Positions 1 through 64,000 of a stretch of 64,000 nucleotides of DNA are shown piece after piece. Source of the stretch: Rebecca billardiae RCC1528 (lineage: Eukaryota; Protista; Haptophyta); assembly GCA_965240325.2 (NCBI GenBank), contig OZ251224.1:1922001-1986000 (forward strand), in the 5' to 3' direction. Within the stretch, counting starts at the first letter, position 1. Each line of letters begins with the position of its first letter. The position numbers and the translations under genes are program-made. Under the pieces are notes generated by a model. It did no database searches and was not told the origin of the DNA. It saw only the letters and a program-made list of their open reading frames with translations.

Positions 1-805
1 CGATGGGGGACGCCGGGTAGGAGGGCTCCAGGTGGCCGACGCTCGTGCTCGGCTCCTCGTTCGCGCCTCGCAGCGCCGCCTCGCCGCTCTCCGGCGCCGC
101 CACCTCGTGCGCGCGCGCGCGCCGGCTGTGCCACAGCTGCGCGAGTGAGCAGCCGTCAATCAGCAGCCCCGCGATTGCAAAGCCGAGGATGATGCGCGCG
201 TCGACGTCGAACGCGGAGGAGGGCTCGTCGCCCGACGCGTGGGCGAGCCGAAGCAGCTCGGACCCCGCGTGCACCGCGCTCGGGATCGTGATCGCCCACA
301 GCGCCAGCATCGACACCCCGGACACGACCAGGTCGATTAACTCGCGCTCGCGCACCGAGCGGCCGGGCGAGCACTCGGCCCACAGGTTGCCCATGTAGGT
401 GAGCACGTCGACGAGCATCGACGCCGCGTCGATCAGCAGCGCGAGGGAGCCGGCGATCCACGCGCCGACGAACTGCGCGAGCGTGATCGACGCGAAGAGG
501 ACGAGCGTGAGGAAGATGGCGCGAGCGCGTGGCGCACACCGCGTGAGCCGCATGAGTGCGCGAATGCGCACGCGGGTGCGGCAGCGCAGCTTCGGGCCGC
601 AGCGGCGCCGCCTGGGCGGTCGTTCGAATGGCCCGCTCGAAGACGCGACGGGCAACGAGCCCGTCGACCCCGGCAGCGTCGGCAACGCCGGACGCGCACT
701 CGCGGACACGACGGGCAGCGAGCCGGTGGATCGCGCACCGATCGACGTGCCTGTCGGTCGCAGCGCTGGTGAGGCGGGCGGCGATGGCGATGGCACCAGC
801 GGCAT
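1..805 (-). CDS. Cation diffusion facilitator (ZnT/SLC30-like) metal transporter, 5' part; runs off the window
   Basis: Hand translation from ATG 805 gives AIFLTLVLFASITLAQFVGAWIAGSLALLIDAASMLVDVLTYMGNLWAE...RELIDLVVSGVS..., matching CDF TM1-TM3 (SLALxxDAxxMxxD). Absent from the ORF track because there is no stop in the window. Confidence 0.75.
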   Translation of the reverse strand, partial: MPLVPSPSPPASPALRPTGTSIGARSTGSLPVVSASARPALPTLPGSTGSLPVASSSGPFERPPRRRRCGPKLRCRTRVRIRALMRLTRCAPRARAIFLTLVLFASITLAQFVGAWIAGSLALLIDAASMLVDVLTYMGNLWAECSPGRSVRERELIDLVVSGVSMLALWAITIPSAVHAGSELLRLAHASGDEPSSAFDVDARIILGFAIAGLLIDGCSLAQLWHSRRARAHEVAAPESGEAALRGANEEPSTSVGHLEPSYPASPI

Positions 806-961
806 GGCGTGAGCACGTTTCAGCTGCTAGCCGAGCCCCGTCGAGCCCACGATTCGCGGTGCTGCAGGTTCCACCGGCCCTTCCGAGCGTTGACAGGAAC
901 GGATCAATGGCGGCTGCTCACAGCGCGAGAGCCGACGAGGAACACAGCTCACTTGGTTCGG

Positions 962-2065
962 CCAAGGGTGTCCAGGGTCCGCAACAGCCAGTGCGCAGCG
1001 CGGCAGAGGCTGTGACATCGCGAGGTCGCCGCTCGCCAGTGGGACTCGCCCGCCCGCCGCCGTGCACGGCGGCGGAGCCGCTCGCGCCGTGCGCTCCTGC
1101 GGCCGTCGGATCGGGCTGCGTAGGCGGCGCGCGGCGTGGGCCGTCGCAGAGCCACCCAGCGCCCCTCGCTGCGCCGCGCGCCTTCCTCGTCCTCGCCTCC
1201 TTCGCGCCTTGAAGCAGCACGCACACGCGCGGCGCCGCCACAAAAGCAGCGCAGGCGCTCGCGTGCAAGCAGCGCGCGACGGGCTCGACTCGGGGCTCGC
1301 GCCGCTGCGGGGGCATGCAGCACCATCCCATGCGCGCGCGACGCCACCTCGAGCCTGCGCATCGCTGTGACCGTCACGCGCCAAATGCTCACACGTCCTC
1401 GTGTTGAAGTAGGCCCAATCTGACCAGAACCTGCCATGCGTCAGGACAACTTCTTAGGCAAGACACGATGACAGCTACGTACGCGGCGCTTCTCAGCACG
1501 CGTGGAGACCACAAGAGAAGCGCACGCAAGCATGACCGTCTCCGCATCGATCGCGTCGACGCCCTCAAGGCCCGTTGTGGAAGCTTCCGTCGCACGTGTG
1601 ATGATGCCAAGTCAGACCATTTTGTAACGTGCATCAGCGTGCACTGACGGTCAAACGCGCAGGCTCGAGGTGGCGTCGCGCGCGCATGGGATGGTGCTGC
1701 ATGCCCCCGCAGCGGCGCGAGCCCCGAGTCGAGCCCGTCGCGCTGCGCGCGCGCACGCTTGCACGCGAGCGCCTGCGCTGCTTTTGTGGCGGCGCCGCGC
1801 GTGTGCGTGCTGCTTCAAGGCGCGGAGGAGGCGAGGACGAGGAAGGCGCGCGGCGCAGCGAGGGGCGCTGGGTGGCTCTGCGACGGCCCACGCCGCGCGC
1901 CGCCTACGCAGCCCGATCCGACGGCCGCAGGAGCGCACGGCGCGAGCGGCTCCGCCGCCGTGCACGGCGGCGGGCGGGCGAGTCCCACTGGCGAGCGGCG
2001 ACCTCGCGATGTCACAGCCTCTGCCGCGCTGCGCACTGGCTGTTGCGGACCCTGGACACCCTTGG
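962..2065. mobile_element. Non-autonomous foldback (long-TIR) DNA transposon 1
   Basis: Inverted repeats 962-1360 and 1657-2065 (~400 bp, ends CCAAGGGTGTCC...GGACACCCTTGG) around a ~300-bp spacer. Flanking direct repeat TTCGG extends to CTTGGTTCGG (952-961, 2061-2070), so the exact end and TSD length are ambiguous. No transposase. Confidence 0.8.
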
Positions 2066-2135
2066 TTCGGCTGCGCCAGCGCGCGCCTCGCCGGCCACGC
2101 AAGGGCCGTGGCCACGGCACGCCCGGCCGGTGGTG

Positions 2136-4681
2136 CAGTGGTGCTAATCTGCCCTGAGGGCACCGTGCCCTCTGGAGGGCACCGTGCCCTCGTGGGGCTC
2201 TGAGGGCACGGTGCCCTCGCGGGACGCAGCCTCGCACTGCGCGGCGCGCCGCGATGAGTTCGAGTGGTGGACGGGGGTGCATCGGGTGCTAGTGACGGTA
2301 CGATGGGCCGCGACGAGCCCACCATCACCCAGTGATCTCGTGCGGTGCCAGCTCGCCCTCCTCCTCGTCGTCACTCGCACTGGCACCACGTCGCGCGCGC
2401 GCGCATGGCTTGCCTTGCGCGCGCTGTGTTCACGCGCAGTCTGCTTGGCAGCAGGGCGACCGTGGCTGGTGGTTGCGGTCGCGGATGATTGGAGTGTGTG
2501 CAGCTGCGCTACATCCGCACGCGACCCGCCCGTCCTCGTCGAGCGCTGGAGAGACACGCGTGTCGCGCATGCACTCGAGTGGAAGCAGGAGAGCGGCACG
2601 CGAGCTTGGCTGCGCGCGCACGACAAGGTGCGCCAACACACAGCTCCTCCCGCCATAAGCACCAGCTACGCACACACCCCTTCCGCGCTGCCTGACCTGC
2701 GAGGCCGCCGCGGTGCGGACACTGCGTGAGACACCCACGGTCAGCGGCCACGGCTGACACTGGTCAACAGCTCATGCAGCCGTTGCTGCAGCTTCGATTG
2801 CAACAGCAGCAGCGCTGGTGGCAGTCAACCCCATCGCTGTCGCTGGCGTAACCACCCTCGGCGCCATAGCGCCCACGGCACCAGCAGCCCTTGCACGTCC
2901 AGCAGCTGCGGCACGTCGCTCGGCTGAGTGGCGGCAATACGGACTAGGTTGTCGTCCGAGCAGCCGCGCGGGCAGCTCCATGACCTTGGGGCGCCCTGTC
3001 GCTGCATGCCGCTCCAAGCGTCTGCTGTAGCTGCTGCGGCTGAGACAGCAACTGCTATTGCTCGCGATGGCAGCTTCACCGCAGCTGTACCATCAGCATC
3101 ATCAGTTGTGACTTACTTAGAACGCGATGTGGCAATAAATGGGATTTCCGCCGTTTTTTTCGCTCGATGGATTTGAATAATAAATGAAAATCCCGCTGTG
3201 ACCTTGGAGACTTGGAGACTTGATGTGTGCACACACTTGACGTGGCGGCTGTGCTGCAGGGCTCACACGGGACGTCGGCGCATGGAGCCTGGGGAGCTCT
3301 TATCCGCAGAGGCGTGGTAGGCGTGCTCCACCCCGCACGCAGCCCAGCGCTGTAGCAGCCGCTTCCGCGTACTCGCACTTTGGCGGTGGTGCCAAGGCCG
3401 CGCGCCGCTCGCCTGACGGCATCGCCGCAGCAGCGCGGTCCCACGCGCATGCGGACTGGCGCGGCAATGGCGGTGGGGTTCGCAACGTGCAAGGCGTCAG
3501 CGGCTCGGCACCGGGTCCACCCGGCTGCAGCAGTAGCACCGTCGGCGCTCGCGGCGCATGCGGCGTCAGGCGCTCACCAAGCGGCGTGTCGGGCGGGTGC
3601 GGATGCAGCTGCCGGAACCAGGGCGCCGGGTATGCACGCGGCTGCAGCTCGCCCCAGCGCGCACTCGCAGGCAGTGAAGTCGGCCGCCCTGCCGGCCGGA
3701 TTCGTAGGCGCTCGCTTGGCGGCTGCCGGCGCGCGACAAGCCAGAGCACGAGTAAAGCATCCGCACCGCCACGGCGGTGGTGACAGAGAGCACGACCACG
3801 GGCGGTGGTGCCGCCGATGCAGCGAGCGCGAGCTCGAGCGCGGCCGTGAACGGTGCAAGCAGCGTCAGCGGCGCGCGGAGCGATCAAGCCCGCCGTTCCA
3901 AGAGGAACAAGGGCGGCATTGCGGGAGGGTAGGGGCACCGGCAGACAGCAGCGATTTCGCGCCATCGCTGATCGGACTGACATGGCTAGCCGGTCGATGT
4001 GGCCATTGCTCGCGAGAGTATGCTATGAGCCAGATTGCTGTGCAGCACGCGACCGTGTCAGCCGTGGCCGCTGACCGTGGGTGTCTCACGCAGTGTCCGC
4101 ACCGCGGCGGCCTCGCAGGTCAGGCAGCGCGGAAGGGGTGTGTGCGTAGCTGGTGCTCATGGCGGGAGGAGCTGTGTGTTGGAGCACCTTGTCGTGCGCG
4201 CGCAGCCAAGCTCGCGTGCCGCTCTCCTGCTTCCACTCGAGTGCATGCGCGACACGCGTGTCTCTCCAGCGCTCGACGAGGACGGGCGGGTCGCGTGCGG
4301 ATGTAGCGTAGCTGCACACACTCCAATCATCCGCGACCGCAACCACCAGCCACGGTCGCCCTGCTGCCAAGCAGACTGCGCGTGAACACAGCGCGCGCAA
4401 GGCAAGCCATGCGCGCGCGCGCGCGACGTGGTGCCAGTGCGAGTGACGACGAGGAGGAGGGCGAGCTGGCACCGCACGAGATCACTGGGTGATGGTGGGC
4501 TCGTCGCGGCCCATCGTACCGTCACTAGCACCCGATGCACCCCCGTCCACCACTCGAACTCATCGCGGCGCGCCGCGCAGTGCGAGGCTGCGTCCCGCGA
4601 GGGCACCGTGCCCTCAGAGCCCCACGAGGGCACGGTGCCCTCCAGAGGGCACGGTGCCCTCAGGGCAGATTAGCACCACTG
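2136..4681. mobile_element. Non-autonomous foldback (long-TIR) DNA transposon 2 with 9-bp TSD (MULE/hAT-like)
   Basis: Inverted repeats 2136-2760 and 4055-4681 (~625 bp, ends CAGTGGTGCTAA...TTAGCACCACTG). Exact 9-bp direct repeat CCGGTGGTG at 2127-2135 and 4682-4690. The 1.3-kb interior has no transposase. Confidence 0.88.
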
Positions 4682-4783
4682 CCGGTGGTGGGACTGGCGA
4701 CCTCCCTTGGACTGGCAGTGGCTGGCAGGATCGAGCGATCCCTCCAGCCTCAAGGTCGCGATCCGCCGCCCGCCGCCGCAATC

Positions 4784-5894
4784 ATGCGTAGCATGCGGCC
4801 GTGCGCGGCGGTCCTCCTGCTCATCGCGGCCCGCCCAGTGGAGCTGAGACGGTGTCGCCGCACGCACACGTGCCCACCATCGTCGCCACCGCCCTCGCCA
4901 CCCCCGCCGCACCCGCCGCCGCTGCCGCCGAGCCCGCCACTTCCGCCGGCGGCGTTTGGGTTGTACATGAAGGGCACGTCTTGTGGGCACCGCGTGGCCG
5001 TGGAGGGGCGCATGACCCTACCCAAGTGCCAGCTCGCGGTTCGCCAGGGCCCCGCGACCGAGTACTTCTCCTACGGCGGCGGCCGTTGGCCCATCTGCCT
5101 GGCGTGCCCCGCCAGCTTTGTCGAGCAGCCCGGGTTGCTCTCGTGGCACTCAGACATCAACATCTACATCACCGAGCTGCCCTCGCCGCCGCCTGCATCC
5201 CCGCCGCCGCACAGCCCGCCTACTGGGCCACCCCATCTGCCACCGCCACCACCGCCGCCGCCCTCGAAGCCGCCGCCTCCGCGTGCACCGCCCCCGCTGC
5301 CGCCCGCGCCACCGCCGGGCGCGGCTGCCAAGCTGGGCATGGTGAGGGCTGGCTCTGCATGCGGCTCGTTCTCGACCGGCTTCGTCGTGTACATGCCCTC
5401 GGCGGCCGCGTGCGCGCAGTTCATCGCGTCCGACGACTTCCAGTCCCGGCACGACGGTCAGCCCGTCGACTTCATCGCGTACGGCGACGTGACCCAGCGC
5501 GGCCAGTGCTTTGCATGCACGGCGGAGCAGGCGCGCCACTCGATCGACCGCCACGGCTGGGACGTGTTCGACATGGCGGCGTTCGTCTCCGCGGGGCGCG
5601 TGAAGCCGCCGCGCGCCAGCGGCGCGACTGTGCTACCGGACGCACAGCGCCGCCTTGGCGAGGTGGCATACACGTGCCTGCAGAGCGCGCTGGACGCGCA
5701 CTGCTACCACGGCGTGCGCGAGGGCACGGTCGCGCGCCGAGCCGGACCGGACGGGCGATGGGTGTGCTCCGCCGGCGTGGATGGGCGCAGCATCCAGCCG
5801 GAGTGCGTCACGCCGGCTGGGCGCCCAGCTCGTTGCCCCGCCGCGCTCAGGGGGACCGCGTTCAACGCGACCGTCGATGCACAACTCGCAGAGC
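4784..5894 (+). pseudogene. Host Pro-rich type-I membrane/surface protein, 5' portion, interrupted by the PLV
   Basis: MRSMRPCAAVLLLIAA signal-like start; two poly-Pro stalks alternating with Cys-containing modules. The frame runs into the left PLV TIR at ...VDAQLAE. Confidence 0.7.
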
Positions 5895-6076
5895 GTGTGT
5901 GGGGGTATACGGTGCCGCCACCCCACCCCGCCTCCCCAGCCCTCCTCCGAGCCTTCGTCATCCCCGATTCTCAGTCGACCCCCGCCGAGCCTTCGTCATC
6001 CCCGATTCTCAGTCGACCCCCGCCGAGCCTTCGGTGCCACCACCCCGCCGAGCCTTCGGTGCCACCACCCCGCCGC
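5895..6076 (+). repeat. PLV left terminal inverted repeat (182 bp)
   Basis: GTGTGTGGGGGTATACGGTGCCGCC... is the reverse complement of 21594-21775. Contains 2x38-bp and 2x25-bp internal direct repeats starting GAGCCTTCG. Confidence 0.95.
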
Positions 6077-6186
6077 CGCCGCCACGCCGCCGCCACCCCA
6101 ACCCCCTGCCACCGCCCGCCACGCCGCCACCGCGTTTATTTCGGTGCAATATAAAATCTTACGCACGTGTATAATACTGACCTATC

Positions 6187-6840
6187 ATGCCCTGGCGTGT
6201 GACTTGCGAAGCACGCACCGGAGCACCCGGCTTCGCCGACGACGAGGAATACGAGTCACGCTGGTTCGTGGACCTCACGGACGCACTCCGCCACTTGATC
6301 CACTTCCACCCTTCTGAGCGCTGGCACTGCGTCCGCCACGCCACGGTGCGCTTCGAGTACTCGGGCGGTCGGGCATGCAAATATAGTGACGGACTCATTT
6401 TCTACGGCAACAGCCTCAGGGACCTCGGCGTGAGCGAGCGCACCTTTGACGACGCGTTCGAGCAGGCGCTCGGCATCAAGCCGGTCACGCTGGAGCGGAA
6501 GAACAACGTGTTCGTACCAATCGACACGAACGCTTCCTCCGGCCGTCATCGCCTCACGCAAGAGACCATCAAGCAAAAGTCAAGGCGCTTGCTTCCTCCG
6601 GAGGAAGAATTGGAGGCGCACAGAGAGGAGAACATCGAGTGCTCCGAATGCAACCGCGAGGTGCCATTCGAGCTCTTCGCCTTCCGCCGCCGCCGAGGCG
6701 GCAGCGTGACGCGCACGATGAACTGTTACGAGTGCCACCTCGAGCAGGTGCGCATCCGCCGGGCGCGATTCGTGAGCAAGGGCGCATCCTCGGCGGAGCG
6801 CGACGCTCAAATAAAATCGGCGATTCGCGCCGCCGCCTAG
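6187..6840 (+). CDS. PLV hypothetical protein with C-terminal CxxC...CxxC zinc ribbon
   Basis: 217-aa ORF containing CSEC...CYEC and a basic RRRR stretch; AT-rich upstream spacer. Confidence 0.7.
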   Translation: MPWRVTCEARTGAPGFADDEEYESRWFVDLTDALRHLIHFHPSERWHCVRHATVRFEYSGGRACKYSDGLIFYGNSLRDLGVSERTFDDAFEQALGIKPVTLERKNNVFVPIDTNASSGRHRLTQETIKQKSRRLLPPEEELEAHREENIECSECNREVPFELFAFRRRRGGSVTRTMNCYECHLEQVRIRRARFVSKGASSAERDAQIKSAIRAAA

Positions 6841-6953
6841 GGGAAAAATCGGCGATCCGCGCCGAGTCGGCGTAGGGAGAAACGTACGCGCGTTATTCTG
6901 GCGCCAAATAAAAATGTCAACCACCATCATAACACAAAATCCTCGCTTGTAGT

Positions 6954-9900
6954 ATGATGAACGTTGATGAGCTCATCCGAAATGCCCGCGCGCGCCTCAA
7001 CGAGCGCACCCCTCGCATCGAAATTCCGATCACGAGCCGCCTAGGCGCTACCGCAGCAGCACGCACGAACTCCATCGCGAGAGCATTCCAGTCTCCGCCG
7101 GGCACCCCCAACTCGACGCCAGCCACCGGCCTCCGCTCCACCAGCCGCTCGCTCAGCCAATACACGCAGGAGCAGCTCACGCGCATCCGCCAGTTCCAAG
7201 ACGCATTCGAGGGCTTCGGCATGAGTGCCCCGCAAGTCCTCGCTGGCATGATTTATCAAGACCCGTGGAGCGGTAAGCGGCGCAAGATCCCCTCCAACGG
7301 CAGGCAGCTCGACGCCCTCGCCGAGCGCGTCGCCAGCAAGATCTCCGGTCCCGCGCCCCGCCGCACGCCCGCCCGCCGCGCGCCCGACCGCGACCGCGCC
7401 GCGAGCCTCCTCCAGCGCTTCACTCGCTCCCAGCTCGCAAACCGCCTGACGGACGCCCAGCGCACGCAGCTGGAAGTCGATCGGAACCTCGCCATGCTCT
7501 CCACGAGCATGCAGGATCGATACTTCGAATTTATCGACCGCAAGCGCTTTATTTTGCCGCTCAAGTGGATTCTGCACGAGAATCTTGGGCTGCTCCTGGA
7601 GCAGCAGCTGAACTACACGCCGAGCCAGCACCACCTCGGAGCGATTCTCCAGACGATTAATGCGACTATTGACGCTCGCCTGCAGGAGATACCGTACAGT
7701 CGCCTCTCGATGCACATTCGGCTCGAATCGATATTCGCGCACGCCAAGGTGACGATTAGCAAGACAAACAAGAACGGAAAGGCCGTCGAGACGTCCGAGT
7801 TCACCTGGGAGGCGGACCCCTTCGCGTTGACCATGCACGAGGTCGCTCAGCTCAAGACCCGCGAGGAGATTAGGCTCCACGCGCGCGCCTTCAAAAACCA
7901 GAACGACCAGTACAATCCGACCGCCTTGAACAAGGGCTTCTACGAGTTTGGCGTGGTCACCGCGGGCGCGAAGGAGCTCGACAACTCGACGGCGCGCCTG
8001 GTCATCGACAAGGGCAATCCCGAGGACGTGCAGCAGGTCAAGACCAAGGTCGCTGAGATACTCGCGCTCGTCACCTCCACGAACAACCCTCAGTACAGCG
8101 CGCGGCGATTTGTGGGCCTCCTCAGCTTTGACGTGGACACCTATCCGATCAATGCCGTCCGCCAGCAGGGCTCGTCTTACGTCAAGCTCCCGCAGAAGTT
8201 TGGCGGCGGAAGCAAGGGCCTAATCAATCCCGAGAACAAGACCGACAACAAATGCTTCCTGTGGGCGTCGCTCATGCACTTTGCGAACGCAGATGGCGCC
8301 AAGAAGCAGGAGCGCACCAGCACGCTCAAGCGCTACGAGTCGATGATCACCTGGCCGGAGGAGGTCAAGTTTCCGTTCGACTGCACCGACATCCCGCGCC
8401 TCGAGGAGGCCAACCCCACCCTCACCTGGAACGTCTTCTCGCTCGAGCAAGTCAAGCGCTCCTCGGAGGACCATCACGAGCACCCCGAGGACACGGACGA
8501 GTTCAAGTACCCCATCGTGCCGATTCACACGACCACGCCGGAGAAGTACCGCGAGCGCACGCTCATCAACATCCTCGCGTACGAGGACCACTACGTCTTC
8601 GTCAAGGACCTGGACAAGCTCCTCAGCGAGCGTGCGCACAACTGCGCGCACTGCCCCATCTGCACGCGGCGCTTCAGGACCAAGGCAATCCGCGACCAGC
8701 ACACCGCGCAGTGCAACGCCAATTGGCGCCACCTGTTTCAGCCGTGGACGCTCGACGAGATTAAGAGCCAGGCGAGGACGCCGCAGGAGCTCAAGCGCAC
8801 CGAGACGGACATCACCTACTCGCAGGACACCTCCGTCGTGTGGAAGCCGGTGGTGGCGGTGGCCGACTTTGAGGCGGTCAACACGCAAGTCAACGGGGAG
8901 ACGCATCAGAAGGCGCAGTCGGTGAGCCTCAAGTTTGACTTCCAGGACGGCATGGACGCCCCTGACATGGATTGCAGCTTCATGGGTCCGGATGCGGGTG
9001 TGCGATTTTTGCACGCGCTGCTCGACGCCACCCCCAAGATCCGCGACGCGTGCTCGCGCTACAAGGACGACTTTTCAAAGGTCACCGCGGCCGACCGCGA
9101 GCACTTTGAGGCGAGCGAGACGTGCCACTTTTGCGGCGAGGCTGCCTTCGCCTCGAGCGCGGAGATTGCTCGCGCCGAAGCGGAGTACGAGCTCAAGTCG
9201 AAACTCGCGCCGGAGGAAAAGGACGAGTTGAAGCGCGCGCTCGAGGAGGTCCGAGCCAAGCGCAAGGTGCTCGACCACTGCCACTGCACGGGCCTCTACC
9301 GCGGCGCGGCACACTCGCGGTGCAACCTCAAGCACGGCACGCCGAGTCTCATCAGCAGCATACCGGTCTACTTTCATAACATGTCCTACGACTCGCAGCT
9401 CATCATGCAGGCGCTCTCCGACGTGAGCGTTCAGGCGCGCATCAAGGAGCACAAGGTCCGTATGAATGCAATGGTGATCAACTCCGAGCGCTTCAAGACG
9501 CTCGAGATCGGGGCCTTCCGCATCCTCGACTCGATGACTTTTCTGGGTGGAAGCTTGGCGGAATCTCTGAAGAATCTGCCCTCAGAGGACAAGCACTCGC
9601 TGCGCCGGGCGGCCAACGAGCACGCCGAGCGCTTCGGCAAGGACCCGGATGCGGTCTTCGAGGCCTTCAAGCACAAGCAAGTCTTCCCGTACGAGTTCGA
9701 TTGGCACCAGCACCTCGACGAGCCCATCAGCGCAGATCCTCAGTTCTTCGGCTCCAAGCTGAGCGAAGGCTACGGCAAAACCGACGAGGAGCTGGAAGAG
9801 CGCCTGGAGGCCGAGCAAAAGGAGCTCGAGGAGAGCCTGCCCGAGCGCATGAGCCGCCTGCAGGAGGCAACCGGCATCGTCACGTGGCGCGATCTCCACG

Positions 9901-11534
9901 ATCTGTACCTCAGCATTGACGTCTGCGGGCTCCAAGATTGCATGCGTGCCTTCCGCAAGACCTCGATGAACACCTACGGCCTCGATCCTGCGTACTGCAT
10001 CTCCAACTCGCAATTCGCGTGGAAGGCCATGCTCAAGCTCACGGGCGTGAGCCTCGAGAGCATCCCGACGAGCGACCTGTACGAGCACGCCGAGTCCGGA
10101 CTCCGCGGAGGCATGTCGATGGCACGCAACCGCATCGCGCGCGCGAACCACCCGGATCTTCCCGAATATGATCCCGCCAAAGAATTCTCAGCGATCCACG
10201 ACTTTGATGCCAACGCACTTTATGCCTCGGTGATGTCGTGGAAGCTGCCGACGGGTGGGTATAAGGATGTCGATCCGGAGCGCTTCGATGCCAACGATCC
10301 GCGCTACGGCGGGCTCCCGACGCGACCGAATCAGCCGTGCGAGGAGTGGCAGGGCGATGTGGGGGCGCTCGTGACGGTGGACATCGACTACCCTGACCGC
10401 TTGCACGACCTGCACAGCGACTACCCGCTGCTCCCCGAGGTGATGGAGGTGCCCGACGAGATGCTCTCGCCTATGCAGCGGGGCAAGCGCGCCGTCAAGA
10501 CCACCAAGCTGATTGCGCACCTTGGCTCCCGCAAAAACTACACGCTCAACGTCACGATGCTCAAGTTTGCGCTGGCGCAGGGGCTCGAGCTCACCAAGGT
10601 GCATCGGGTCGTCGAGTTCGACCAAAGCCCGTGGCTGCGACCGTGGGTGGACCTCAACACGCGGCTGCGCAAGCAGGGCAAGAATCCTTTCGAGGAGGGG
10701 TATTTCAAGCTCATGGTGAACGCGTGCTTCGGCAAGACCATGGAGCGAATCTATCACCACACGCAAGCGCGATTCATTGATAACCGAGCGGCATTCACGC
10801 GGGCCATGACGAGCCACCGGGCTCTCACCTACAAGCCGATCGCACCCGAGTTTGCGCTCGTGACGATGAGCAAGCGCGAGTACGTGCGTGACAAGCCCAT
10901 CTTCGTGGGCGCCTCGATCCTTGACTTTTCGAAGCTGTGGATGTACACGTTTTTGTATAATGTGGTCTACCCCACCTTCGGACCGAAGAACGCCCGCCTG
11001 CTCGGGACTGACACCGACTCGCTCATCATGAATTTCCGGGCGCCCTCGCACGAGGCCTATTTGGAGAAAATGCTCAGCATCCGCGACGAATGGCTGGACA
11101 TGAGCAAGTTTCCGGAGGGGCACCCGCTCTTCACGGACGCAAACCGCAAGACACCGGGCTTCTTCAAGGATGAGCTCGGCGACAATTTGGCTATAGCAGT
11201 GGCCTTTGTGCGGGCGAAGACCTACTCGATCAAGACGCTCAAGAGCCTCGAGGACGAGCTTGAGGACGTCCACCGAGCCAAGGGTGCCCCCTCCCGCTGC
11301 GTGCAAAATAGCCTCACGCACGACGACTACGAGACGACGATTTTGGAGAGTTCGAGCGTCAGTGCGCAGTACCACGATCTGCAATACAAAAATCACAACA
11401 TTGTCTTCAGCCGACGCGTGAAGAAGGTGCTCGACTGGGTCGACGATAAGGGCTACCATCTCTCGGCCGAGCGCACGATTGCCCTCAATCACTGGCGCAT
11501 CAGGGCCGGCGCCCTCGCAGCGGCGATGGACTAG
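6954..11534 (+). CDS. polB: Protein-primed family B DNA polymerase with N-terminal terminal-protein-like region, OTU-like Cys/His module and inserted endonuclease VII-like domain
   Basis: GSSYVKLP...INPENKTDNKCFLW...HYVFVK; Exo I ADFEA, Exo II FHNMSYD, Exo III YLSID; EndoVII-like CHFC...DHCHCTGLYRGAAHSRCN; polymerase motifs DANALY, KLMVNACFGK, TDTDS. Confidence 0.95.
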   Translation: MMNVDELIRNARARLNERTPRIEIPITSRLGATAAARTNSIARAFQSPPGTPNSTPATGLRSTSRSLSQYTQEQLTRIRQFQDAFEGFGMSAPQVLAGMIYQDPWSGKRRKIPSNGRQLDALAERVASKISGPAPRRTPARRAPDRDRAASLLQRFTRSQLANRLTDAQRTQLEVDRNLAMLSTSMQDRYFEFIDRKRFILPLKWILHENLGLLLEQQLNYTPSQHHLGAILQTINATIDARLQEIPYSRLSMHIRLESIFAHAKVTISKTNKNGKAVETSEFTWEADPFALTMHEVAQLKTREEIRLHARAFKNQNDQYNPTALNKGFYEFGVVTAGAKELDNSTARLVIDKGNPEDVQQVKTKVAEILALVTSTNNPQYSARRFVGLLSFDVDTYPINAVRQQGSSYVKLPQKFGGGSKGLINPENKTDNKCFLWASLMHFANADGAKKQERTSTLKRYESMITWPEEVKFPFDCTDIPRLEEANPTLTWNVFSLEQVKRSSEDHHEHPEDTDEFKYPIVPIHTTTPEKYRERTLINILAYEDHYVFVKDLDKLLSERAHNCAHCPICTRRFRTKAIRDQHTAQCNANWRHLFQPWTLDEIKSQARTPQELKRTETDITYSQDTSVVWKPVVAVADFEAVNTQVNGETHQKAQSVSLKFDFQDGMDAPDMDCSFMGPDAGVRFLHALLDATPKIRDACSRYKDDFSKVTAADREHFEASETCHFCGEAAFASSAEIARAEAEYELKSKLAPEEKDELKRALEEVRAKRKVLDHCHCTGLYRGAAHSRCNLKHGTPSLISSIPVYFHNMSYDSQLIMQALSDVSVQARIKEHKVRMNAMVINSERFKTLEIGAFRILDSMTFLGGSLAESLKNLPSEDKHSLRRAANEHAERFGKDPDAVFEAFKHKQVFPYEFDWHQHLDEPISADPQFFGSKLSEGYGKTDEELEERLEAEQKELEESLPERMSRLQEATGIVTWRDLHDLYLSIDVCGLQDCMRAFRKTSMNTYGLDPAYCISNSQFAWKAMLKLTGVSLESIPTSDLYEHAESGLRGGMSMARNRIARANHPDLPEYDPAKEFSAIHDFDANALYASVMSWKLPTGGYKDVDPERFDANDPRYGGLPTRPNQPCEEWQGDVGALVTVDIDYPDRLHDLHSDYPLLPEVMEVPDEMLSPMQRGKRAVKTTKLIAHLGSRKNYTLNVTMLKFALAQGLELTKVHRVVEFDQSPWLRPWVDLNTRLRKQGKNPFEEGYFKLMVNACFGKTMERIYHHTQARFIDNRAAFTRAMTSHRALTYKPIAPEFALVTMSKREYVRDKPIFVGASILDFSKLWMYTFLYNVVYPTFGPKNARLLGTDTDSLIMNFRAPSHEAYLEKMLSIRDEWLDMSKFPEGHPLFTDANRKTPGFFKDELGDNLAIAVAFVRAKTYSIKTLKSLEDELEDVHRAKGAPSRCVQNSLTHDDYETTILESSSVSAQYHDLQYKNHNIVFSRRVKKVLDWVDDKGYHLSAERTIALNHWRIRAGALAAAMD

Positions 11535-11584
11535 TTAGCGCGTTTTTCTCAGCTCAAATAATTTTCTCACGCACTAGTATTAAA

Positions 11585-12100
11585 ATGGCCCCCTGCGATT
11601 TTGACGTTTCCGCTCGCCACGATTGTCGCTGCCGCGATTGCCGCGATTGCCGCGATTGCCGCGAGATGCGCACCGAGTTCGAGAGCCTCAAGGAGCGCGT
11701 GGTGGCTCTCGAGCGTGTCGTCGTCGCCAAGCCGCCCAAGCCGAGCGCGCGCCCCGGGTCGCTCACGGTGACATCAATAACCGCCATTGAGAGTCACTTT
11801 GGCGGCATCGAAGTGGTCGACGCCAAGTTCTTCAACGAGCACTGCATCGTGGGTAGACTCAGCGAGCCCTTCGTGGAGGGCCCCACTGCGGGCATGGCAC
11901 AATCGTTCAAAATTACCCGCAAAATTGTCGCTATCAGCGAGGCGTACGGCGAGCCGGGTCGGGCGCCGATCTCTCAATCGGCTACGCCCGCAAGCCTTCG
12001 GGACGTGTTGTGGCCGCGCTCGTGGTCACGTCAGCGAGGCGGAGCTTCGCCAAGCGCGCCAAGCGCGCCGATGTTTGCAGATTCTGATGGTGAGGACTGA
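11585..12100 (+). CDS. PLV hypothetical protein with (CRD)n repeat and short coiled coil
   Basis: 171-aa ORF in AAAATG context; 9-bp TGCCGCGAT tandem repeat encodes CRDCRDCRDCR. Confidence 0.6.
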   Translation: MAPCDFDVSARHDCRCRDCRDCRDCREMRTEFESLKERVVALERVVVAKPPKPSARPGSLTVTSITAIESHFGGIEVVDAKFFNEHCIVGRLSEPFVEGPTAGMAQSFKITRKIVAISEAYGEPGRAPISQSATPASLRDVLWPRSWSRQRGGASPSAPSAPMFADSDGED

Positions 12101-12206
12101 CTGGTCTGAGCACCACGCCATCACACAATTTGGAAGGATCAAAAACACTCGAAGGTGCTCGCTCGGAGCGCTTCCGAGGCTTTGGTGGCATGATACTATT
12201 TCGATA

Positions 12207-12857
12207 CTATTTTGAGGGGTTCTTTTTGCGAGCGGACGGCCGCGCGGACGGCCGCAGTAACCGGATACCCTCACTGCGGATACCGGTGATGGGGCCCGTG
12301 AATCGCGCGGTGATGACCTGCGCACGGCGATTGGCGTTCGAACGCGTGGTCACGTTCGCGCCGGCGGGGATGATGTTGTTTTGATCGACGTCCGGGTCGC
12401 GCCCGCCTTGGCGCACGACCTTCCCAGCCTTGTCAAACACGTACCATTTTCCGTCGACGGGCCGGCGCGCGCGCGCCAGTAGCCGGGCGACGTTCTCCTC
12501 GAGCATTGCCGGATTTGAAATTTGGCGCCACTCTTTATCGAGCGGCGGCTTGACGAATCCAAAGCCGGGGTTTGTGAGCGCGAGCAGACGCTTCTCTGCA
12601 GGAAAGACCAAATTCGGAGAGACGACCAAAAACCCGACTAACCTGAACGAATTCCCGGGCTTGGCGTAGGGCATCATATGGCGATAGCCTTTAAAGGTTC
12701 GACTCACGATATTAGCGGTGAGCCCCATTTTGAACAAACGACCGCTCGTATCCCACCCCGGGGCGATTACATATAGGCCCGCCGCCGGCTTTCCTCCCGG
12801 GGCGCGCTTGAGCAAATTGGCGTTTTTCATGGCCTTTTGGAACTGCGATGATTGCAT
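12207..12857 (-). CDS. GIY-YIG superfamily (T5orf172/MUG113-like) nuclease with basic tail
   Basis: GLYVI...FKMGLT...SR...GY...AEKRLL...KEW pattern. Confidence 0.6.
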   Translation of the reverse strand: MQSSQFQKAMKNANLLKRAPGGKPAAGLYVIAPGWDTSGRLFKMGLTANIVSRTFKGYRHMMPYAKPGNSFRLVGFLVVSPNLVFPAEKRLLALTNPGFGFVKPPLDKEWRQISNPAMLEENVARLLARARRPVDGKWYVFDKAGKVVRQGGRDPDVDQNNIIPAGANVTTRSNANRRAQVITARFTGPITGIRSEGIRLLRPSARPSARKKNPSK

Positions 12858-12872
12858 GACCCTTTAGCCTTT

Positions 12873-13148
12873 TTAGCTAATTGTTACTCCGATTTTACTC
12901 ACATTCGTAGCGAGTGACTTGGAGTCGCCCCACAGCAAGTGGCGGCTGTAATAGATGCCAGACTCGGGGTCGTCCCAGCCCTTATCGTGGCGATGGCGAG
13001 CGATCCACGCCGTTTTCTTCGCAGGGTCGCCATGATCGATGTACGTCGACCCGCCACGCGCGCCAAAGTGGAGCGTCCGACCACCCGGCGAAGTCAGCAT
13101 GAACCTCTTGTCTTTGCGCGTAGACCGTTTTAGGCGGCGGTGAATCAT
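12873..13148 (-). CDS. Tlr6F-like (DUF5754-type) small protein typical of PLVs and virophages
   Basis: RKDKRF...HFGARGGSTYIDHGDPAKKTAWIARH...W.DP.S..YYSRHLLWG. Confidence 0.8.
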   Translation of the reverse strand: MIHRRLKRSTRKDKRFMLTSPGGRTLHFGARGGSTYIDHGDPAKKTAWIARHRHDKGWDDPESGIYYSRHLLWGDSKSLATNVSKIGVTIS

Positions 13149-13181
13149 ATCTCATGCCCTTATTAAAGAGACTCTATATTA

Positions 13182-15332
13182 ATGTCGTCCATATTCGGTG
13201 ACTCATCGAGCACCTCCGCAGCCATCGACGGATCTGTCCAGACGGGCGCTGGCGCTGCGGCGTGGTCCGGCGTCGTGCGCACCACCATGACCGGTGAAGG
13301 CAGCTTGTCGGCGACCTTTGATCCGGCATTGCCTGACGGTGAATTGACGCTGCGCTTGGCGGGCGATCGCGATGCTTTCAAAGTGACCAGCGCAACCCTG
13401 ACGCCGACGACCCTGAGCGTCACGTGGACCCGTCAATATCACGATACAGTCAACCGCGGGTTCGATGACGAAACCCATCCGTACTTTGATGTACTCCTCG
13501 ACGGCCACGCAATCACGAGCTTTCCAATTAGCGGGCGGGGCGTGTACTCGCTCGACGGGGCCGTCGTCAATGGCGTCGTGACGCAAAGCTATTTTCAAGA
13601 ACCGCTCGTGAATTTCCCGCTAAATGCTGATTTGCTGGACACGGCCGACCGGGGGCTCTCCTTGGCTCTGGTCGGGACCACCGCGTTCGGTAATGAGGCC
13701 GTCGAGGCCGCCGCAGATGGGGTGACGCTCACCGTAGATCACCCGGGCCACCACGACGGGAATTTGACCGTGTGCTGCTACTTGAGGGGCCCACCGGCGC
13801 TGGGCACTTCCTACGTGCGCCAGGGTAGCGCGATCGCCTTCGCCGAGTGCCGCCTCGAAGCCCCGACCGCAAATACCATGTGCGAGACCTCGCTCGAATT
13901 TACGTCGGCGTCCAACCAGCTCGACGAGGACAACCGTGACCAGTGGAAGTACGTGGCGCTCGTACAAGATGAGGCAAATGCCCAAATATTCGTCGATCAT
14001 ACATTGGTGCACACCCGCAGCTTGGTAGGCGAGAAGCGGCTCTCTCTGTTTTACCCCACTAAAATTGGCCTCGCCCAATACGGTGCCGCTGCACACCTCG
14101 GAGTCTGGCCGCGCGCGCTGGACGCGTCGGAGCGGCTGACCCACGCCGAGTCGTGGCGGGGTGTGGTGGTTCGACGCACGTGGCTGCTCGATGGGGATTT
14201 GCTCGAGGTCGACGGGGCCGCCGCCGCGCTGCAGCCCACGGCCGGCGATTATTTGATGACGAGCGGGTATCTCGAAATGCAAAGTACTAGCACGCTGCAC
14301 CTGGGCCTCAACGAGATGCCCGACATGCTCGGCGGCGACCGGTTCTCGCTGGCGGCATGGGTGTACCGCCCGAACGATCAAGATAGCGTGCGCATGTGGC
14401 TCCTCGAGGATGGCGTCACCGATTTCACGTTCGAAATCATCGCTGGCCAGCTGCGCTCGGAGCTCGGCGCGACAGCGTTCCAGGACTTGGCAGGGCCGGC
14501 ACACGGCGGATGGCACCACGTTGCGCAAACGGTGGATGGCACAGTCTCCAAAATATATATCGATGGCGTGCTCGTGAGTACTGCTGCGCTGCCGGCCACT
14601 TTTACCCCGCTGCTCAGCATCATTGGGCACCGCTTTGCCACCATGCCCGCAGGTGTGCGCCTCTACGCGATGTCGATCGCGCGCGGTATCATCCACGTGC
14701 CGACGGTGATGAATTCGTACACGCCTGAGCAAGCTCTAGCTCCATTTGCCAGCTGGCCGATGACGGCGAATTTGACCGACGATGTGGGTAGCTATGCCTT
14801 TACGGTGTCGACTGGGACCGCAACGCACACCAATGGCTATGCAGATCTCAGTAGCGGTCTGGTGATGACTGCACCGGTGCCGACGCAGACGATGACGACC
14901 TTTGGCTTCTCAGCGTGGGTCTTCGTGGATGATGTGTCGGGCAGCTTCAAGCTCGAATGGCGTAATGCAGGCTCGAAGGTCGTGCATTTCTACTTGTACA
15001 GAAATGGTGTGGGCAACACCGCGTTTGGATTCGATATTACAGGGCAGTCAGGCAACTTGTATGATCGCGTGGATGTGCTGCCGCTGAACACCTGGTACCA
15101 TATTGCCTGGTCGTACACAGTCGGAGGGAACATGGAGGCCTGGCTGAATAAGGTGTCGCTCGGCGCGGAGGCCATGAGCGCCACCGCCGTGGGCGACGTC
15201 AACGAAATTTACGTGAGCACGCCCCCAAGTGGCGGGCCGTTCAAGTGCGCGGCCGTGCGCTTCTATACTGACGGTGCGCTCACCCAGACCGACGTAGATA
15301 GCGACTATGACCTCTTCACGCCGCCGCCATAG
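13182..15332 (+). CDS. PLV protein with three LamG/concanavalin-A-like lectin domains; putative fibre or receptor-binding protein
   Basis: Repeated motifs QWKYVALV...IFVD, GWHHVAQTVDG...IYIDG and TWYHIAWSY...AWLN; FSLAAWV and FGFSAWV precede the second and third. Confidence 0.75.
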   Translation: MSSIFGDSSSTSAAIDGSVQTGAGAAAWSGVVRTTMTGEGSLSATFDPALPDGELTLRLAGDRDAFKVTSATLTPTTLSVTWTRQYHDTVNRGFDDETHPYFDVLLDGHAITSFPISGRGVYSLDGAVVNGVVTQSYFQEPLVNFPLNADLLDTADRGLSLALVGTTAFGNEAVEAAADGVTLTVDHPGHHDGNLTVCCYLRGPPALGTSYVRQGSAIAFAECRLEAPTANTMCETSLEFTSASNQLDEDNRDQWKYVALVQDEANAQIFVDHTLVHTRSLVGEKRLSLFYPTKIGLAQYGAAAHLGVWPRALDASERLTHAESWRGVVVRRTWLLDGDLLEVDGAAAALQPTAGDYLMTSGYLEMQSTSTLHLGLNEMPDMLGGDRFSLAAWVYRPNDQDSVRMWLLEDGVTDFTFEIIAGQLRSELGATAFQDLAGPAHGGWHHVAQTVDGTVSKIYIDGVLVSTAALPATFTPLLSIIGHRFATMPAGVRLYAMSIARGIIHVPTVMNSYTPEQALAPFASWPMTANLTDDVGSYAFTVSTGTATHTNGYADLSSGLVMTAPVPTQTMTTFGFSAWVFVDDVSGSFKLEWRNAGSKVVHFYLYRNGVGNTAFGFDITGQSGNLYDRVDVLPLNTWYHIAWSYTVGGNMEAWLNKVSLGAEAMSATAVGDVNEIYVSTPPSGGPFKCAAVRFYTDGALTQTDVDSDYDLFTPPP

Positions 15333-15373
15333 ACAGTCCCATAGAGCCAAAAATCCGTAGTACCGGTACCATA

Positions 15374-16018
15374 ATGATGCGAGCCGTACCCACTGTATCA
15401 ACCGCCGAAGGCGAAGCGCGCGTCGCGAAAGCGGCCTGGGACGCCGGCGCTACGCTCGCCCGAGATCGCAAGTTCCTCATCGAGGCAAGCTATATGAGCA
15501 AGGCGGCAGCCCGACCGCACCTAGCCAAGCGCGGGTACCGACTTGATGAGCGCCTGTCGGATGAAGCGGACAAAGTAGCCGTGCACATCGCGAGCGGTCG
15601 GCCCGTCGTACTTTTCCGAGGCTCGGCGTCATTCGCCGACTGGGCCGTGTCGGACGTCCTGATCGCGCTGGGATTGAGCGCCAAGGACCCACGCCACGCG
15701 CGCGCGCGCAAGCTGGTGGAGATCGTCAAGCGCAAATACGGCCAGCCCGCCGCTGCGGTGGGGCACTCTCTGGGTGGGCACCTCGCGGAAGAAAGCGGCG
15801 CCTCGCAGATTCACACGTCACAAAAAGCGGCCGGTCTAAAAGATATCGGAAAGGCTTTGCCGAAAAGCCAATTCGATACCCGCTCGCCGGGTGATATAGT
15901 GAGTGCGCTGTCGGTTACGCAGCGTGGTGGGCGCCGGCAGACCCTCGGGCGTGCCAGCTTTGTGGACGCTCTACATAGTCCAGCGTTGTTCGCTTTGAAT
16001 CAGCACCGCGCTCGATAA
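15374..16018 (+). CDS. Class-3 lipase / alpha-beta hydrolase (PLV-type)
   Basis: VLFRGS...DW..D; nucleophile elbow GHSLGG; GDIVS; C-terminal NQH. Confidence 0.85.
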   Translation: MMRAVPTVSTAEGEARVAKAAWDAGATLARDRKFLIEASYMSKAAARPHLAKRGYRLDERLSDEADKVAVHIASGRPVVLFRGSASFADWAVSDVLIALGLSAKDPRHARARKLVEIVKRKYGQPAAAVGHSLGGHLAEESGASQIHTSQKAAGLKDIGKALPKSQFDTRSPGDIVSALSVTQRGGRRQTLGRASFVDALHSPALFALNQHRAR

Positions 16019-16021
16019 TCC

Positions 16022-16134
16022 GCGCTCGGTAATTCTGAGCGCTCGGTAATTCTGAGCGCTCGGTAATTCTGAGCGCTCGGTAATTCTGAGCGCTCGGTAA
16101 TTCGCGCTGAGTAATTCTGAGCGCTCGGTAATTC
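16022..16134. repeat. 17-bp tandem array (GCGCTCGGTAATTCTGA)n between convergent PLV genes
   Basis: Four perfect and about three degenerate units; most unit junctions form the palindrome GAGCGCTC. Confidence 0.9.
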
Positions 16135-16428
16135 TTAGCGCAAGTAACGATCCGCCCGGCTGGCGGCCGCGTCCGCGCGTCCGGCGATCTGGCGCCCGCG
16201 ATTCACCGCTCGCCGCGCGGCTCCAGTGTAGGGGCTGGCGACGTCGCCGAGGCCATCCGTGCGGTCTATTTCATTCAAAAATTGGTTTACGTCGCCGCCG
16301 ATTTTGTCGACGCACGGCTTCAGGTGGTGAGCCGCCGAGCTGATGGGGCGGCCGAGTCGACGCGCTGTGTTTGCCAGCCCGCCGAGCCGACCGCGAATGC
16401 CTCGCGTGAGCCTGCCAAGAAATGACAT
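16135..16428 (-). CDS. Small basic amphipathic protein downstream of MCP; candidate membrane-active or core protein
   Basis: 97 aa, starts MSFLGRLTRGIRGRLGGLANTARRLG; co-oriented 32 bp after the MCP stop. Confidence 0.65.
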   Translation of the reverse strand: MSFLGRLTRGIRGRLGGLANTARRLGRPISSAAHHLKPCVDKIGGDVNQFLNEIDRTDGLGDVASPYTGAARRAVNRGRQIAGRADAAASRADRYLR

Positions 16429-16460
16429 ATCGGTGTATAATTATCATATTTTTTTATTTT

Positions 16461-17774
16461 TTACACGGCGAACTGGAGCTGGTTCTGCGCGACCTCCATC
16501 ATGACGTCGTGCAGCGCCCAGGCATGCCACGTGAACGGCGCACCGTGGTTGCTATCGGCCTCGAAAATGGCGTGCTCCGTGTCCAGACGGCGACCGTCGA
16601 AGAGAATGTCGGACTGCGAGAATGCCGACGTGTTGAATGCGATGGCAAAAGCTGAGTTCGCGAAGCGCGCGCCATTCACCTTGGAAGCGTAGTCGGCGAC
16701 GCCAAGTGCGTTGAACGCCCGCACGAGCTCCGCGCGCGTCTCGGCAGCGCCATTCGTCGCGCTGACCGGCTGGTCTGGCACGAGCATCGAGCCAATGCGC
16801 AGCTGCCACTTGGAGATGGCCGCGCGAGTGCGCAGCGTGACATCGCCCGCGTAAGCATTGCTGTTCGCATCCGGATAGGCGGCGATGATAATCGTGTTGA
16901 CGCTCGCGAGGCGGAAGGGCAGCTGCCAGCTCGTCGCGGTGTTGGGCGATACTGAGTGCTGCGCGTGGAGGTAGCTCATCGACGGAACGTAGAGGTGGTC
17001 GAGGCTGCGCGCAATCTTGGTGTAGGCCGAATCCGAGAGCAGCACCGTGCCCAGCTGCATCTTGACGTCCTGGATCGATGGCATAGCCCCGGGATCAATC
17101 GTGTAGACACCCCAGTCCTTCGTCTGCGCGAGGTGAATGTCCACGCGGAGGCCTTGGTGCAGCTCGGAGATGGGGATGGCCTTGCCGCAGAGCGCACCGA
17201 ACACGTACACAAGCGGGAGGCACACAGTGAGCAAAGCGCCATTCGCGATGACCGCACCCTTAGGCACGTTGAGAGCATTGTTGATCGTCGCCTGCGACAG
17301 AGTCGCGGCGGTTACATCATAATCGGCGCTGCCGAGCATCGAGGCAGTGGAGAAGCACGACGAAGGCCCCGACTGGAAATCCAGCAGGAGATTGTGCAGC
17401 AGGCCCGCCTTGCCCGCCGAGGCGATCATCTGAGAGCCGTGATAGGCGTCGATGCGCTCGATGAGGCTGTAAGCGCTCTGCGAGAGAGTCAGAGAGGTGC
17501 CAGAGGTGTTGTTAATCGTGAATTGAACGACGCTCTGACTTGGATCCATCATAGCGCCTGGTGTGCCCGTAGGCAGATCGAACTGCACCACCTGCCCCGG
17601 AGAGAATGTCGACGCCGGTCCGGCATAGACGGTCGTGCGCTTGTACGTAGCACCGACGGCCACGGGCTTGGGGTTGGCAAAGTCATAATACATCGGTGCT
17701 GTCTCCTCCTGCTCAAGCACCATCGCCTCGTCCGCGCGAATGTCGTTCTTCATGTAACGCCCGGCGTACGCCAT
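16461..17774 (-). CDS. Major capsid protein (double jelly-roll, PLV-type)
   Basis: 437 aa, beta-rich; FSPGQVVQFDLP...DPSQSVVQF, SLIERI, LRVDIHLA, WQLRIGS..VPDQP, FAIAFN pattern; adjacent to the penton gene and near the ATPase. Confidence 0.85.
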   Translation of the reverse strand: MAYAGRYMKNDIRADEAMVLEQEETAPMYYDFANPKPVAVGATYKRTTVYAGPASTFSPGQVVQFDLPTGTPGAMMDPSQSVVQFTINNTSGTSLTLSQSAYSLIERIDAYHGSQMIASAGKAGLLHNLLLDFQSGPSSCFSTASMLGSADYDVTAATLSQATINNALNVPKGAVIANGALLTVCLPLVYVFGALCGKAIPISELHQGLRVDIHLAQTKDWGVYTIDPGAMPSIQDVKMQLGTVLLSDSAYTKIARSLDHLYVPSMSYLHAQHSVSPNTATSWQLPFRLASVNTIIIAAYPDANSNAYAGDVTLRTRAAISKWQLRIGSMLVPDQPVSATNGAAETRAELVRAFNALGVADYASKVNGARFANSAFAIAFNTSAFSQSDILFDGRRLDTEHAIFEADSNHGAPFTWHAWALHDVMMEVAQNQLQFAV

Positions 17775-17812
17775 TTATGTGTGTGTGTTTGGCTCCGACA
17801 TTTTTTTTTTTT

Positions 17813-18574
17813 TTACACAACGACAAATTTGAGCACGACCGAGATTTCGGCGCCGTTGAGATCCACTTCAGCCATCGTCTCAGAATCCAGGAGGCGCAGA
17901 TCAAGATTTTGCACTGAGCGGCGATTCGTCTCGAGGAGGTCGTCTGTTTGGCTCTGGTACGCGAGGACTTGGCCGAACGCGACCGTATTTTGGATGGTGA
18001 CGAGAATATTGCTCGTCGAGCCTGAGTTCAAGGTCGAGTCGCGCGACTTTACGTCGAGGCCTTCGCACACGAGGTGGTAGCCGCGCGGAATCAGATCGAC
18101 CACGGCAGGCGCCTCGATGCTCCCAGTCGCTGGCACGATGAGATCCGACTGCGCTAGGCCCAAGACGCGCGTCGCGGTGGACGAGCCCTTGACCGTGATT
18201 GGGTTGGCGCTCGAGTTGGCAAACGTGAATTTACCGCGCGATGCGTCGAAGGTCACCGTGAGCGTGGCGTTGACCGGCGAGCCCGTAAAGAGCGTGTCCA
18301 GCGCGGTGGCGAGCGAAGTGGCTGTGTAATTCTTGGGTGGGATCGTCATAGTGGTGTCGCCCCAATTCCCGGCGAGACCAATCGAGCCGTTGGAGCCGTC
18401 GACCGCATAACGGCACGACGGGAAGCTTACCGACTCGACGGCGACGAGAATGCTCTCATCGTGGGTGGCCATGATGGGATGGCTCAGCGTAAAGTCAGCG
18501 GCGCTCGTCATCGTGCGCCCCAGCGGGAAGCGGTCCGCCTGAGCCGTGTGCAGGTGAAGTCGGTGAGTCGTCAT
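17813..18574 (-). CDS. Minor capsid protein / penton (single jelly-roll)
   Basis: 253 aa from MTTHRLHL; VESVSFP, IPPKNYT, RVLGL, LDLRLLD...VDLNGAEISVVLKF motifs. Confidence 0.85.
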   Translation of the reverse strand: MTTHRLHLHTAQADRFPLGRTMTSAADFTLSHPIMATHDESILVAVESVSFPSCRYAVDGSNGSIGLAGNWGDTTMTIPPKNYTATSLATALDTLFTGSPVNATLTVTFDASRGKFTFANSSANPITVKGSSTATRVLGLAQSDLIVPATGSIEAPAVVDLIPRGYHLVCEGLDVKSRDSTLNSGSTSNILVTIQNTVAFGQVLAYQSQTDDLLETNRRSVQNLDLRLLDSETMAEVDLNGAEISVVLKFVVV

Positions 18575-18704
18575 TGACAGGGGTGGAGATATTTGGGGCG
18601 ATGATTGCGTCGATGATCTCATCGTCCAAGCCAGGACCCATCCGCTTGCGCGCGATGAATCTGGCGGCCGCCTCCCACGAAAAATCAAACATGGCGGGAT
18701 CCAT
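18495..18704 (-). CDS. Small PLV hypothetical protein overlapping the penton start
   Basis: AAAAATG start context; fills the gap between the penton and the divergent gene at 18751. Confidence 0.35.
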   Translation of the reverse strand: MDPAMFDFSWEAAARFIARKRMGPGLDDEIIDAIIAPNISTPVNDDSPTSPAHGSGGPLPAGAHDDERR

Positions 18705-18750
18705 TTTTCGATCAAAATGGAGTGTCTATTATCTCTAGAACAGATATAAA

Positions 18751-19197
18751 ATGGACGAGGCACCGCCGCCGCCGCCAGCGCTCGCCGTGCCGATCAAGCA
18801 GCCCAAAGCACGCACGGCAGCGCAGATCAAAACCACCGAGGTGATGCGCTTGGCCAAGCTGCGAAACACGTACACCGAGTACGCCCAGCGGTACGCCAAT
18901 CTCGCGGCCCAAGAGCAAGCCAAAATCGACGAGTTGAACGCTACTGTGCCAGTGCCAGAGCCCCCGCCAATCAAGCGCATGACCCCGCCGCCGCCGCCGA
19001 AGGAGCCCGACGAGGACACGCTGGTGCTCGAAGACGACCAGCCAATCGAGTCTACGCGAGCGCCACCACCACCGCGGGCGCCGTCGCGGCCGCCGTCGCG
19101 AGCGCCGCCGAGTGCGCCGCCGAGGGCACCACCGAGTGCGCCGCCGAGGGCACCGCCGAGTGCGGCACCCCCACAAAGAAAACTGAGGTACATCTAG
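18751..19197 (+). CDS. PLV Pro-rich / coiled-coil hypothetical protein
   Basis: 148 aa, ATAAAATG context, (RAPPSAPP)n repeats; directly upstream of the ATPase. Confidence 0.65.
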   Translation: MDEAPPPPPALAVPIKQPKARTAAQIKTTEVMRLAKLRNTYTEYAQRYANLAAQEQAKIDELNATVPVPEPPPIKRMTPPPPPKEPDEDTLVLEDDQPIESTRAPPPPRAPSRPPSRAPPSAPPRAPPSAPPRAPPSAAPPQRKLRYI

Positions 19198-19212
19198 AAA
19201 GCTCTATCTAAA

Positions 19213-19917
19213 ATGCAGATTGCCGAAGAGGCAAATCAAGTCGATCTGAGACTGCCGCGCATCACGGCGGACAAGCCGTTAAAGGTGGGCCTACCCGAGC
19301 CACTGCCCAACCTGACCTTCCACTGGGGCGTGTTTGGTCCGCCACGCAGTGGCAAGTCGAGCCAGGTGGCGGGCTTGATCACTGGCCCCTACCGAGGCGT
19401 TTTTGGAAATGTTATCTGGTGCGCACCGCAGACATCCATGGACTCGTTCGCCAAATCGCCGCTGCGCGACTTGGAATTTGTGTTTAACGAATTTCATGGC
19501 GCGGTCCTGGACGAAATCATCGACATCGCCGAGGAGAATGCCGCCGGCGGTCGTCCAACGCTGCTGGTGATTGACGATTTCGCGGCCAGCCTGCGCGACG
19601 CAAACCTGCAAAAGGCTTACGCCAAGATGGTGCAGAATCGACGGCATATCCGGCTTTCAATCATCGTGATCGCGCAAGGCTATATGAGCGTGCCGCTGAA
19701 TGTGCGCAAGCTTTTTTCAAATATTACCATGTTTCGTCCGAACAATTCCCGCGAGCTCACCGCGCTGCACTCCGAGCTTATCCCCATGTCAAAGGTGGAC
19801 TTTATGGGCGTCTATCACTACATATTCGGAAATGAGCGTCCGCACACGTTCATGTTCATGGACGTTGATGGTGGTATTTTGTACCGAGAGTGGAATCGAC
19901 TGCGCATTAAAAATTAA
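19213..19917 (+). CDS. A32-like (FtsK/HerA) genome-packaging ATPase
   Basis: Walker A GPPRSGKS, Walker B LLVIDD, arginine finger/sensor RRHIRLSIIVIAQ, PLNVR. Confidence 0.92.
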   Translation: MQIAEEANQVDLRLPRITADKPLKVGLPEPLPNLTFHWGVFGPPRSGKSSQVAGLITGPYRGVFGNVIWCAPQTSMDSFAKSPLRDLEFVFNEFHGAVLDEIIDIAEENAAGGRPTLLVIDDFAASLRDANLQKAYAKMVQNRRHIRLSIIVIAQGYMSVPLNVRKLFSNITMFRPNNSRELTALHSELIPMSKVDFMGVYHYIFGNERPHTFMFMDVDGGILYREWNRLRIKN

Positions 19918-19934
19918 TCCGCGGTAGCAATAAC

Positions 19935-20723
19935 ATGGCGACTGCAGTCCATCATCATACCTTCCGCGACACGGTGCCAGCGCGAGTGACTCACTTCACG
20001 CTGAACGGCACGCCGTATGCCGGTGCCATGCACCACCGTGGCAAGAAAGACGGCTGGTGGTCAGGCTTGCATCCAGGTCCAAGCTCGCGCAAGCTCGTGC
20101 ATCATAAGAAACCCATGATATTGCCTGCGCTGGTCACGATCGCCAGGCGAGGCCCGCCTACCAAGACCAAGATCAGCTTTGGGCGCGTCGCCCCCGGCGT
20201 GTACGACCTCGGCCAGTTCACGACGGATGAGGGCCACTACGATGCGAAGCACCTAAAATTCCCGCAACGCGATGCCAGCGGTCAGCCAATCTCGCGGCTG
20301 GTGGTGCGCTCTCAGCCGGCGCCTACTATGACGAGCTCTGACTCCGCCAATCGTCCTGCGGGGAGACCCGCGCCCGCAACGCCCGCGAAGATCCTCGTAC
20401 CCGCGACGCCTTCCCCCGCCGGACCAAGCCGCTCGAGTTCTGTCAGAGTCCCGCCAGTGCCGGACTCGTCTGGGGGTTCGTCCGTTGATAATGAACTACC
20501 TGTGGTCAGAAGCTCCACTCGAACTACTAACAAGAAGATTGCCGAAGGCAGAATCATATCATACCTCGATAACTTCTTAGCGAGATCTAATCAGCTGGGC
20601 TGGACTCCCGAAATTCTAGAGCAGACAATTGCGGCAAATCTAAAGATAAGAATAAATCTCGTTCGAGAAATCATGCGAGAGAGGGATGCTGCCGAGGCGC
20701 TGGCAGCACTTCGTGGGTCTTAA
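19935..20723 (+). CDS. PLV hypothetical protein
   Basis: 262-aa ORF starting 17 bp after the ATPase stop; Ser/Pro linker and an AT-richer helical C-terminus. Confidence 0.65.
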   Translation: MATAVHHHTFRDTVPARVTHFTLNGTPYAGAMHHRGKKDGWWSGLHPGPSSRKLVHHKKPMILPALVTIARRGPPTKTKISFGRVAPGVYDLGQFTTDEGHYDAKHLKFPQRDASGQPISRLVVRSQPAPTMTSSDSANRPAGRPAPATPAKILVPATPSPAGPSRSSSVRVPPVPDSSGGSSVDNELPVVRSSTRTTNKKIAEGRIISYLDNFLARSNQLGWTPEILEQTIAANLKIRINLVREIMRERDAAEALAALRGS

Positions 20724-20743
20724 TTGAAATCTTAGCCGCTCCT

Positions 20744-20857
20744 ATGTGGTGTGCTCTGCTGTTTGCGCTTGTAGCCGGAACCAGCATTGGCCAGTTCATT
20801 TGGATTGCGTTCTTGATGCCTGCTCCTAAGGCGACACCGCTAAAGAAGCCTTCTTAG
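20744..20857 (+). CDS. 37-aa single-pass membrane micro-protein
   Basis: Hand translation MWCALLFALVAGTSIGQFIWIAFLMPAPKATPLKKPS*; its TAG overlaps the TAA of the convergent gene. Confidence 0.5.
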   Translation: MWCALLFALVAGTSIGQFIWIAFLMPAPKATPLKKPS

Positions 20858-21145
20858 CGGAAGTGGTACACGATTACCTTGCCCTTGATGGCCATGCCGC
20901 GCACTGCATCGGCTACCTCGAACACAGGCGTATCGTACAGTTTGATGTAGGCCTCAGCATCGAGCAGCTCGATGTCGATGAGATCAAAGGTGCGAGTGCG
21001 CTGGAGGCGCTTGCTCAGGTAGCCGTCGCGAAGCGTGATGGTCGCTCAGGTACTTACCCGATGGCTTGCGCACCTCCGTGCGCCGGCCCTCGTCGAGCCA
21101 CGTCGAGTCACGGTCGAGCGGGAGCGAGACCGTTGGGGTAACCAT
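20854..21145 (-). pseudogene. ASCH/PUA-like small protein gene with a one-base frame break near 21045-21057
   Basis: First frame MVTPTVSLPLDRDSTWLDEGRRTEVRKPSGKYLS continues in the +1 frame as TITLRDGYLSKRLQRTRTFDLIDIELL...KVIVYHFR*. Confidence 0.45.
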
Positions 21146-21157
21146 CGCGCGGTGCGT

Positions 21158-21550
21158 GGCTTCGTGGGGCTCCGTGAGCGCGCTTTTCACCTAAGCCGCT
21201 TGTCTTTAACTACGAACCGCCACGGGCTTCGTGGGGCTTCGTGGGGCTCTGTGAGGGCGCTTTTTCACCTAGACCGCTTGTCTTTAACTACGAACCGCCA
21301 CGGGCTTCGTGGGGGCTTCGTGGGGCTCTGTGAGGGCGCTTTTTCACCTAGACCGCTTGTCTTTAACTACGAACCGCCTTCGTGGGGGCTTCGTGGGGCT
21401 TCGTGGGGCTCTGTGAGGGCGTCCGACGAAACCTTAGTGACGCGGCCAGGGCGCAGGTGTTTCGTCGTCAGCCACGAGGGGCCGAGGGAATGCTCAAAAA
21501 TGAGTTCAGTACGGTGGGGCTTCGTGGGGCTTCGTGGGGCTTCGTGGGGC
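21158..21550. repeat. PLV right subterminal repeats: three ~78-bp units plus 10-bp GGGCTTCGTG runs
   Basis: Repeated CGCTTTT(T)CACCTA..CCGCTTGTCTTTAACTACGAACCGCC blocks; absent from the left end. Confidence 0.85.
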
Positions 21551-21593
21551 GGCTCGGGGCTCGTGGTGGGATGGTGGCTCGTGGGTCGTGGAT

Positions 21594-21775
21594 GCGGCGG
21601 GGTGGTGGCACCGAAGGCTCGGCGGGGTGGTGGCACCGAAGGCTCGGCGGGGGTCGACTGAGAATCGGGGATGACGAAGGCTCGGCGGGGGTCGACTGAG
21701 AATCGGGGATGACGAAGGCTCGGAGGAGGGCTGGGGAGGCGGGGTGGGGTGGCGGCACCGTATACCCCCACACAC
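21594..21775 (-). repeat. PLV right terminal inverted repeat (182 bp)
   Basis: Reverse complement of 5895-6076; ends ...GTATACCCCCACACAC. Confidence 0.95.
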
Positions 21776-21987
21776 TGCTCGCGCGCGGCTGCCATCCGGG
21801 GCGTGCGGTGCGCGCGCCGGATGCCGCAGCGCAGCCCGACGACAGCGCGCGCAGCCTGAGCAGCCGCCTCTGGGAGGCGCGCGTGGGCGTTGGAACCGTA
21901 GGGGCTCTTCTGGGCGTGGTCGGTGTTGCACTGCTCCATCGCCGCCGATTGTCGCCGGAGCAGCCGGGGGGCGTGCGCATGGTCTGA
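21776..21987 (+). pseudogene. Host Pro-rich type-I membrane protein, 3' portion (TM helix and short tail)
   Basis: LLARGCHPG...VGVGTVGALLGVVGVALL-HRRR...V*; joins in frame to 4784-5894 when the PLV is removed. Confidence 0.7.
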
Positions 21988-22223
21988 TGCGTGGCGGCCC
22001 ATGGACACCTCCCGCCGCAGCGCAATAAATCATGCAAAGGACGCGTGGATGAAAATCATCGGGACGGGCGGTAGTGCGTTTGACTGTTTTCCAGTTTTTC
22101 TGGCGCGGTGATTCTTGGCTGCAAAAAAAATCTGCTGGACCAACGCGACCGCGTCCACGCGGCAGCAGGGCTGCCGTCTCCGCCGCGTGCGAAAGCGCTC
22201 GCAGGGGCACCGAACACGCAACT

Positions 22224-24782
22224 ATGGCTGACGATGACTTCATCATGACGATCGACCAGCCAGGCGACGAGGCCGTCGGCGACACCGCCGCCGCCGACGG
22301 CGCCGAGCCCCTTGGCGACGAGGACGACGCGCTCAAGGTGTCGTTTGCGCTCACGGACGCGGCGCCGCGCGCGGCGGCGCGTGCACGCCGGGGCGACGAC
22401 GAGGAGGAGGCCGGGGACGAGCGCGCGCGTGGGGGCTCTGCGTTCGTCGACCTCAAGCTCGTACGCCCCCTGCTCAAGGCCGTCGAGGCGATGGGCTTCG
22501 AGCAGCCCACCAAGGTGCAGGCGCGCACCATCCCGCTCATCCTCGGCGGCGGCGACGTGTGCGGCACGGCGGTGACGGGCAGCGGGAAGACGGCGGCGTT
22601 CATGCTGCCGGTGCTCCAGCGGCTGCTCTACCGCGCGCGCCGCTCGGCCGCCACCGCCGCCGTCGTCCTCCTCCCCACGCGCGAGCTCGCGGTGCAGTGC
22701 CACGCGATGACGTCCAAGCTCGCGCAGTACACGACCATCCAGACGAGCGTGGTCGTGGGCGGGCTGTCGCTCAAGCAGCAGGAGGCGGAGCTGCGCGCGC
22801 GGCCCGACCTCGTCATCGCCACGCCCGGCCGCCTCATCGACCTCACGCGCAACTCGCCCGCCGTCACGCTCGAGTCCGTCGAAGTGCTGGTGCTCGACGA
22901 GGCCGACCGGCTGCTTGAGCTCGGCTTCCGCGACGAGCTGCAGGAGGTGGTGCGGCTGACGCCGCGCAGCCGGCAGACGCTGCTGTTCACCGCGACGCTC
23001 TCGCCCGCCGTGGAGGAGCTCATCGCGATGTCGTGCAACCGGCCCGCCACCGTCAAGGTCGACGAGGACATGGGCGTCGCCACCACGCTCGTGCAGGAGT
23101 TCATCCGCGTGCATGCGGACGGGGCGGGCGCGGAAGGCGGCGCCGCCGCCGCCGCCGCGGTGGGCGGCGGGCTGGAGCGGGAGGCGCACTTGCTCTCGCT
23201 GTGCGCGCGCACGTTCACCACCGGCGTGCTCATCTTCACGCGCTCGCGCTCCCAGGCGCACCGCCTCGCGACGATCCTGCGGCTTTGCGAGCTGCAGGTG
23301 AGGCGCAGCAGCCGCGCGGCGCCGTGTGCGCCAGCGCGCCGTGCGGCGCTGTGCGCGCCCGCGCGCGCGCGGCCGTGGCGCGCGCGCGCTCACGCCGCCA
23401 GCGCGCGCCACCACGGCCTCCTCTCGCCCACCCGCCCGCCCCTCGCGCGCGCCCAGGCCGGCGAGCTGCACGGCGAGCTCACCCAGCTGCAGCGCATGGA
23501 GCAGCTCGAGCGCTTCCGCACGGGCGCGACGCACTTCATGGTGGCGACCGACCTCGCCGGCCGCGGCCTTGACATCCCAAACGTGCAGACGGTGATCAAC
23601 TTCGAGCTGCCCGCGTCGCTGCGCACGTACGTGCACCGCGTGGGGCGCACGGCGCGCGCGGGGCGCAACGGCCGCGCCGTCTCCCTCGTCAGCGGCCGCG
23701 ACAAGCCACTCCTCCAGGACGTGGTCGCGCGCGCCCCCTCGGTCGTCAAGACGAGGATCGTGCCGCGCGCGAGCGTCGAGGAGTGCTCGCTCAGGCTGCA
23801 CGGGCTCACGGCCGAGCTCAGGCGCGTGTTCGCCGCGGAGCGCGAGGACAAGGAGCTGCGCATCGCCGAGATGGAGGTGCGCCCGCGCGCGCGCCCGTGC
23901 GCGCGCGGGATCCCGCCGCGCACGCCGCCGTCGCCCGCGACTGCCGGCCGGCATGGCCGCGCCCGCGCCGCCCTCACCTGCCACCGCCCTCACCTGCCGC
24001 CGCCCTCACCTGCCGCCGCCCTCACCTGCCGCCGCCCTCACCTGCCGCCGCCCTCACCTGCCGCCGCCCTCACCTGCCGCCGCCCTCACCTGCCGCCGCC
24101 CTCACCTGCCGCCGCCCTCACCTGCCGCCGCCCTCACCTGCCGCCGCCCTCACCTGCCGCCGCCCGCCTGCGTGCCGCGTGTCGGCCACGCCCCCACGCG
24201 CGCCCGCCACAGGCGAACAAGGCGAGCAACTTGCTGCAGCACAGCGCCGAGATCCACGCGCGCCCGGCGCGCACGTGGTTCCTGTCCGAGCGCGAGAAGC
24301 GCGAGCGGCAGCGCCTCGCGCGGCGCGAGCAGCCCACGGTGGCGATCACGGCGTCGGACGGCGACGGCGCCGCCGCCACGGGCGGCGCGCGGGCCAACGG
24401 CGCCGCGGGCGGCCAGAAGGAGCTCGAGGGTCGAGCGCGAGACAGCCAGCGGCAGCTCACGCGCAAGCAGCGGCGCAAGCTCGACGCGCAGCGCGAGCTT
24501 GCGGAGGAGACCGGCCTCGACTCGACCGGCATCGCCAAGCAGCAGAAGCTCGCTGCGCGCGGGCACAAGGCACTCGCCAAGCGCAACAGCACGGCGGCCG
24601 AGCAGGCGCTGCGCAAGCAGTTCTCGCGCGCGGAAGCGCGCGGGGGAGCGGCGCAGGGCAGCCGACGGCCTGCGGCGGGCGGCGCGGGCGGGAAGGAGCG
24701 CGCCGCGCCGCGCGCGAAGCCCGCGGCCGCCATCAAGAAGAAGAGCCACTCCAAGTCGAGGCAAATCAAGCGCCGCAAGTGA
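22224..24782 (+). CDS. DDX27: DEAD-box RNA helicase DDX27/DRS1; introns ~23298-23456 and ~23877-24212
   Basis: Q motif GFEQPTKVQ, AVTGSGKT, PTRELA, TPGRL, DEAD, HRVGRTARAG, and the DRS1-typical RPARTWF; GT-AG introns interrupt conserved blocks. Confidence 0.88.
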   Translation: MADDDFIMTIDQPGDEAVGDTAAADGAEPLGDEDDALKVSFALTDAAPRAAARARRGDDEEEAGDERARGGSAFVDLKLVRPLLKAVEAMGFEQPTKVQARTIPLILGGGDVCGTAVTGSGKTAAFMLPVLQRLLYRARRSAATAAVVLLPTRELAVQCHAMTSKLAQYTTIQTSVVVGGLSLKQQEAELRARPDLVIATPGRLIDLTRNSPAVTLESVEVLVLDEADRLLELGFRDELQEVVRLTPRSRQTLLFTATLSPAVEELIAMSCNRPATVKVDEDMGVATTLVQEFIRVHADGAGAEGGAAAAAAVGGGLEREAHLLSLCARTFTTGVLIFTRSRSQAHRLATILRLCELQVRRSSRAAPCAPARRAALCAPARARPWRARAHAASARHHGLLSPTRPPLARAQAGELHGELTQLQRMEQLERFRTGATHFMVATDLAGRGLDIPNVQTVINFELPASLRTYVHRVGRTARAGRNGRAVSLVSGRDKPLLQDVVARAPSVVKTRIVPRASVEECSLRLHGLTAELRRVFAAEREDKELRIAEMEVRPRARPCARGIPPRTPPSPATAGRHGRARAALTCHRPHLPPPSPAAALTCRRPHLPPPSPAAALTCRRPHLPPPSPAAALTCRRPHLPPPSPAAARLRAACRPRPHARPPQANKASNLLQHSAEIHARPARTWFLSEREKRERQRLARREQPTVAITASDGDGAAATGGARANGAAGGQKELEGRARDSQRQLTRKQRRKLDAQRELAEETGLDSTGIAKQQKLAARGHKALAKRNSTAAEQALRKQFSRAEARGGAAQGSRRPAAGGAGGKERAAPRAKPAAAIKKKSHSKSRQIKRRK
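23971..24163 (+). repeat. 16-bp minisatellite (CCCTCACCTGCCGCCG)x12 in DDX27 intron 2
   Basis: Direct count of 12 units. Confidence 0.95.
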
Positions 24783-25402
24783 TCACAGATCAGGCCCAGC
24801 GAAACACTGTACGTGCTCGATGACGATGATGACGATGTGGCGGTGTATTAATATTGTTGTTGATAGGCGATCCTGATGGCGGGCGATCCGCCGTAATACC
24901 CGCCTGATGCTACTGCTGAGCAGCACTGCCGCCGTGACTAACTGACTGATGATGAGTATTGGCGGCAAGTCGGTGATCGATCGACTGATATAACGCTATA
25001 TAGTCATCGCAACTGCTTAGCATCATCACTCATTAGACATTAGTCATCATCCGATGACCGATGGCGATGCCGTGCGGCGTGCGCTCGGAATCTCGCGCTG
25101 AGCCTGAGGTAGTTATAGCAGTACGTAGTAGAAAAGAATAAAGCGCGCATCGTCAGATATAGAAGCAGATATGCGCGAATCAGGCCGCGGCGACATGGAT
25201 GCTGCTGACTCCGAGCACTTGTCGATTCTTGTGTGACACTGCGAACAACAGCAACCACAGCCCTCATGGCCCACTGCGCCAGCCAGCCGTGATCGTCGCG
25301 GCGCGCGTGCTCTCAGCAGCGATTAAATGGAGCCCGGCCGCCAAGCCCATGCACCGAGGTGCCAGTGGCAGCGCACGTGCCGGCGGGGAGCGCGCGCAGC
25401 CA

Positions 25403-26221
25403 CTATGACTCCCGATGTGGGTTCCGCCACATCCCTCGTGTCTCCTTGGCGAGCACAATAACGAGCGTCGCCGGCCGCGCCTGCCCACCCGCTGCCGACG
25501 GCACCACGCCCGGCTCGAGCTCCCAGCGGCACTCCGCCGGTTTGATCCGCGCCTCGGTGAGGATGCGCATGGGCGGCTTATTGACGCCGACGAGTGCGAT
25601 GATGATCGTCTCCGGCTCGAACTGCACCTTCACGTGCTCTCGCTGGCAGGGCGGCGGCATTGACAGCTTGAGGCTCATCTCATCAGGCGTCTGCGTCCAC
25701 GTACCGGCGCGCGCGTCCGACGGCGGCTGCTCGCCGCCGTTTGCGCGCGCAGGGACCTCCCCTCGGCGCTTCCGTACCAAGTGGTACGCCTGCGCGAAGA
25801 CCTCCTTCCCCCAGCCCGCGCGTAGCCGCTCGGCCTCGCGCCGCACGTCCTCGACCTCGGCCTTCAGCTCGTGGTGGGTCACCTGCAGCCCAGAGAGGGT
25901 GGTGCCCGACACGTAGCCGGCCCGATGCATGCGCGGAATGCGCGCGTGGTCGCGCTCGACTCTTTCGATGTGCGGGATCAGCGCCACCGCCCGATTGAGC
26001 AGGCCGACCACCATCTGGTTTGGCGTCGCCTTGCCCTCGGCCTCCTCTTCGAGCAGCTGTGCGTATTGCTGCCGCTCGGGAGTGTCCAGGTCGACGTCGT
26101 ACTGTTCGTTGTCGAGCTCGTCAACGTAGCTCCGCTCCTCGTCACGCGCCATGCGTCGCATCGCGAAGACGCCCACGGCTATCGCCCCGACGGTCAGCAC
26201 GAACGCGAAGGTGAGCAGCAT
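25403..26221 (-). CDS. Sec66/Sec71-like translocon subunit fused to a C-terminal CS (p23/NudC-like) domain
   Basis: N-terminal TM; LLNRAV...G...ELKAEVEDVRREAERLRAGWGKEVFAQA (Sec66 pattern); TWTQT.DEM...VKVQF...IKPAECRW...LVIVLAK...W (CS pattern). Confidence 0.7.
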   Translation of the reverse strand: MLLTFAFVLTVGAIAVGVFAMRRMARDEERSYVDELDNEQYDVDLDTPERQQYAQLLEEEAEGKATPNQMVVGLLNRAVALIPHIERVERDHARIPRMHRAGYVSGTTLSGLQVTHHELKAEVEDVRREAERLRAGWGKEVFAQAYHLVRKRRGEVPARANGGEQPPSDARAGTWTQTPDEMSLKLSMPPPCQREHVKVQFEPETIIIALVGVNKPPMRILTEARIKPAECRWELEPGVVPSAAGGQARPATLVIVLAKETRGMWRNPHRES

Positions 26222-26457
26222 CGCAAGATGAAGGGAATGGCGGCGTTCCGGCCACGCGACGGGATGCAGTGATGCACGGCGGCAAATGACTGAAATGATG
26301 AGTTCCGGTGGTGGCCGAATAATTTTGGCGCGAGGATTTTCTCGCGCGACGACTGCGATGGGACATGCCGGATCCCACGACGAATGACGACGATCCACGG
26401 ACAAGCATGGGGACTGCCTGGTGCTGTCTCGGGGTCGTGGGTACTGGTGCCTCAGCC

Positions 26458-29233
26458 TCAAGCGTCTGACTCTGAGCCGTCGTCAGAGTCTGAGTCCTCT
26501 GGCGCGTCTGAGTCCATGTAGTTTGAGATCACGTCGGAGTCGGAGTCGTCCTCTGCGGCAAGCGAAGCCATCAGGTTGCCCTGCACGCGCAGCTGCTCGA
26601 GCGTGCACTCGAACTCCTCGCTGTAGCCACGGAAGGTGGACTTGCCGTCGGACTCGCTCTTTGTGTGCCTCCCGACATAGATGGGGGGGTCAACATCGTG
26701 CCTGATGGCCGTGATCACGCCTGCGCGCATCGCGGGCATTGGGGCGCGCACTCAGCCGATGCACGTGCGCGCGTGCGCTGCTGCGATGCGCCGGGCGTGC
26801 GTGCGCACCCTCGTGGAAGCGGTCGAGGTTCTCCTTCCTGACGCCCTCCGTGTCGATGAAGAAGTACTTGCCCTGGGGGAAGAGGACGACCGTGCCCACG
26901 CCGACCTCGTCGACGCTTGGCGGAGCGTCGACGCACACCAGCTCGTACGGCTGCACGGTGCCCGACTTGTCGCCGTCGTCCCACGCGAGTGTGAACTGCG
27001 CCGTCGACGCGTCAAAGGCTGCTACCGTGGCCTGTGCACGCACGCGCGCGTGCGCGGGTGCGGGGGTGACGGAAGCGCGTGAGCCGAGGGCGCCGGGCCC
27101 GCAGCTGCTCCCCGGCCGACCGCTTCGCGGGAGCGCGCGGCGCGGCGAATGCGCACGCACCTCGTAGTAGTTGTGCTGCCAGTGGTGCGCGATCACGTGA
27201 TCGCCCACCCGCGGCTCCTTGCGCCGACTGGGCGCGGCGTCCTGCTCGGCCTCGCCCTCGGCAGCCTTGGCGGCCTCGCGCCCGGCGGGGGCCACTGCGG
27301 ATTCGCGCCGGCTGCCATCGGGCGGGCTGATCGCGCTCCTCACGAGCTCGAGCACCTCGTCCGCGGCCGCGTCGAACACCTCGTCGTCCGGCCCCTCCTG
27401 CACGCGCTGGCTGAGCTGCACCGTCTGCAGCCCGCCCGTCACGAGCCCGACCACCGTTTCTTGCCACTCGTTGTCCGCGCCCACGACGACCACCACGCAC
27501 GGCTTCTTGAGCTGCTTCACCGCATACTGCAGCTCCATGCGGCAGTTGTCCGAGCGCGCGTACTCGGTGCTCACGCACGCGACGACCACCTTGGCCGCCT
27601 TCAGCCCGCGCGCAATGTCGGTGAAGAGGCCCGAACCGCCGCCGAGCACCTCGATGTCCAGCCAGGGCGTGAGGCCCGCGGCCGCGATGTGCTTCGCCAG
27701 CCGGCGCGGGTCGGCGAGCTCCGGCCCGCAGAGCGCGGGCACCTGCTGCGCCTCGTGCGCGAGCGCGGAGTTGTGCCAGCAGTACGACACGAACACATCG
27801 CGCGTCGGCCCGCTGTCCACGACGCGGCTCTTCCCTTGCTGCTGCGCGGGCGCGCGCATCAGGCCCTTCACTGTCGTGAGGAGCTCGGCGCACTTGTCGT
27901 CATGCTTGTCGCGCTGCCGGAAGTCGATGTACAGCTCGCCGGCGATGAGCAGGCCGACGAGCGAGGCCATGAACTCCCACGACTCGTCCTTCTCGCCCAC
28001 GATCACCGGCACCACCGACTTGTGCAGCGTCTTCTTCGCGTACTGCAGCTCCTGCACCGCGGCGCGGTCGGCAGCGTACGCGTCCGACAGCGCGGCCACC
28101 ACCACCTTGGCAGACTGCAGCGCGCTCATCGACAGCTCGAGGTCGGTGCCGCCGCTGGTGTCGTGCACGACGGTGAGTCCGGCGTCGCGCAGCAGCGTGA
28201 CCATGTCCTCGATCGGGTTGAACGCCCTCTCGGCGCCGAACTTGAGCGCGCTGGCGCGGTCGACGGGCGAGTGCGACACATACACGTCGCACGCGATGGC
28301 GGCGGCGGGCTCGGTGCCACTCGGGCCGCGGTCGCCGTACGCGGGCGCGCTCATCAGGTCGAGCAGGTTGGGCGCGACGCGCAGCCGCTTGAGCGGCAGC
28401 AGCCACTCGTGGGCGTACCCGCGGTAGGTGGTGTTCAAGCCGTCCTTCTCCCCGCGCATGTGCTCGCCGCGGTACAGCGTCGCGCCACCGTTGTCGCGCT
28501 CGATCGCGGTCACGCGGCCCTCGTACCACCGGTCGTGCACCTGCTCGCCAAACTTGTACTTGCCCTGCGCGAAGAGCACCTGGCTGCCGATCGCAAAGTC
28601 CTCGGGGTCGGGCGTGCGGTCGAGGCACACCTTGTCGAAGGCCTGCACGCGCATCCTCTCGTCCCCGTCGTCCCAGTCCACCGTGAACTCGCGCGCGTCC
28701 GCGTCGAACGAGTTGACCTTGGCAGGATAGTAGTGGTGGTTGATCTGGTGGGCGATCACGTGGTCGCCCGGCTTTGGCACGCGGCGCTTGCGCTGCGGGG
28801 CACCGGCCTGCGCTGCCTGCGCCACTTTGATCTGCAGCGTCGAGTTCTGCGCCTGGAGCCGCTCCACGTCGTGCTGCAGCGCGACGATCTGCGCCTGCTG
28901 GGCAGCCAGCTTGACGGACGCGTGTCGCGCGTGCATCCAGTCGGTCATCTTGTTGAACACGGCGACGAACTCGTCAAACGAGATCTTGCCGTCGCCCGAG
29001 GTGTCGGCCACGTCGAATGCCGAGCTCACAAAGTCGCGCACGCGCTCCGACTCTGTCTCGCGCAGCACAGCCTCCAGCTCGCCGCGCTCGATGAAGCCTG
29101 AACCGTCCGCATCCGCCTTTGCGAACGCCTCGAGCGCGGCCTCCTCCCGCTCCTCCGCGGCGTTCAGCCGCGCCTCGACGGCTGAGGCCGCCGAGCTGGC
29201 CATCTTGGCGCCCGCACTGATCATCCTGTTCAT
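26458..29233 (-). CDS. EF-hand + coiled coil + Tudor/SH3-like repeat + tandem TIR + Tudor/SH3-like repeat protein; introns 27032-27160 and 26721-26808; start uncertain
   Basis: EF loops DADGSGFIERGE and DTSGDGKISFDE; TIR1 DVYVSHS...VVVAALSDAY...QELQYA; TIR2 DVFVSYCW...WLDIE...VVVACVSTEYARSDNCRMELQYA; duplicated GDHVIAH...WDDGD...VLFxQGKY...RGY module. Confidence 0.8.
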
Positions 29234-29427
29234 CGCCACCCCGCGCGCGGCGAAGCGCGCCACCTGCCCTACAGTACCGCTCCGAGAGGTCGGCGGCGCG
29301 GCCGGTGGGGCCGCAAGCGGGCCCGCAGCGAATGATGATAACGGATTTCGTCCCGCACTCCCGCATGCAGAATACTGTACGACTCGTCACGTGGCTACGG
29401 CCACGACGCCGCGGCCCACCCACGAGG

Positions 29428-31407
29428 ATGGCCAAGCGCACGGCGAAGCAGCGGGCATCTGCGGGGGCGGAGGGCGGCAAGGGCGGAGGTGCCGCGCCGC
29501 CCAAGCCGAAGAAGGCGCGCGACGCCGTGCCCGGCCTGCTGACCACGCCGCTGCTCACCGACGAGGCGGCGCTGCGCGCGGCGCGTGACGCGTACGCCAA
29601 GGCCAAGCCGTATGCGCACACGTCCTTCGAGGGCCTGTGCGACCCGGCGCACCTCGCCGCGGCCCGCGAGGAGGTGGTGCAGCACATGCGCGCCACGTTC
29701 AAGGAGACCGATCTCTTCAAGCTGCTCCAGGTGCCCCAGGATCTCGCCTGCCTCGAGCAGACCGCGCCGGACGTCGCGCGCCGCTGCCCGCACCTGCTCG
29801 CGCTGCGCGACGCAATCTACTCGGAGCCGTTCCGCCGGATGGTGCGCGAGCTGACGGGCTGCGGCCCGCTCTCGACGAAGACGGACTGCTCCGTCAACGT
29901 GTACACCAAGGGCTCGCACCTGCTCTGCCACGACGACGTGATCGGCACGCGCCGACTGTCGTACATCATCTACCTGACAGACCCAGAGGCGCGCTGGACG
30001 GAGGCGGACGGCGGCGCGCTCGAGCTCTTCCCGCTGGGCAAGGGCGGAGGCGGGAAGGGCGGCGGCGCGCCCGCGCAGCCCGCGCCCGTGCCCACCTGCC
30101 GCGTGCTGCCCCACTGGAACTCGATGGCCATCTTCGAGGTCGTGCCGGGCGTCTCGTTCCACGCGGTGCAGGAGGTGCTCACCGCGCGGCCGCGCATGTC
30201 CATCCAGGGCTGGTTCCACCGGCCCGCGGAGGAGGAGGTTCCGGCGCACTTCGCCTCGCTCGCGCAGCTCAAGGGCTCCGCGTCGGACGCCGCCGCGCCC
30301 GCGCCGTTCGTCCCGCTCCCGCCGTGCGTCCCGCCCGCTGACGCCGAGCCGTCCTCCGCGCTCGAGCGCGCGGACGCGCACGAGCTCGCGCGCTGGATCA
30401 ACCCGACCTACCTGCAGCCGGAGTCGATCGCGCAGATCCAGCGGCAGTTCTGCAAGGCGTCGTCGATGCAGCTGCGCGGCTTCCTGCGCGACGACGTCGC
30501 GGCGCGCATCACCGGCCTCGCCCGCGCCACGGACCGCGCGGACGGCGTGCTCGGCGTCGCGGCGCCGAGCGAGACGCTCGCGGGCGCGCTGTGCAAACGG
30601 CACGAGCTCGGCGTCGGCCGAGCGGGCTGGCGGCTGATCGGCCCGCCGCACATGCAGCGGTACATGCGGTACGACGCGGGCGAGGCGGGCGCGCCCGCGC
30701 GCGAGCCCTCGGTCGGCGCCGCCCTCGACGAGCTGCACACCGCGCTCGGCCGCTCCGGCGCGTTCGTCCGGTACCTGCGCACGCTCACGAACCTGAGCGT
30801 GGTCGGCTCGAGGGCGGTGGTGCGGCGCTTCCGGCCCGGATTGGACTACACCGTCGCGCACGCGGCGTCGATGCCGCCGCCGTCGTCGGCGTTCCTCGAC
30901 GCGACGCTGTGCTTCGTCGACGAGGGCGACGACGGCCCCGCCAGCGGCGGCGGAGGCGCCAGGTCGGGCGGCAAGAAGCCCAAGGGCGCGCGGAAGGCGC
31001 GAGCGCCCGCGCCGCCAACCCTCGAGCGCGAGCTGTGGCACAGCGGCGACGTGGGCGGCTTTGAGGCGTACCTCGGCGCGGAGGAGGACGACGACCCGGA
31101 GGTGACCGCGGTGTACAAGACAGGCGACGGAAAGGGCGGCGACGAGGACGACGAGGGCGACCTGCTCAACGTCGAGGCCTCCTCGAACACGCTCAACCTC
31201 GTGATGCGCGACGCCGGCACGCTGCGCTTTGTCAAGTACGTGAGCGCGCGCGCGCCCGGCAGCCGGTGGGACGTGGCCATGGAGTTTGAGATCGACCCCA
31301 AGGACCTCGAGCACGGTGACGAGGAGGAGGGCGAGGACGAGGACGACAGCAGCGAGGAGGGAGAGTCAGAGGAGGAGGAGGATGACGACGAGGACGAGGA
31401 CGACTGA
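29428..31407 (+). CDS. OGFOD1: Prolyl hydroxylase OGFOD1/Tpa1 (2OG-Fe(II) dioxygenase with Ofd1 C-terminal domain)
   Basis: FKETDLFKLLQ, GSHLLCHDDVIGTRRLSYIIYL, SFHAVQEV, RMSIQGWFH, RRFRPGLDYTVA, NTLNLVMRD...FVKYVS. Confidence 0.9.
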   Translation: MAKRTAKQRASAGAEGGKGGGAAPPKPKKARDAVPGLLTTPLLTDEAALRAARDAYAKAKPYAHTSFEGLCDPAHLAAAREEVVQHMRATFKETDLFKLLQVPQDLACLEQTAPDVARRCPHLLALRDAIYSEPFRRMVRELTGCGPLSTKTDCSVNVYTKGSHLLCHDDVIGTRRLSYIIYLTDPEARWTEADGGALELFPLGKGGGGKGGGAPAQPAPVPTCRVLPHWNSMAIFEVVPGVSFHAVQEVLTARPRMSIQGWFHRPAEEEVPAHFASLAQLKGSASDAAAPAPFVPLPPCVPPADAEPSSALERADAHELARWINPTYLQPESIAQIQRQFCKASSMQLRGFLRDDVAARITGLARATDRADGVLGVAAPSETLAGALCKRHELGVGRAGWRLIGPPHMQRYMRYDAGEAGAPAREPSVGAALDELHTALGRSGAFVRYLRTLTNLSVVGSRAVVRRFRPGLDYTVAHAASMPPPSSAFLDATLCFVDEGDDGPASGGGGARSGGKKPKGARKARAPAPPTLERELWHSGDVGGFEAYLGAEEDDDPEVTAVYKTGDGKGGDEDDEGDLLNVEASSNTLNLVMRDAGTLRFVKYVSARAPGSRWDVAMEFEIDPKDLEHGDEEEGEDEDDSSEEGESEEEEDDDEDEDD

Positions 31408-31708
31408 CACAAAGAAAGTTCTGAAGCGGCAGCGCGTTCAATGTGGCCCCACGGGCACGGCCACGTGGTTTTCATAGAACCAACAGGGTACAGTATACTT
31501 GCACTTGGGACTTGGCCGGGCGGGCCACGGTGCATGGTGATTGTAACTAGACCAGTACAGTACAGGAGAGATTGACGACTCGTCCTATGGGTACCTGGGC
31601 GCCGTGTGCGCGTTTCTCACACATCTGTCATGACGAAGACGTACCGCCGCCATCGTTCCTCGGCGGGCATCACTCCAACACTGGCAGGATGGCGGCGCCA
31701 ATCGCGCC

Positions 31709-33136
31709 ATGAACAGTGACGCAGTCGAAGTGACCGACACCGTCGACGCAGGACGAGGGCTGAAATCGCGGAGGAGGCTGGGCGCTGGAGAGTTGATCAT
31801 CTTTGCAGACGAGCCGCTAGTGTGCACCCCAACCCACGGGCTCCGCACGACGGCGCCGGTTTGCCCGGGATGCCTCGAGTTTCTCGGCAGCCCGGCCGAG
31901 CAGTTGTCTGAGCTGACTTGTGGAGTGCGGGACCCGCCCTCGGATGAGCTCCCTCAGGGCCATTGCTCGACGGTTTGCCGGCAAAGGGCCGTGGCCCACG
32001 CCGCGCTGCTCACTCGGTTTGCATCCCTGCCAGCTGCAGAGCGCATTGGTCGTGAGCTGGTCGTGCTTGCATGCAGCCTGCTGGCATCCCCCGAGCACCT
32101 CGATCGCTTCCACGCGCCGCTGTACGAAGAGCGCGGCGTCGAGCGCGACCCGGACAGCGCGAGCGACGTAGACGCGCTTTGGCAGGCAATGCCACCCCCC
32201 GCTCCTTCTCGGCAGCAGCTCTCTCGAGCCCTGGGAGTGCTCGCGACCAACGGCGTCGAGGTGAAGCTGCCGAGTGCGGCCGTGTTCCGCGTGCACGAGC
32301 TGCTCGACCCGGGGTCGGACGTGCCGGCCGAGGAGCGGCGCATGGCGTGCAGCGCGCTCGCGGACGCCGTTAAGCGCATCCAGGGCGCGCGTGCACACGA
32401 GGACGAAGGTGGCGAGAAGGGCTGGCACGAAGATTGGGGCAATGATCAGCCAAGCGGCAGCAGCGGCAGCGGCAGCGGCAGCGGCAGCGGCAGCGGCAGC
32501 GGCAGCGGCAGCGGCAGCGGCAGCGGCAGCGGCAGCGGCAGCAGCAGCGGCAGCGGCAGCGGCAGCGGCAGCTGCAGCGGCAGCGGCAGCGGCAGCGGCA
32601 GCTGTGCCGACGGCGACGGTGACGGAGGCAGCAGTGCCAACGGGAGCGACGACGACAGCGGGGATGACGATGACGATGACGAGGAGCTGTGGTTCGAGCT
32701 GCGCACGAGCTCTGCCGAGCGGCTGCGCTTCAGCTCGGCGCTCTTCCCGCCCTCGCGCGGCACCGCGCTGTACCGCCACGTGGCGATGCTCAACCATTCG
32801 TGTGCACCCAACTGCCAGATCGTCTGGCCCGCCGACGAGGCCGGGGTCGCGAGGAATCGCGCGTCTGTCGTGCTCGCCACTGACGTCGAGCCAGGCGAGC
32901 CGCTCACGATTAGCTACGTGGACACGCGCCTGGAGGGCACCGAGCGCCGGGAGGCATTGCGCCGGCGCTACGGGTTCGAGTGTCGATGCGAGCGCTGCGC
33001 GCCAGAGTGTTCGGCTCTGGCTCGTGACGCTCAATCGCCGCAGCAGTGCCCGCATGGCACTGGCGGTGTTGATGACCAACGGCTACAGGCACGGACGAGA
33101 GGCGCCGGCGGGTGGAAGCGACGACGCACGACTTGA
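31709..33136 (+). CDS. SMYD-like SET-domain lysine methyltransferase with a poly-(GS)/acidic insertion
   Basis: GRGL...GELI; NHSCAPN; GEPLTISY; post-SET YGFECRCERC. Confidence 0.82.
   Translation: MNSDAVEVTDTVDAGRGLKSRRRLGAGELIIFADEPLVCTPTHGLRTTAPVCPGCLEFLGSPAEQLSELTCGVRDPPSDELPQGHCSTVCRQRAVAHAALLTRFASLPAAERIGRELVVLACSLLASPEHLDRFHAPLYEERGVERDPDSASDVDALWQAMPPPAPSRQQLSRALGVLATNGVEVKLPSAAVFRVHELLDPGSDVPAEERRMACSALADAVKRIQGARAHEDEGGEKGWHEDWGNDQPSGSSGSGSGSGSGSGSGSGSGSGSGSGSGSSSGSGSGSGSCSGSGSGSGSCADGDGDGGSSANGSDDDSGDDDDDDEELWFELRTSSAERLRFSSALFPPSRGTALYRHVAMLNHSCAPNCQIVWPADEAGVARNRASVVLATDVEPGEPLTISYVDTRLEGTERREALRRRYGFECRCERCAPECSALARDAQSPQQCPHGTGGVDDQRLQARTRGAGGWKRRRTT
32453..32602 (+). repeat. 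(GGCAGC)n coding microsatellite (poly-Gly-Ser)
   Basis: Direct observation. Confidence 0.95.
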
Positions 33137-34071
33137 AGAGCGGGGCGCAAGCAGTGTCTGAAGCACGCTCACGTGCCGTGCGCGAGGTATTAGCTCACTA
33201 TTATCATACTGTAGCTAGCACCGCCGCCGGCGTCACTGGCTGAGAAAGAGTCAGACAGAGTCAGAGACTCAGAGTGACGAGACTGAGAGAGATCGACGAG
33301 AGCCAGATCTCGAGAGTCGAGAGAGAGAGAGAGAGAGCAGAGCAGGTGAGTAGCATGTTGAGCTGACGCAGCCTGGGGCGCGCATCTCAGCAGATGGCGT
33401 CGCCGCTGGGACGTCAGGGCCGGCGCCGCACCAGGCGGGCCGGCGGCATCAGCTACGCAGTGGCTGGCTCTGGCGCGCGCGCGGCGCGCGCGGCGGCAGG
33501 AGCGCGAGCGCAGCAGCGCTGGCGCGGAGCGACGTGGACGCGGAGCGCGGACGCGGCAGCGCGGACGCGGAGCGACACGGACGCGGCGCGTGCGCGGGCG
33601 GTACGGCCCGGCGCAGCGCGGCACGGATGGCACGCCGGCGGCACAGGCGGGCGCCATCGTGGAAGAGTCCAAGGAACAACGGACTCGATCACTTCATTCA
33701 TGGACGCCCGGATTCTCAGTTTTGAGAATCGAGAATCCGGGATCATGGGTCCGTGCGCAGCTTACCCAGGTCCGATGACATTACCGAGTACCTGGGGGAA
33801 AGATGAGCTTACGGCGGTGCGTCGGTAACGCCTGCGATTGGCGGACGCACGGAAGCGGGGCTCAGGAAGGTTACAAGATTCCCGAGCCGGGCCGCAAAAC
33901 GCCGTGTCACCCTGCGCAACCGAAAGTTGGTTGCGGCAGGAGGATTAGCTTTGCTCGTCAGAGGAGCGAGGGTCGAGATTGCCTTCGTGGGCGTCACCGA
34001 CGACGCGCCCGAGGACGTGCCGGTGAGCTCTTAGCAGGGCTCGAGACGCTCGGAGCTCGCGTTTACCCAAT

Positions 34072-36693
34072 ATGCATGCAGCGATCGGGAGGGATCGTAC
34101 GCGCGGCGCTTTCTCATCGATCGCGCCGATGGGCACGAGCGGCCGGATGCACGGCTCGGTCGACGTGGGGATGCTCAACGACAAGGGCAATCAGCAGCGC
34201 TGGCTCGCGCAATCGGCGAGCAGGCTGGCGGCGCTTCCGGCGGGGCAAGGTGCTACAATGTCCGCACTGAACGGCATCATCGTGACGCACGGCCCGAACG
34301 CGGAGCACCGCATCAACACGCTCGAGGAGTACAACTCGACGTGGGCAACTTTCAACCCATCCGCGGCGAAGATGATCAAGGTCAGTGCCGAGCGGATGGA
34401 CCTGGCGCGTGAGAACTACGCGCTGCAGCAGCGGCTGCTCGACCATCGCCACGAGCACGAGCGCCGCGAGCACGCCGAGCGCCGGGCCGCGGCGGAACGC
34501 GCGGCGGCGGCGGCGGCGGGGGCGAGGCAGGCGCCAAGCTACGCGCAGGCTGCCTCGGCGGGCGCGGGGAGTGGTTTAGCCACTCCGGGTGGCCCGACGG
34601 CGACCGGACCGGGTTCAGGTCCGGCGGCGGGCGGCGGATCCGGAATTTCTCCGGGTCCGGCGGCCGGCACACCCAGTCCGGGTGTGGGCACAGGCGGCGC
34701 TGCAGATGCGCCGGCTGGGACTGACGGCGCGACGCCTGTGGGCGGCGCCGGCGTCGGCGCGGTGCCTACGGGCGGCGCCGGCGGGATCGGTGGCGCGGCG
34801 CCCGCGGGCGGCGCTGCCGTGACGCTCGATCCGCGCGCGCGCGAGCTCTACCGCCGCGAGCGCGAGACCGAGGAACAGATGTATGAGCGGCAGGCGAGCG
34901 AGCACGCCATGCTGGACATCAAGCTCCGACAGAGCGTGTTGGAGGCAGCGCCGGACGGCGACGAGGCGGACCCCGCCAAGTACGCCGGGGCGCAGTACGA
35001 GAAAGGGACGGCTTTCTTACGCACCGAGCTGCGGTCGTGGGTGACGGAGGCTGCGTGGCAGCACATCAACCGCCTCATGGAGACGCAGCCGGAGGTGCAG
35101 GAGGAGCGCGCGCGCCGGGGCGCACTTACGCCGGGGCGCGAGTTTCTGTACCTGTGGAAGACGATCCTGCGCATGCGCAAGCCCGACGACATGCGGAAGT
35201 ACATGTCGGTGCGGGCACGCTGGCATCGGACGGTCCTGCCGGACTGTGGCAAGGACGGCGTCGGCGCCCTCGAGCTCTTCCAGGTGCTACAGCACAACCA
35301 CGTGCTGCTGCAGGAGCTGAGTGACGCAGCGCCAGCGGCGGAGATGCTTGCGCGGCTCATCGAGTTCATTCCGTCGGTGGGCGCGGGCATCGAGATGCGG
35401 ACGCGGTACGAGTCGAAGGACTACAGGACCGTGACGAACTTCGACGTGCAGGAGCTCGTGCACGAGCTCAACGGCAAGTTCGAGGACTGGGACTTCTCCA
35501 AGGGCAAGCGGGTTGACCGCGGCGGCCCTGGGCGCCCAGGGGCGGGTGGCCGCACGCCAGGAGGCGGCGGCGCTACCCGCGCGCACCCAATCGACGGGCT
35601 CCGCCTGGCGCAGGCGGCGGCGGCGTCGGCGGGTGGCGGCGGCGGCGACACGACGTCGCCGGCTGGCCGTGGTGGCGGCGGCGGAGGTCGTGGCGGTGGC
35701 GGCGGCGGCACTGGCCGCGGCGCCGGCCGCGGAGGCCAGGACGACTCCGACGACGCGCACGGGCCGCGCTGCTACAAGTGCGGCGCCGTGGGGCACATCA
35801 AGCGTTACTGCCCGCAGGTGACGCAGGCTGATCGCGACTCGAACGCTGGCGATGACGCGGCGTCGACGCGGTCGGATCGCAGCCGTGGCTCACTGCGGAG
35901 CGGCGGCAGCGGTGGCGGCGGCGGCAGCGGGGGGAGCACCCGCGCCGTGGTCGGTAATGGCAACGGCGGCGGCACGGTCCGCACGCAGGTCGCGTTCGCT
36001 CCCGAGCAGGGAGACGAGCCCGACGGCGCCGTTGGTGGCGACGGTGACGCTGACGCCGGAGACGGCGGCGGCGCCGGCGCCGGACTCGGCTTGGCGCCTA
36101 TTGGCGCGGCTATCGGCGGCAGGGCGCAGCGCGACGAGGACATTGAGATCGTCGCGGCGCGGGCGGCCGAGGCACGCGTGGCGCCGCCGGAGGACAACAC
36201 GCGGGCGTTGGTGTTTGACACTGGCGCACGGAAGAACATCGCCATGGCCGAGGATTTGACGAATCTTACCCCGGTGGACGGCGCATGTCAGATCGAGTGG
36301 GGGAACGGTGCGCGGGAGCGGGTCACTCACCGCGGGACCCTGGTGGTCAAGCTTGCGGCGGACGACGACAGCGACAAGGTCCTCACGCTCGAGATCGAGG
36401 CGTGGGCGTCGCGGCGCGTCACGGCGCCGCTGCTGTCGGTCGAGCACTGCGCGGACGCAGGCATCGAGTTCCACTACTCGCAGCGCGGCAACACTGCGGA
36501 CTTTACGGCGCTGGGAGGCGGCGTCGTGCAGCTGCCGCGCGATTCCACGCTGCGCGCCGAGATCGTACGGCGCCAGGTGGGGCCGGACGTCGGCGATGCG
36601 CCGGCGGAGGCGCGCGCACGGCGCAGGGCGCCAGTGCGGCGCGTGGGCGCGGGGCGGGGGCGCATTGGCGCTGCGCCGCCCCCAAACGCCTAA
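34072..36693 (+). CDS. gag: Copia Gag-protease ORF (true start may be a downstream ATG)
   Basis: CCHC knuckle CYKCGAVGHIKRYC; aspartic protease LVFDTGA...PLLSV. Confidence 0.85.
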   Translation: MHAAIGRDRTRGAFSSIAPMGTSGRMHGSVDVGMLNDKGNQQRWLAQSASRLAALPAGQGATMSALNGIIVTHGPNAEHRINTLEEYNSTWATFNPSAAKMIKVSAERMDLARENYALQQRLLDHRHEHERREHAERRAAAERAAAAAAGARQAPSYAQAASAGAGSGLATPGGPTATGPGSGPAAGGGSGISPGPAAGTPSPGVGTGGAADAPAGTDGATPVGGAGVGAVPTGGAGGIGGAAPAGGAAVTLDPRARELYRRERETEEQMYERQASEHAMLDIKLRQSVLEAAPDGDEADPAKYAGAQYEKGTAFLRTELRSWVTEAAWQHINRLMETQPEVQEERARRGALTPGREFLYLWKTILRMRKPDDMRKYMSVRARWHRTVLPDCGKDGVGALELFQVLQHNHVLLQELSDAAPAAEMLARLIEFIPSVGAGIEMRTRYESKDYRTVTNFDVQELVHELNGKFEDWDFSKGKRVDRGGPGRPGAGGRTPGGGGATRAHPIDGLRLAQAAAASAGGGGGDTTSPAGRGGGGGGRGGGGGGTGRGAGRGGQDDSDDAHGPRCYKCGAVGHIKRYCPQVTQADRDSNAGDDAASTRSDRSRGSLRSGGSGGGGGSGGSTRAVVGNGNGGGTVRTQVAFAPEQGDEPDGAVGGDGDADAGDGGGAGAGLGLAPIGAAIGGRAQRDEDIEIVAARAAEARVAPPEDNTRALVFDTGARKNIAMAEDLTNLTPVDGACQIEWGNGARERVTHRGTLVVKLAADDDSDKVLTLEIEAWASRRVTAPLLSVEHCADAGIEFHYSQRGNTADFTALGGGVVQLPRDSTLRAEIVRRQVGPDVGDAPAEARARRRAPVRRVGAGRGRIGAAPPPNA

Positions 36694-39600
36694 GCCCGGA
36701 ACCCGCGCAGGTGCGAACCACAAACACTACGGAGGCGGCGCGAGGCGCTGATCCGGCGTGGTTACGCACTTGGTCGGTTCGAACGGGCACCAATGACCAA
36801 CGTCTACTCGAGCGCACGCGACGCGTGGCCGAGGGGATGGAGGGGGCGAACGCGCGGCGTGAGCCGCTTGACGAGCAGTCGGCGGCGGGCATGACGCGGC
36901 GGTCGTTCGCGGACGCAATGCCGACGGCGCACTACCCTGGGCAGGTGACGCACGTCGACATCTTCTCTATGGCGCGCATCGACTTACCAGTTGGGGCCGA
37001 TGGCGCACGTGGAGGGTATCCTCATGGGATCATATTCATCGATGGGCATTCACGTCGATGGCAAGTGTACGCGCTACGCAGCTTGGATGACGCCGAGGTT
37101 GGTCGGGCATTCCGCTGGTACGCGCAGTTGCTTGGAACAGGGGCCATGCACATGTCGCATTGGGTCCTGGCGTCGGGGTGTACTATGGCGCGACGCCATA
37201 TTCACACCGACGGTGGCTCGACGTTGCTGAGTACGTACGTCGAGGGTGAGCTGGCGAAGCTTGGGTTCTCGTCGACGGTCACGTCGGCGCCCGACTCGCC
37301 GAGCTCGAATGGCGTGGCGGAACGCGCTATCCGCACGCTGAAGTCGAGACTGCGCGCCACGGTCGTTGCGCGTGGAGTCTCGAGGGTCGATTGGCACTAC
37401 GCGGCGTGGCACGCATGCGCGTCGCGCAATCGACTGGCGTCACGTGGTATCATTCGTGACGATGGAGACATCGAGTGGCTCACGCCGGATGAGCTGTTCT
37501 TTGGCAAACGCCCGACGTGGAAGCATCACGTGGCGTTTGGCGCGCGCTGCCGCGTGCTGATGCTGGGCGCACGGCGCAATGCATTGGGGCAGCTGAAGCA
37601 GCGCGCACTACCCGGACGTGTCTATCTCTGGGGTGGGCACGGCGTGCAGTGGCGCGGTACATGGCGCTACGTGCTTGGGTACGTATGTCGTTTAGACGAC
37701 GGACGTCTCGTTCACTCACGTGACGTACGCATCGACGAGACCGACCTGGTCGAGGGGGGGCACTCGTCGCTGGGCGCACCTGACGGTGGCGCGTACGTGG
37801 GTGATGGTGACGGCGCCGCGGTAAGCGGCGGACATCGTCCAGTCGGCGGTGACGCCGACGGTGAGGGCGAGGACGGCGACGGCGGCGAGACGCCAGCCGA
37901 CGCCGGGGATGACGACGCGACAGAGTTCGACGTCGGGTACGACGACGACGCAGATGCGTCAACGTCGGGGCGCGGGCGCAGCAGCGTGGACGCGGGACAA
38001 CGCGGGTGCAGCAGCGCGGGCGCACAGCCGTCGACGCCGACGCCGCAGGGCGGGCGTGGCGGGGCAGGCGCGTCGATGACGCAGCCGGGTCGGCAGGATC
38101 AGATACCGCCGACGGAATCACGGCGCGGGGCCGCAGCAGATGCTGGCGGGCCGCCGCGCGGCGCAGACGGTGACGACGGCGTGATCGAGGACGCGCCGCC
38201 GCCCGGTCTGGATATGGGACACGATCCGCTTCGCAGGGATCGGACATCGCGCCGACGGCCGCAGCTGCTTACTGCCGTCGTCAGCGCCGCGTCGGTGTTC
38301 CAGAAGATCAACGTGAAGGTGCCGACGAACTATCGCGAGGCGATGCGGTCGGCGGAGGCGCCCCAGTGGCAGGGCGCCATGCTCGAGCACTTGGAAGGTC
38401 ACAAGTTGCTCGGCACCTCGGAGGAGGTGGTGGTTCCGGAGGGCACGCGGGTGTTGCCGAGCCAGTGGGTCTTTGACGTGAAGTCGAACCCGGAGGGCGA
38501 GGTGACGCGCTTCAAGGCGCGGTCGGTGCTACTGGGGAACCTACAGCGGCCGGGGATCGACTTTCAGGAGGTCTTTGCTCCGACGATCCGGCCGGAACAA
38601 GTGCGACTACTCGTGGCGATCGCCGCTCAGCAGGCGGGCGCGAGAGTCGACTTGGGTGCAGCGTCGGTTGCGGCGCTGGGCATACTGTCGAAGGGCGACG
38701 TCAAGGACGCGTACCTCAACTCGGAGTTGAAGCCGGATGAGCGGCCTCTCTTCTCATTCCCGCCGGGCTACGTGCCGAGCACGCAGGCGCCGCCGGGGCA
38801 CAAAGTCGTGGGCCGGAGCCTGAAGGCGTATCCGGGCCTACGCCAGTCTGGGCGCGCGTGGCATCGCACGCACCGCACCCAGCTGCTCGCGCGCGGCTTA
38901 TCGGAGTGTCCGAGTGCGCCGTGCATCTACGTCAAGGAGTCGGCGCCGGGCGAGTTCATCATCGCGGGCGGCTTTGTCGACGACTTGCTGTTTCTCAACC
39001 TGACGCGCGACGCGCGCGCGGTGGAGAAGCTGGCGGCTGACCTGAAGGAGCATTACGAGATCAAGCTGAGTGAGCGGCTCGATAAGTTCCTGGGCGCCGT
39101 GTTTGAAGTTCATGACGACGGCATCCTGATGCATCTGGGGCCGTACGTCGAGAGCGTGCTTCAGCGGTTCGGTTTGAACGCAAGCACGCCGGCGCGCACG
39201 CCGGAGCCGGCGGCGCGGGCGCAGCTGAGCGACGACGACGAGGCGTTGCTGCAGCGCGCGGAGATTGAGAACTACCAGGCGATGGTGGGATGTCTCGTGT
39301 TTGCGATGGTCACGGCGCGGCCGGACATCGCGCACGCGGTGAACATGCTGACGCGACGCATGTCATGTCCGCGGGCGGTGGATCTGGTAAGTGCGAAGCG
39401 CGTGCTGCGCTACTTACGTGGATGCCCGCGATTGGGAATCTTGTTCAAGTTTGCGACAGATTCCGAGCACCCCGACCTACTTGCTTTCGCTGACTCCGAT
39501 TGGGCAAGCAATCCGGTGGAGACCAAGGGCAGGTCGACGGGTGGATACATTGTGTTCTACAATGGGGCGCCGGTGTCGTGGCACAGCGGGCTGCAAGGTA

Positions 39601-39965
39601 CAGTCTCGCTGAGCTCGACGGAGGCGGAGTACGTCGCGCTGAGCGATTGCTGCCGCGAGGTGAGCTACTTGCGGAGCATACTCGAGTCCATGCGGCAGCC
39701 GCCGCGGGCCGCGACGGAGGTGCGAGAGGACAACAAGGGGGCTATCGACCTCGTGGAGAATCCTGTGCACCACAAGCGCTCGAAGCACATCGAGATCAAG
39801 CATCACTATGTGCGTGACGCGCAGGAGGGTGGCAAGGTGAAGGTGGTCAAGGTACACACCTCACTCAACCACTCTGACATCATGACGAAGGCGACGGACG
39901 GTGCGACGTTCAAGCGGCACGCCGACGCCATCATGGTGGACCGACACCCGACGCGCGCGCGGTAA
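36681..39965 (+). CDS. pol: Copia integrase-RT-RNase H ORF in the -1 frame relative to gag-PR
   Basis: INT HVDIF / HTDGG / NGVAER; RT RFKAR, DVKDAYL, YPGLRQSGRAW, FVDD; RNase H FADSDWA, SSTEAEY, EDNKGA, KHIEIKHHYVRD, SDIMTK. Confidence 0.9.
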   Translation, partial: PKRLSPEPAQVRTTNTTEAARGADPAWLRTWSVRTGTNDQRLLERTRRVAEGMEGANARREPLDEQSAAGMTRRSFADAMPTAHYPGQVTHVDIFSMARIDLPVGADGARGGYPHGIIFIDGHSRRWQVYALRSLDDAEVGRAFRWYAQLLGTGAMHMSHWVLASGCTMARRHIHTDGGSTLLSTYVEGELAKLGFSSTVTSAPDSPSSNGVAERAIRTLKSRLRATVVARGVSRVDWHYAAWHACASRNRLASRGIIRDDGDIEWLTPDELFFGKRPTWKHHVAFGARCRVLMLGARRNALGQLKQRALPGRVYLWGGHGVQWRGTWRYVLGYVCRLDDGRLVHSRDVRIDETDLVEGGHSSLGAPDGGAYVGDGDGAAVSGGHRPVGGDADGEGEDGDGGETPADAGDDDATEFDVGYDDDADASTSGRGRSSVDAGQRGCSSAGAQPSTPTPQGGRGGAGASMTQPGRQDQIPPTESRRGAAADAGGPPRGADGDDGVIEDAPPPGLDMGHDPLRRDRTSRRRPQLLTAVVSAASVFQKINVKVPTNYREAMRSAEAPQWQGAMLEHLEGHKLLGTSEEVVVPEGTRVLPSQWVFDVKSNPEGEVTRFKARSVLLGNLQRPGIDFQEVFAPTIRPEQVRLLVAIAAQQAGARVDLGAASVAALGILSKGDVKDAYLNSELKPDERPLFSFPPGYVPSTQAPPGHKVVGRSLKAYPGLRQSGRAWHRTHRTQLLARGLSECPSAPCIYVKESAPGEFIIAGGFVDDLLFLNLTRDARAVEKLAADLKEHYEIKLSERLDKFLGAVFEVHDDGILMHLGPYVESVLQRFGLNASTPARTPEPAARAQLSDDDEALLQRAEIENYQAMVGCLVFAMVTARPDIAHAVNMLTRRMSCPRAVDLVSAKRVLRYLRGCPRLGILFKFATDSEHPDLLAFADSDWASNPVETKGRSTGGYIVFYNGAPVSWHSGLQGTVSLSSTEAEYVALSDCCREVSYLRSILESMRQPPRAATEVREDNKGAIDLVENPVHHKRSKHIEIKHHYVRDAQEGGKVKVVKVHTSLNHSDIMTKATDGATFKRHADAIMVDRHPTRAR

Positions 39966-40724
39966 GCGGCGCAGCTCGCGGCTATGGCTGTCGAGGGGGG
40001 GTGTTGAGCTGACGCAGCCTGGGGCGCGCATCTCAGCAGATGGCGTCGCCGCTGGGACGTCAGGGCCGGCGCCGCACCAGGCGGGCCGGCGGCATCAGCT
40101 ACGCAGTGGCTGGCTCTGGCGCGCGCGCGGCGCGCGCGGCGGCAGGAGCGCGAGCGCAGCAGCGCTGGCGCGGAGCGACGTGGACGCGGAGCGCGGACGC
40201 GGCAGCGCGGACGCGGAGCGACACGGACGCGGCGCGTGCGCGGGCGGTACGGCCCGGCGCAGCGCGGCACGGATGGCACGCCGGCGGCACAGGCGGGCGC
40301 CATCGTGGAAGAGTCCAAGGAACAACGGACTCGATCACTTCATTCATGGACGCCCGGATTCTCAGTTTTGAGAATCGAGAATCCGGGATCATGGGTCCGT
40401 GCGCAGCTTACCCAGGTCCGATGACATTACCGAGTACCTGGGGGAAAGATGAGCTTACGGCGGTGCGTCGGTAACGCCTGCGATTGGCGGACGCACGGAA
40501 GCGGGGCTCAGGAAGGTTACAAGATTCCCGAGCCGGGCCGCAAAACGCCGTGTCACCCTGCGCAACCGAAAGTTGGTTGCGGCAGGAGGATTAGCTTTGC
40601 TCGTCAGAGGAGCGAGGGTCGAGATTGCCTTCGTGGGCGTCACCGACGACGCGCCCGAGGACGTGCCGGTGAGCTCTTAGCAGGGCTCGAGACGCTCGGA
40701 GCTCGCGTTTACCCAATATAGCAG

Positions 40725-40785
40725 TATATATATATATATATATATATATAGATAGATAGATAGATATAGATATATATATATATAT

Positions 40786-40818
<33 letters not shown>
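40725..40818. repeat. (TA)n/(GATA)n compound microsatellite
   Basis: Direct observation immediately right of the copia TSD. Confidence 0.95.
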
Positions 40819-42912
40819 ATATGACCGCGTTCCGCGGTCCTTTTCCGTAGAACGAACGTAGTTCGGGGCCCGCGGTGGCGGTGCACCCTCCGTCGCAGTC
40901 GTCCCGTACACGTGTAACTAGACTCCATCCAGCGGCGCGCCGCCCAGCGCCGCGCCGCCGCCGGCGTGCGCCGAGTGTGGACTGTCGGTCGTCGGCCGAG
41001 CTGCCCTCATCACAGACGGCCCTTACCTGACCCCCTGCGCGTGCGCGACGGCCGACAGGCGGATGCGACTCGGCGTGATCGACGCACGAGCGCGACTCTT
41101 GCACGCCAGGCCACCGGCGGAGCTGACTGACAGCCAGGGAGCCGGACGGCGCGGGACCGCGCGGATTCGACCGTTCGTTCGGGCCTGCCGCTGACCGTCG
41201 TCGCCGCGACGCCAGCAGCGCAGGAGTAGATGATCTTCAGGTCAGTAGGGTTCGACCTGCGCGCCTGCGCGACGGCCGACAGGCGGGCGCGAGGCGTGAG
41301 CGACGCATGAGCGCGACTCTACGTGCACACCAGGCACCACGCGGCCGAGCTGACTGACCGCGAGCCAGGGAGCACGGTGCGAGCAGCCATGCAGCACCGG
41401 TGCTTGCGCGCGCCGCGCGTGCACGGGGTGACACACCTCGGTCAGGCTCGGCACGCGTCGCAGAGGCACGGCCAGCTCTGGGCACGCCAGGCGCCCAGGC
41501 CACGCGGAGCTGACAGCCACGGGGAGCCGACGGCGCGCGGGGCCGCGGCCAGTTCCGAGTTCGACTTGCGCCTGCTCTGAAGAAGAGTTCTGGGAGACCC
41601 TGGCGGAGAGGCATGGCAAGGGGGGCGTGTGGTGAAGTCGGAGACTCAGAGATCGATCAGTCCGGCATCATGCGCCGCTGCCCCCGAGCTTGCGAGAGCC
41701 CGAACACAGGGCGGCGGCTGCGGCGGCGGCGGCACGGCCGCGCGGCCGGCCGCGCAGGCATCGACAGGGCGCGGCAGGGGCGTGCGGAGTGACTAGTGAG
41801 CGGGCACGAACGCGATGTCGACGGCCGTCGGGACCCGCCGCAGACGCGCGCTCCAGGCGCCACTCGGCACTCGCCACGCGCACCTGCCCATCGAGCGCCC
41901 CCTTGCGGACCAACCAAGAGTCGTCGCGGCTCGCTCGCCACCCCCGAACGAAGAAACAAACCTGCACACGTCGTCCTTGCGACGGCGGCAGGTTTTGAGC
42001 TCGCCAGCTCGGTAAGTCAGTGACTATGGAATGGGCTGGCAACGAATAGCTGCGCGGGTATTTTCAATAAGGCTTGCGGGTTTTAGACTCTAGTCTCTAG
42101 ATACCAACCGCCGCGAAGCCAAGTTCATATTCATCAAGGCGGAGGCAAACAAAAAGAGTCCGGTCATACGCGACCCGCTTCCTCTGCAATCCCAGCTTTC
42201 GGCATACGCGGGTACTACGATACATTATGGCCCGCGGTGAAGATAAATACGATGAGAGTCGTTGCGGCGGCGAGGCCATATTTATTTATTACTATGGTCA
42301 CACATGAACGAGAGGCTACCCACAATTACCCTGCCTGGCGCACTTGGGCGTGGGTTTCGTTGATTCCTCTGTTCACTATTCAAGACGGCGGACGCGCCCT
42401 TTTTCGACGCTAATGCACCTGTAAGGGAGTCTCAAAATCGAAACTCGGTCTCCTCCAGCCCTAAAAAATCGCCCCCCGTCCCTTTTTTCTTGATCAAAGA
42501 TCTTTTTGAAACGTCATACGTGGTTCGGGCCCGCTGGTGCGGGCTCCACGCTGCGCGCTCCGCCCTGCACCGCGGGCCATCATCATCAAGCCGCCGTAGT
42601 AGCGCAGGCATCGTACCGCGCCATCAGCTGGTCTGTCAAGTCACTAGGACTAATTAAGTGTCAGTCAGACTACAGTGTCGTAGTCAGCAGATCCGGGCGC
42701 GGACGCGCGGAGTTGATGCGCCGCCTCGGCTATGATTACGGCTATGCTGCCAGCATCACCGATTATAAGCAGCTACTCAGCTAAGCTGACGATGAGTCAA
42801 TACGATGAGCAGTCAGAGCCCTCAGCTAATCTACTACCACGTACCATATATACACGCTGCCAGCGCAGACATGCTCACGGGTGGCCCGTCGGAGCCATAT
42901 CGATCACACTTT

Positions 42913-45900
42913 TTACAGCTCCACGGCTGTGCGCGAAGGCGCCACGGATTGCTCCGGCCGCTGCGGGTGGTCAAGGTCGGGGGAGACCATGGGCGGATGC
43001 GCGGAGAATGGCGGCGTCAATCCGCTGTTGGACTTGTCCGCCGGGGTGCACCGCACGCTCTGGTCGCTCGACGCGGTCCCGGTACCTCCACCGCTCGCGC
43101 CCGGGCCGAAGCCGGCGAAGCCATGGCGCGGCTTGCCGTCTTTGCCGCCCGAGCGCGCGCCCGGGTGCGGCGAGATGGCGTACCATGAGTTGGACCAGAG
43201 CTGGTACTGGCTCTGCTCCGCGGCCTCGCGCGCTGCCCTGTGCGCGTCGCTCTCAGCCACGGGCGCCGCGTCTGGCGGTGTGGAGTGGGTGCACGGCGCG
43301 CGCGCGCGTGAGCCCGAGGCGGCCGACGCCTCACACGCGCGCGCGTTGCAGGCCGGGCGGCCTCGGGCTGAGCAGAGCGCGCGCGCACCCTGAGCCTCGC
43401 CCGCCGACGCGGACTCATCGCCCCGCTCGTTTCCCTGGCGCAGGAAGAAGCCGATGAACGAGTCGATGTCCTCGAGCGTGAGGTCGTCGCGCGACGAGAG
43501 GATCATCGGCTTCGCCATCACGTGCTCGGTGGGCACGCTCGCGCCGCGGCCGCGCCGCAACTCCTCGTTCACGCCGGGGCTGACGAGCACCTGCATGGAG
43601 TAGGAGCGCGCGACGTCCGCGCGCTCGCTCTTGCGGTGGAAGACGCGGAAGACGACGTGCGTGAGGTAGCACAGCTCCATGTCGTCGAACTGGCGCCGCG
43701 CCTCCTCGGAGAAGATCGACGGCACCGTGTCGCCGCTCATGTGGCTCACCTCCGAGCCCCAGCGCAGCACGTTGAACATGGCGTAGATGCGCGACTCGGA
43801 TGTGAAGTAGAGACGCGTGCGCACGTGCCGCTGCGGCGTGCGCACGTCCGTGTTGTGGGAGGAGTCGAGCTGGTGCACGCGCTCCTGCTCGTGCTCGGCG
43901 GACGACGTCGCCGCGAGCAGGTCCGAGCGCATCTTCTTCAGCAGCACCGACGCGATCTGCAGCCCGATGTGCACCTTGTCGTGCTTCTCGATGCCGTACT
44001 CCTGTGGGACCACGTACGACGCGAGCGTGTGCGCGACGCAGTACACCTCGGGCAGCGGCTCGAGGCCGAGGTGGTCGTTGTGCACCATGTCGTACATCGC
44101 GTTGTCGTACACGTCGGGGATCTTCGTCGTGTCGAACTTGTCCTTCTTCGCCTTGTAGAAGTCCTTCTTCAGCTTCGCCCAGCGGCAGTACTGCAGGTGC
44201 ACCGTCTCGCCGTTGGCGGGCGCAGGCACGTCCGACGGGTGCGAGCTGACCGCCGCGGCCGGCGCGGCGGCCGCGGCGGAGAGGAAGCGGTTCTCGAGCG
44301 CCGCGCTGCGCACGCGCTGCACGGCGGCGGGCGAGTACGAGTGCAGGTTGCCGAGCACGGGCGACATGTCCTTGTCGTGCGAGACCGACGAGACGCGCAC
44401 GGCGCGCGCGCGCAGCTCGCTCACGAGCTGCTCGAGCAGCAGTCGCAGCCGGTGCAGCGTCCTGCGCGGGTTGCCCATGTCGCGCAGGCAGCGCACGAGG
44501 AGGCTCGAGGCGGTGGGCGCGGCCGCGACGAGCGGGGAGCGCTGCGCGGCCAGGTCGAAGTCCTCGTCGTCCTCCGTCGTCAGCACCTCGTCAGACACGC
44601 CGCTCAGGCTGATCGGCGGCAGCTGGCGCGGCGCGCCGTCGGCCGCGGAGCCGGGCGGCGTGACCGGCAGGTCGCCCGACGAGTCGCGCGCCGGCCGCGG
44701 CTTGGCGGGGAGGAAGGGGCCGGGGAGCGGCTCGGGCGCCTCGGTGTCGGACTCGAGCGGCCCGTCGGTCGTGAGCACGCGGTGGATGTGCGCCTTCGCC
44801 GCGTCCATCATCGTGCGCCCCGCGTCGGGCGTCTCGTCGAGCATCTGCGTCACCTTGTCGTTCTTCGAGACGAGGGAGGCCAGGATGGGCGTGAGCATGC
44901 CCTCGAGGTCGAGGAAGCCCTTGGCGAACGCGGCGGCGGTCATCTGCACGCGGCCCTCCTCCGACGCGTAGATCTTCAGGTCGTGCCGGTACGTCGAGTG
45001 CAGCCGGAGCACGCCGCCGAACTCGCCGGGGTACAGGCTCTTGCGGAAGACCGTGCCGAGCTTCTCCGCCTGCTTCTCGCCGAGCGGCGTGAGCTCGCCG
45101 CCCCACTTGAGGATGAAGAGGACCTCGGACACGGCGGGCTTGCCCTCGGGGTGCCCCGGCGCGGGCGGGCCGCGCTCCCACTTGGTCGGCTTAAGCTGCA
45201 CCTTCCGGTTGATCCCGCGGAACGGGTGCGACTTGAGCACCTGCTTGACGGTCTGCAGCTTCTCGAGGTCGTCGATGTAGTCGGGGTCGTCCGACGCCTC
45301 CAGCTGGTCCATCTGCTGCCGCGCCGCCTCCATGCGCGCGACGACGCGCACGACGCGGTCGGTGAGCTCCTCCATCAGCCGCACGTTCTTGATCTTGAGC
45401 TCGTCCGTGGGCGAGCGCCCGTACTCCTCGACCATCGAGAGGAAGAGCGGCTCGTGCGTGTGCAGCTTGAGCTTCTCCTTGGGCGTGCGGTCGCCGTGCC
45501 GCGTGAGCGCGACCACGCACAGCAGCTCGGCGTCGGGCGGGACGGGGTAGTGCTGCACGCTGTCGGAGAGCGACTCGTACGAGCGCTTGTTGTACGCGGG
45601 CTGCCGCTCGTGCGCCTCCTCCTCCGAGTCGCTCGCGAGCGCGGGCTGCCGCACCTCCGGGTGCAGCCGCAGGTGGTGCGGGGAGATCGCCTCGAGCGCG
45701 TACTGCCGCAGCAGGTTGGCCGAGTCCGACCAGAACTTGTGCGAGTCCTTGACGAAGGACCAGCCGTTCACGTCGCACACGTACGAGCGGCCGTTCGAGC
45801 GGAGCAGGTCGAAGCCGCACACGGTCTGGCCGAAGGTCAGCACCACCTTGCGCGCGATCTGCTTCTCCTCCGCGTCCAGGATCACCGGGTAGCGCTCCTC

Positions 45901-46834
45901 CTTGCCGCGCGCGTTGCGCCGCACCTTGCCGTCCACGACCGGCGACTTGCGCGCCTGGAGCGAGGCGCGGGCCGCGCCGGGCGAGGGGGTGAGGATGGCG
46001 CGCGTGCACTCCGGCGCTGGCGCGCCTTCGTGACGCAGCCGCCCCTGCCTCCCGCCGACGCCGCGCGCCGGCGCGTGGCGCGGCACCCGCGCGCGTGCGC
46101 ACCTCTGCATGCGCGTACTCCGGCCCGATCGCGTACACCTTCACGTCCGTGCCCTCGGTCTGGAGGAGCTCCTCGTAGATGTACGAGTTGCCGTCGTGGA
46201 CGCGCGTGGTGTGCACGTCCGGGTAGAACTGGCTCGACCGGTCCTTCACCTTGCGGAACAGCCGCTTCGAGCCGCCGCCCTGCGAGCGCGGGTAGTAGAT
46301 GTAGATGTTGTGGTCCTCGCCGCTCACCGGCTTCTCGACGAGCGGCTTGTTGAGGCGCACGCCGTTGATCTCGAGGAAGTCCTCCTCCTCGTGGACCTGG
46401 TTGTGCTCGTCCGCGTTGAGGAACGTGTGCTTCGGCAGCGGCACCCCGTTCAGGTGCAGCAGCGAGTACACGCGCCGCCGGTCGAAGAGCCACTCCTGCT
46501 TGTCGAGGTCGTTGAAGACGAACGGGCGGCGGAGCGCGGCATACGCCTTGGCCTTGTGCAGCGGGAAGCCGGTGGAGAAGAAGGCGATGAGCGCTTCGCA
46601 CAGCGGCCACTCCTCCACCGGCTTGTTCAGGATCGTGTCGTTCCCAAAGTAGACCACGTTGAACTCGCGCCGCCCGCCCACCTCGAATGCGCGCAAGCGG
46701 TCGAGCATCTGGTTCATCGGGCCCGAGCGCGCCTTCTTCTCCATGGCGCACACGCCGACGACGATCGGCCCGTCCTTGATGTCGCGCCTGGCCGAGAGGC
46801 CGGCCGGCGCTGTCCGGGAGGTCGGCACGCTCAT
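42913..46834 (-). CDS. VIP1: Inositol hexakisphosphate / PP-IP5 kinase (PPIP5K/VIP1); intron 45955-46102, a further intron likely near 43200-43390
   Basis: VGVCAMEKKARS, FFSTGFPLHKA, EKPVSGEDHNIYIYY, DVKVY, ARKSPVVDG, CGFDLLR, DVNGWSFVK; phosphatase domain RHGDRTPK, LKWGGELT, RTRLYFTSES. Confidence 0.93.
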
Positions 46835-47241
46835 CGCCGAGCCAAGTGACCACCGCACGTCCGCGCCCCCTAACACCCCTTCCGCCTTTCAGCCGTCGGC
46901 GAGCATGAGCTGATGCAAGCTACCGGTATTTACCCGGCATGTGACGCATGTCGCAGCAAACGAATATTTCCTTTGGTCGCAACTCGCAAGCCTTCGATTG
47001 ACGACAAGGAGAAAGCCGCGCCGATCGACACGACATTGAACATCGACGACTTGTTTGACGATGCCACATGCCACGTGGATGCAGTGGAGATCCGGCCGCC
47101 GCCCGCCATGCTTTTTAGCCCGCCATTATTTTTGGCGCCGCGCCTGACGGCCTGATGATCAAGAGTGCAAACGCTCGCCCGCCCCCCCGCCGGCGGCTTG
47201 CGGCTTGGGGGGATCTTTGCGAGGGCGTGAGGCCGTCAGCC

Positions 47242-47937
47242 ATGCTGGCCAACGCGCTTGGCGGGTGCTGCGGGTTGGGGCCCACCGACGAGAAGGAGCG
47301 TGAGAAGGACGAGCTCGTGCGCGATCCGGAGCAGTCCGCGCCCACGCGCGTCCTGTCTGCGGTGACGTCGAAGCTGCGGACGATTACAGGCACAGAGCGC
47401 AACGAAGCACTCGAGGCCGCGAAGGGCCTGCTCGCAGAGGGCGCGGTGCTCAAGCTTTTGAGATCGGGTGGCGGAGACATGGTGCGCGTGGTGGCCAGCG
47501 CGGACGGATCGATGCTCACATATCAGGCCCTCGAGCTCGAGAACAACCTGCCGAAGCACAGCGGAGCGATCGCACTGTCGGAGGTGCATCGGGTGGAGTC
47601 GCTGGCGTCGTCAACGGTGGGCGCGTGGCTCGGTGGCGCTCAGGGCCCCACGCTGGTGATCCACCACTCGTCGCCGACGGAGCAGCTTCGGCTCGAGGCG
47701 GCTACCGAGCGCATGCGCGACGACTGGGTCGACGCGCTCGACAGGGTGCGTCTGAAGGCCAGCGAGGTGCACACCGCGGCCAAGACGGAGCGCAAGCTCA
47801 CGCGGCACGCGGCAAAGGAGCTGGAGCTCATGTCGAAGCAAAGGGCCGCGGAGAAGCGCAAGGCTGAGATCATGAAATCGATGCCCGGCGGTGGCGGCAT
47901 GAAGCATGCGGCTGCCGCGATGATATCGCGCACATGA
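47242..47937 (+). CDS. PH-like domain protein with C-terminal coiled coil
   Basis: LAEGAVLKL...LTY...GAIALSEVHRV...LRLEAATERMRDDWVDAL. Confidence 0.6.
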   Translation: MLANALGGCCGLGPTDEKEREKDELVRDPEQSAPTRVLSAVTSKLRTITGTERNEALEAAKGLLAEGAVLKLLRSGGGDMVRVVASADGSMLTYQALELENNLPKHSGAIALSEVHRVESLASSTVGAWLGGAQGPTLVIHHSSPTEQLRLEAATERMRDDWVDALDRVRLKASEVHTAAKTERKLTRHAAKELELMSKQRAAEKRKAEIMKSMPGGGGMKHAAAAMISRT

Positions 47938-48204
47938 TGTTGCCCTCGGCTGATGGATTGGGGCTACTAGACTCATAGGCTTCGCCGTCGGATTGTCCAG
48001 CCCGCCGATGTCACGGATGTGCGCGACAAGATGCTCGCACCTAGCCCGAGACGTCTGGCATCGTCGTTGCGACGTTCACCGTGCGGGTCTTCAGATTCAG
48101 TTCAGCAGTGCTTATGCCACTAGCTCTACTGCAGTAACTTCGGTTGCCCGGAACTGAGCTAGCTTATCAGGCTGATGCAGGCGACGCAGACTCGGAATAA
48201 CTCG

Positions 48205-48390
<186 letters not shown>

Positions 48391-49833
48391 ATAACGACGT
48401 GGCAGCATCGGACATCAATTGCGTCAGGCTCAGAGTGCAACAGACACATAGAATGCGTCCGCGCCTTCCGTCCAGGTCAGACAGTGCGCCACCCGCAGCC
48501 CTGCCCCCCTACGGGAGCGGGGCCGGGATGTCAGAGCACCGCCTCGGCCTGGGGCACGCGGCGGCGACGGTAGATGCCGCCGCGGCCGAGCGCCTTCCGG
48601 AGCACTTGGAGGAGGGTGAGGTCGTAGTCGATGTCGCCGCCCGCCGACCTAGCGGCGAGCAGCTCCGGCAAGCGGCAGCCGCGGCTGTCGCCCCCGTGCG
48701 CCCGCGTGGGCGCCTGGATGAGGATGAGGTCGTAGTACGCGTCGCCGCGCGCCGGCCAAGCGGCGCGCAGCTGCAGAAGAGGGGCTTGGGGAGTGAGCGC
48801 GCCGCCTAGCGCGCTCTGGGCGATGAAGCAGATGAGGTGGTAGTCGATGTCGCAGCCCGGCCCGCCGGCGGGCTGCTGCAGATGCAGTGCTTGATGCTGG
48901 GGAACCTGGCCCCCGGGCGCGTCACACCCCGCACCCCCTGCCCCACCTAGGGTGGAGCGAAGGGCACGGAGGAGGCCAGCGCCAAGGGCCAGATGGGTGC
49001 AGCGGCGTCCACCTGCTGCATCGCCCCCCGAGGCGATGCAGCCGGCGGCCGGCTGGAGAAAGAGGGTGCCAGTGCCTATCCCGGACCCGCTGCGTGTGAT
49101 ACATTATTGACAGTATTAACTATTATCAGTTAATTAGTCGTAGTGCTAGTAGTGCAGACCGTGCCGTGTCTGTGTAGACTGATCTGAATTATGATGATGT
49201 AATCAGTGTACTTACACTGTAGTTACACTCGTTATTCAGGACCAGCGCGCGTGCTGACTGCTGTTGAGACGGTTACATGTCGATCAATAGCGCAGTCGAT
49301 TAAATGGATTATGTGTCGGCATGTGTACTACACGTGTCTGAAGCTACGGCTTGCAGCTTGACAATCGGAATCGTGACTAAGTTACGGCTGGCTTCGCCGC
49401 GCCTGCTCCTCGTGCCACGTCATCTGACAAACGCGGCGCAGGCCGCGCGGGCCCGACGAATGTGTAACGCGGCAGTCCGCCCCGGCGTAGGCCGTACTCC
49501 TCAAGTCTGTACTCCCGGTGACGCGAGGCCGTTCCGGCCGGCAGTTCATTGAGCTTCACTGAGGCGGATGCCGCCGATACTGGCTGGCGGGACTGCCACT
49601 CGACACCGTTGACTCAGGTGGTCTGCTCGCCGGCCGCCTTCTTTCTTTCTGAATTAGTGATCACAGCAGTAATTGTTCACGTCGACACTCGTCACTCCGA
49701 CACTCGGCGTCGGCCCGCTCCGACTTGCTGCTGTAAAAGTCCTGACTCATTCTATGATTTAATTCTCGTCGCGCCGCCGGCAATTTTTCAGCGCGCCAAC
49801 GGACGGACGCCTCTGTCGTTGCGCGCGAGAAAG

Positions 49834-52158
49834 ATGGCGCCTCGCCCCAGCCCTCTCGAGCCGTGCGGCCGCCGGCTCGAGCCGTGCGGCCGCCGGCTCG
49901 ACTCATGGATCCCAGTCCCGTTCGATCTGGTCTCCGCGCGTGGATACGCCTCGCGCACCCTCGCCGTCGCCTCCACCAGTGCCATCCTGCTCCGCGCGTA
50001 CGTCGCGCTACTGGCTGGGCTGCTGGGCACGCGGCCGCCACAGTGCGAGCGGCCGGCAGACGCGGAGGCGCAGATCAGGGGCGCGGTAACAGTGGACCAG
50101 CTGGCGCAGATGGACACGACTGTCTTCCTACTCTTCTTCCTCGGCATGGCCAACTCGCGCTGGCACGGCCGCTGGTGGCGCCTGCTTGCCGCGGCGCCCG
50201 CCGCAGCGCTGCTCGGCGGCTCGGCACTCGAGCTGCGCTGGTGCGCGCTCGAGGCGTCGGTAGGCGGGGTGGGCGTCGCACAGCTGTTCGAGTGGATGCT
50301 CGTGGGGCTTAACACCGGCCTTCTCGCCTTCACGTGCGCGCGCCTCATCCTACTCCTCTTCACCGACTCACCGCCGCCCGCTGCCGTCACTGCCGAAGCA
50401 AAGGCCGAGCCTTCGGGTCTGCGCCGCGCGTGCTGCGCGCTGCGGTGCGCGCGCGCGTGGTTTGCGAGCGAGCTGCCCGCCGCGTCGGGGGCGCCTCCGT
50501 GCCGTACGCTTCCCCGCCTGCCGCTGCGCCTCGTCGTCGCGCTCTCGCTCTCGGCGTGCGTGGTGCTCATGGCGGCGGCCGCGCAGGCGTGCGCGGCAGC
50601 GCTCGTGGCGCGGCTGAGCGGCGGCGCTCTGCGTGTGCTTGGCCGCGACGTGATGCGGACGCGGCATGCGTTGCATGCGTTGCTGGTCGACCACGCTGAC
50701 GGCACCGACGCCCCGCTCACGCCCACGCCCCACGCCCACTCGCCCGCCGCCGCAGCTGCTGCTGTCGCCGCCGCGGCGCACGCGCTACGCGCGCACGCTG
50801 CGGATGTGGACACTGTGCTCAGCTGGCTGGAGACAGTGGTGGTACAATGGCTGCCGCCGGCATTGGAGGCGCTGCCCGCTGCGCTGCTGGTGGGCGCGGT
50901 GCTCGCGGCGCTCAACGACCTCGGCTGGAAGGCGCACGCCGTGCGGCGCAGCCTTGCCGTCTGCGCACACCTCACGTCAGGTGCAGGCGCGGCCGGCGGC
51001 AGCGCGGGCGCGAGTGATGACGCGCCGCAGCCGGCGCCGCGCCGGCTGGCGCGGCGTGCGTCGTCCTATGCGGCTGAGTGGGCAGGCGGCGCGCTCTCGC
51101 CGCGTGCCACCCCGCGTCAGGCGTCCAGCGGCGGTGACACGCCCTCGCAACCGTCGCGCAGTCCTGCGCCCGGCATGCGCACGCCGGTGCCGCCGCCGCT
51201 ATCAACGCCGCCGCTGCCACCGCCGCCACCGCCGCCTCCGCCGCCGCCCTCACCGCCGCCGGCTCCGGCCGGCTTGGAGCGAGCGCTGCTGCAGCAGCAG
51301 CCCATCTACCTCGCCTTCTTCGTCGTGCCGATGGCCGTGGCCAACTCGCTCCTCGCGTTCCTCCTCGTCTCTCTCGTCGGCACCGCCCTCGCCTTCACTG
51401 CGCTGTGCGCGCCGCTGCGGCGCGCCCTGTGGTACAACCTGATTCTGCTGAGCGCGCTCTCAGCGGCGACGGAGTGGCTGATCCGCTGGCTGATGTTCAC
51501 GCGCGTGGTCGCGGCGAAGGACGCGGTGCGCCTCCCGCGCCTATTCCGCCTCGCGGACTTCGTCTACTCGTTCACCCTCGGCCCGGTGTACAGCATCGCG
51601 GTGAGCTCGTGGAGGCTCCTCCTCGGCTCACTGTGCGCGCTGTCGGCACTCGCGCGCTACTCGGACGAGTCCCTCCTGCCCAGCGCGCTGCGCCGCCTCG
51701 ACCCGGCACACAGCGCGTGGCTCGCCATGCTCAGGCTGCACGCGCTCGGCGTAGCGGAGGGCGAGCCCACTGGGCTCGTGCTGCTGCGCGCGGCGGACGT
51801 GGCGCCGGCGGCGCACGCGCCGGCCGCCGCCGCCGCCGACGTGCCGGCGGAGGCCGTGTGCAGCGGCAGTGGTGGGGGTGGAGGTCAGGCCGCCACCGTG
51901 CGCGCTGGGACGGCGTCGACGCCGTCGGCCACACCCTTGCACGCCGTCCCGCGCGCGCGCATCGGCCCCACCGGCGCGCGTGGGGCCTCAGCCTCGTCAG
52001 CATCGGAGGGCGCTGTTACGGCCAGTGCGAGGGGCCCTGGTGGCAGCAGGCGCGCCGCCCTATCCTCGCGGCTGCTGCGCTTGCGGCAGAGGGTCGCTGG
52101 GCGGGGGCGGGGCACCCGCGGCACCGCGACCACGCAGCCGCAGCAGCCGCTCGTCTAA
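49834..52158 (+). CDS. Multi-pass membrane protein with a STRA6/RBP-receptor-like C-terminal region
   Basis: Many TM segments; RLFRLADFVYSF..G......WRLLLG...L.R..ESLLP.....LDPAH.AW.AML resembles the conserved STRA6 intramembrane/C-terminal block. Confidence 0.55.
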   Translation: MAPRPSPLEPCGRRLEPCGRRLDSWIPVPFDLVSARGYASRTLAVASTSAILLRAYVALLAGLLGTRPPQCERPADAEAQIRGAVTVDQLAQMDTTVFLLFFLGMANSRWHGRWWRLLAAAPAAALLGGSALELRWCALEASVGGVGVAQLFEWMLVGLNTGLLAFTCARLILLLFTDSPPPAAVTAEAKAEPSGLRRACCALRCARAWFASELPAASGAPPCRTLPRLPLRLVVALSLSACVVLMAAAAQACAAALVARLSGGALRVLGRDVMRTRHALHALLVDHADGTDAPLTPTPHAHSPAAAAAAVAAAAHALRAHAADVDTVLSWLETVVVQWLPPALEALPAALLVGAVLAALNDLGWKAHAVRRSLAVCAHLTSGAGAAGGSAGASDDAPQPAPRRLARRASSYAAEWAGGALSPRATPRQASSGGDTPSQPSRSPAPGMRTPVPPPLSTPPLPPPPPPPPPPPSPPPAPAGLERALLQQQPIYLAFFVVPMAVANSLLAFLLVSLVGTALAFTALCAPLRRALWYNLILLSALSAATEWLIRWLMFTRVVAAKDAVRLPRLFRLADFVYSFTLGPVYSIAVSSWRLLLGSLCALSALARYSDESLLPSALRRLDPAHSAWLAMLRLHALGVAEGEPTGLVLLRAADVAPAAHAPAAAAADVPAEAVCSGSGGGGGQAATVRAGTASTPSATPLHAVPRARIGPTGARGASASSASEGAVTASARGPGGSRRAALSSRLLRLRQRVAGRGRGTRGTATTQPQQPLV

Positions 52159-52323
52159 TAAAGCTGCTACGCAGCATCGAGCTAGCTCGCGCATGCACAG
52201 TGGCACATCTCGCGAACGGGCCGAAGGCTGCTGACGCCTGACCCGGACAGGCTGAGCAGTACAGTTTACTAAATAAATGATTAGAGACGCACACAGCTCA
52301 GGCAGGCGAGATATAGTACGACG

Positions 52324-52456
52324 ACTGGCGTGCTCTTGCGTCTGAGGTCATGGGTTCAAACCAGTTTCCAGGTCTCTCTTCGGAGAGCGTGCGATGAAGG
52401 ATGGCGCGGCAACCTGCCACCGTGAGCCTTACGCACGTCAAAACAAATAAACTGTA
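52324..52456 (+). mobile_element. tRNA-related SINE-like repeat, copy 1
   Basis: B-box-like GGTTCAAACC and A-rich tail; second copy at 61634-61790. Confidence 0.6.
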
Positions 52457-52787
52457 CGACTGTACACAGTACTTAGTGTAAGCTACAGCGTGATGATGCT
52501 GACTCATTCTATGATTTAACGACACGGGTAGGACGGCGCAGGTCTCCTGATTCGTCGTCGGCAGTGCCCGATCGTCGACACGAAGTTGGCGTTGGTGGCA
52601 GAGCATAGCCTGAACCGCGATCGAATGGCTTGAGCGCGGCCTTGAGCTGCTGGAGCGTGACTGTCATCTTGCTGATGACGACTTTTTTCGCATTCGTCGT
52701 CTTTTTTCGCATTCGTCTCAGGCTCTCAGCCCGAATTCAGAGTGCTCCGGCCCGGGCGGTGTGCGGCAGTGGACGTCACCAGGAACA

Positions 52788-54158
52788 ATGGCGCCGGATC
52801 GCGCGAGGGGATGGCTGGGTCCACTGCTCATGGCTGCTCTCCCCGCGGGATGGCCGTGCGTGCGCGGGACGCAGACCCGTGTCTGCGGCACGCGGCCAGC
52901 AGGCGAGTACCCTGACGGCTCGCTCGTCTTCGTCGACGTGCCCACGTACTTCATCAACCTGGACGCCCAGGTGAGCAAGGCGCAGGCGATGGTGGACATG
53001 CTGCGCGGGGTGCTGGTCTCGGGTAGCTGCGCGACGCGCGTGTCTGCGGTGACGATTGCTGAGTCGGCGAGCGTGCTGCAAGGGGGCGTGCTCCACGATG
53101 GCCGCGCCTGGACCTTCGACTGGGCGAACGCGAACTTCTCGACGCCGGTGCAGATTGCGATTCAGCTCTCGCACATCAAGGCGATCTACATCGCGCGCCG
53201 CGAGAACCCGACAGCGCGCGCCTTCCTGATCCTGGAGGACGACGTCGACTTCTCGCCTATCATGCGCTTCCACGGCACGCGGCCCAACTGGCCAGCCGCG
53301 TCCACCACTTCGCTCGCAGGCATCGCGGCGCGGCTGCCCGACCACTGGTCGATGCTGCTGCTGATGATCCACGCCACGCGCTCGCACCTCATCTACGCGA
53401 CGATCGCGTGGCTCCGGAACGAGAAGGCGGCGGCGTTCTCGATCCGTGACCTGGTGCGGTACCGGGGGGAGAACAACACACCGTGCCTCGGCATGATCTC
53501 CTCGGCGGGCGCGTACCTCGTCTCGCCGAAGGGTGCTGACGAGGTGCAGTCGTGGTGGCCGGTGACCTATCTGCGACCGGAAGGGAACGCCGGGCTGCGC
53601 GTCTCGGTGCAACGGACGTGCTGGCACCCGATGTGGCGGTGGAAGGAATGCAAGTCGCGGCAGAAGAAGCCGCTCGACGAGCCCATCTTCATCGACGACT
53701 GGTGCATGCTCAACCAGGAGGCGTACGGGCCGCTGCAGACGCGCGCGGAGGCCGAGCGCGTGCGCGCGGACCCGGCCGCGCTTGAGAGCGCGCTCCGGGC
53801 GCACCACGCGAGCCCGTTTCGATTGTACCTGGCGACGCCGCCGCTGATCACGGATCGGAAGACGAGCAAGTCGGACATGGCGCACGGCTTGAATGCGCAC
53901 TTCCACGCGCGCTCGCGCGCTGCCACCTGGGCCTGGTGGAGGTCAGGCATGCCGGAGCACGAGGCAGTCATCGAGCGAGCAGAGGTGGACGGGGTGGTGA
54001 CCGCCGATCTGGCCGTGCTCCGCCTCGCACTGGGCGGATACAACGCGACGAAGGAGATGGAGCGCGACGTGCGCATTCGCGAACTTCGACGCAAGCATCG
54101 TCTGGAAGGCATCTTGAAGAGGCAACGACAAGCGCTCAAAGCAGCGCAGGCTGCATAG
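52788..54158 (+). CDS. Glycosyltransferase family 25-like protein
   Basis: YFINLD, RVSAV, LSHIKAI, LILEDD, AGAYLVSPKGA, IDDW. Confidence 0.78.
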   Translation: MAPDRARGWLGPLLMAALPAGWPCVRGTQTRVCGTRPAGEYPDGSLVFVDVPTYFINLDAQVSKAQAMVDMLRGVLVSGSCATRVSAVTIAESASVLQGGVLHDGRAWTFDWANANFSTPVQIAIQLSHIKAIYIARRENPTARAFLILEDDVDFSPIMRFHGTRPNWPAASTTSLAGIAARLPDHWSMLLLMIHATRSHLIYATIAWLRNEKAAAFSIRDLVRYRGENNTPCLGMISSAGAYLVSPKGADEVQSWWPVTYLRPEGNAGLRVSVQRTCWHPMWRWKECKSRQKKPLDEPIFIDDWCMLNQEAYGPLQTRAEAERVRADPAALESALRAHHASPFRLYLATPPLITDRKTSKSDMAHGLNAHFHARSRAATWAWWRSGMPEHEAVIERAEVDGVVTADLAVLRLALGGYNATKEMERDVRIRELRRKHRLEGILKRQRQALKAAQAA

Positions 54159-54306
54159 TGCAGCTGGGCCGGAGCGGCGGAGCCGCACCGCACGGCAGAC
54201 GGCAAGAGCCTGGTACCGCGGTAGTGGACACTCACCCAGTTTGTGCGGTTTCTGCTTTCTGACGAATTCTGACGACATAAATATTATTCGCGCCGAGCCG
54301 CGATCG

Positions 54307-54840
54307 ATGGCGGACAGCTTCCCTTCATCACGAGGGAGGGATGGTGGCGGGAGAGACGGTGGGAGCGGTCGCGGCGGCCGCGGCGCTGGCGGTCGTGGTG
54401 GGGGTGGAGGTGGAGGTCGGCACGCGGTGCATTTTGTTAAGCATACTCCCAAATTCGCTCTGGACATGATGAGAAGAGAGGCGCCAACGCCCGAACGGGC
54501 GCGTGAGCGCGAAATCGAGGACCGGCCTGATCGTGAGGACGAGGCTCCCATCGTTGTTTCAGAGGACGACGCCCTCATTTCAAAAAAGCGAAAAGCAGCC
54601 GCCGCCAAGCTGGAGTCGGTCTCCCCCGAAGTGCCCGAAGACCGCTTTCGTGAACGACCCCGTGCTGTGGCCGTTGGCCTTTCCGCCGCACCTGCGTCGG
54701 ATGAGCCGGAGGCAGATCAAGGCGGGCGGATTGTGTTCAACAAGCAGGCCAAGGGCGTGCGCCGCACCGCCAAGTCTTCTGGAGGGCCACGAGCGGCCAA
54801 GCTGACGAACCAGAAGCTCCTCAGCTTTGATGACGAATGA
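54307..54840 (+). CDS. KIAA1143/DUF4604-like protein
   Basis: FVKHTPKF, EDRPDREDEAPIVV, terminal KLLSFDDE. Confidence 0.7.
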   Translation: MADSFPSSRGRDGGGRDGGSGRGGRGAGGRGGGGGGGRHAVHFVKHTPKFALDMMRREAPTPERAREREIEDRPDREDEAPIVVSEDDALISKKRKAAAAKLESVSPEVPEDRFRERPRAVAVGLSAAPASDEPEADQGGRIVFNKQAKGVRRTAKSSGGPRAAKLTNQKLLSFDDE

Positions 54841-55064
54841 GTCTTCGCAGCCTAAGGAGTAAGGATACGGCGGGCGGACACGGCGAGCACGGGCCCACGG
54901 CGGACCGCGAATCATCGGCCGGGACCCATTTGACGCGGCGGCGTGTCACTCAGTCGGACAGGCTGGCAGAGTAGCCGTACTGACTACTGAGCAGAATCAA
55001 GCGCCTCAGGCCGCAGTCGTACTGATGATACTACGATTACCGATATATATATATATATATATAT

Positions 55065-56808
55065 GTGGGGTTATTGGTACAATAACTGATTGTCTAAGAG
55101 GACGACAAGAACGCCGGGCGCCAGCGCCGCTCATCAGCCACATCGCCCTCTACCAGACCATCGCCTCAAAGGGCGCTGCTCCCGGACAAACAGTCTGTCC
55201 GGGTTGTTCTGCCGCCCAGGAGATCGATTTCCGGCGCCGGCCTCTGCCGCCTGCTTCGCCAGGCGCGGCGTGCGAGATGGCTCCAGCCAAGCTCGTCCTG
55301 CGTCGCCGGCGGCGGCGGCTCGCACGCGGGTGGCGCGTCGCGTGCACCGACCAACATCTTTCGGCAACTCGGCGGTAAGCAACGCTCCGCATCGCGCCCC
55401 CTCGCGCTTCGGGCCACCGCCTCTTCTCTCTCTGTGTGCGTGCGCACCCTGTGGCTCTTCCGCACCCGCCCCGATCGCACCGTTCCCTCTTCGCCACATG
55501 CCTCCTCCTCCGTGGGTGCGCCCCCACGCGGATCGCTGCTCCATCTCTCCCGCCCTGCCTCGGGATCGCCCCGGTGCCAACGCCAGCCGGCTCCTACACA
55601 AGGACCGCTGGCGGCACACCGCGCGCCGGGCCCCGTGCGCACCCGCGGGCCATTCACAGCATCCGCAAAGGCCGTCTAGCCTTCTCCTGCTTCCGCAGCG
55701 CCGCGCCTCGGGGCCGGCTGCCTGCTATCTCTCCTATTCGGGTTCCGTCTCACTCGCACTGCCCCACCTGCCCAGCCCCCGCTGGCCGGCCCTCGTGCGT
55801 GCGCGACTCACACGTGCCTTGCCCCCTTTCCTTCCCATCACTCAATGGGATTCTCCTCCACGCGGTGCTCCCCAACACACCATGAAACGGGATCACTCAC
55901 GCACCGCGTCTCGTCGACGGCGAGCGGCATGCCCACCGCATCTGCTGCCGCTCGCCAAGGCATGAGGACACGTAAATCCCACTGAGTAGGAACACACGCA
56001 GCCGCCTCGGCATCGACATGCCAGGCGGCGTGCCCACCTTCGGCCAGCAGTTGGCGTCGGCGTTCACGAGGACGGCTAGACGTGGGGTTATTGGTACAAT
56101 AACTGATTGTCTAAGAGGACGACAAGAACGCCGGGCGCCAGCGCCGCTCATCAGCCACATCGCCCTCTACCAGACCATCGCCTCAAAGGGCGCTGCTCCC
56201 GGACAAACAGTCTGTCCGGGTTGTTCTGCCGCCCAGGAGATCGATTTCCGGCGCCGGCCTCTGCCGCCTGCTTCGCCAGGCGCGGCGTGCGAGATGGCTC
56301 CAGCCAAGCTCGTCCTGCGTCGCCGGCGGCGGCGGCTCGCACGCGGGTGGCGCGTCGCGTGCACCGACCAACATCTTTCGGCAACCCGCCCACCCAGGGC
56401 CCGTTGGTCTGGTGCTCGGGCGGCGGGATCACAACACCCGCCGTCCGACCGCCCGGTCTTGCGGCGCTGCACTTAGGGCTCATGTGACCCCCTGCCTCCC
56501 AACACGATTGGGTTTTTCAGGTTAGGTCCCCAGCAGTGCTGCTCCCGGGCGGTCAGGTGGAGGTTCAGTCGACGAGTCCGCAGGCGCTCAGCCTTCCGTC
56601 AGCGGACGTCCGCGCGGGATCACTCACGCACCGCGTCTCGTCGACGGCGAGCGGCATGCCCACCGCATCTGCTGCCGCTCGCCAAGGCATGAGGACACGT
56701 AAATCCCACTGAGTAGGAACACACGCAGCCGCCTCGGCATCGACATGCCAGGCGGCGTGCCCACCTTCGGCCAGCAGTTGGCGTCGGCGTTCACGAGGAC
56801 GGCTAGAC
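55065..56808 (+). mobile_element. Non-coding split-direct-repeat element (A1-x-B1A2-y-B2), PAT/Ngaro-like tyrosine-recombinase retrotransposon derivative
   Basis: A = 304 bp at 55065-55368 and 56082-56385; B = 194 bp at 55888-56081 and 56615-56808; B1 abuts A2; sits next to a (TA)n tract; no TSD seen. Confidence 0.75.
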
Positions 56809-57506
56809 ACATACTTATCAGTAGTATATATATATTATTGATATATATATAGTTATTAGACGTATTAGCAGAGCAGTCAATTATGGAATTTATTTATTCC
56901 GCCATCACGCATATTTTGAATATTTCTTATTATTATTTAATGAATAATGGCTGACTTACTGTGATGACTGATCTGATGACAATTATCTCAGACTCAGTCT
57001 CACCGCGCATCTGCCATTCTGCGGCGGCGGACTTCTAATTCTTCCCGGACGATTGGCACTGGCAGTCATTCACTCATTGGCACTCACTCCGAATCCGGCG
57101 TCAAAGAGGCAGAGTGTCAATATGTCTAAAGTTCTGTAAGCAGCGTCGGCGTAGTCCGTGAAGTGATCAGGCTGCGCCCTCGGACTGGACTCGGTCTCGC
57201 AGCCGTCGCAGCGTGATCACGACGTCTCGTCGCTGGCCAGATCCTTCATTCATCAAGGTTGAGGCCACGAGCCCGATTGGATGCCGCAGATGCTGCTGAT
57301 TCGACAACAGGATGCCGGTGTGACAGCGCACTCACTTCCTGCGGGGCATTCGGGACGGATTAGGAAGCCCACCGCAGACCATCAGTCGATGGACGACGGG
57401 AGTTCTGGCTCCATCGGACGGCCCTTCATGGCTCGAGGTATCAGATGCCAATTCGAAAACAATCCGTGCAGGTCTCTCGTAAGGAAATCGCAGAGACGCT
57501 TTCGAC

Positions 57507-58037
57507 TCATGTCGACACGCCGAACTTGCTGAAGTCCTTGAGCACGATACCCAGCTCCACTCGAACCTCGCCAGAGGCTACTGTCGTGAGCCGATACCGG
57601 TCGCGTGCGTCGCCCACCAGCTGCTTGTGCTTGAGCTGTGGGTAGCCGCCGAGGAAGAAGGCGCTGAACTGCTGGCGCAACGTGCCGATCGGTCGCCAAG
57701 TGGCGATGCTCAGCGAGTGTGTGCCAGCAGTGGTGGGGATGTAGCACATTCCGTAGCCAGAGAGATCTGCACGCCCATACATGTCCATGTGCCACACCTC
57801 GATCACGAGCTTTGGCCAGCCCTGCGCTGCCCGCGTCGAGTAGTGCACGTCGATTGGATGCTGCCAGACGGCCACCTCGCCATCGGCAGGGTAGTCCACC
57901 TGCGTCTGTCCCTGCGCGAGGCCTTCGATGCGCTCCCAGTCCTTCCCAGCCTCGATGGACCACTTGCAAAACACGTTTGGCGACGTGTCGAAGCCCGACG
58001 CCTCGACGAGCTGTCCAACGATGTGCAGCTCCGCCAT
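57507..58037 (-). CDS. B9D2: B9 domain-containing protein 2 (ciliary transition zone)
   Basis: MAELHIVGQLVEASGF...FCKW...GQTQVD...WQHPIDVHY....QGWPKL...FFLGGYPQL...FSKFGV. Confidence 0.93.
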   Translation of the reverse strand: MAELHIVGQLVEASGFDTSPNVFCKWSIEAGKDWERIEGLAQGQTQVDYPADGEVAVWQHPIDVHYSTRAAQGWPKLVIEVWHMDMYGRADLSGYGMCYIPTTAGTHSLSIATWRPIGTLRQQFSAFFLGGYPQLKHKQLVGDARDRYRLTTVASGEVRVELGIVLKDFSKFGVST

Positions 58038-58279
58038 TGTCAACCGTCGTCGGCGGCGTAGCTCTTCACCCGTCGAAAAAGGCGGCAGCCGGCAGGAGCA
58101 GGAGCGCAGGACTCCAAAGCGCCGCCGCCGCTGGGCGGTCGGAGTGGCGGACATGCTTCTTTGAGTCCGCTTTTTCGAGCGGAGTGGCTTTTTGATGCCG
58201 CCTTCTCCGTGCCACTCTCGAGTGGAGAGTGGCGCGCACGTGCATCCATCCGTCGACACGATCGGCGCAGTGACCTCCC

Positions 58280-58731
58280 ATGGACGTCGAGGGCGAGGCC
58301 GCTTCACCCGCCAGCGAGCCGACCGTCGCTGTGGAGAAGGATGGTGACTCGTCGAGTGCGACCTTCACACTCACACACGAGGACCACACACTAGGCAACG
58401 CTGTGCGTTACATCCTTGCAAAAGAGTGCGCGCTCGCGTGCATGCTCTGCAGCAAATCGTGTCATCACGCTCATGAGTGAGCTTGTTGTCTGCGCGTGCC
58501 CACTCCCTTTCGCGCTGCAGTCCTCGCGTCTCGTTCGCAGGTTACAGTGTTCCACACCCGTCTGAGCCGAAAATGAACGTGCGCGTGCAGACGACGGGCG
58601 TGGACGCATCCGTGGCATTCATGGACGCGCTCGAGACGCTCTACAAGATGAGCGAGATCGTCGACGACTCCTTTCGGGACGCAGTCGCACGACACCCGTC
58701 ACACGCTGAGACGAGGGCTCCGCATCGATAG
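58280..58731 (+). CDS. POLR1D: RNA polymerase I/III subunit AC19 (RPAC2); intron 58426-58520
   Basis: ATFTLTHEDHTLGNAVRYIL joins FAGYSVPHPSEPKMNVRVQT across a GT-AG intron. Confidence 0.9.
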
Positions 58732-59887
58732 TTGCCAGAGCCCTCAGTGCATCGATCTCGTCGTGCCATTCCGGCATCTGATCCGGAGTCAAGCCTTTGG
58801 CGTCGCCTGACCGGGCGGCAGATGCGCTGCGAGTGGATTGTAACTTATTGACTTTTTTCAGTCTGGTCTGCCGTGCCGCCATCCGAGGAGCGCGCTGCGG
58901 CGAGGTGGTAGTGACGTCACTACCTGCAGACCGCGCCTTGATCGCGGTCATCAGATACCCCCTGCCCCTGGCCTGGGGGCGGGGCGCGGCCCGCGCGCTC
59001 CATGCCCACTTGAATAAAGCCCGATGACTATCCGTGGCCATGGCACTGCCACTTGGCAGCCGCTAGCTACTCAGCCCACAGAGTACAGTAGCCTGTAGCG
59101 CTATTCGGTAGCCGTGTAGCGGTGTAGGCGCCACATCACTCGCGTCAATAGTTATACGACCCTCATCCAGGCCTCGCAGGCGGACAGCGCGGGACGGCTG
59201 AACGAATCGTCTTCCGACGTGACGGCGCTACCATGATCGGCGACGGCTTCATGAATCATGGGCGGTGACAGTTGGCGGGCGTCAATCTCACCTGCGTGAG
59301 CTGTGACTGTACTAATTCTATGGTTTTTTTAAAAGACACAGGCACGAGGGCGCAGCTCTCCTGATTCGTCTGCTGTCGAAGTACTGAATGGAGACGGTGA
59401 CGGAGGATGTCGGAGCGCGTTGGCCGCGGGTGAGGGAGTCGTCGTCGCCGATGCTGATCACACGGAGGTAGTAGGCGCCCAGGGATGCCGCTGTATTTGC
59501 AGGCGTCGCCGGCCTTGGTCATCATGTTAAACTAGACCAAGGGCCCGGCCTAGGTCATCATGTTAAACTAGGCCCTGGCCGGTAGGCGCCCGCGGATGCC
59601 GCTGTATTTGCAGTCGTCCCGCCCTGGCCGGTGTGCGCGGCCTTGGTCTTGCCGAGTTGAAGGAGGAGTCGCCCTTGCCGTTGAGGAAGTAGGCGCCCTT
59701 GCCGCTGAGGAAGTCGTCGCCCTGGCCGCTGAGGACGCCTGCGCTGCCCGACCGGGCACTGTCTGTTAGGTAGTGTGTCTCTTATTCTTAGTACAGTAGT
59801 AGTAGTAGTAACTGTACCCCGAAAATACTTGGTCCGAACAATGGCGACTGGCGGCGCCGATCATCACGCTTTGCACGCGGTCGAAGC

Positions 59888-61402
59888 ATGTACTGCCACC
59901 GCGTGCCCGAATTCCCGCTTGACACCAAGGGCGAGCTGTACCGTACGCTTGCCACCCGCCTGACCGACTCGAAAGCACTCTCCCTCGGCGAGGTCCACGA
60001 CCTCTTCTCCATCCTGACCTCACTCCGGCGCGACCTGCACGCGCACCCAGAGCCTGGGTTTGAAGAGAAGCGCACGCACGCGAGTCTGCGCTGTGCGCTC
60101 ACCGAGCTCGCGGGAGTGGCGGATGGTGCCATCTGCACGTGCGCAGGCACCGGTCTCGTCGTCGACATCCAAGGCCGGGGGCCGGCGCGCGGAGGCGGCG
60201 GCATCAAGACTGTCGCCCTGCGTGCGGACATGGATGCGTTGCGCATGACTGAGACGAACACGAGCCTCCCGTACCGTTCGACGCACGCCGGCGTGGCGCA
60301 CCTGTGTGGGCACGACGGGCACATGGCCAGCCTCATCGGTGCCGCTGTGCTCTTCCAGCGCAAGGCGGCGGACATCCCGTCGGACATGACCATCCGCCTC
60401 CTCTTCCAGCCCGCCGAGGAGGGGCCGGGCGGCGCGCTGCCGATGATCGCCGAGGGGGCAATGGACGGCGTGGACGAGGTGTACGGGTACCACAACTGGC
60501 CGTCGGTACCGCTCGGTCACATGTGGGTCCGCGCAGGCCCGGTGCTGGCCCACCCGTCCGAGTTCACCATCACCATCAAAGGCAGGGGCGGCCATGGCTC
60601 GCAGCCCCAAGTCGCGGTCGACCCTGTGCTGGTGGCCGCACACGTCATCATCGCTCTGCAGTCCATCGCGAGCCGGAGCGTCCACCCGCGCGAGCAGGCA
60701 GTCGTGAGCGTCACCACGGTGCACGGCGGCGAGGTGGCCAACGTGATCCCCGACCAGGTCACGCTGACCGGCACGACGCGCGATCTCAACCCCGAGGTGT
60801 ACAAGCTGATCGAGTCTCGGATGCGCACCATCGTGCACTCGACGTGCGAGGCGTACGGCGCGTCGGCCGAGGTCGACCTCGAGGCGCAGTACGCCGTCGT
60901 CGACAACCACGCCGAGCAGGCCCAGGTGGTGCGCGCGCTCGGCGAGAAGCTCCTCGGGCCGGACAAGGTGAGCGAGGGCGAGCTGCCCATCCTCATCAGC
61001 GAGGACTTCTCGTACTTCATGCACGAGGCGCCGGGCGCCTTCTTCATGATGGGCGGCAAGGAGGCGCAGGTGCGCGGGCTGGGTGCGTATGACGGCTCGG
61101 ACAAGCCGGCCCAGCGCTCCAACTGCATGTGCCACAATACGGCCTTTGACTTCAACGACAACCTGATCCCGTTTGCCGTCTGCTTCTGGATTCGGCTCAT
61201 CGAGAACCGCCTTGGAGTCGCCCTCTACACCGAGGACGAGCTGCCGATGGGCTTCGGCGCAGAGCCGCAGCCGACGGCATCCGCCGACGTCGCCAATCCG
61301 ATCGCCGTCGCCGGTACTACGGGCGTCGCGGCGGCAGGCAGCAGCGGCAGCGGCAACAAGCGCGCGCGCGACGGCGCACGGCATGTCCGAGCAGAGTTGT
61401 AG
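59888..61402 (+). CDS. M20D-family amidohydrolase (hippuricase / IAA-amino acid hydrolase-like)
   Basis: RRDLHAHPEPGFEE, ALRADMDAL, HLCGHDGH, FQPAEEG, GRGGHGS.P, NVIPD, SEDFSYF, HNTAFDFN. Confidence 0.92.
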   Translation: MYCHRVPEFPLDTKGELYRTLATRLTDSKALSLGEVHDLFSILTSLRRDLHAHPEPGFEEKRTHASLRCALTELAGVADGAICTCAGTGLVVDIQGRGPARGGGGIKTVALRADMDALRMTETNTSLPYRSTHAGVAHLCGHDGHMASLIGAAVLFQRKAADIPSDMTIRLLFQPAEEGPGGALPMIAEGAMDGVDEVYGYHNWPSVPLGHMWVRAGPVLAHPSEFTITIKGRGGHGSQPQVAVDPVLVAAHVIIALQSIASRSVHPREQAVVSVTTVHGGEVANVIPDQVTLTGTTRDLNPEVYKLIESRMRTIVHSTCEAYGASAEVDLEAQYAVVDNHAEQAQVVRALGEKLLGPDKVSEGELPILISEDFSYFMHEAPGAFFMMGGKEAQVRGLGAYDGSDKPAQRSNCMCHNTAFDFNDNLIPFAVCFWIRLIENRLGVALYTEDELPMGFGAEPQPTASADVANPIAVAGTTGVAAAGSSGSGNKRARDGARHVRAEL

Positions 61403-61633
61403 CACTCAGTCTCACTTGTTCATCGATTATTATTTATGGCGGGCCGTTTGTAGCTATCGGCTACTGCGCTACTAGTAACAGTACTGGTACTCCGTACTGC
61501 GGAGTGAGCGGTGCCCGTGCCGCCTGCGGTGCCCATGATAAATGACGCGACCAGAATCATCGCGGCTTATTATTAATATTATATACACGCCGGTCTGTGC
61601 GGCCGAGTGGCGGAGTACTGGCAGACTATGGCT

Positions 61634-61790
61634 ACTGGCGTGCTCTTGCGTCTGAGGTCATGGACATGGGTTCAAACCGCCAGTTTCCAGGTCTCTCTTC
61701 GGATGAGAGCGTGCGATGAAGCCGATGGCGCGGCAACCTGCCACCGTGGGCGTGAGCCTTACGCACGTTACTAAAACAAAAAAAACTGTA
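61634..61790 (+). mobile_element. tRNA-related SINE-like repeat, copy 2
   Basis: Colinear with 52324-52456 apart from several small (mostly 3-6 bp) insertions. Confidence 0.6.
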
Positions 61791-62844
61791 ACGTCGTATA
61801 GTCGATCGATCGTACTATATGGCGGGCCGTAGGTCCGCCCCTTGTAGTGCCCGGGAAAATATAAGAAAAAGAAAAGAAAAGAAGAAAATCGTCTCGCCAA
61901 GAAAAGAAAATCGCCTCGCTCACTGCCGGGTCGCTTCGCTCACTACCGGGCGCCCTCGCAGCTCCCAATGGGGACGCTCGGCCGAAAACCATCTGGCGCC
62001 TGGCGCGGAGCGCGTGGGCCGCGCGCGCCAAATCCAACGCCGGCGCGGACATCGCGCGAGGATTCCCTAGACGGGTTTTCGCCCGATTCGCGATTGCTGC
62101 CCTCGTCGTCTCGCGTGCAGGTCGAACGGGGGCTAAATCGACGCGTTTGGAGCGGTACGCTCGGCGCGTCGACACGATCGTGCGACCTGGGGCGATCCTC
62201 GCCCGACGTGCACGTCGAAAGCTCGCACCGGCCATAGTATCAAGCGCTGCGCACGATGACCGCCTCGCGCGATCCACCGTCGCGCGTCGGGCTCGGTGCG
62301 AGAAAGCCCTCATCACGAGGCGTCTCGCGGGCGGGAAGCGCCATCGCACGCGACGCAAGATTTGGCGCGGCCTGCTGAACTCGATCGCCGGAATCCGCGC
62401 ACCGGACTCAGTCATTGCTCGCGGTCCGGTCCCTCAGCCGAAGCCCACGTCCGGCCTGCATGGCGTCGACGGTGACCAATGCGACGGAAGCGCAGCGCCA
62501 ACGGCGTACGACGCGCAGCGGACGCACCTCCCGGGTCTGTCGCCGTGGCAGCAACCGCGTCATCGCGAGTTGGCGACCCTCGCCGCAGCGCGACACAGAC
62601 AAGCCCGTGATGCCATCCGCAGAGAGATGAAACGTCGAGCATGCAACATCGCCGCGCCATGGCCTCGTCCATGGCGCAGGCGCTGCGGGACGAGGCGGAA
62701 GTCGTCACGCCGGTGACGGATGCGCTGCGATTCGTGTGCTCGCGTGAGCAGCGCTTGCCCACTCTCGATCGCGAGTGGCACACGCTGTCGCTGTGCGCGC
62801 GCGCGCGCACAACCAACAGCTCCTCGTGCCGCCGAGCACGCGAG

Positions 62845-63300
62845 CGCCAGACCTGTCGAAGATGCGAAGAGCGACGACCGCGTGAACGTCAACGCGCTCG
62901 TGCTCAGCGTGGTGGCCGTGTACGACGTCAACGCGACCTGCGCCGAGCCCATCATGCCTGGAGCCGACATCGACAAGCATCCTCGCGACGACCGCTCTCG
63001 GCTGGCGGCAGGAGGACATGCACATGATCTACTCTGGCGGCTTCGTCGGCGGCGAGGCGCTCGATTACGCCATCGCGGTCGAGATGCGGCACATACAGCG
63101 CGTACCCGCGCTCGCGCGGAGCAACGGGCTACCCGCCCCGCCCCGCGTGCTGCACATTCCCTCGTGGGTGTGGGCCTCGCTGATGCGCATACAATACTCT
63201 AAGAGTACAGACCGTGCCAAACGTGTGTACATCACGTCGGGGAGCCAACTTCACGTGTCACTGGTCCTTGCACTCGACTGTCCGTCACCCACGGCCACGA
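62845..63300 (+). pseudogene. Frameshifted coding remnant, possibly a Ulp1-like protease fragment of a transposon
   Basis: Protein-like segments in two frames: ...VLSVVAVYDV... and GEALDYAI...VLHIPSWVW...RVYITSGSQLHVSLV. Confidence 0.25.
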
Positions 63301-64000
63301 GCGAATGTGGAAAGACGCGAACCCGCAAAGGATACATTGCGACAGCACTGGCACGGCCCGCCGACCCCCCCGCCCGCCAGGGCGCACAGTTTTATTACGG
63401 TATAACGTATTAAGTATACGGCCATTCGGCACGGACCGTAATCCGTATGGATCCGAACCGCGCCTGATCGGACTGCAGTACTTAGTGGCCTGTTACACCG
63501 GGAACGACCCGCGGTACTATAGGACCGGTGGCAGCGGTGCGGGCGGTGCTGCTCATCGTCGTCAGAGCTGTAATCGTGCTCGGCCATGACGCTGATGAAC
63601 AGATGAAGCCAGAGTGAAGAGTACTGAGTGAGCAGACTCCAGGACCAGCAGGCAGCAGTGAACACCGCGCCACTGTCACGGAAGGCTCAACTCGTCACAA
63701 TCACCGCCGCTCTCCGCTGCCGCACTCGTCGACGACAGCTCACCGAGCTCATCAGCGAGTCGTCCAGCGCCGACGGCGGGGCGCAGCCGCTGTTCGTGTC
63801 ACTCGTGTCAGATGCCCCGCCTTTGTCGACGCGTGCTGTTTCACCGGCGAATTGGAGTGAGCGCCGCGTTGGCCGCTGCTGCACAAGTCCTGCGCGGCTG
63901 CTCTGCCGGGTGCGCCGCCCAGGGGTCGTCGGCACACTTGCCGGTGTTGCCGGCACGCGCGAACCACGGCTGTGAGAGGTGCGATCCGTACCACTCGGCA

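What the first reader, a model, noticed from the sequence alone, without database searches (positions are those of the whole stretch)
5895..21775. Complete, TIR-bounded Polinton-like virus integrated in the chromosome without any recognisable integrase
Seen: 182-bp TIRs that match by eye, and intact pPolB, MCP, penton, A32 ATPase, lipase and Tlr6F-like ORFs packed end to end, leaving no room for another large gene. Known: integrated Polintons carry an rve integrase, and many endogenous PLVs carry a tyrosine recombinase. No ORF here shows a DDE or R-H-R-Y motif, and no adenain maturation protease is visible. Inference: this is a young linear protein-primed virus that integrates through a trans-acting enzyme, through its own nucleases (GIY-YIG-like ORF or the EndoVII domain in PolB) plus host end-joining, or through an unrecognised integrase fold. 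It may be reactivatable.
Basis: partly seen in the sequence, partly recalled or inferred. Interest (0 to 1): 0.9.

Follow-up and report, generated by a model that had tools for sequence, protein, structure and literature searches.

The report
Integrase-less algal virus, blunt insertion
A nearly intact 15.9-kb DNA virus with no detectable integration enzyme sits inside a gene of what is probably a haptophyte alga, without duplicating the target, so host DNA repair likely sealed it into a chromosome break; such integrase-less viruses are already reported from green algae, and this is a clean new case.

Summary
The element is real. Identical 182-bp inverted repeats (5895-6076, 21594-21775) bound a pPolB, a double jelly-roll capsid (fold confirmed), penton, A32 ATPase, lipase, LamG fibre and a GIY-YIG-type gene. 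No rve or tyrosine recombinase was found in any frame, although the same PHROGs scan found recombinases in two distant relatives. That negative is good but not final: three orphan ORFs remain unassigned.

New here: there is no target-site duplication, and joining the flanks restores a 440-codon host membrane-protein frame. This supports a true, blunt insertion and argues against an rve integrase.

The capsid groups with endogenous copies in Diacronema and Pavlovales CCMP2436, probably Gezel/PgVV-type. The surprise is smaller than claimed. Integrase-less endogenous PLVs, some with pPolB, are published for Tetraselmis, where pPolB-bearing Tsv-S3b (no recombinase listed) is packaged on giant-virus infection. 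A missing protease and an HNH domain in pPolB are also known.

Best mechanism (0.45): host end-joining captured the linear genome at a double-strand break. Rivals: a sibling's recombinase in trans (0.27), a hidden integrase (0.15), loss after insertion (0.10). Sister copies and reads could not be obtained. Verdict: new member of a known kind, and a useful test case for an open question.

The parts
5895..6076 (+). Left TIR, 182 bp; begins with a GT dinucleotide run and holds 38-bp and 25-bp internal repeats
6187..6840 (+). Orphan ORF, 217 aa. C-terminal CxxC..CxxC zinc finger like those of phage EndoVII/HNH proteins; N-terminal domain unassigned. Best remaining hidden-integrase candidate
   Evidence: PHROGs E 5.8e-5 on residues 129-194 only; no homologue; model pLDDT 47; no fold match
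6954..11534 (+). Protein-primed DNA polymerase B, 1526 aa, pPolB2-like, with EndoVII/HNH insert. Exo and Pol motifs present. N-terminal region presumed terminal protein plus vOTU (Cys434/His546, my assignment)
   Evidence: domain scheme from PMC11161782 passages
11585..12100 (+). Unassigned ORF, 171 aa, with a 9-bp repeat near its start
   Evidence: no useful hit; coding-like codon use
12207..12857 (-). GIY-YIG superfamily (T5orf172/MUG113-like) protein, 216 aa
   Evidence: Atlas score 0.92; clusters carry PF10544 at 15% and 62%
12873..13148 (-). DUF5754 protein (Tlr6F-like; label recalled), 91 aa
   Evidence: homologues in L015 and L020
13182..15332 (+). LamG/ConA-repeat protein, 716 aa, likely attachment fibre
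15374..16018 (+). Alpha/beta-hydrolase (lipase-like), 214 aa
16022..16141 (.). 17-bp tandem repeat, 7.2 copies, between convergent genes
16135..16428 (-). Small basic ORF, 97 aa, unassigned
16461..17774 (-). [quoted passage not shown]
17813..18622 (-). Minor capsid protein (penton), 269 aa
18495..18704 (-). Small ORF, 69 aa, unassigned, overlapping the penton start
18751..19197 (+). Pro-rich ORF, 148 aa, directly upstream of the ATPase; possibly PGVV05-like by position and by eye only
   Evidence: position as in L013/L020; a profile from those loci did not detect it
19213..19917 (+). A32-like packaging ATPase, 234 aa
19935..20723 (+). Unassigned ORF, 262 aa, with a Pro/Ser-rich middle
   Evidence: no useful hit
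20854..21145 (-). Small gene of about 95 codons split over two reading frames (pseudogene or assembly indel); no significant likeness to recombinases
   Evidence: codon scores 0.41 and 0.26; shuffle p 0.63 and 0.12 against two PLV recombinases
21158..21421 (.). Subterminal 79-bp tandem repeat, 3.3 copies, right end only
21594..21775 (-). Right TIR, 182 bp, identical to the left
4784..5894 (+). 5' part of the interrupted host gene (Pro-rich linkers, Cys-rich domains)
   Evidence: in-frame GC3 0.88 and codon score 0.19 against -0.40 and -0.42 in the other + frames
21776..21987 (+). 3' part of the interrupted host gene (hydrophobic helix, then basic residues and a short tail)
   Evidence: continues the 5' frame with no base added or removed; best + frame by codon score, though only -0.07

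Best explanation
This is a Polinton-like virus with identical 182-bp ends, a protein-primed polymerase, capsid genes and no detectable integrase, inserted into an algal host gene with no target duplication; it likely replicates as linear, terminal-protein-capped DNA and was likely captured whole at a chromosomal double-strand break by host end-joining. Shown: the ends, the gene set, the missing TSD, the in-frame host join. Inferred: nuclear entry of the linear genome, removal of the terminal protein, blunt ligation, and exit by pPolB copying from the TIRs rather than by recombinase excision, perhaps on giant-virus infection as for Tsv-S3b. The break was probably not virus-made; a cut by the element's own GIY-YIG or HNH domain is a minority branch (about 0.12 of the 0.45).
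For: No duplicated word abuts both ends; the best is a 5-mer offset by 5 and 2 bases. The exact join gives a 440-aa frame with a C-terminal hydrophobic helix; the other two frames give 397 and 453 aa with other tails. rve integrases leave about 6-bp TSDs (PMC12220804 section 10), so rve action, cis or trans, is disfavoured. pPolB correlates with DDE enzymes, while tyrosine recombinases go with PolA/AEP replicases and typically make circular products (bioRxiv 2026.10.13.758929 passage). No integrase by Pfam, PHROGs or NCBIfam, by a profile of two PLV recombinases over all 305 frames of 30 aa or more (best E 3), or by a two-sequence rve profile (best E 0.41); PHROGs did find both control recombinases (E 2.4e-4 and 2.9e-4). 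Precedents.
Against: One junction pair only. A missing TSD is equally the published signature of tyrosine-recombinase integration, and that enzyme is the most widespread DNA-processing gene in PgVV-like PLVs; 2 of the 14 distant relatives fetched carry one. Both ends are intact to the same base, cleaner than repair junctions often are (recalled). Near-identical related capsid genes at several Diacronema loci suggest a repeated, possibly enzyme-driven process. The in-frame test cannot see a gain or loss of 3 or 6 bases, so a short recombinase coupling sequence is not excluded. The controls sit near the detection limit: Pfam missed both and NCBIfam gave one at E 0.096. ORFs 6187, 11585, 19935 and the pPolB N-terminus remain unassigned.
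Confidence: 0.45

Rival explanations
1. The element is non-autonomous for integration: a sibling Gezel-type PLV in the same host supplied a tyrosine recombinase in trans, acting on a circularised TIR-TIR junction.
For: No TSD and base-exact ends fit recombinase action. Recombinases are widespread in PgVV-like PLVs and present in L013 and L020. In Tetraselmis, recombinase-bearing S2x and pPolB-bearing S3b occur in the same host.
Against: No helper was seen (no genome held; no hit in the 64-kb window). pPolB genomes are linear and pair with DDE enzymes in surveys. S3b's ends differ from those of S2x.
Confidence: 0.27
2. An unrecognised or very divergent integrase is encoded by ORF 6187, 11585, 19935 or the pPolB N-terminus.
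For: ORF 6187 lies next to the TIR and pPolB, has a zinc finger, and has no homologue among 422 candidates. PLV recombinases already sit at the limit of profile searches.
Against: The control recombinases are 299 and 326 aa; the orphans are 171-262 aa with zinc-finger or low-complexity parts. A by-eye rve likeness in ORF 6187 scored 11.5, below the top ten of 40 shuffles (13.9-16.4). Recombinase versus pPolB profile probability 0.9%.
Confidence: 0.15
3. The element integrated with its own recombinase, which was later deleted.
For: A frame-broken small gene and a one-sided 79-bp repeat array at the right end could mark a rearrangement. By subtraction, many TIR-bounded cryptophyte PLVs lack both enzymes, e.g. 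45 of 305 in cluster C3.
Against: TIRs are 100% identical and the core genes are open, so little time has passed; no remnant was detected.
Confidence: 0.1
4. Misassembly: a free linear virus contig was stitched into host sequence.
For: No reads could be checked.
Against: The two flanks are halves of one host reading frame, and the junctions share no repeat with host DNA.
Confidence: 0.03

Closest known systems
Tsv-S3b and pDNAP-bearing Chlorodendraceae PLV elements (bioRxiv 2025.10.09.676808; bioRxiv 2022.05.02.489867)
   Same: Endogenous, TIR-bounded PLV of similar size (18-19 kb) with pPolB, MCP, mCP, ATPase and fibre, and no integrase reported; integration mechanism stated to be unknown.
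   Different: Green-algal TsV capsid group and 583-bp TIRs there; here a probable haptophyte host, a Pavlovales-associated capsid clade and 182-bp TIRs. S3b reactivation is shown; here untested. The text I read gives no junction analysis.
Gezel-14T / PgVV-like PLVs (Aquintoviricetes; bioRxiv 2022.07.28.501842)
   Same: MCP, mCP, A32, Tlr6F-like gene, lipase, fibre, GIY-YIG, TIRs, no protease among the core genes, haptophyte association.
   Different: A tyrosine recombinase is widespread in that group and undetected here. PGVV05 was not confirmed. GC is about 60% against 36% for PgVV.
Polintons/Mavericks with pPolB2 (Jeong et al., bioRxiv 2023.08.22.554363)
   Same: pPolB with an internal HNH/EndoVII domain; about 30% identity to many polymerases on long ENA/NCBI contigs, the named ones from animals; TIRs.
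   Different: No rve integrase, no TSD, no adenain protease, and a different capsid group.
Endogenous PLV capsids of Diacronema lutheri and Pavlovales sp. CCMP2436
   Same: Same supported capsid clade; CCMP2436 also holds a 44%-identical pPolB.
   Different: Only about 29% capsid identity. Their gene content and junctions could not be read with these tools.

Membership tests
Polinton-like viruses (broad) | Double jelly-roll MCP | tested here: met
Polinton-like viruses (broad) | Minor capsid protein and A32-like ATPase | tested here: met
   (penton by sequence profile, fold not modelled)
Polinton-like viruses (broad) | 14-40 kb genome with TIRs | tested here: met
   15,881 bp, 182-bp TIRs
Polinton-like viruses (broad) | Forms virions | not testable with these tools
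   no experiment or reads
PgVV/Gezel-type PLVs | MCP falls in the PgVV group | tested here: inconclusive
   Groups with D. lutheri MCPs. Bellas 2023 Table S4 lists 3 D. lutheri MCPs in a column I count as PgVV; that these are the same proteins is assumed. No reference PgVV MCP was in my trees.
PgVV/Gezel-type PLVs | Core genes Tlr6F and PGVV05 | tested here: inconclusive
   DUF5754 present (equivalence to Tlr6F recalled); ORF 18751 fits by position but was not detected by profile
Polintons (Polintoviricetes) | pPolB | tested here: met
Polintons (Polintoviricetes) | rve integrase | tested here: not met
   no confident fold test of the orphans
Polintons (Polintoviricetes) | 5-6 bp target-site duplication | tested here: not met
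Polintons (Polintoviricetes) | Adenain/Ulp1-type maturation protease | tested here: not met
   no hit
Tyrosine-recombinase PLVs | Tyrosine recombinase gene | tested here: not met
   positive controls found by PHROGs but missed by Pfam
pPolB2 clade | HNH insert and phylogenetic placement | tested here: inconclusive
   insert present; no tree with reference pPolB1/pPolB2 was built

The most novel reading that the evidence does not exclude
A Pavlovales lineage of PLVs integrates by an undescribed route: its own nuclease (GIY-YIG, the pPolB HNH domain, or orphan ORF 6187 as a new integrase fold) cuts short palindromic host sites, and the linear genome is joined in blunt. The insertion point sits beside the centre of a 9-bp palindrome with 4-bp arms, a pattern found at 2.9% of host positions.
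Probability: 0.15. Interest if true: 0.8.

Novelty: new member of a known kind. Interest (0 to 1): 0.38.

Why it matters
How integrase-less PLVs enter genomes is called unknown in print, and one such virus can be packaged during giant-virus infection. This locus offers a young copy, exact ends and a predictable empty site inside a coding gene, so sister-copy junctions could separate host repair, a borrowed recombinase and a viral nuclease. If repair capture is right, many endogenous PLVs could be passive captures that still work as virus reservoirs. It also extends the type to a further capsid clade and probably to Pavlovales algae.

Tried and rejected
No whole genome is held, so copy number and helpers are untested. 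No sequencing run was listed for 16000-25900; this is no evidence either way, and no reads were laid.

Sister genomes: 8 scans of viral contigs gave no capsid relative. They gave one distant pPolB virus (L001), two HNH-only hits, and 9 pattern loci with no MCP-profile hit. Two scans of prokaryote genome contigs gave none, nor did phage records (81). The first metagenome scan gave none; the second gave 14 loci (96). The 13 of these placed in the tree all fall outside the 18-row clade (101; L015 left out because its MCP is split). Of their 136 ORFs, 111 went to Pfam and 38 to PHROGs. The loci are partial, so missing integrases there show nothing. The L001 record has no rve hit (127).

ORF 6187: no homologues, Atlas best 0.86, low-confidence model, best Z 3.9, no Foldseek hit at E 0.001, no PDB sequence hit: inconclusive. 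pPolB residues 60-400 gave no Atlas hit. By-eye rve likeness of ORF 6187 and recombinase likeness of frame 20857-21045 failed shuffle tests. The strict H-x-x-R motif scan is rejected as a test because it missed the controls. The offset 5-mer near both junctions is rejected as a TSD (13). The EndoVII domain as an integrase substitute is weak because integrase-bearing Polintons have it. The careful tree did not finish; one search is the quick tree.

Literature: seven searches listed no paper on this element or on junctions of integrase-less PLVs, and only one paper holds both Diacronema and polinton (52). bioRxiv supplements were closed, Bellas 2023 Table S5 is cut before the Diacronema rows, and the PMC12220804 supplements were listed but not read; any of these may hold gene maps of Pavlovales elements.
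Full report
Observation. The element runs from 5895 to 21775 (15,881 bp). Its ends are identical for 182 bases, the terminal 18-mer occurs nowhere else in the window, and GC drops to about 0.60 from about 0.70 in the flanks. The flanking genes (DEAD-box helicase, Copia element) are eukaryotic and very GC-rich. A Pavlovales haptophyte is my inference from the named relatives of the capsid and polymerase and from composition.

Gene content. The 1526-aa ORF is a pPolB (PF03175) with exonuclease and polymerase motifs in place and an EndoVII/HNH insert. Of 133 relatives (120 listed), the best are 50%, 43% and 44% identical, the last from Pavlovales sp. CCMP2436; the rest are 28-36%. The 437-aa ORF had 1 relative by word search but 442 by profile search. 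Folded with a 106-row alignment it gave pLDDT 91 and matched PBCV-1 Vp54 at E 3.5e-19: a double jelly-roll capsid. Penton, A32 ATPase, lipase, DUF5754, LamG fibre and a T5orf172-type GIY-YIG gene are supported. ORFs 6187, 11585 and 19935 and three small ORFs stay unassigned. A small gene at 20854-21145 (-) is split over two frames. Gaps between ORFs are at most 130 bp.

Is an integrase missing? I scanned 150 of 159 six-frame segments of 55 aa or more with Pfam and PHROGs, and 14 main frames with NCBIfam: no rve, tyrosine recombinase or protease. For calibration, two recombinases from distant relatives (L013, L020) were found by PHROGs at E 2.4e-4 and 2.9e-4, missed by Pfam, and one reached E 0.096 in NCBIfam. 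A profile built from them found nothing in all 305 frames of 30 aa or more (best E 3), nor did a two-sequence rve profile (best E 0.41). The absence is therefore likely but rests on searches near their limit, and the single-sequence model of ORF 6187 was too poor to decide.

The junction. No duplicated word abuts both ends. Removing the element exactly joins a host frame starting at 4784 to 21776-21987, giving 440 codons that end in a hydrophobic helix, basic residues and a short tail; the other two frames give different tails. The 5' part is clearly coding (codon score 0.19 against about -0.4); the 3' part is the best + frame but weakly so (-0.07). This supports a true insertion with no duplication and a net host change of zero or a multiple of three bases. 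The site lies beside the centre of a 9-bp palindrome, as do 2.9% of host positions: suggestive, one case, noticed after the fact.

Relatives. In a quick IQ-TREE run (49 rows) and FastTree (118 rows) the capsid falls in a supported clade (22 rows at 97; 18 rows at 100). It includes three CCMP2436 proteins and a D. lutheri cluster with four accessions, at about 29% identity. Related viruses have thus entered Pavlovales genomes more than once. Bellas 2023 lists three D. lutheri capsids in a column I count as PgVV-group. No genome of this clade could be fetched. The 14 loci are more distant; two carry a recombinase beside a D5 primase-helicase.

Mechanism. rve integrases leave about 6-bp duplications, so an rve, own or borrowed, fits poorly. 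Two routes leave none: tyrosine recombination and end-joining at a break (general knowledge). Surveys pair pPolB with DDE enzymes and recombinases with PolA/AEP replicases and circular products. A linear, protein-capped genome with no recombinase therefore fits repair capture slightly better (0.45) than a borrowed recombinase (0.27); a hidden integrase (0.15), later loss (0.10) and misassembly (0.03) follow. Against my choice: the ends are very clean, recombinases are common in this virus group, and n is one. The terminal GT run would suit sliding-back initiation (recalled). Exit by pPolB copying from the TIRs is inferred from the Tsv-S3b precedent.

What is known. Chase et al. (bioRxiv 2022.05.02.489867, passages) found no integration protein in Chlorodendraceae PLV elements, some with pPolB, and called the mechanism unknown. 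Tsv-S3b has pPolB, no recombinase listed, and was found both in host DNA and encapsidated after giant-virus infection (bioRxiv 2025.10.09.676808, section 6 and passages). In cryptophytes, subtraction from the published counts leaves many TIR-bounded PLVs with neither enzyme, e.g. 45 of 305 in C3 and about 83 of 183 in C4 (PMC12220804, section 10 and passages). Gezel-type core genes include no protease (bioRxiv 2022.07.28.501842, sections 11-12 and passages). HNH in pPolB2 is described for integrase-bearing Polintons (bioRxiv 2023.08.22.554363, passages). Also seen: PMC10120064 (passages and supplement rows), bioRxiv 2026.06.19.733378 (parts 1-4 of 5), and passages of PMC12721341, bioRxiv 2026.07.28.741278, bioRxiv 2026.10.13.758929 and PMC11161782.

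Verdict. It works like Tsv-S3b: an endogenous, probably still competent pPolB PLV that lacks its own integrase. It is a PLV, probably Gezel-type, and not a Polinton (no rve, TSD or protease). The kind is known; new are the capsid clade, the probable host group and a base-resolved blunt junction in a coding gene. Interest 0.38; the nuclease-directed reading (probability 0.15) would merit 0.8.

Noticed in passing
window 963-2064: Gene-less foldback element with about 400-bp inverted arms, ends starting CAAGG, apparently a 7-bp target duplication; P-element-like by recall.
   Followed up: partly
window 2136-4681: 2.5-kb element with about 630-bp inverted arms and a 9-bp target duplication, lying about 100 bp upstream of the interrupted host gene, so this locus was hit by three elements in a row.
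   Followed up: partly
window 33356 to about 40350: Copia-type LTR retrotransposon; the LTRs are identical over the 300 bases shown, and gag (34072-36693) and pol (36285-39965) are in different overlapping frames.
   Followed up: partly
window 55060-56808: Near-identical direct repeats spaced 1017 and 727 bp apart, a recent local duplication or small LTR element.
   Followed up: no
window 6100-19935, upstream of element ORFs: AT-rich spacers before most element start codons, several with AAAAT or TATA-like words, unlike the GC-rich host; possible giant-virus-type promoters.
   Followed up: no
L001 342-10710: A viral contig with a pPolB2-like polymerase, a long capsid-like ORF and a protease-like ORF; no rve hit in the 15.9-kb record.
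   Followed up: partly
L016-L018, L021, L022, L024: Freshwater-type PLV group with longer capsids, variously carrying VLTF3, a GH18 chitinase-like gene and (L017, L022) pPolB; no integrase found in the parts fetched.
   Followed up: partly
L013 1-19565: 19.6-kb contig whose two ends overlap in sequence (possibly circular) with D5 primase-helicase, tyrosine recombinase and GIY-YIG.
   Followed up: no
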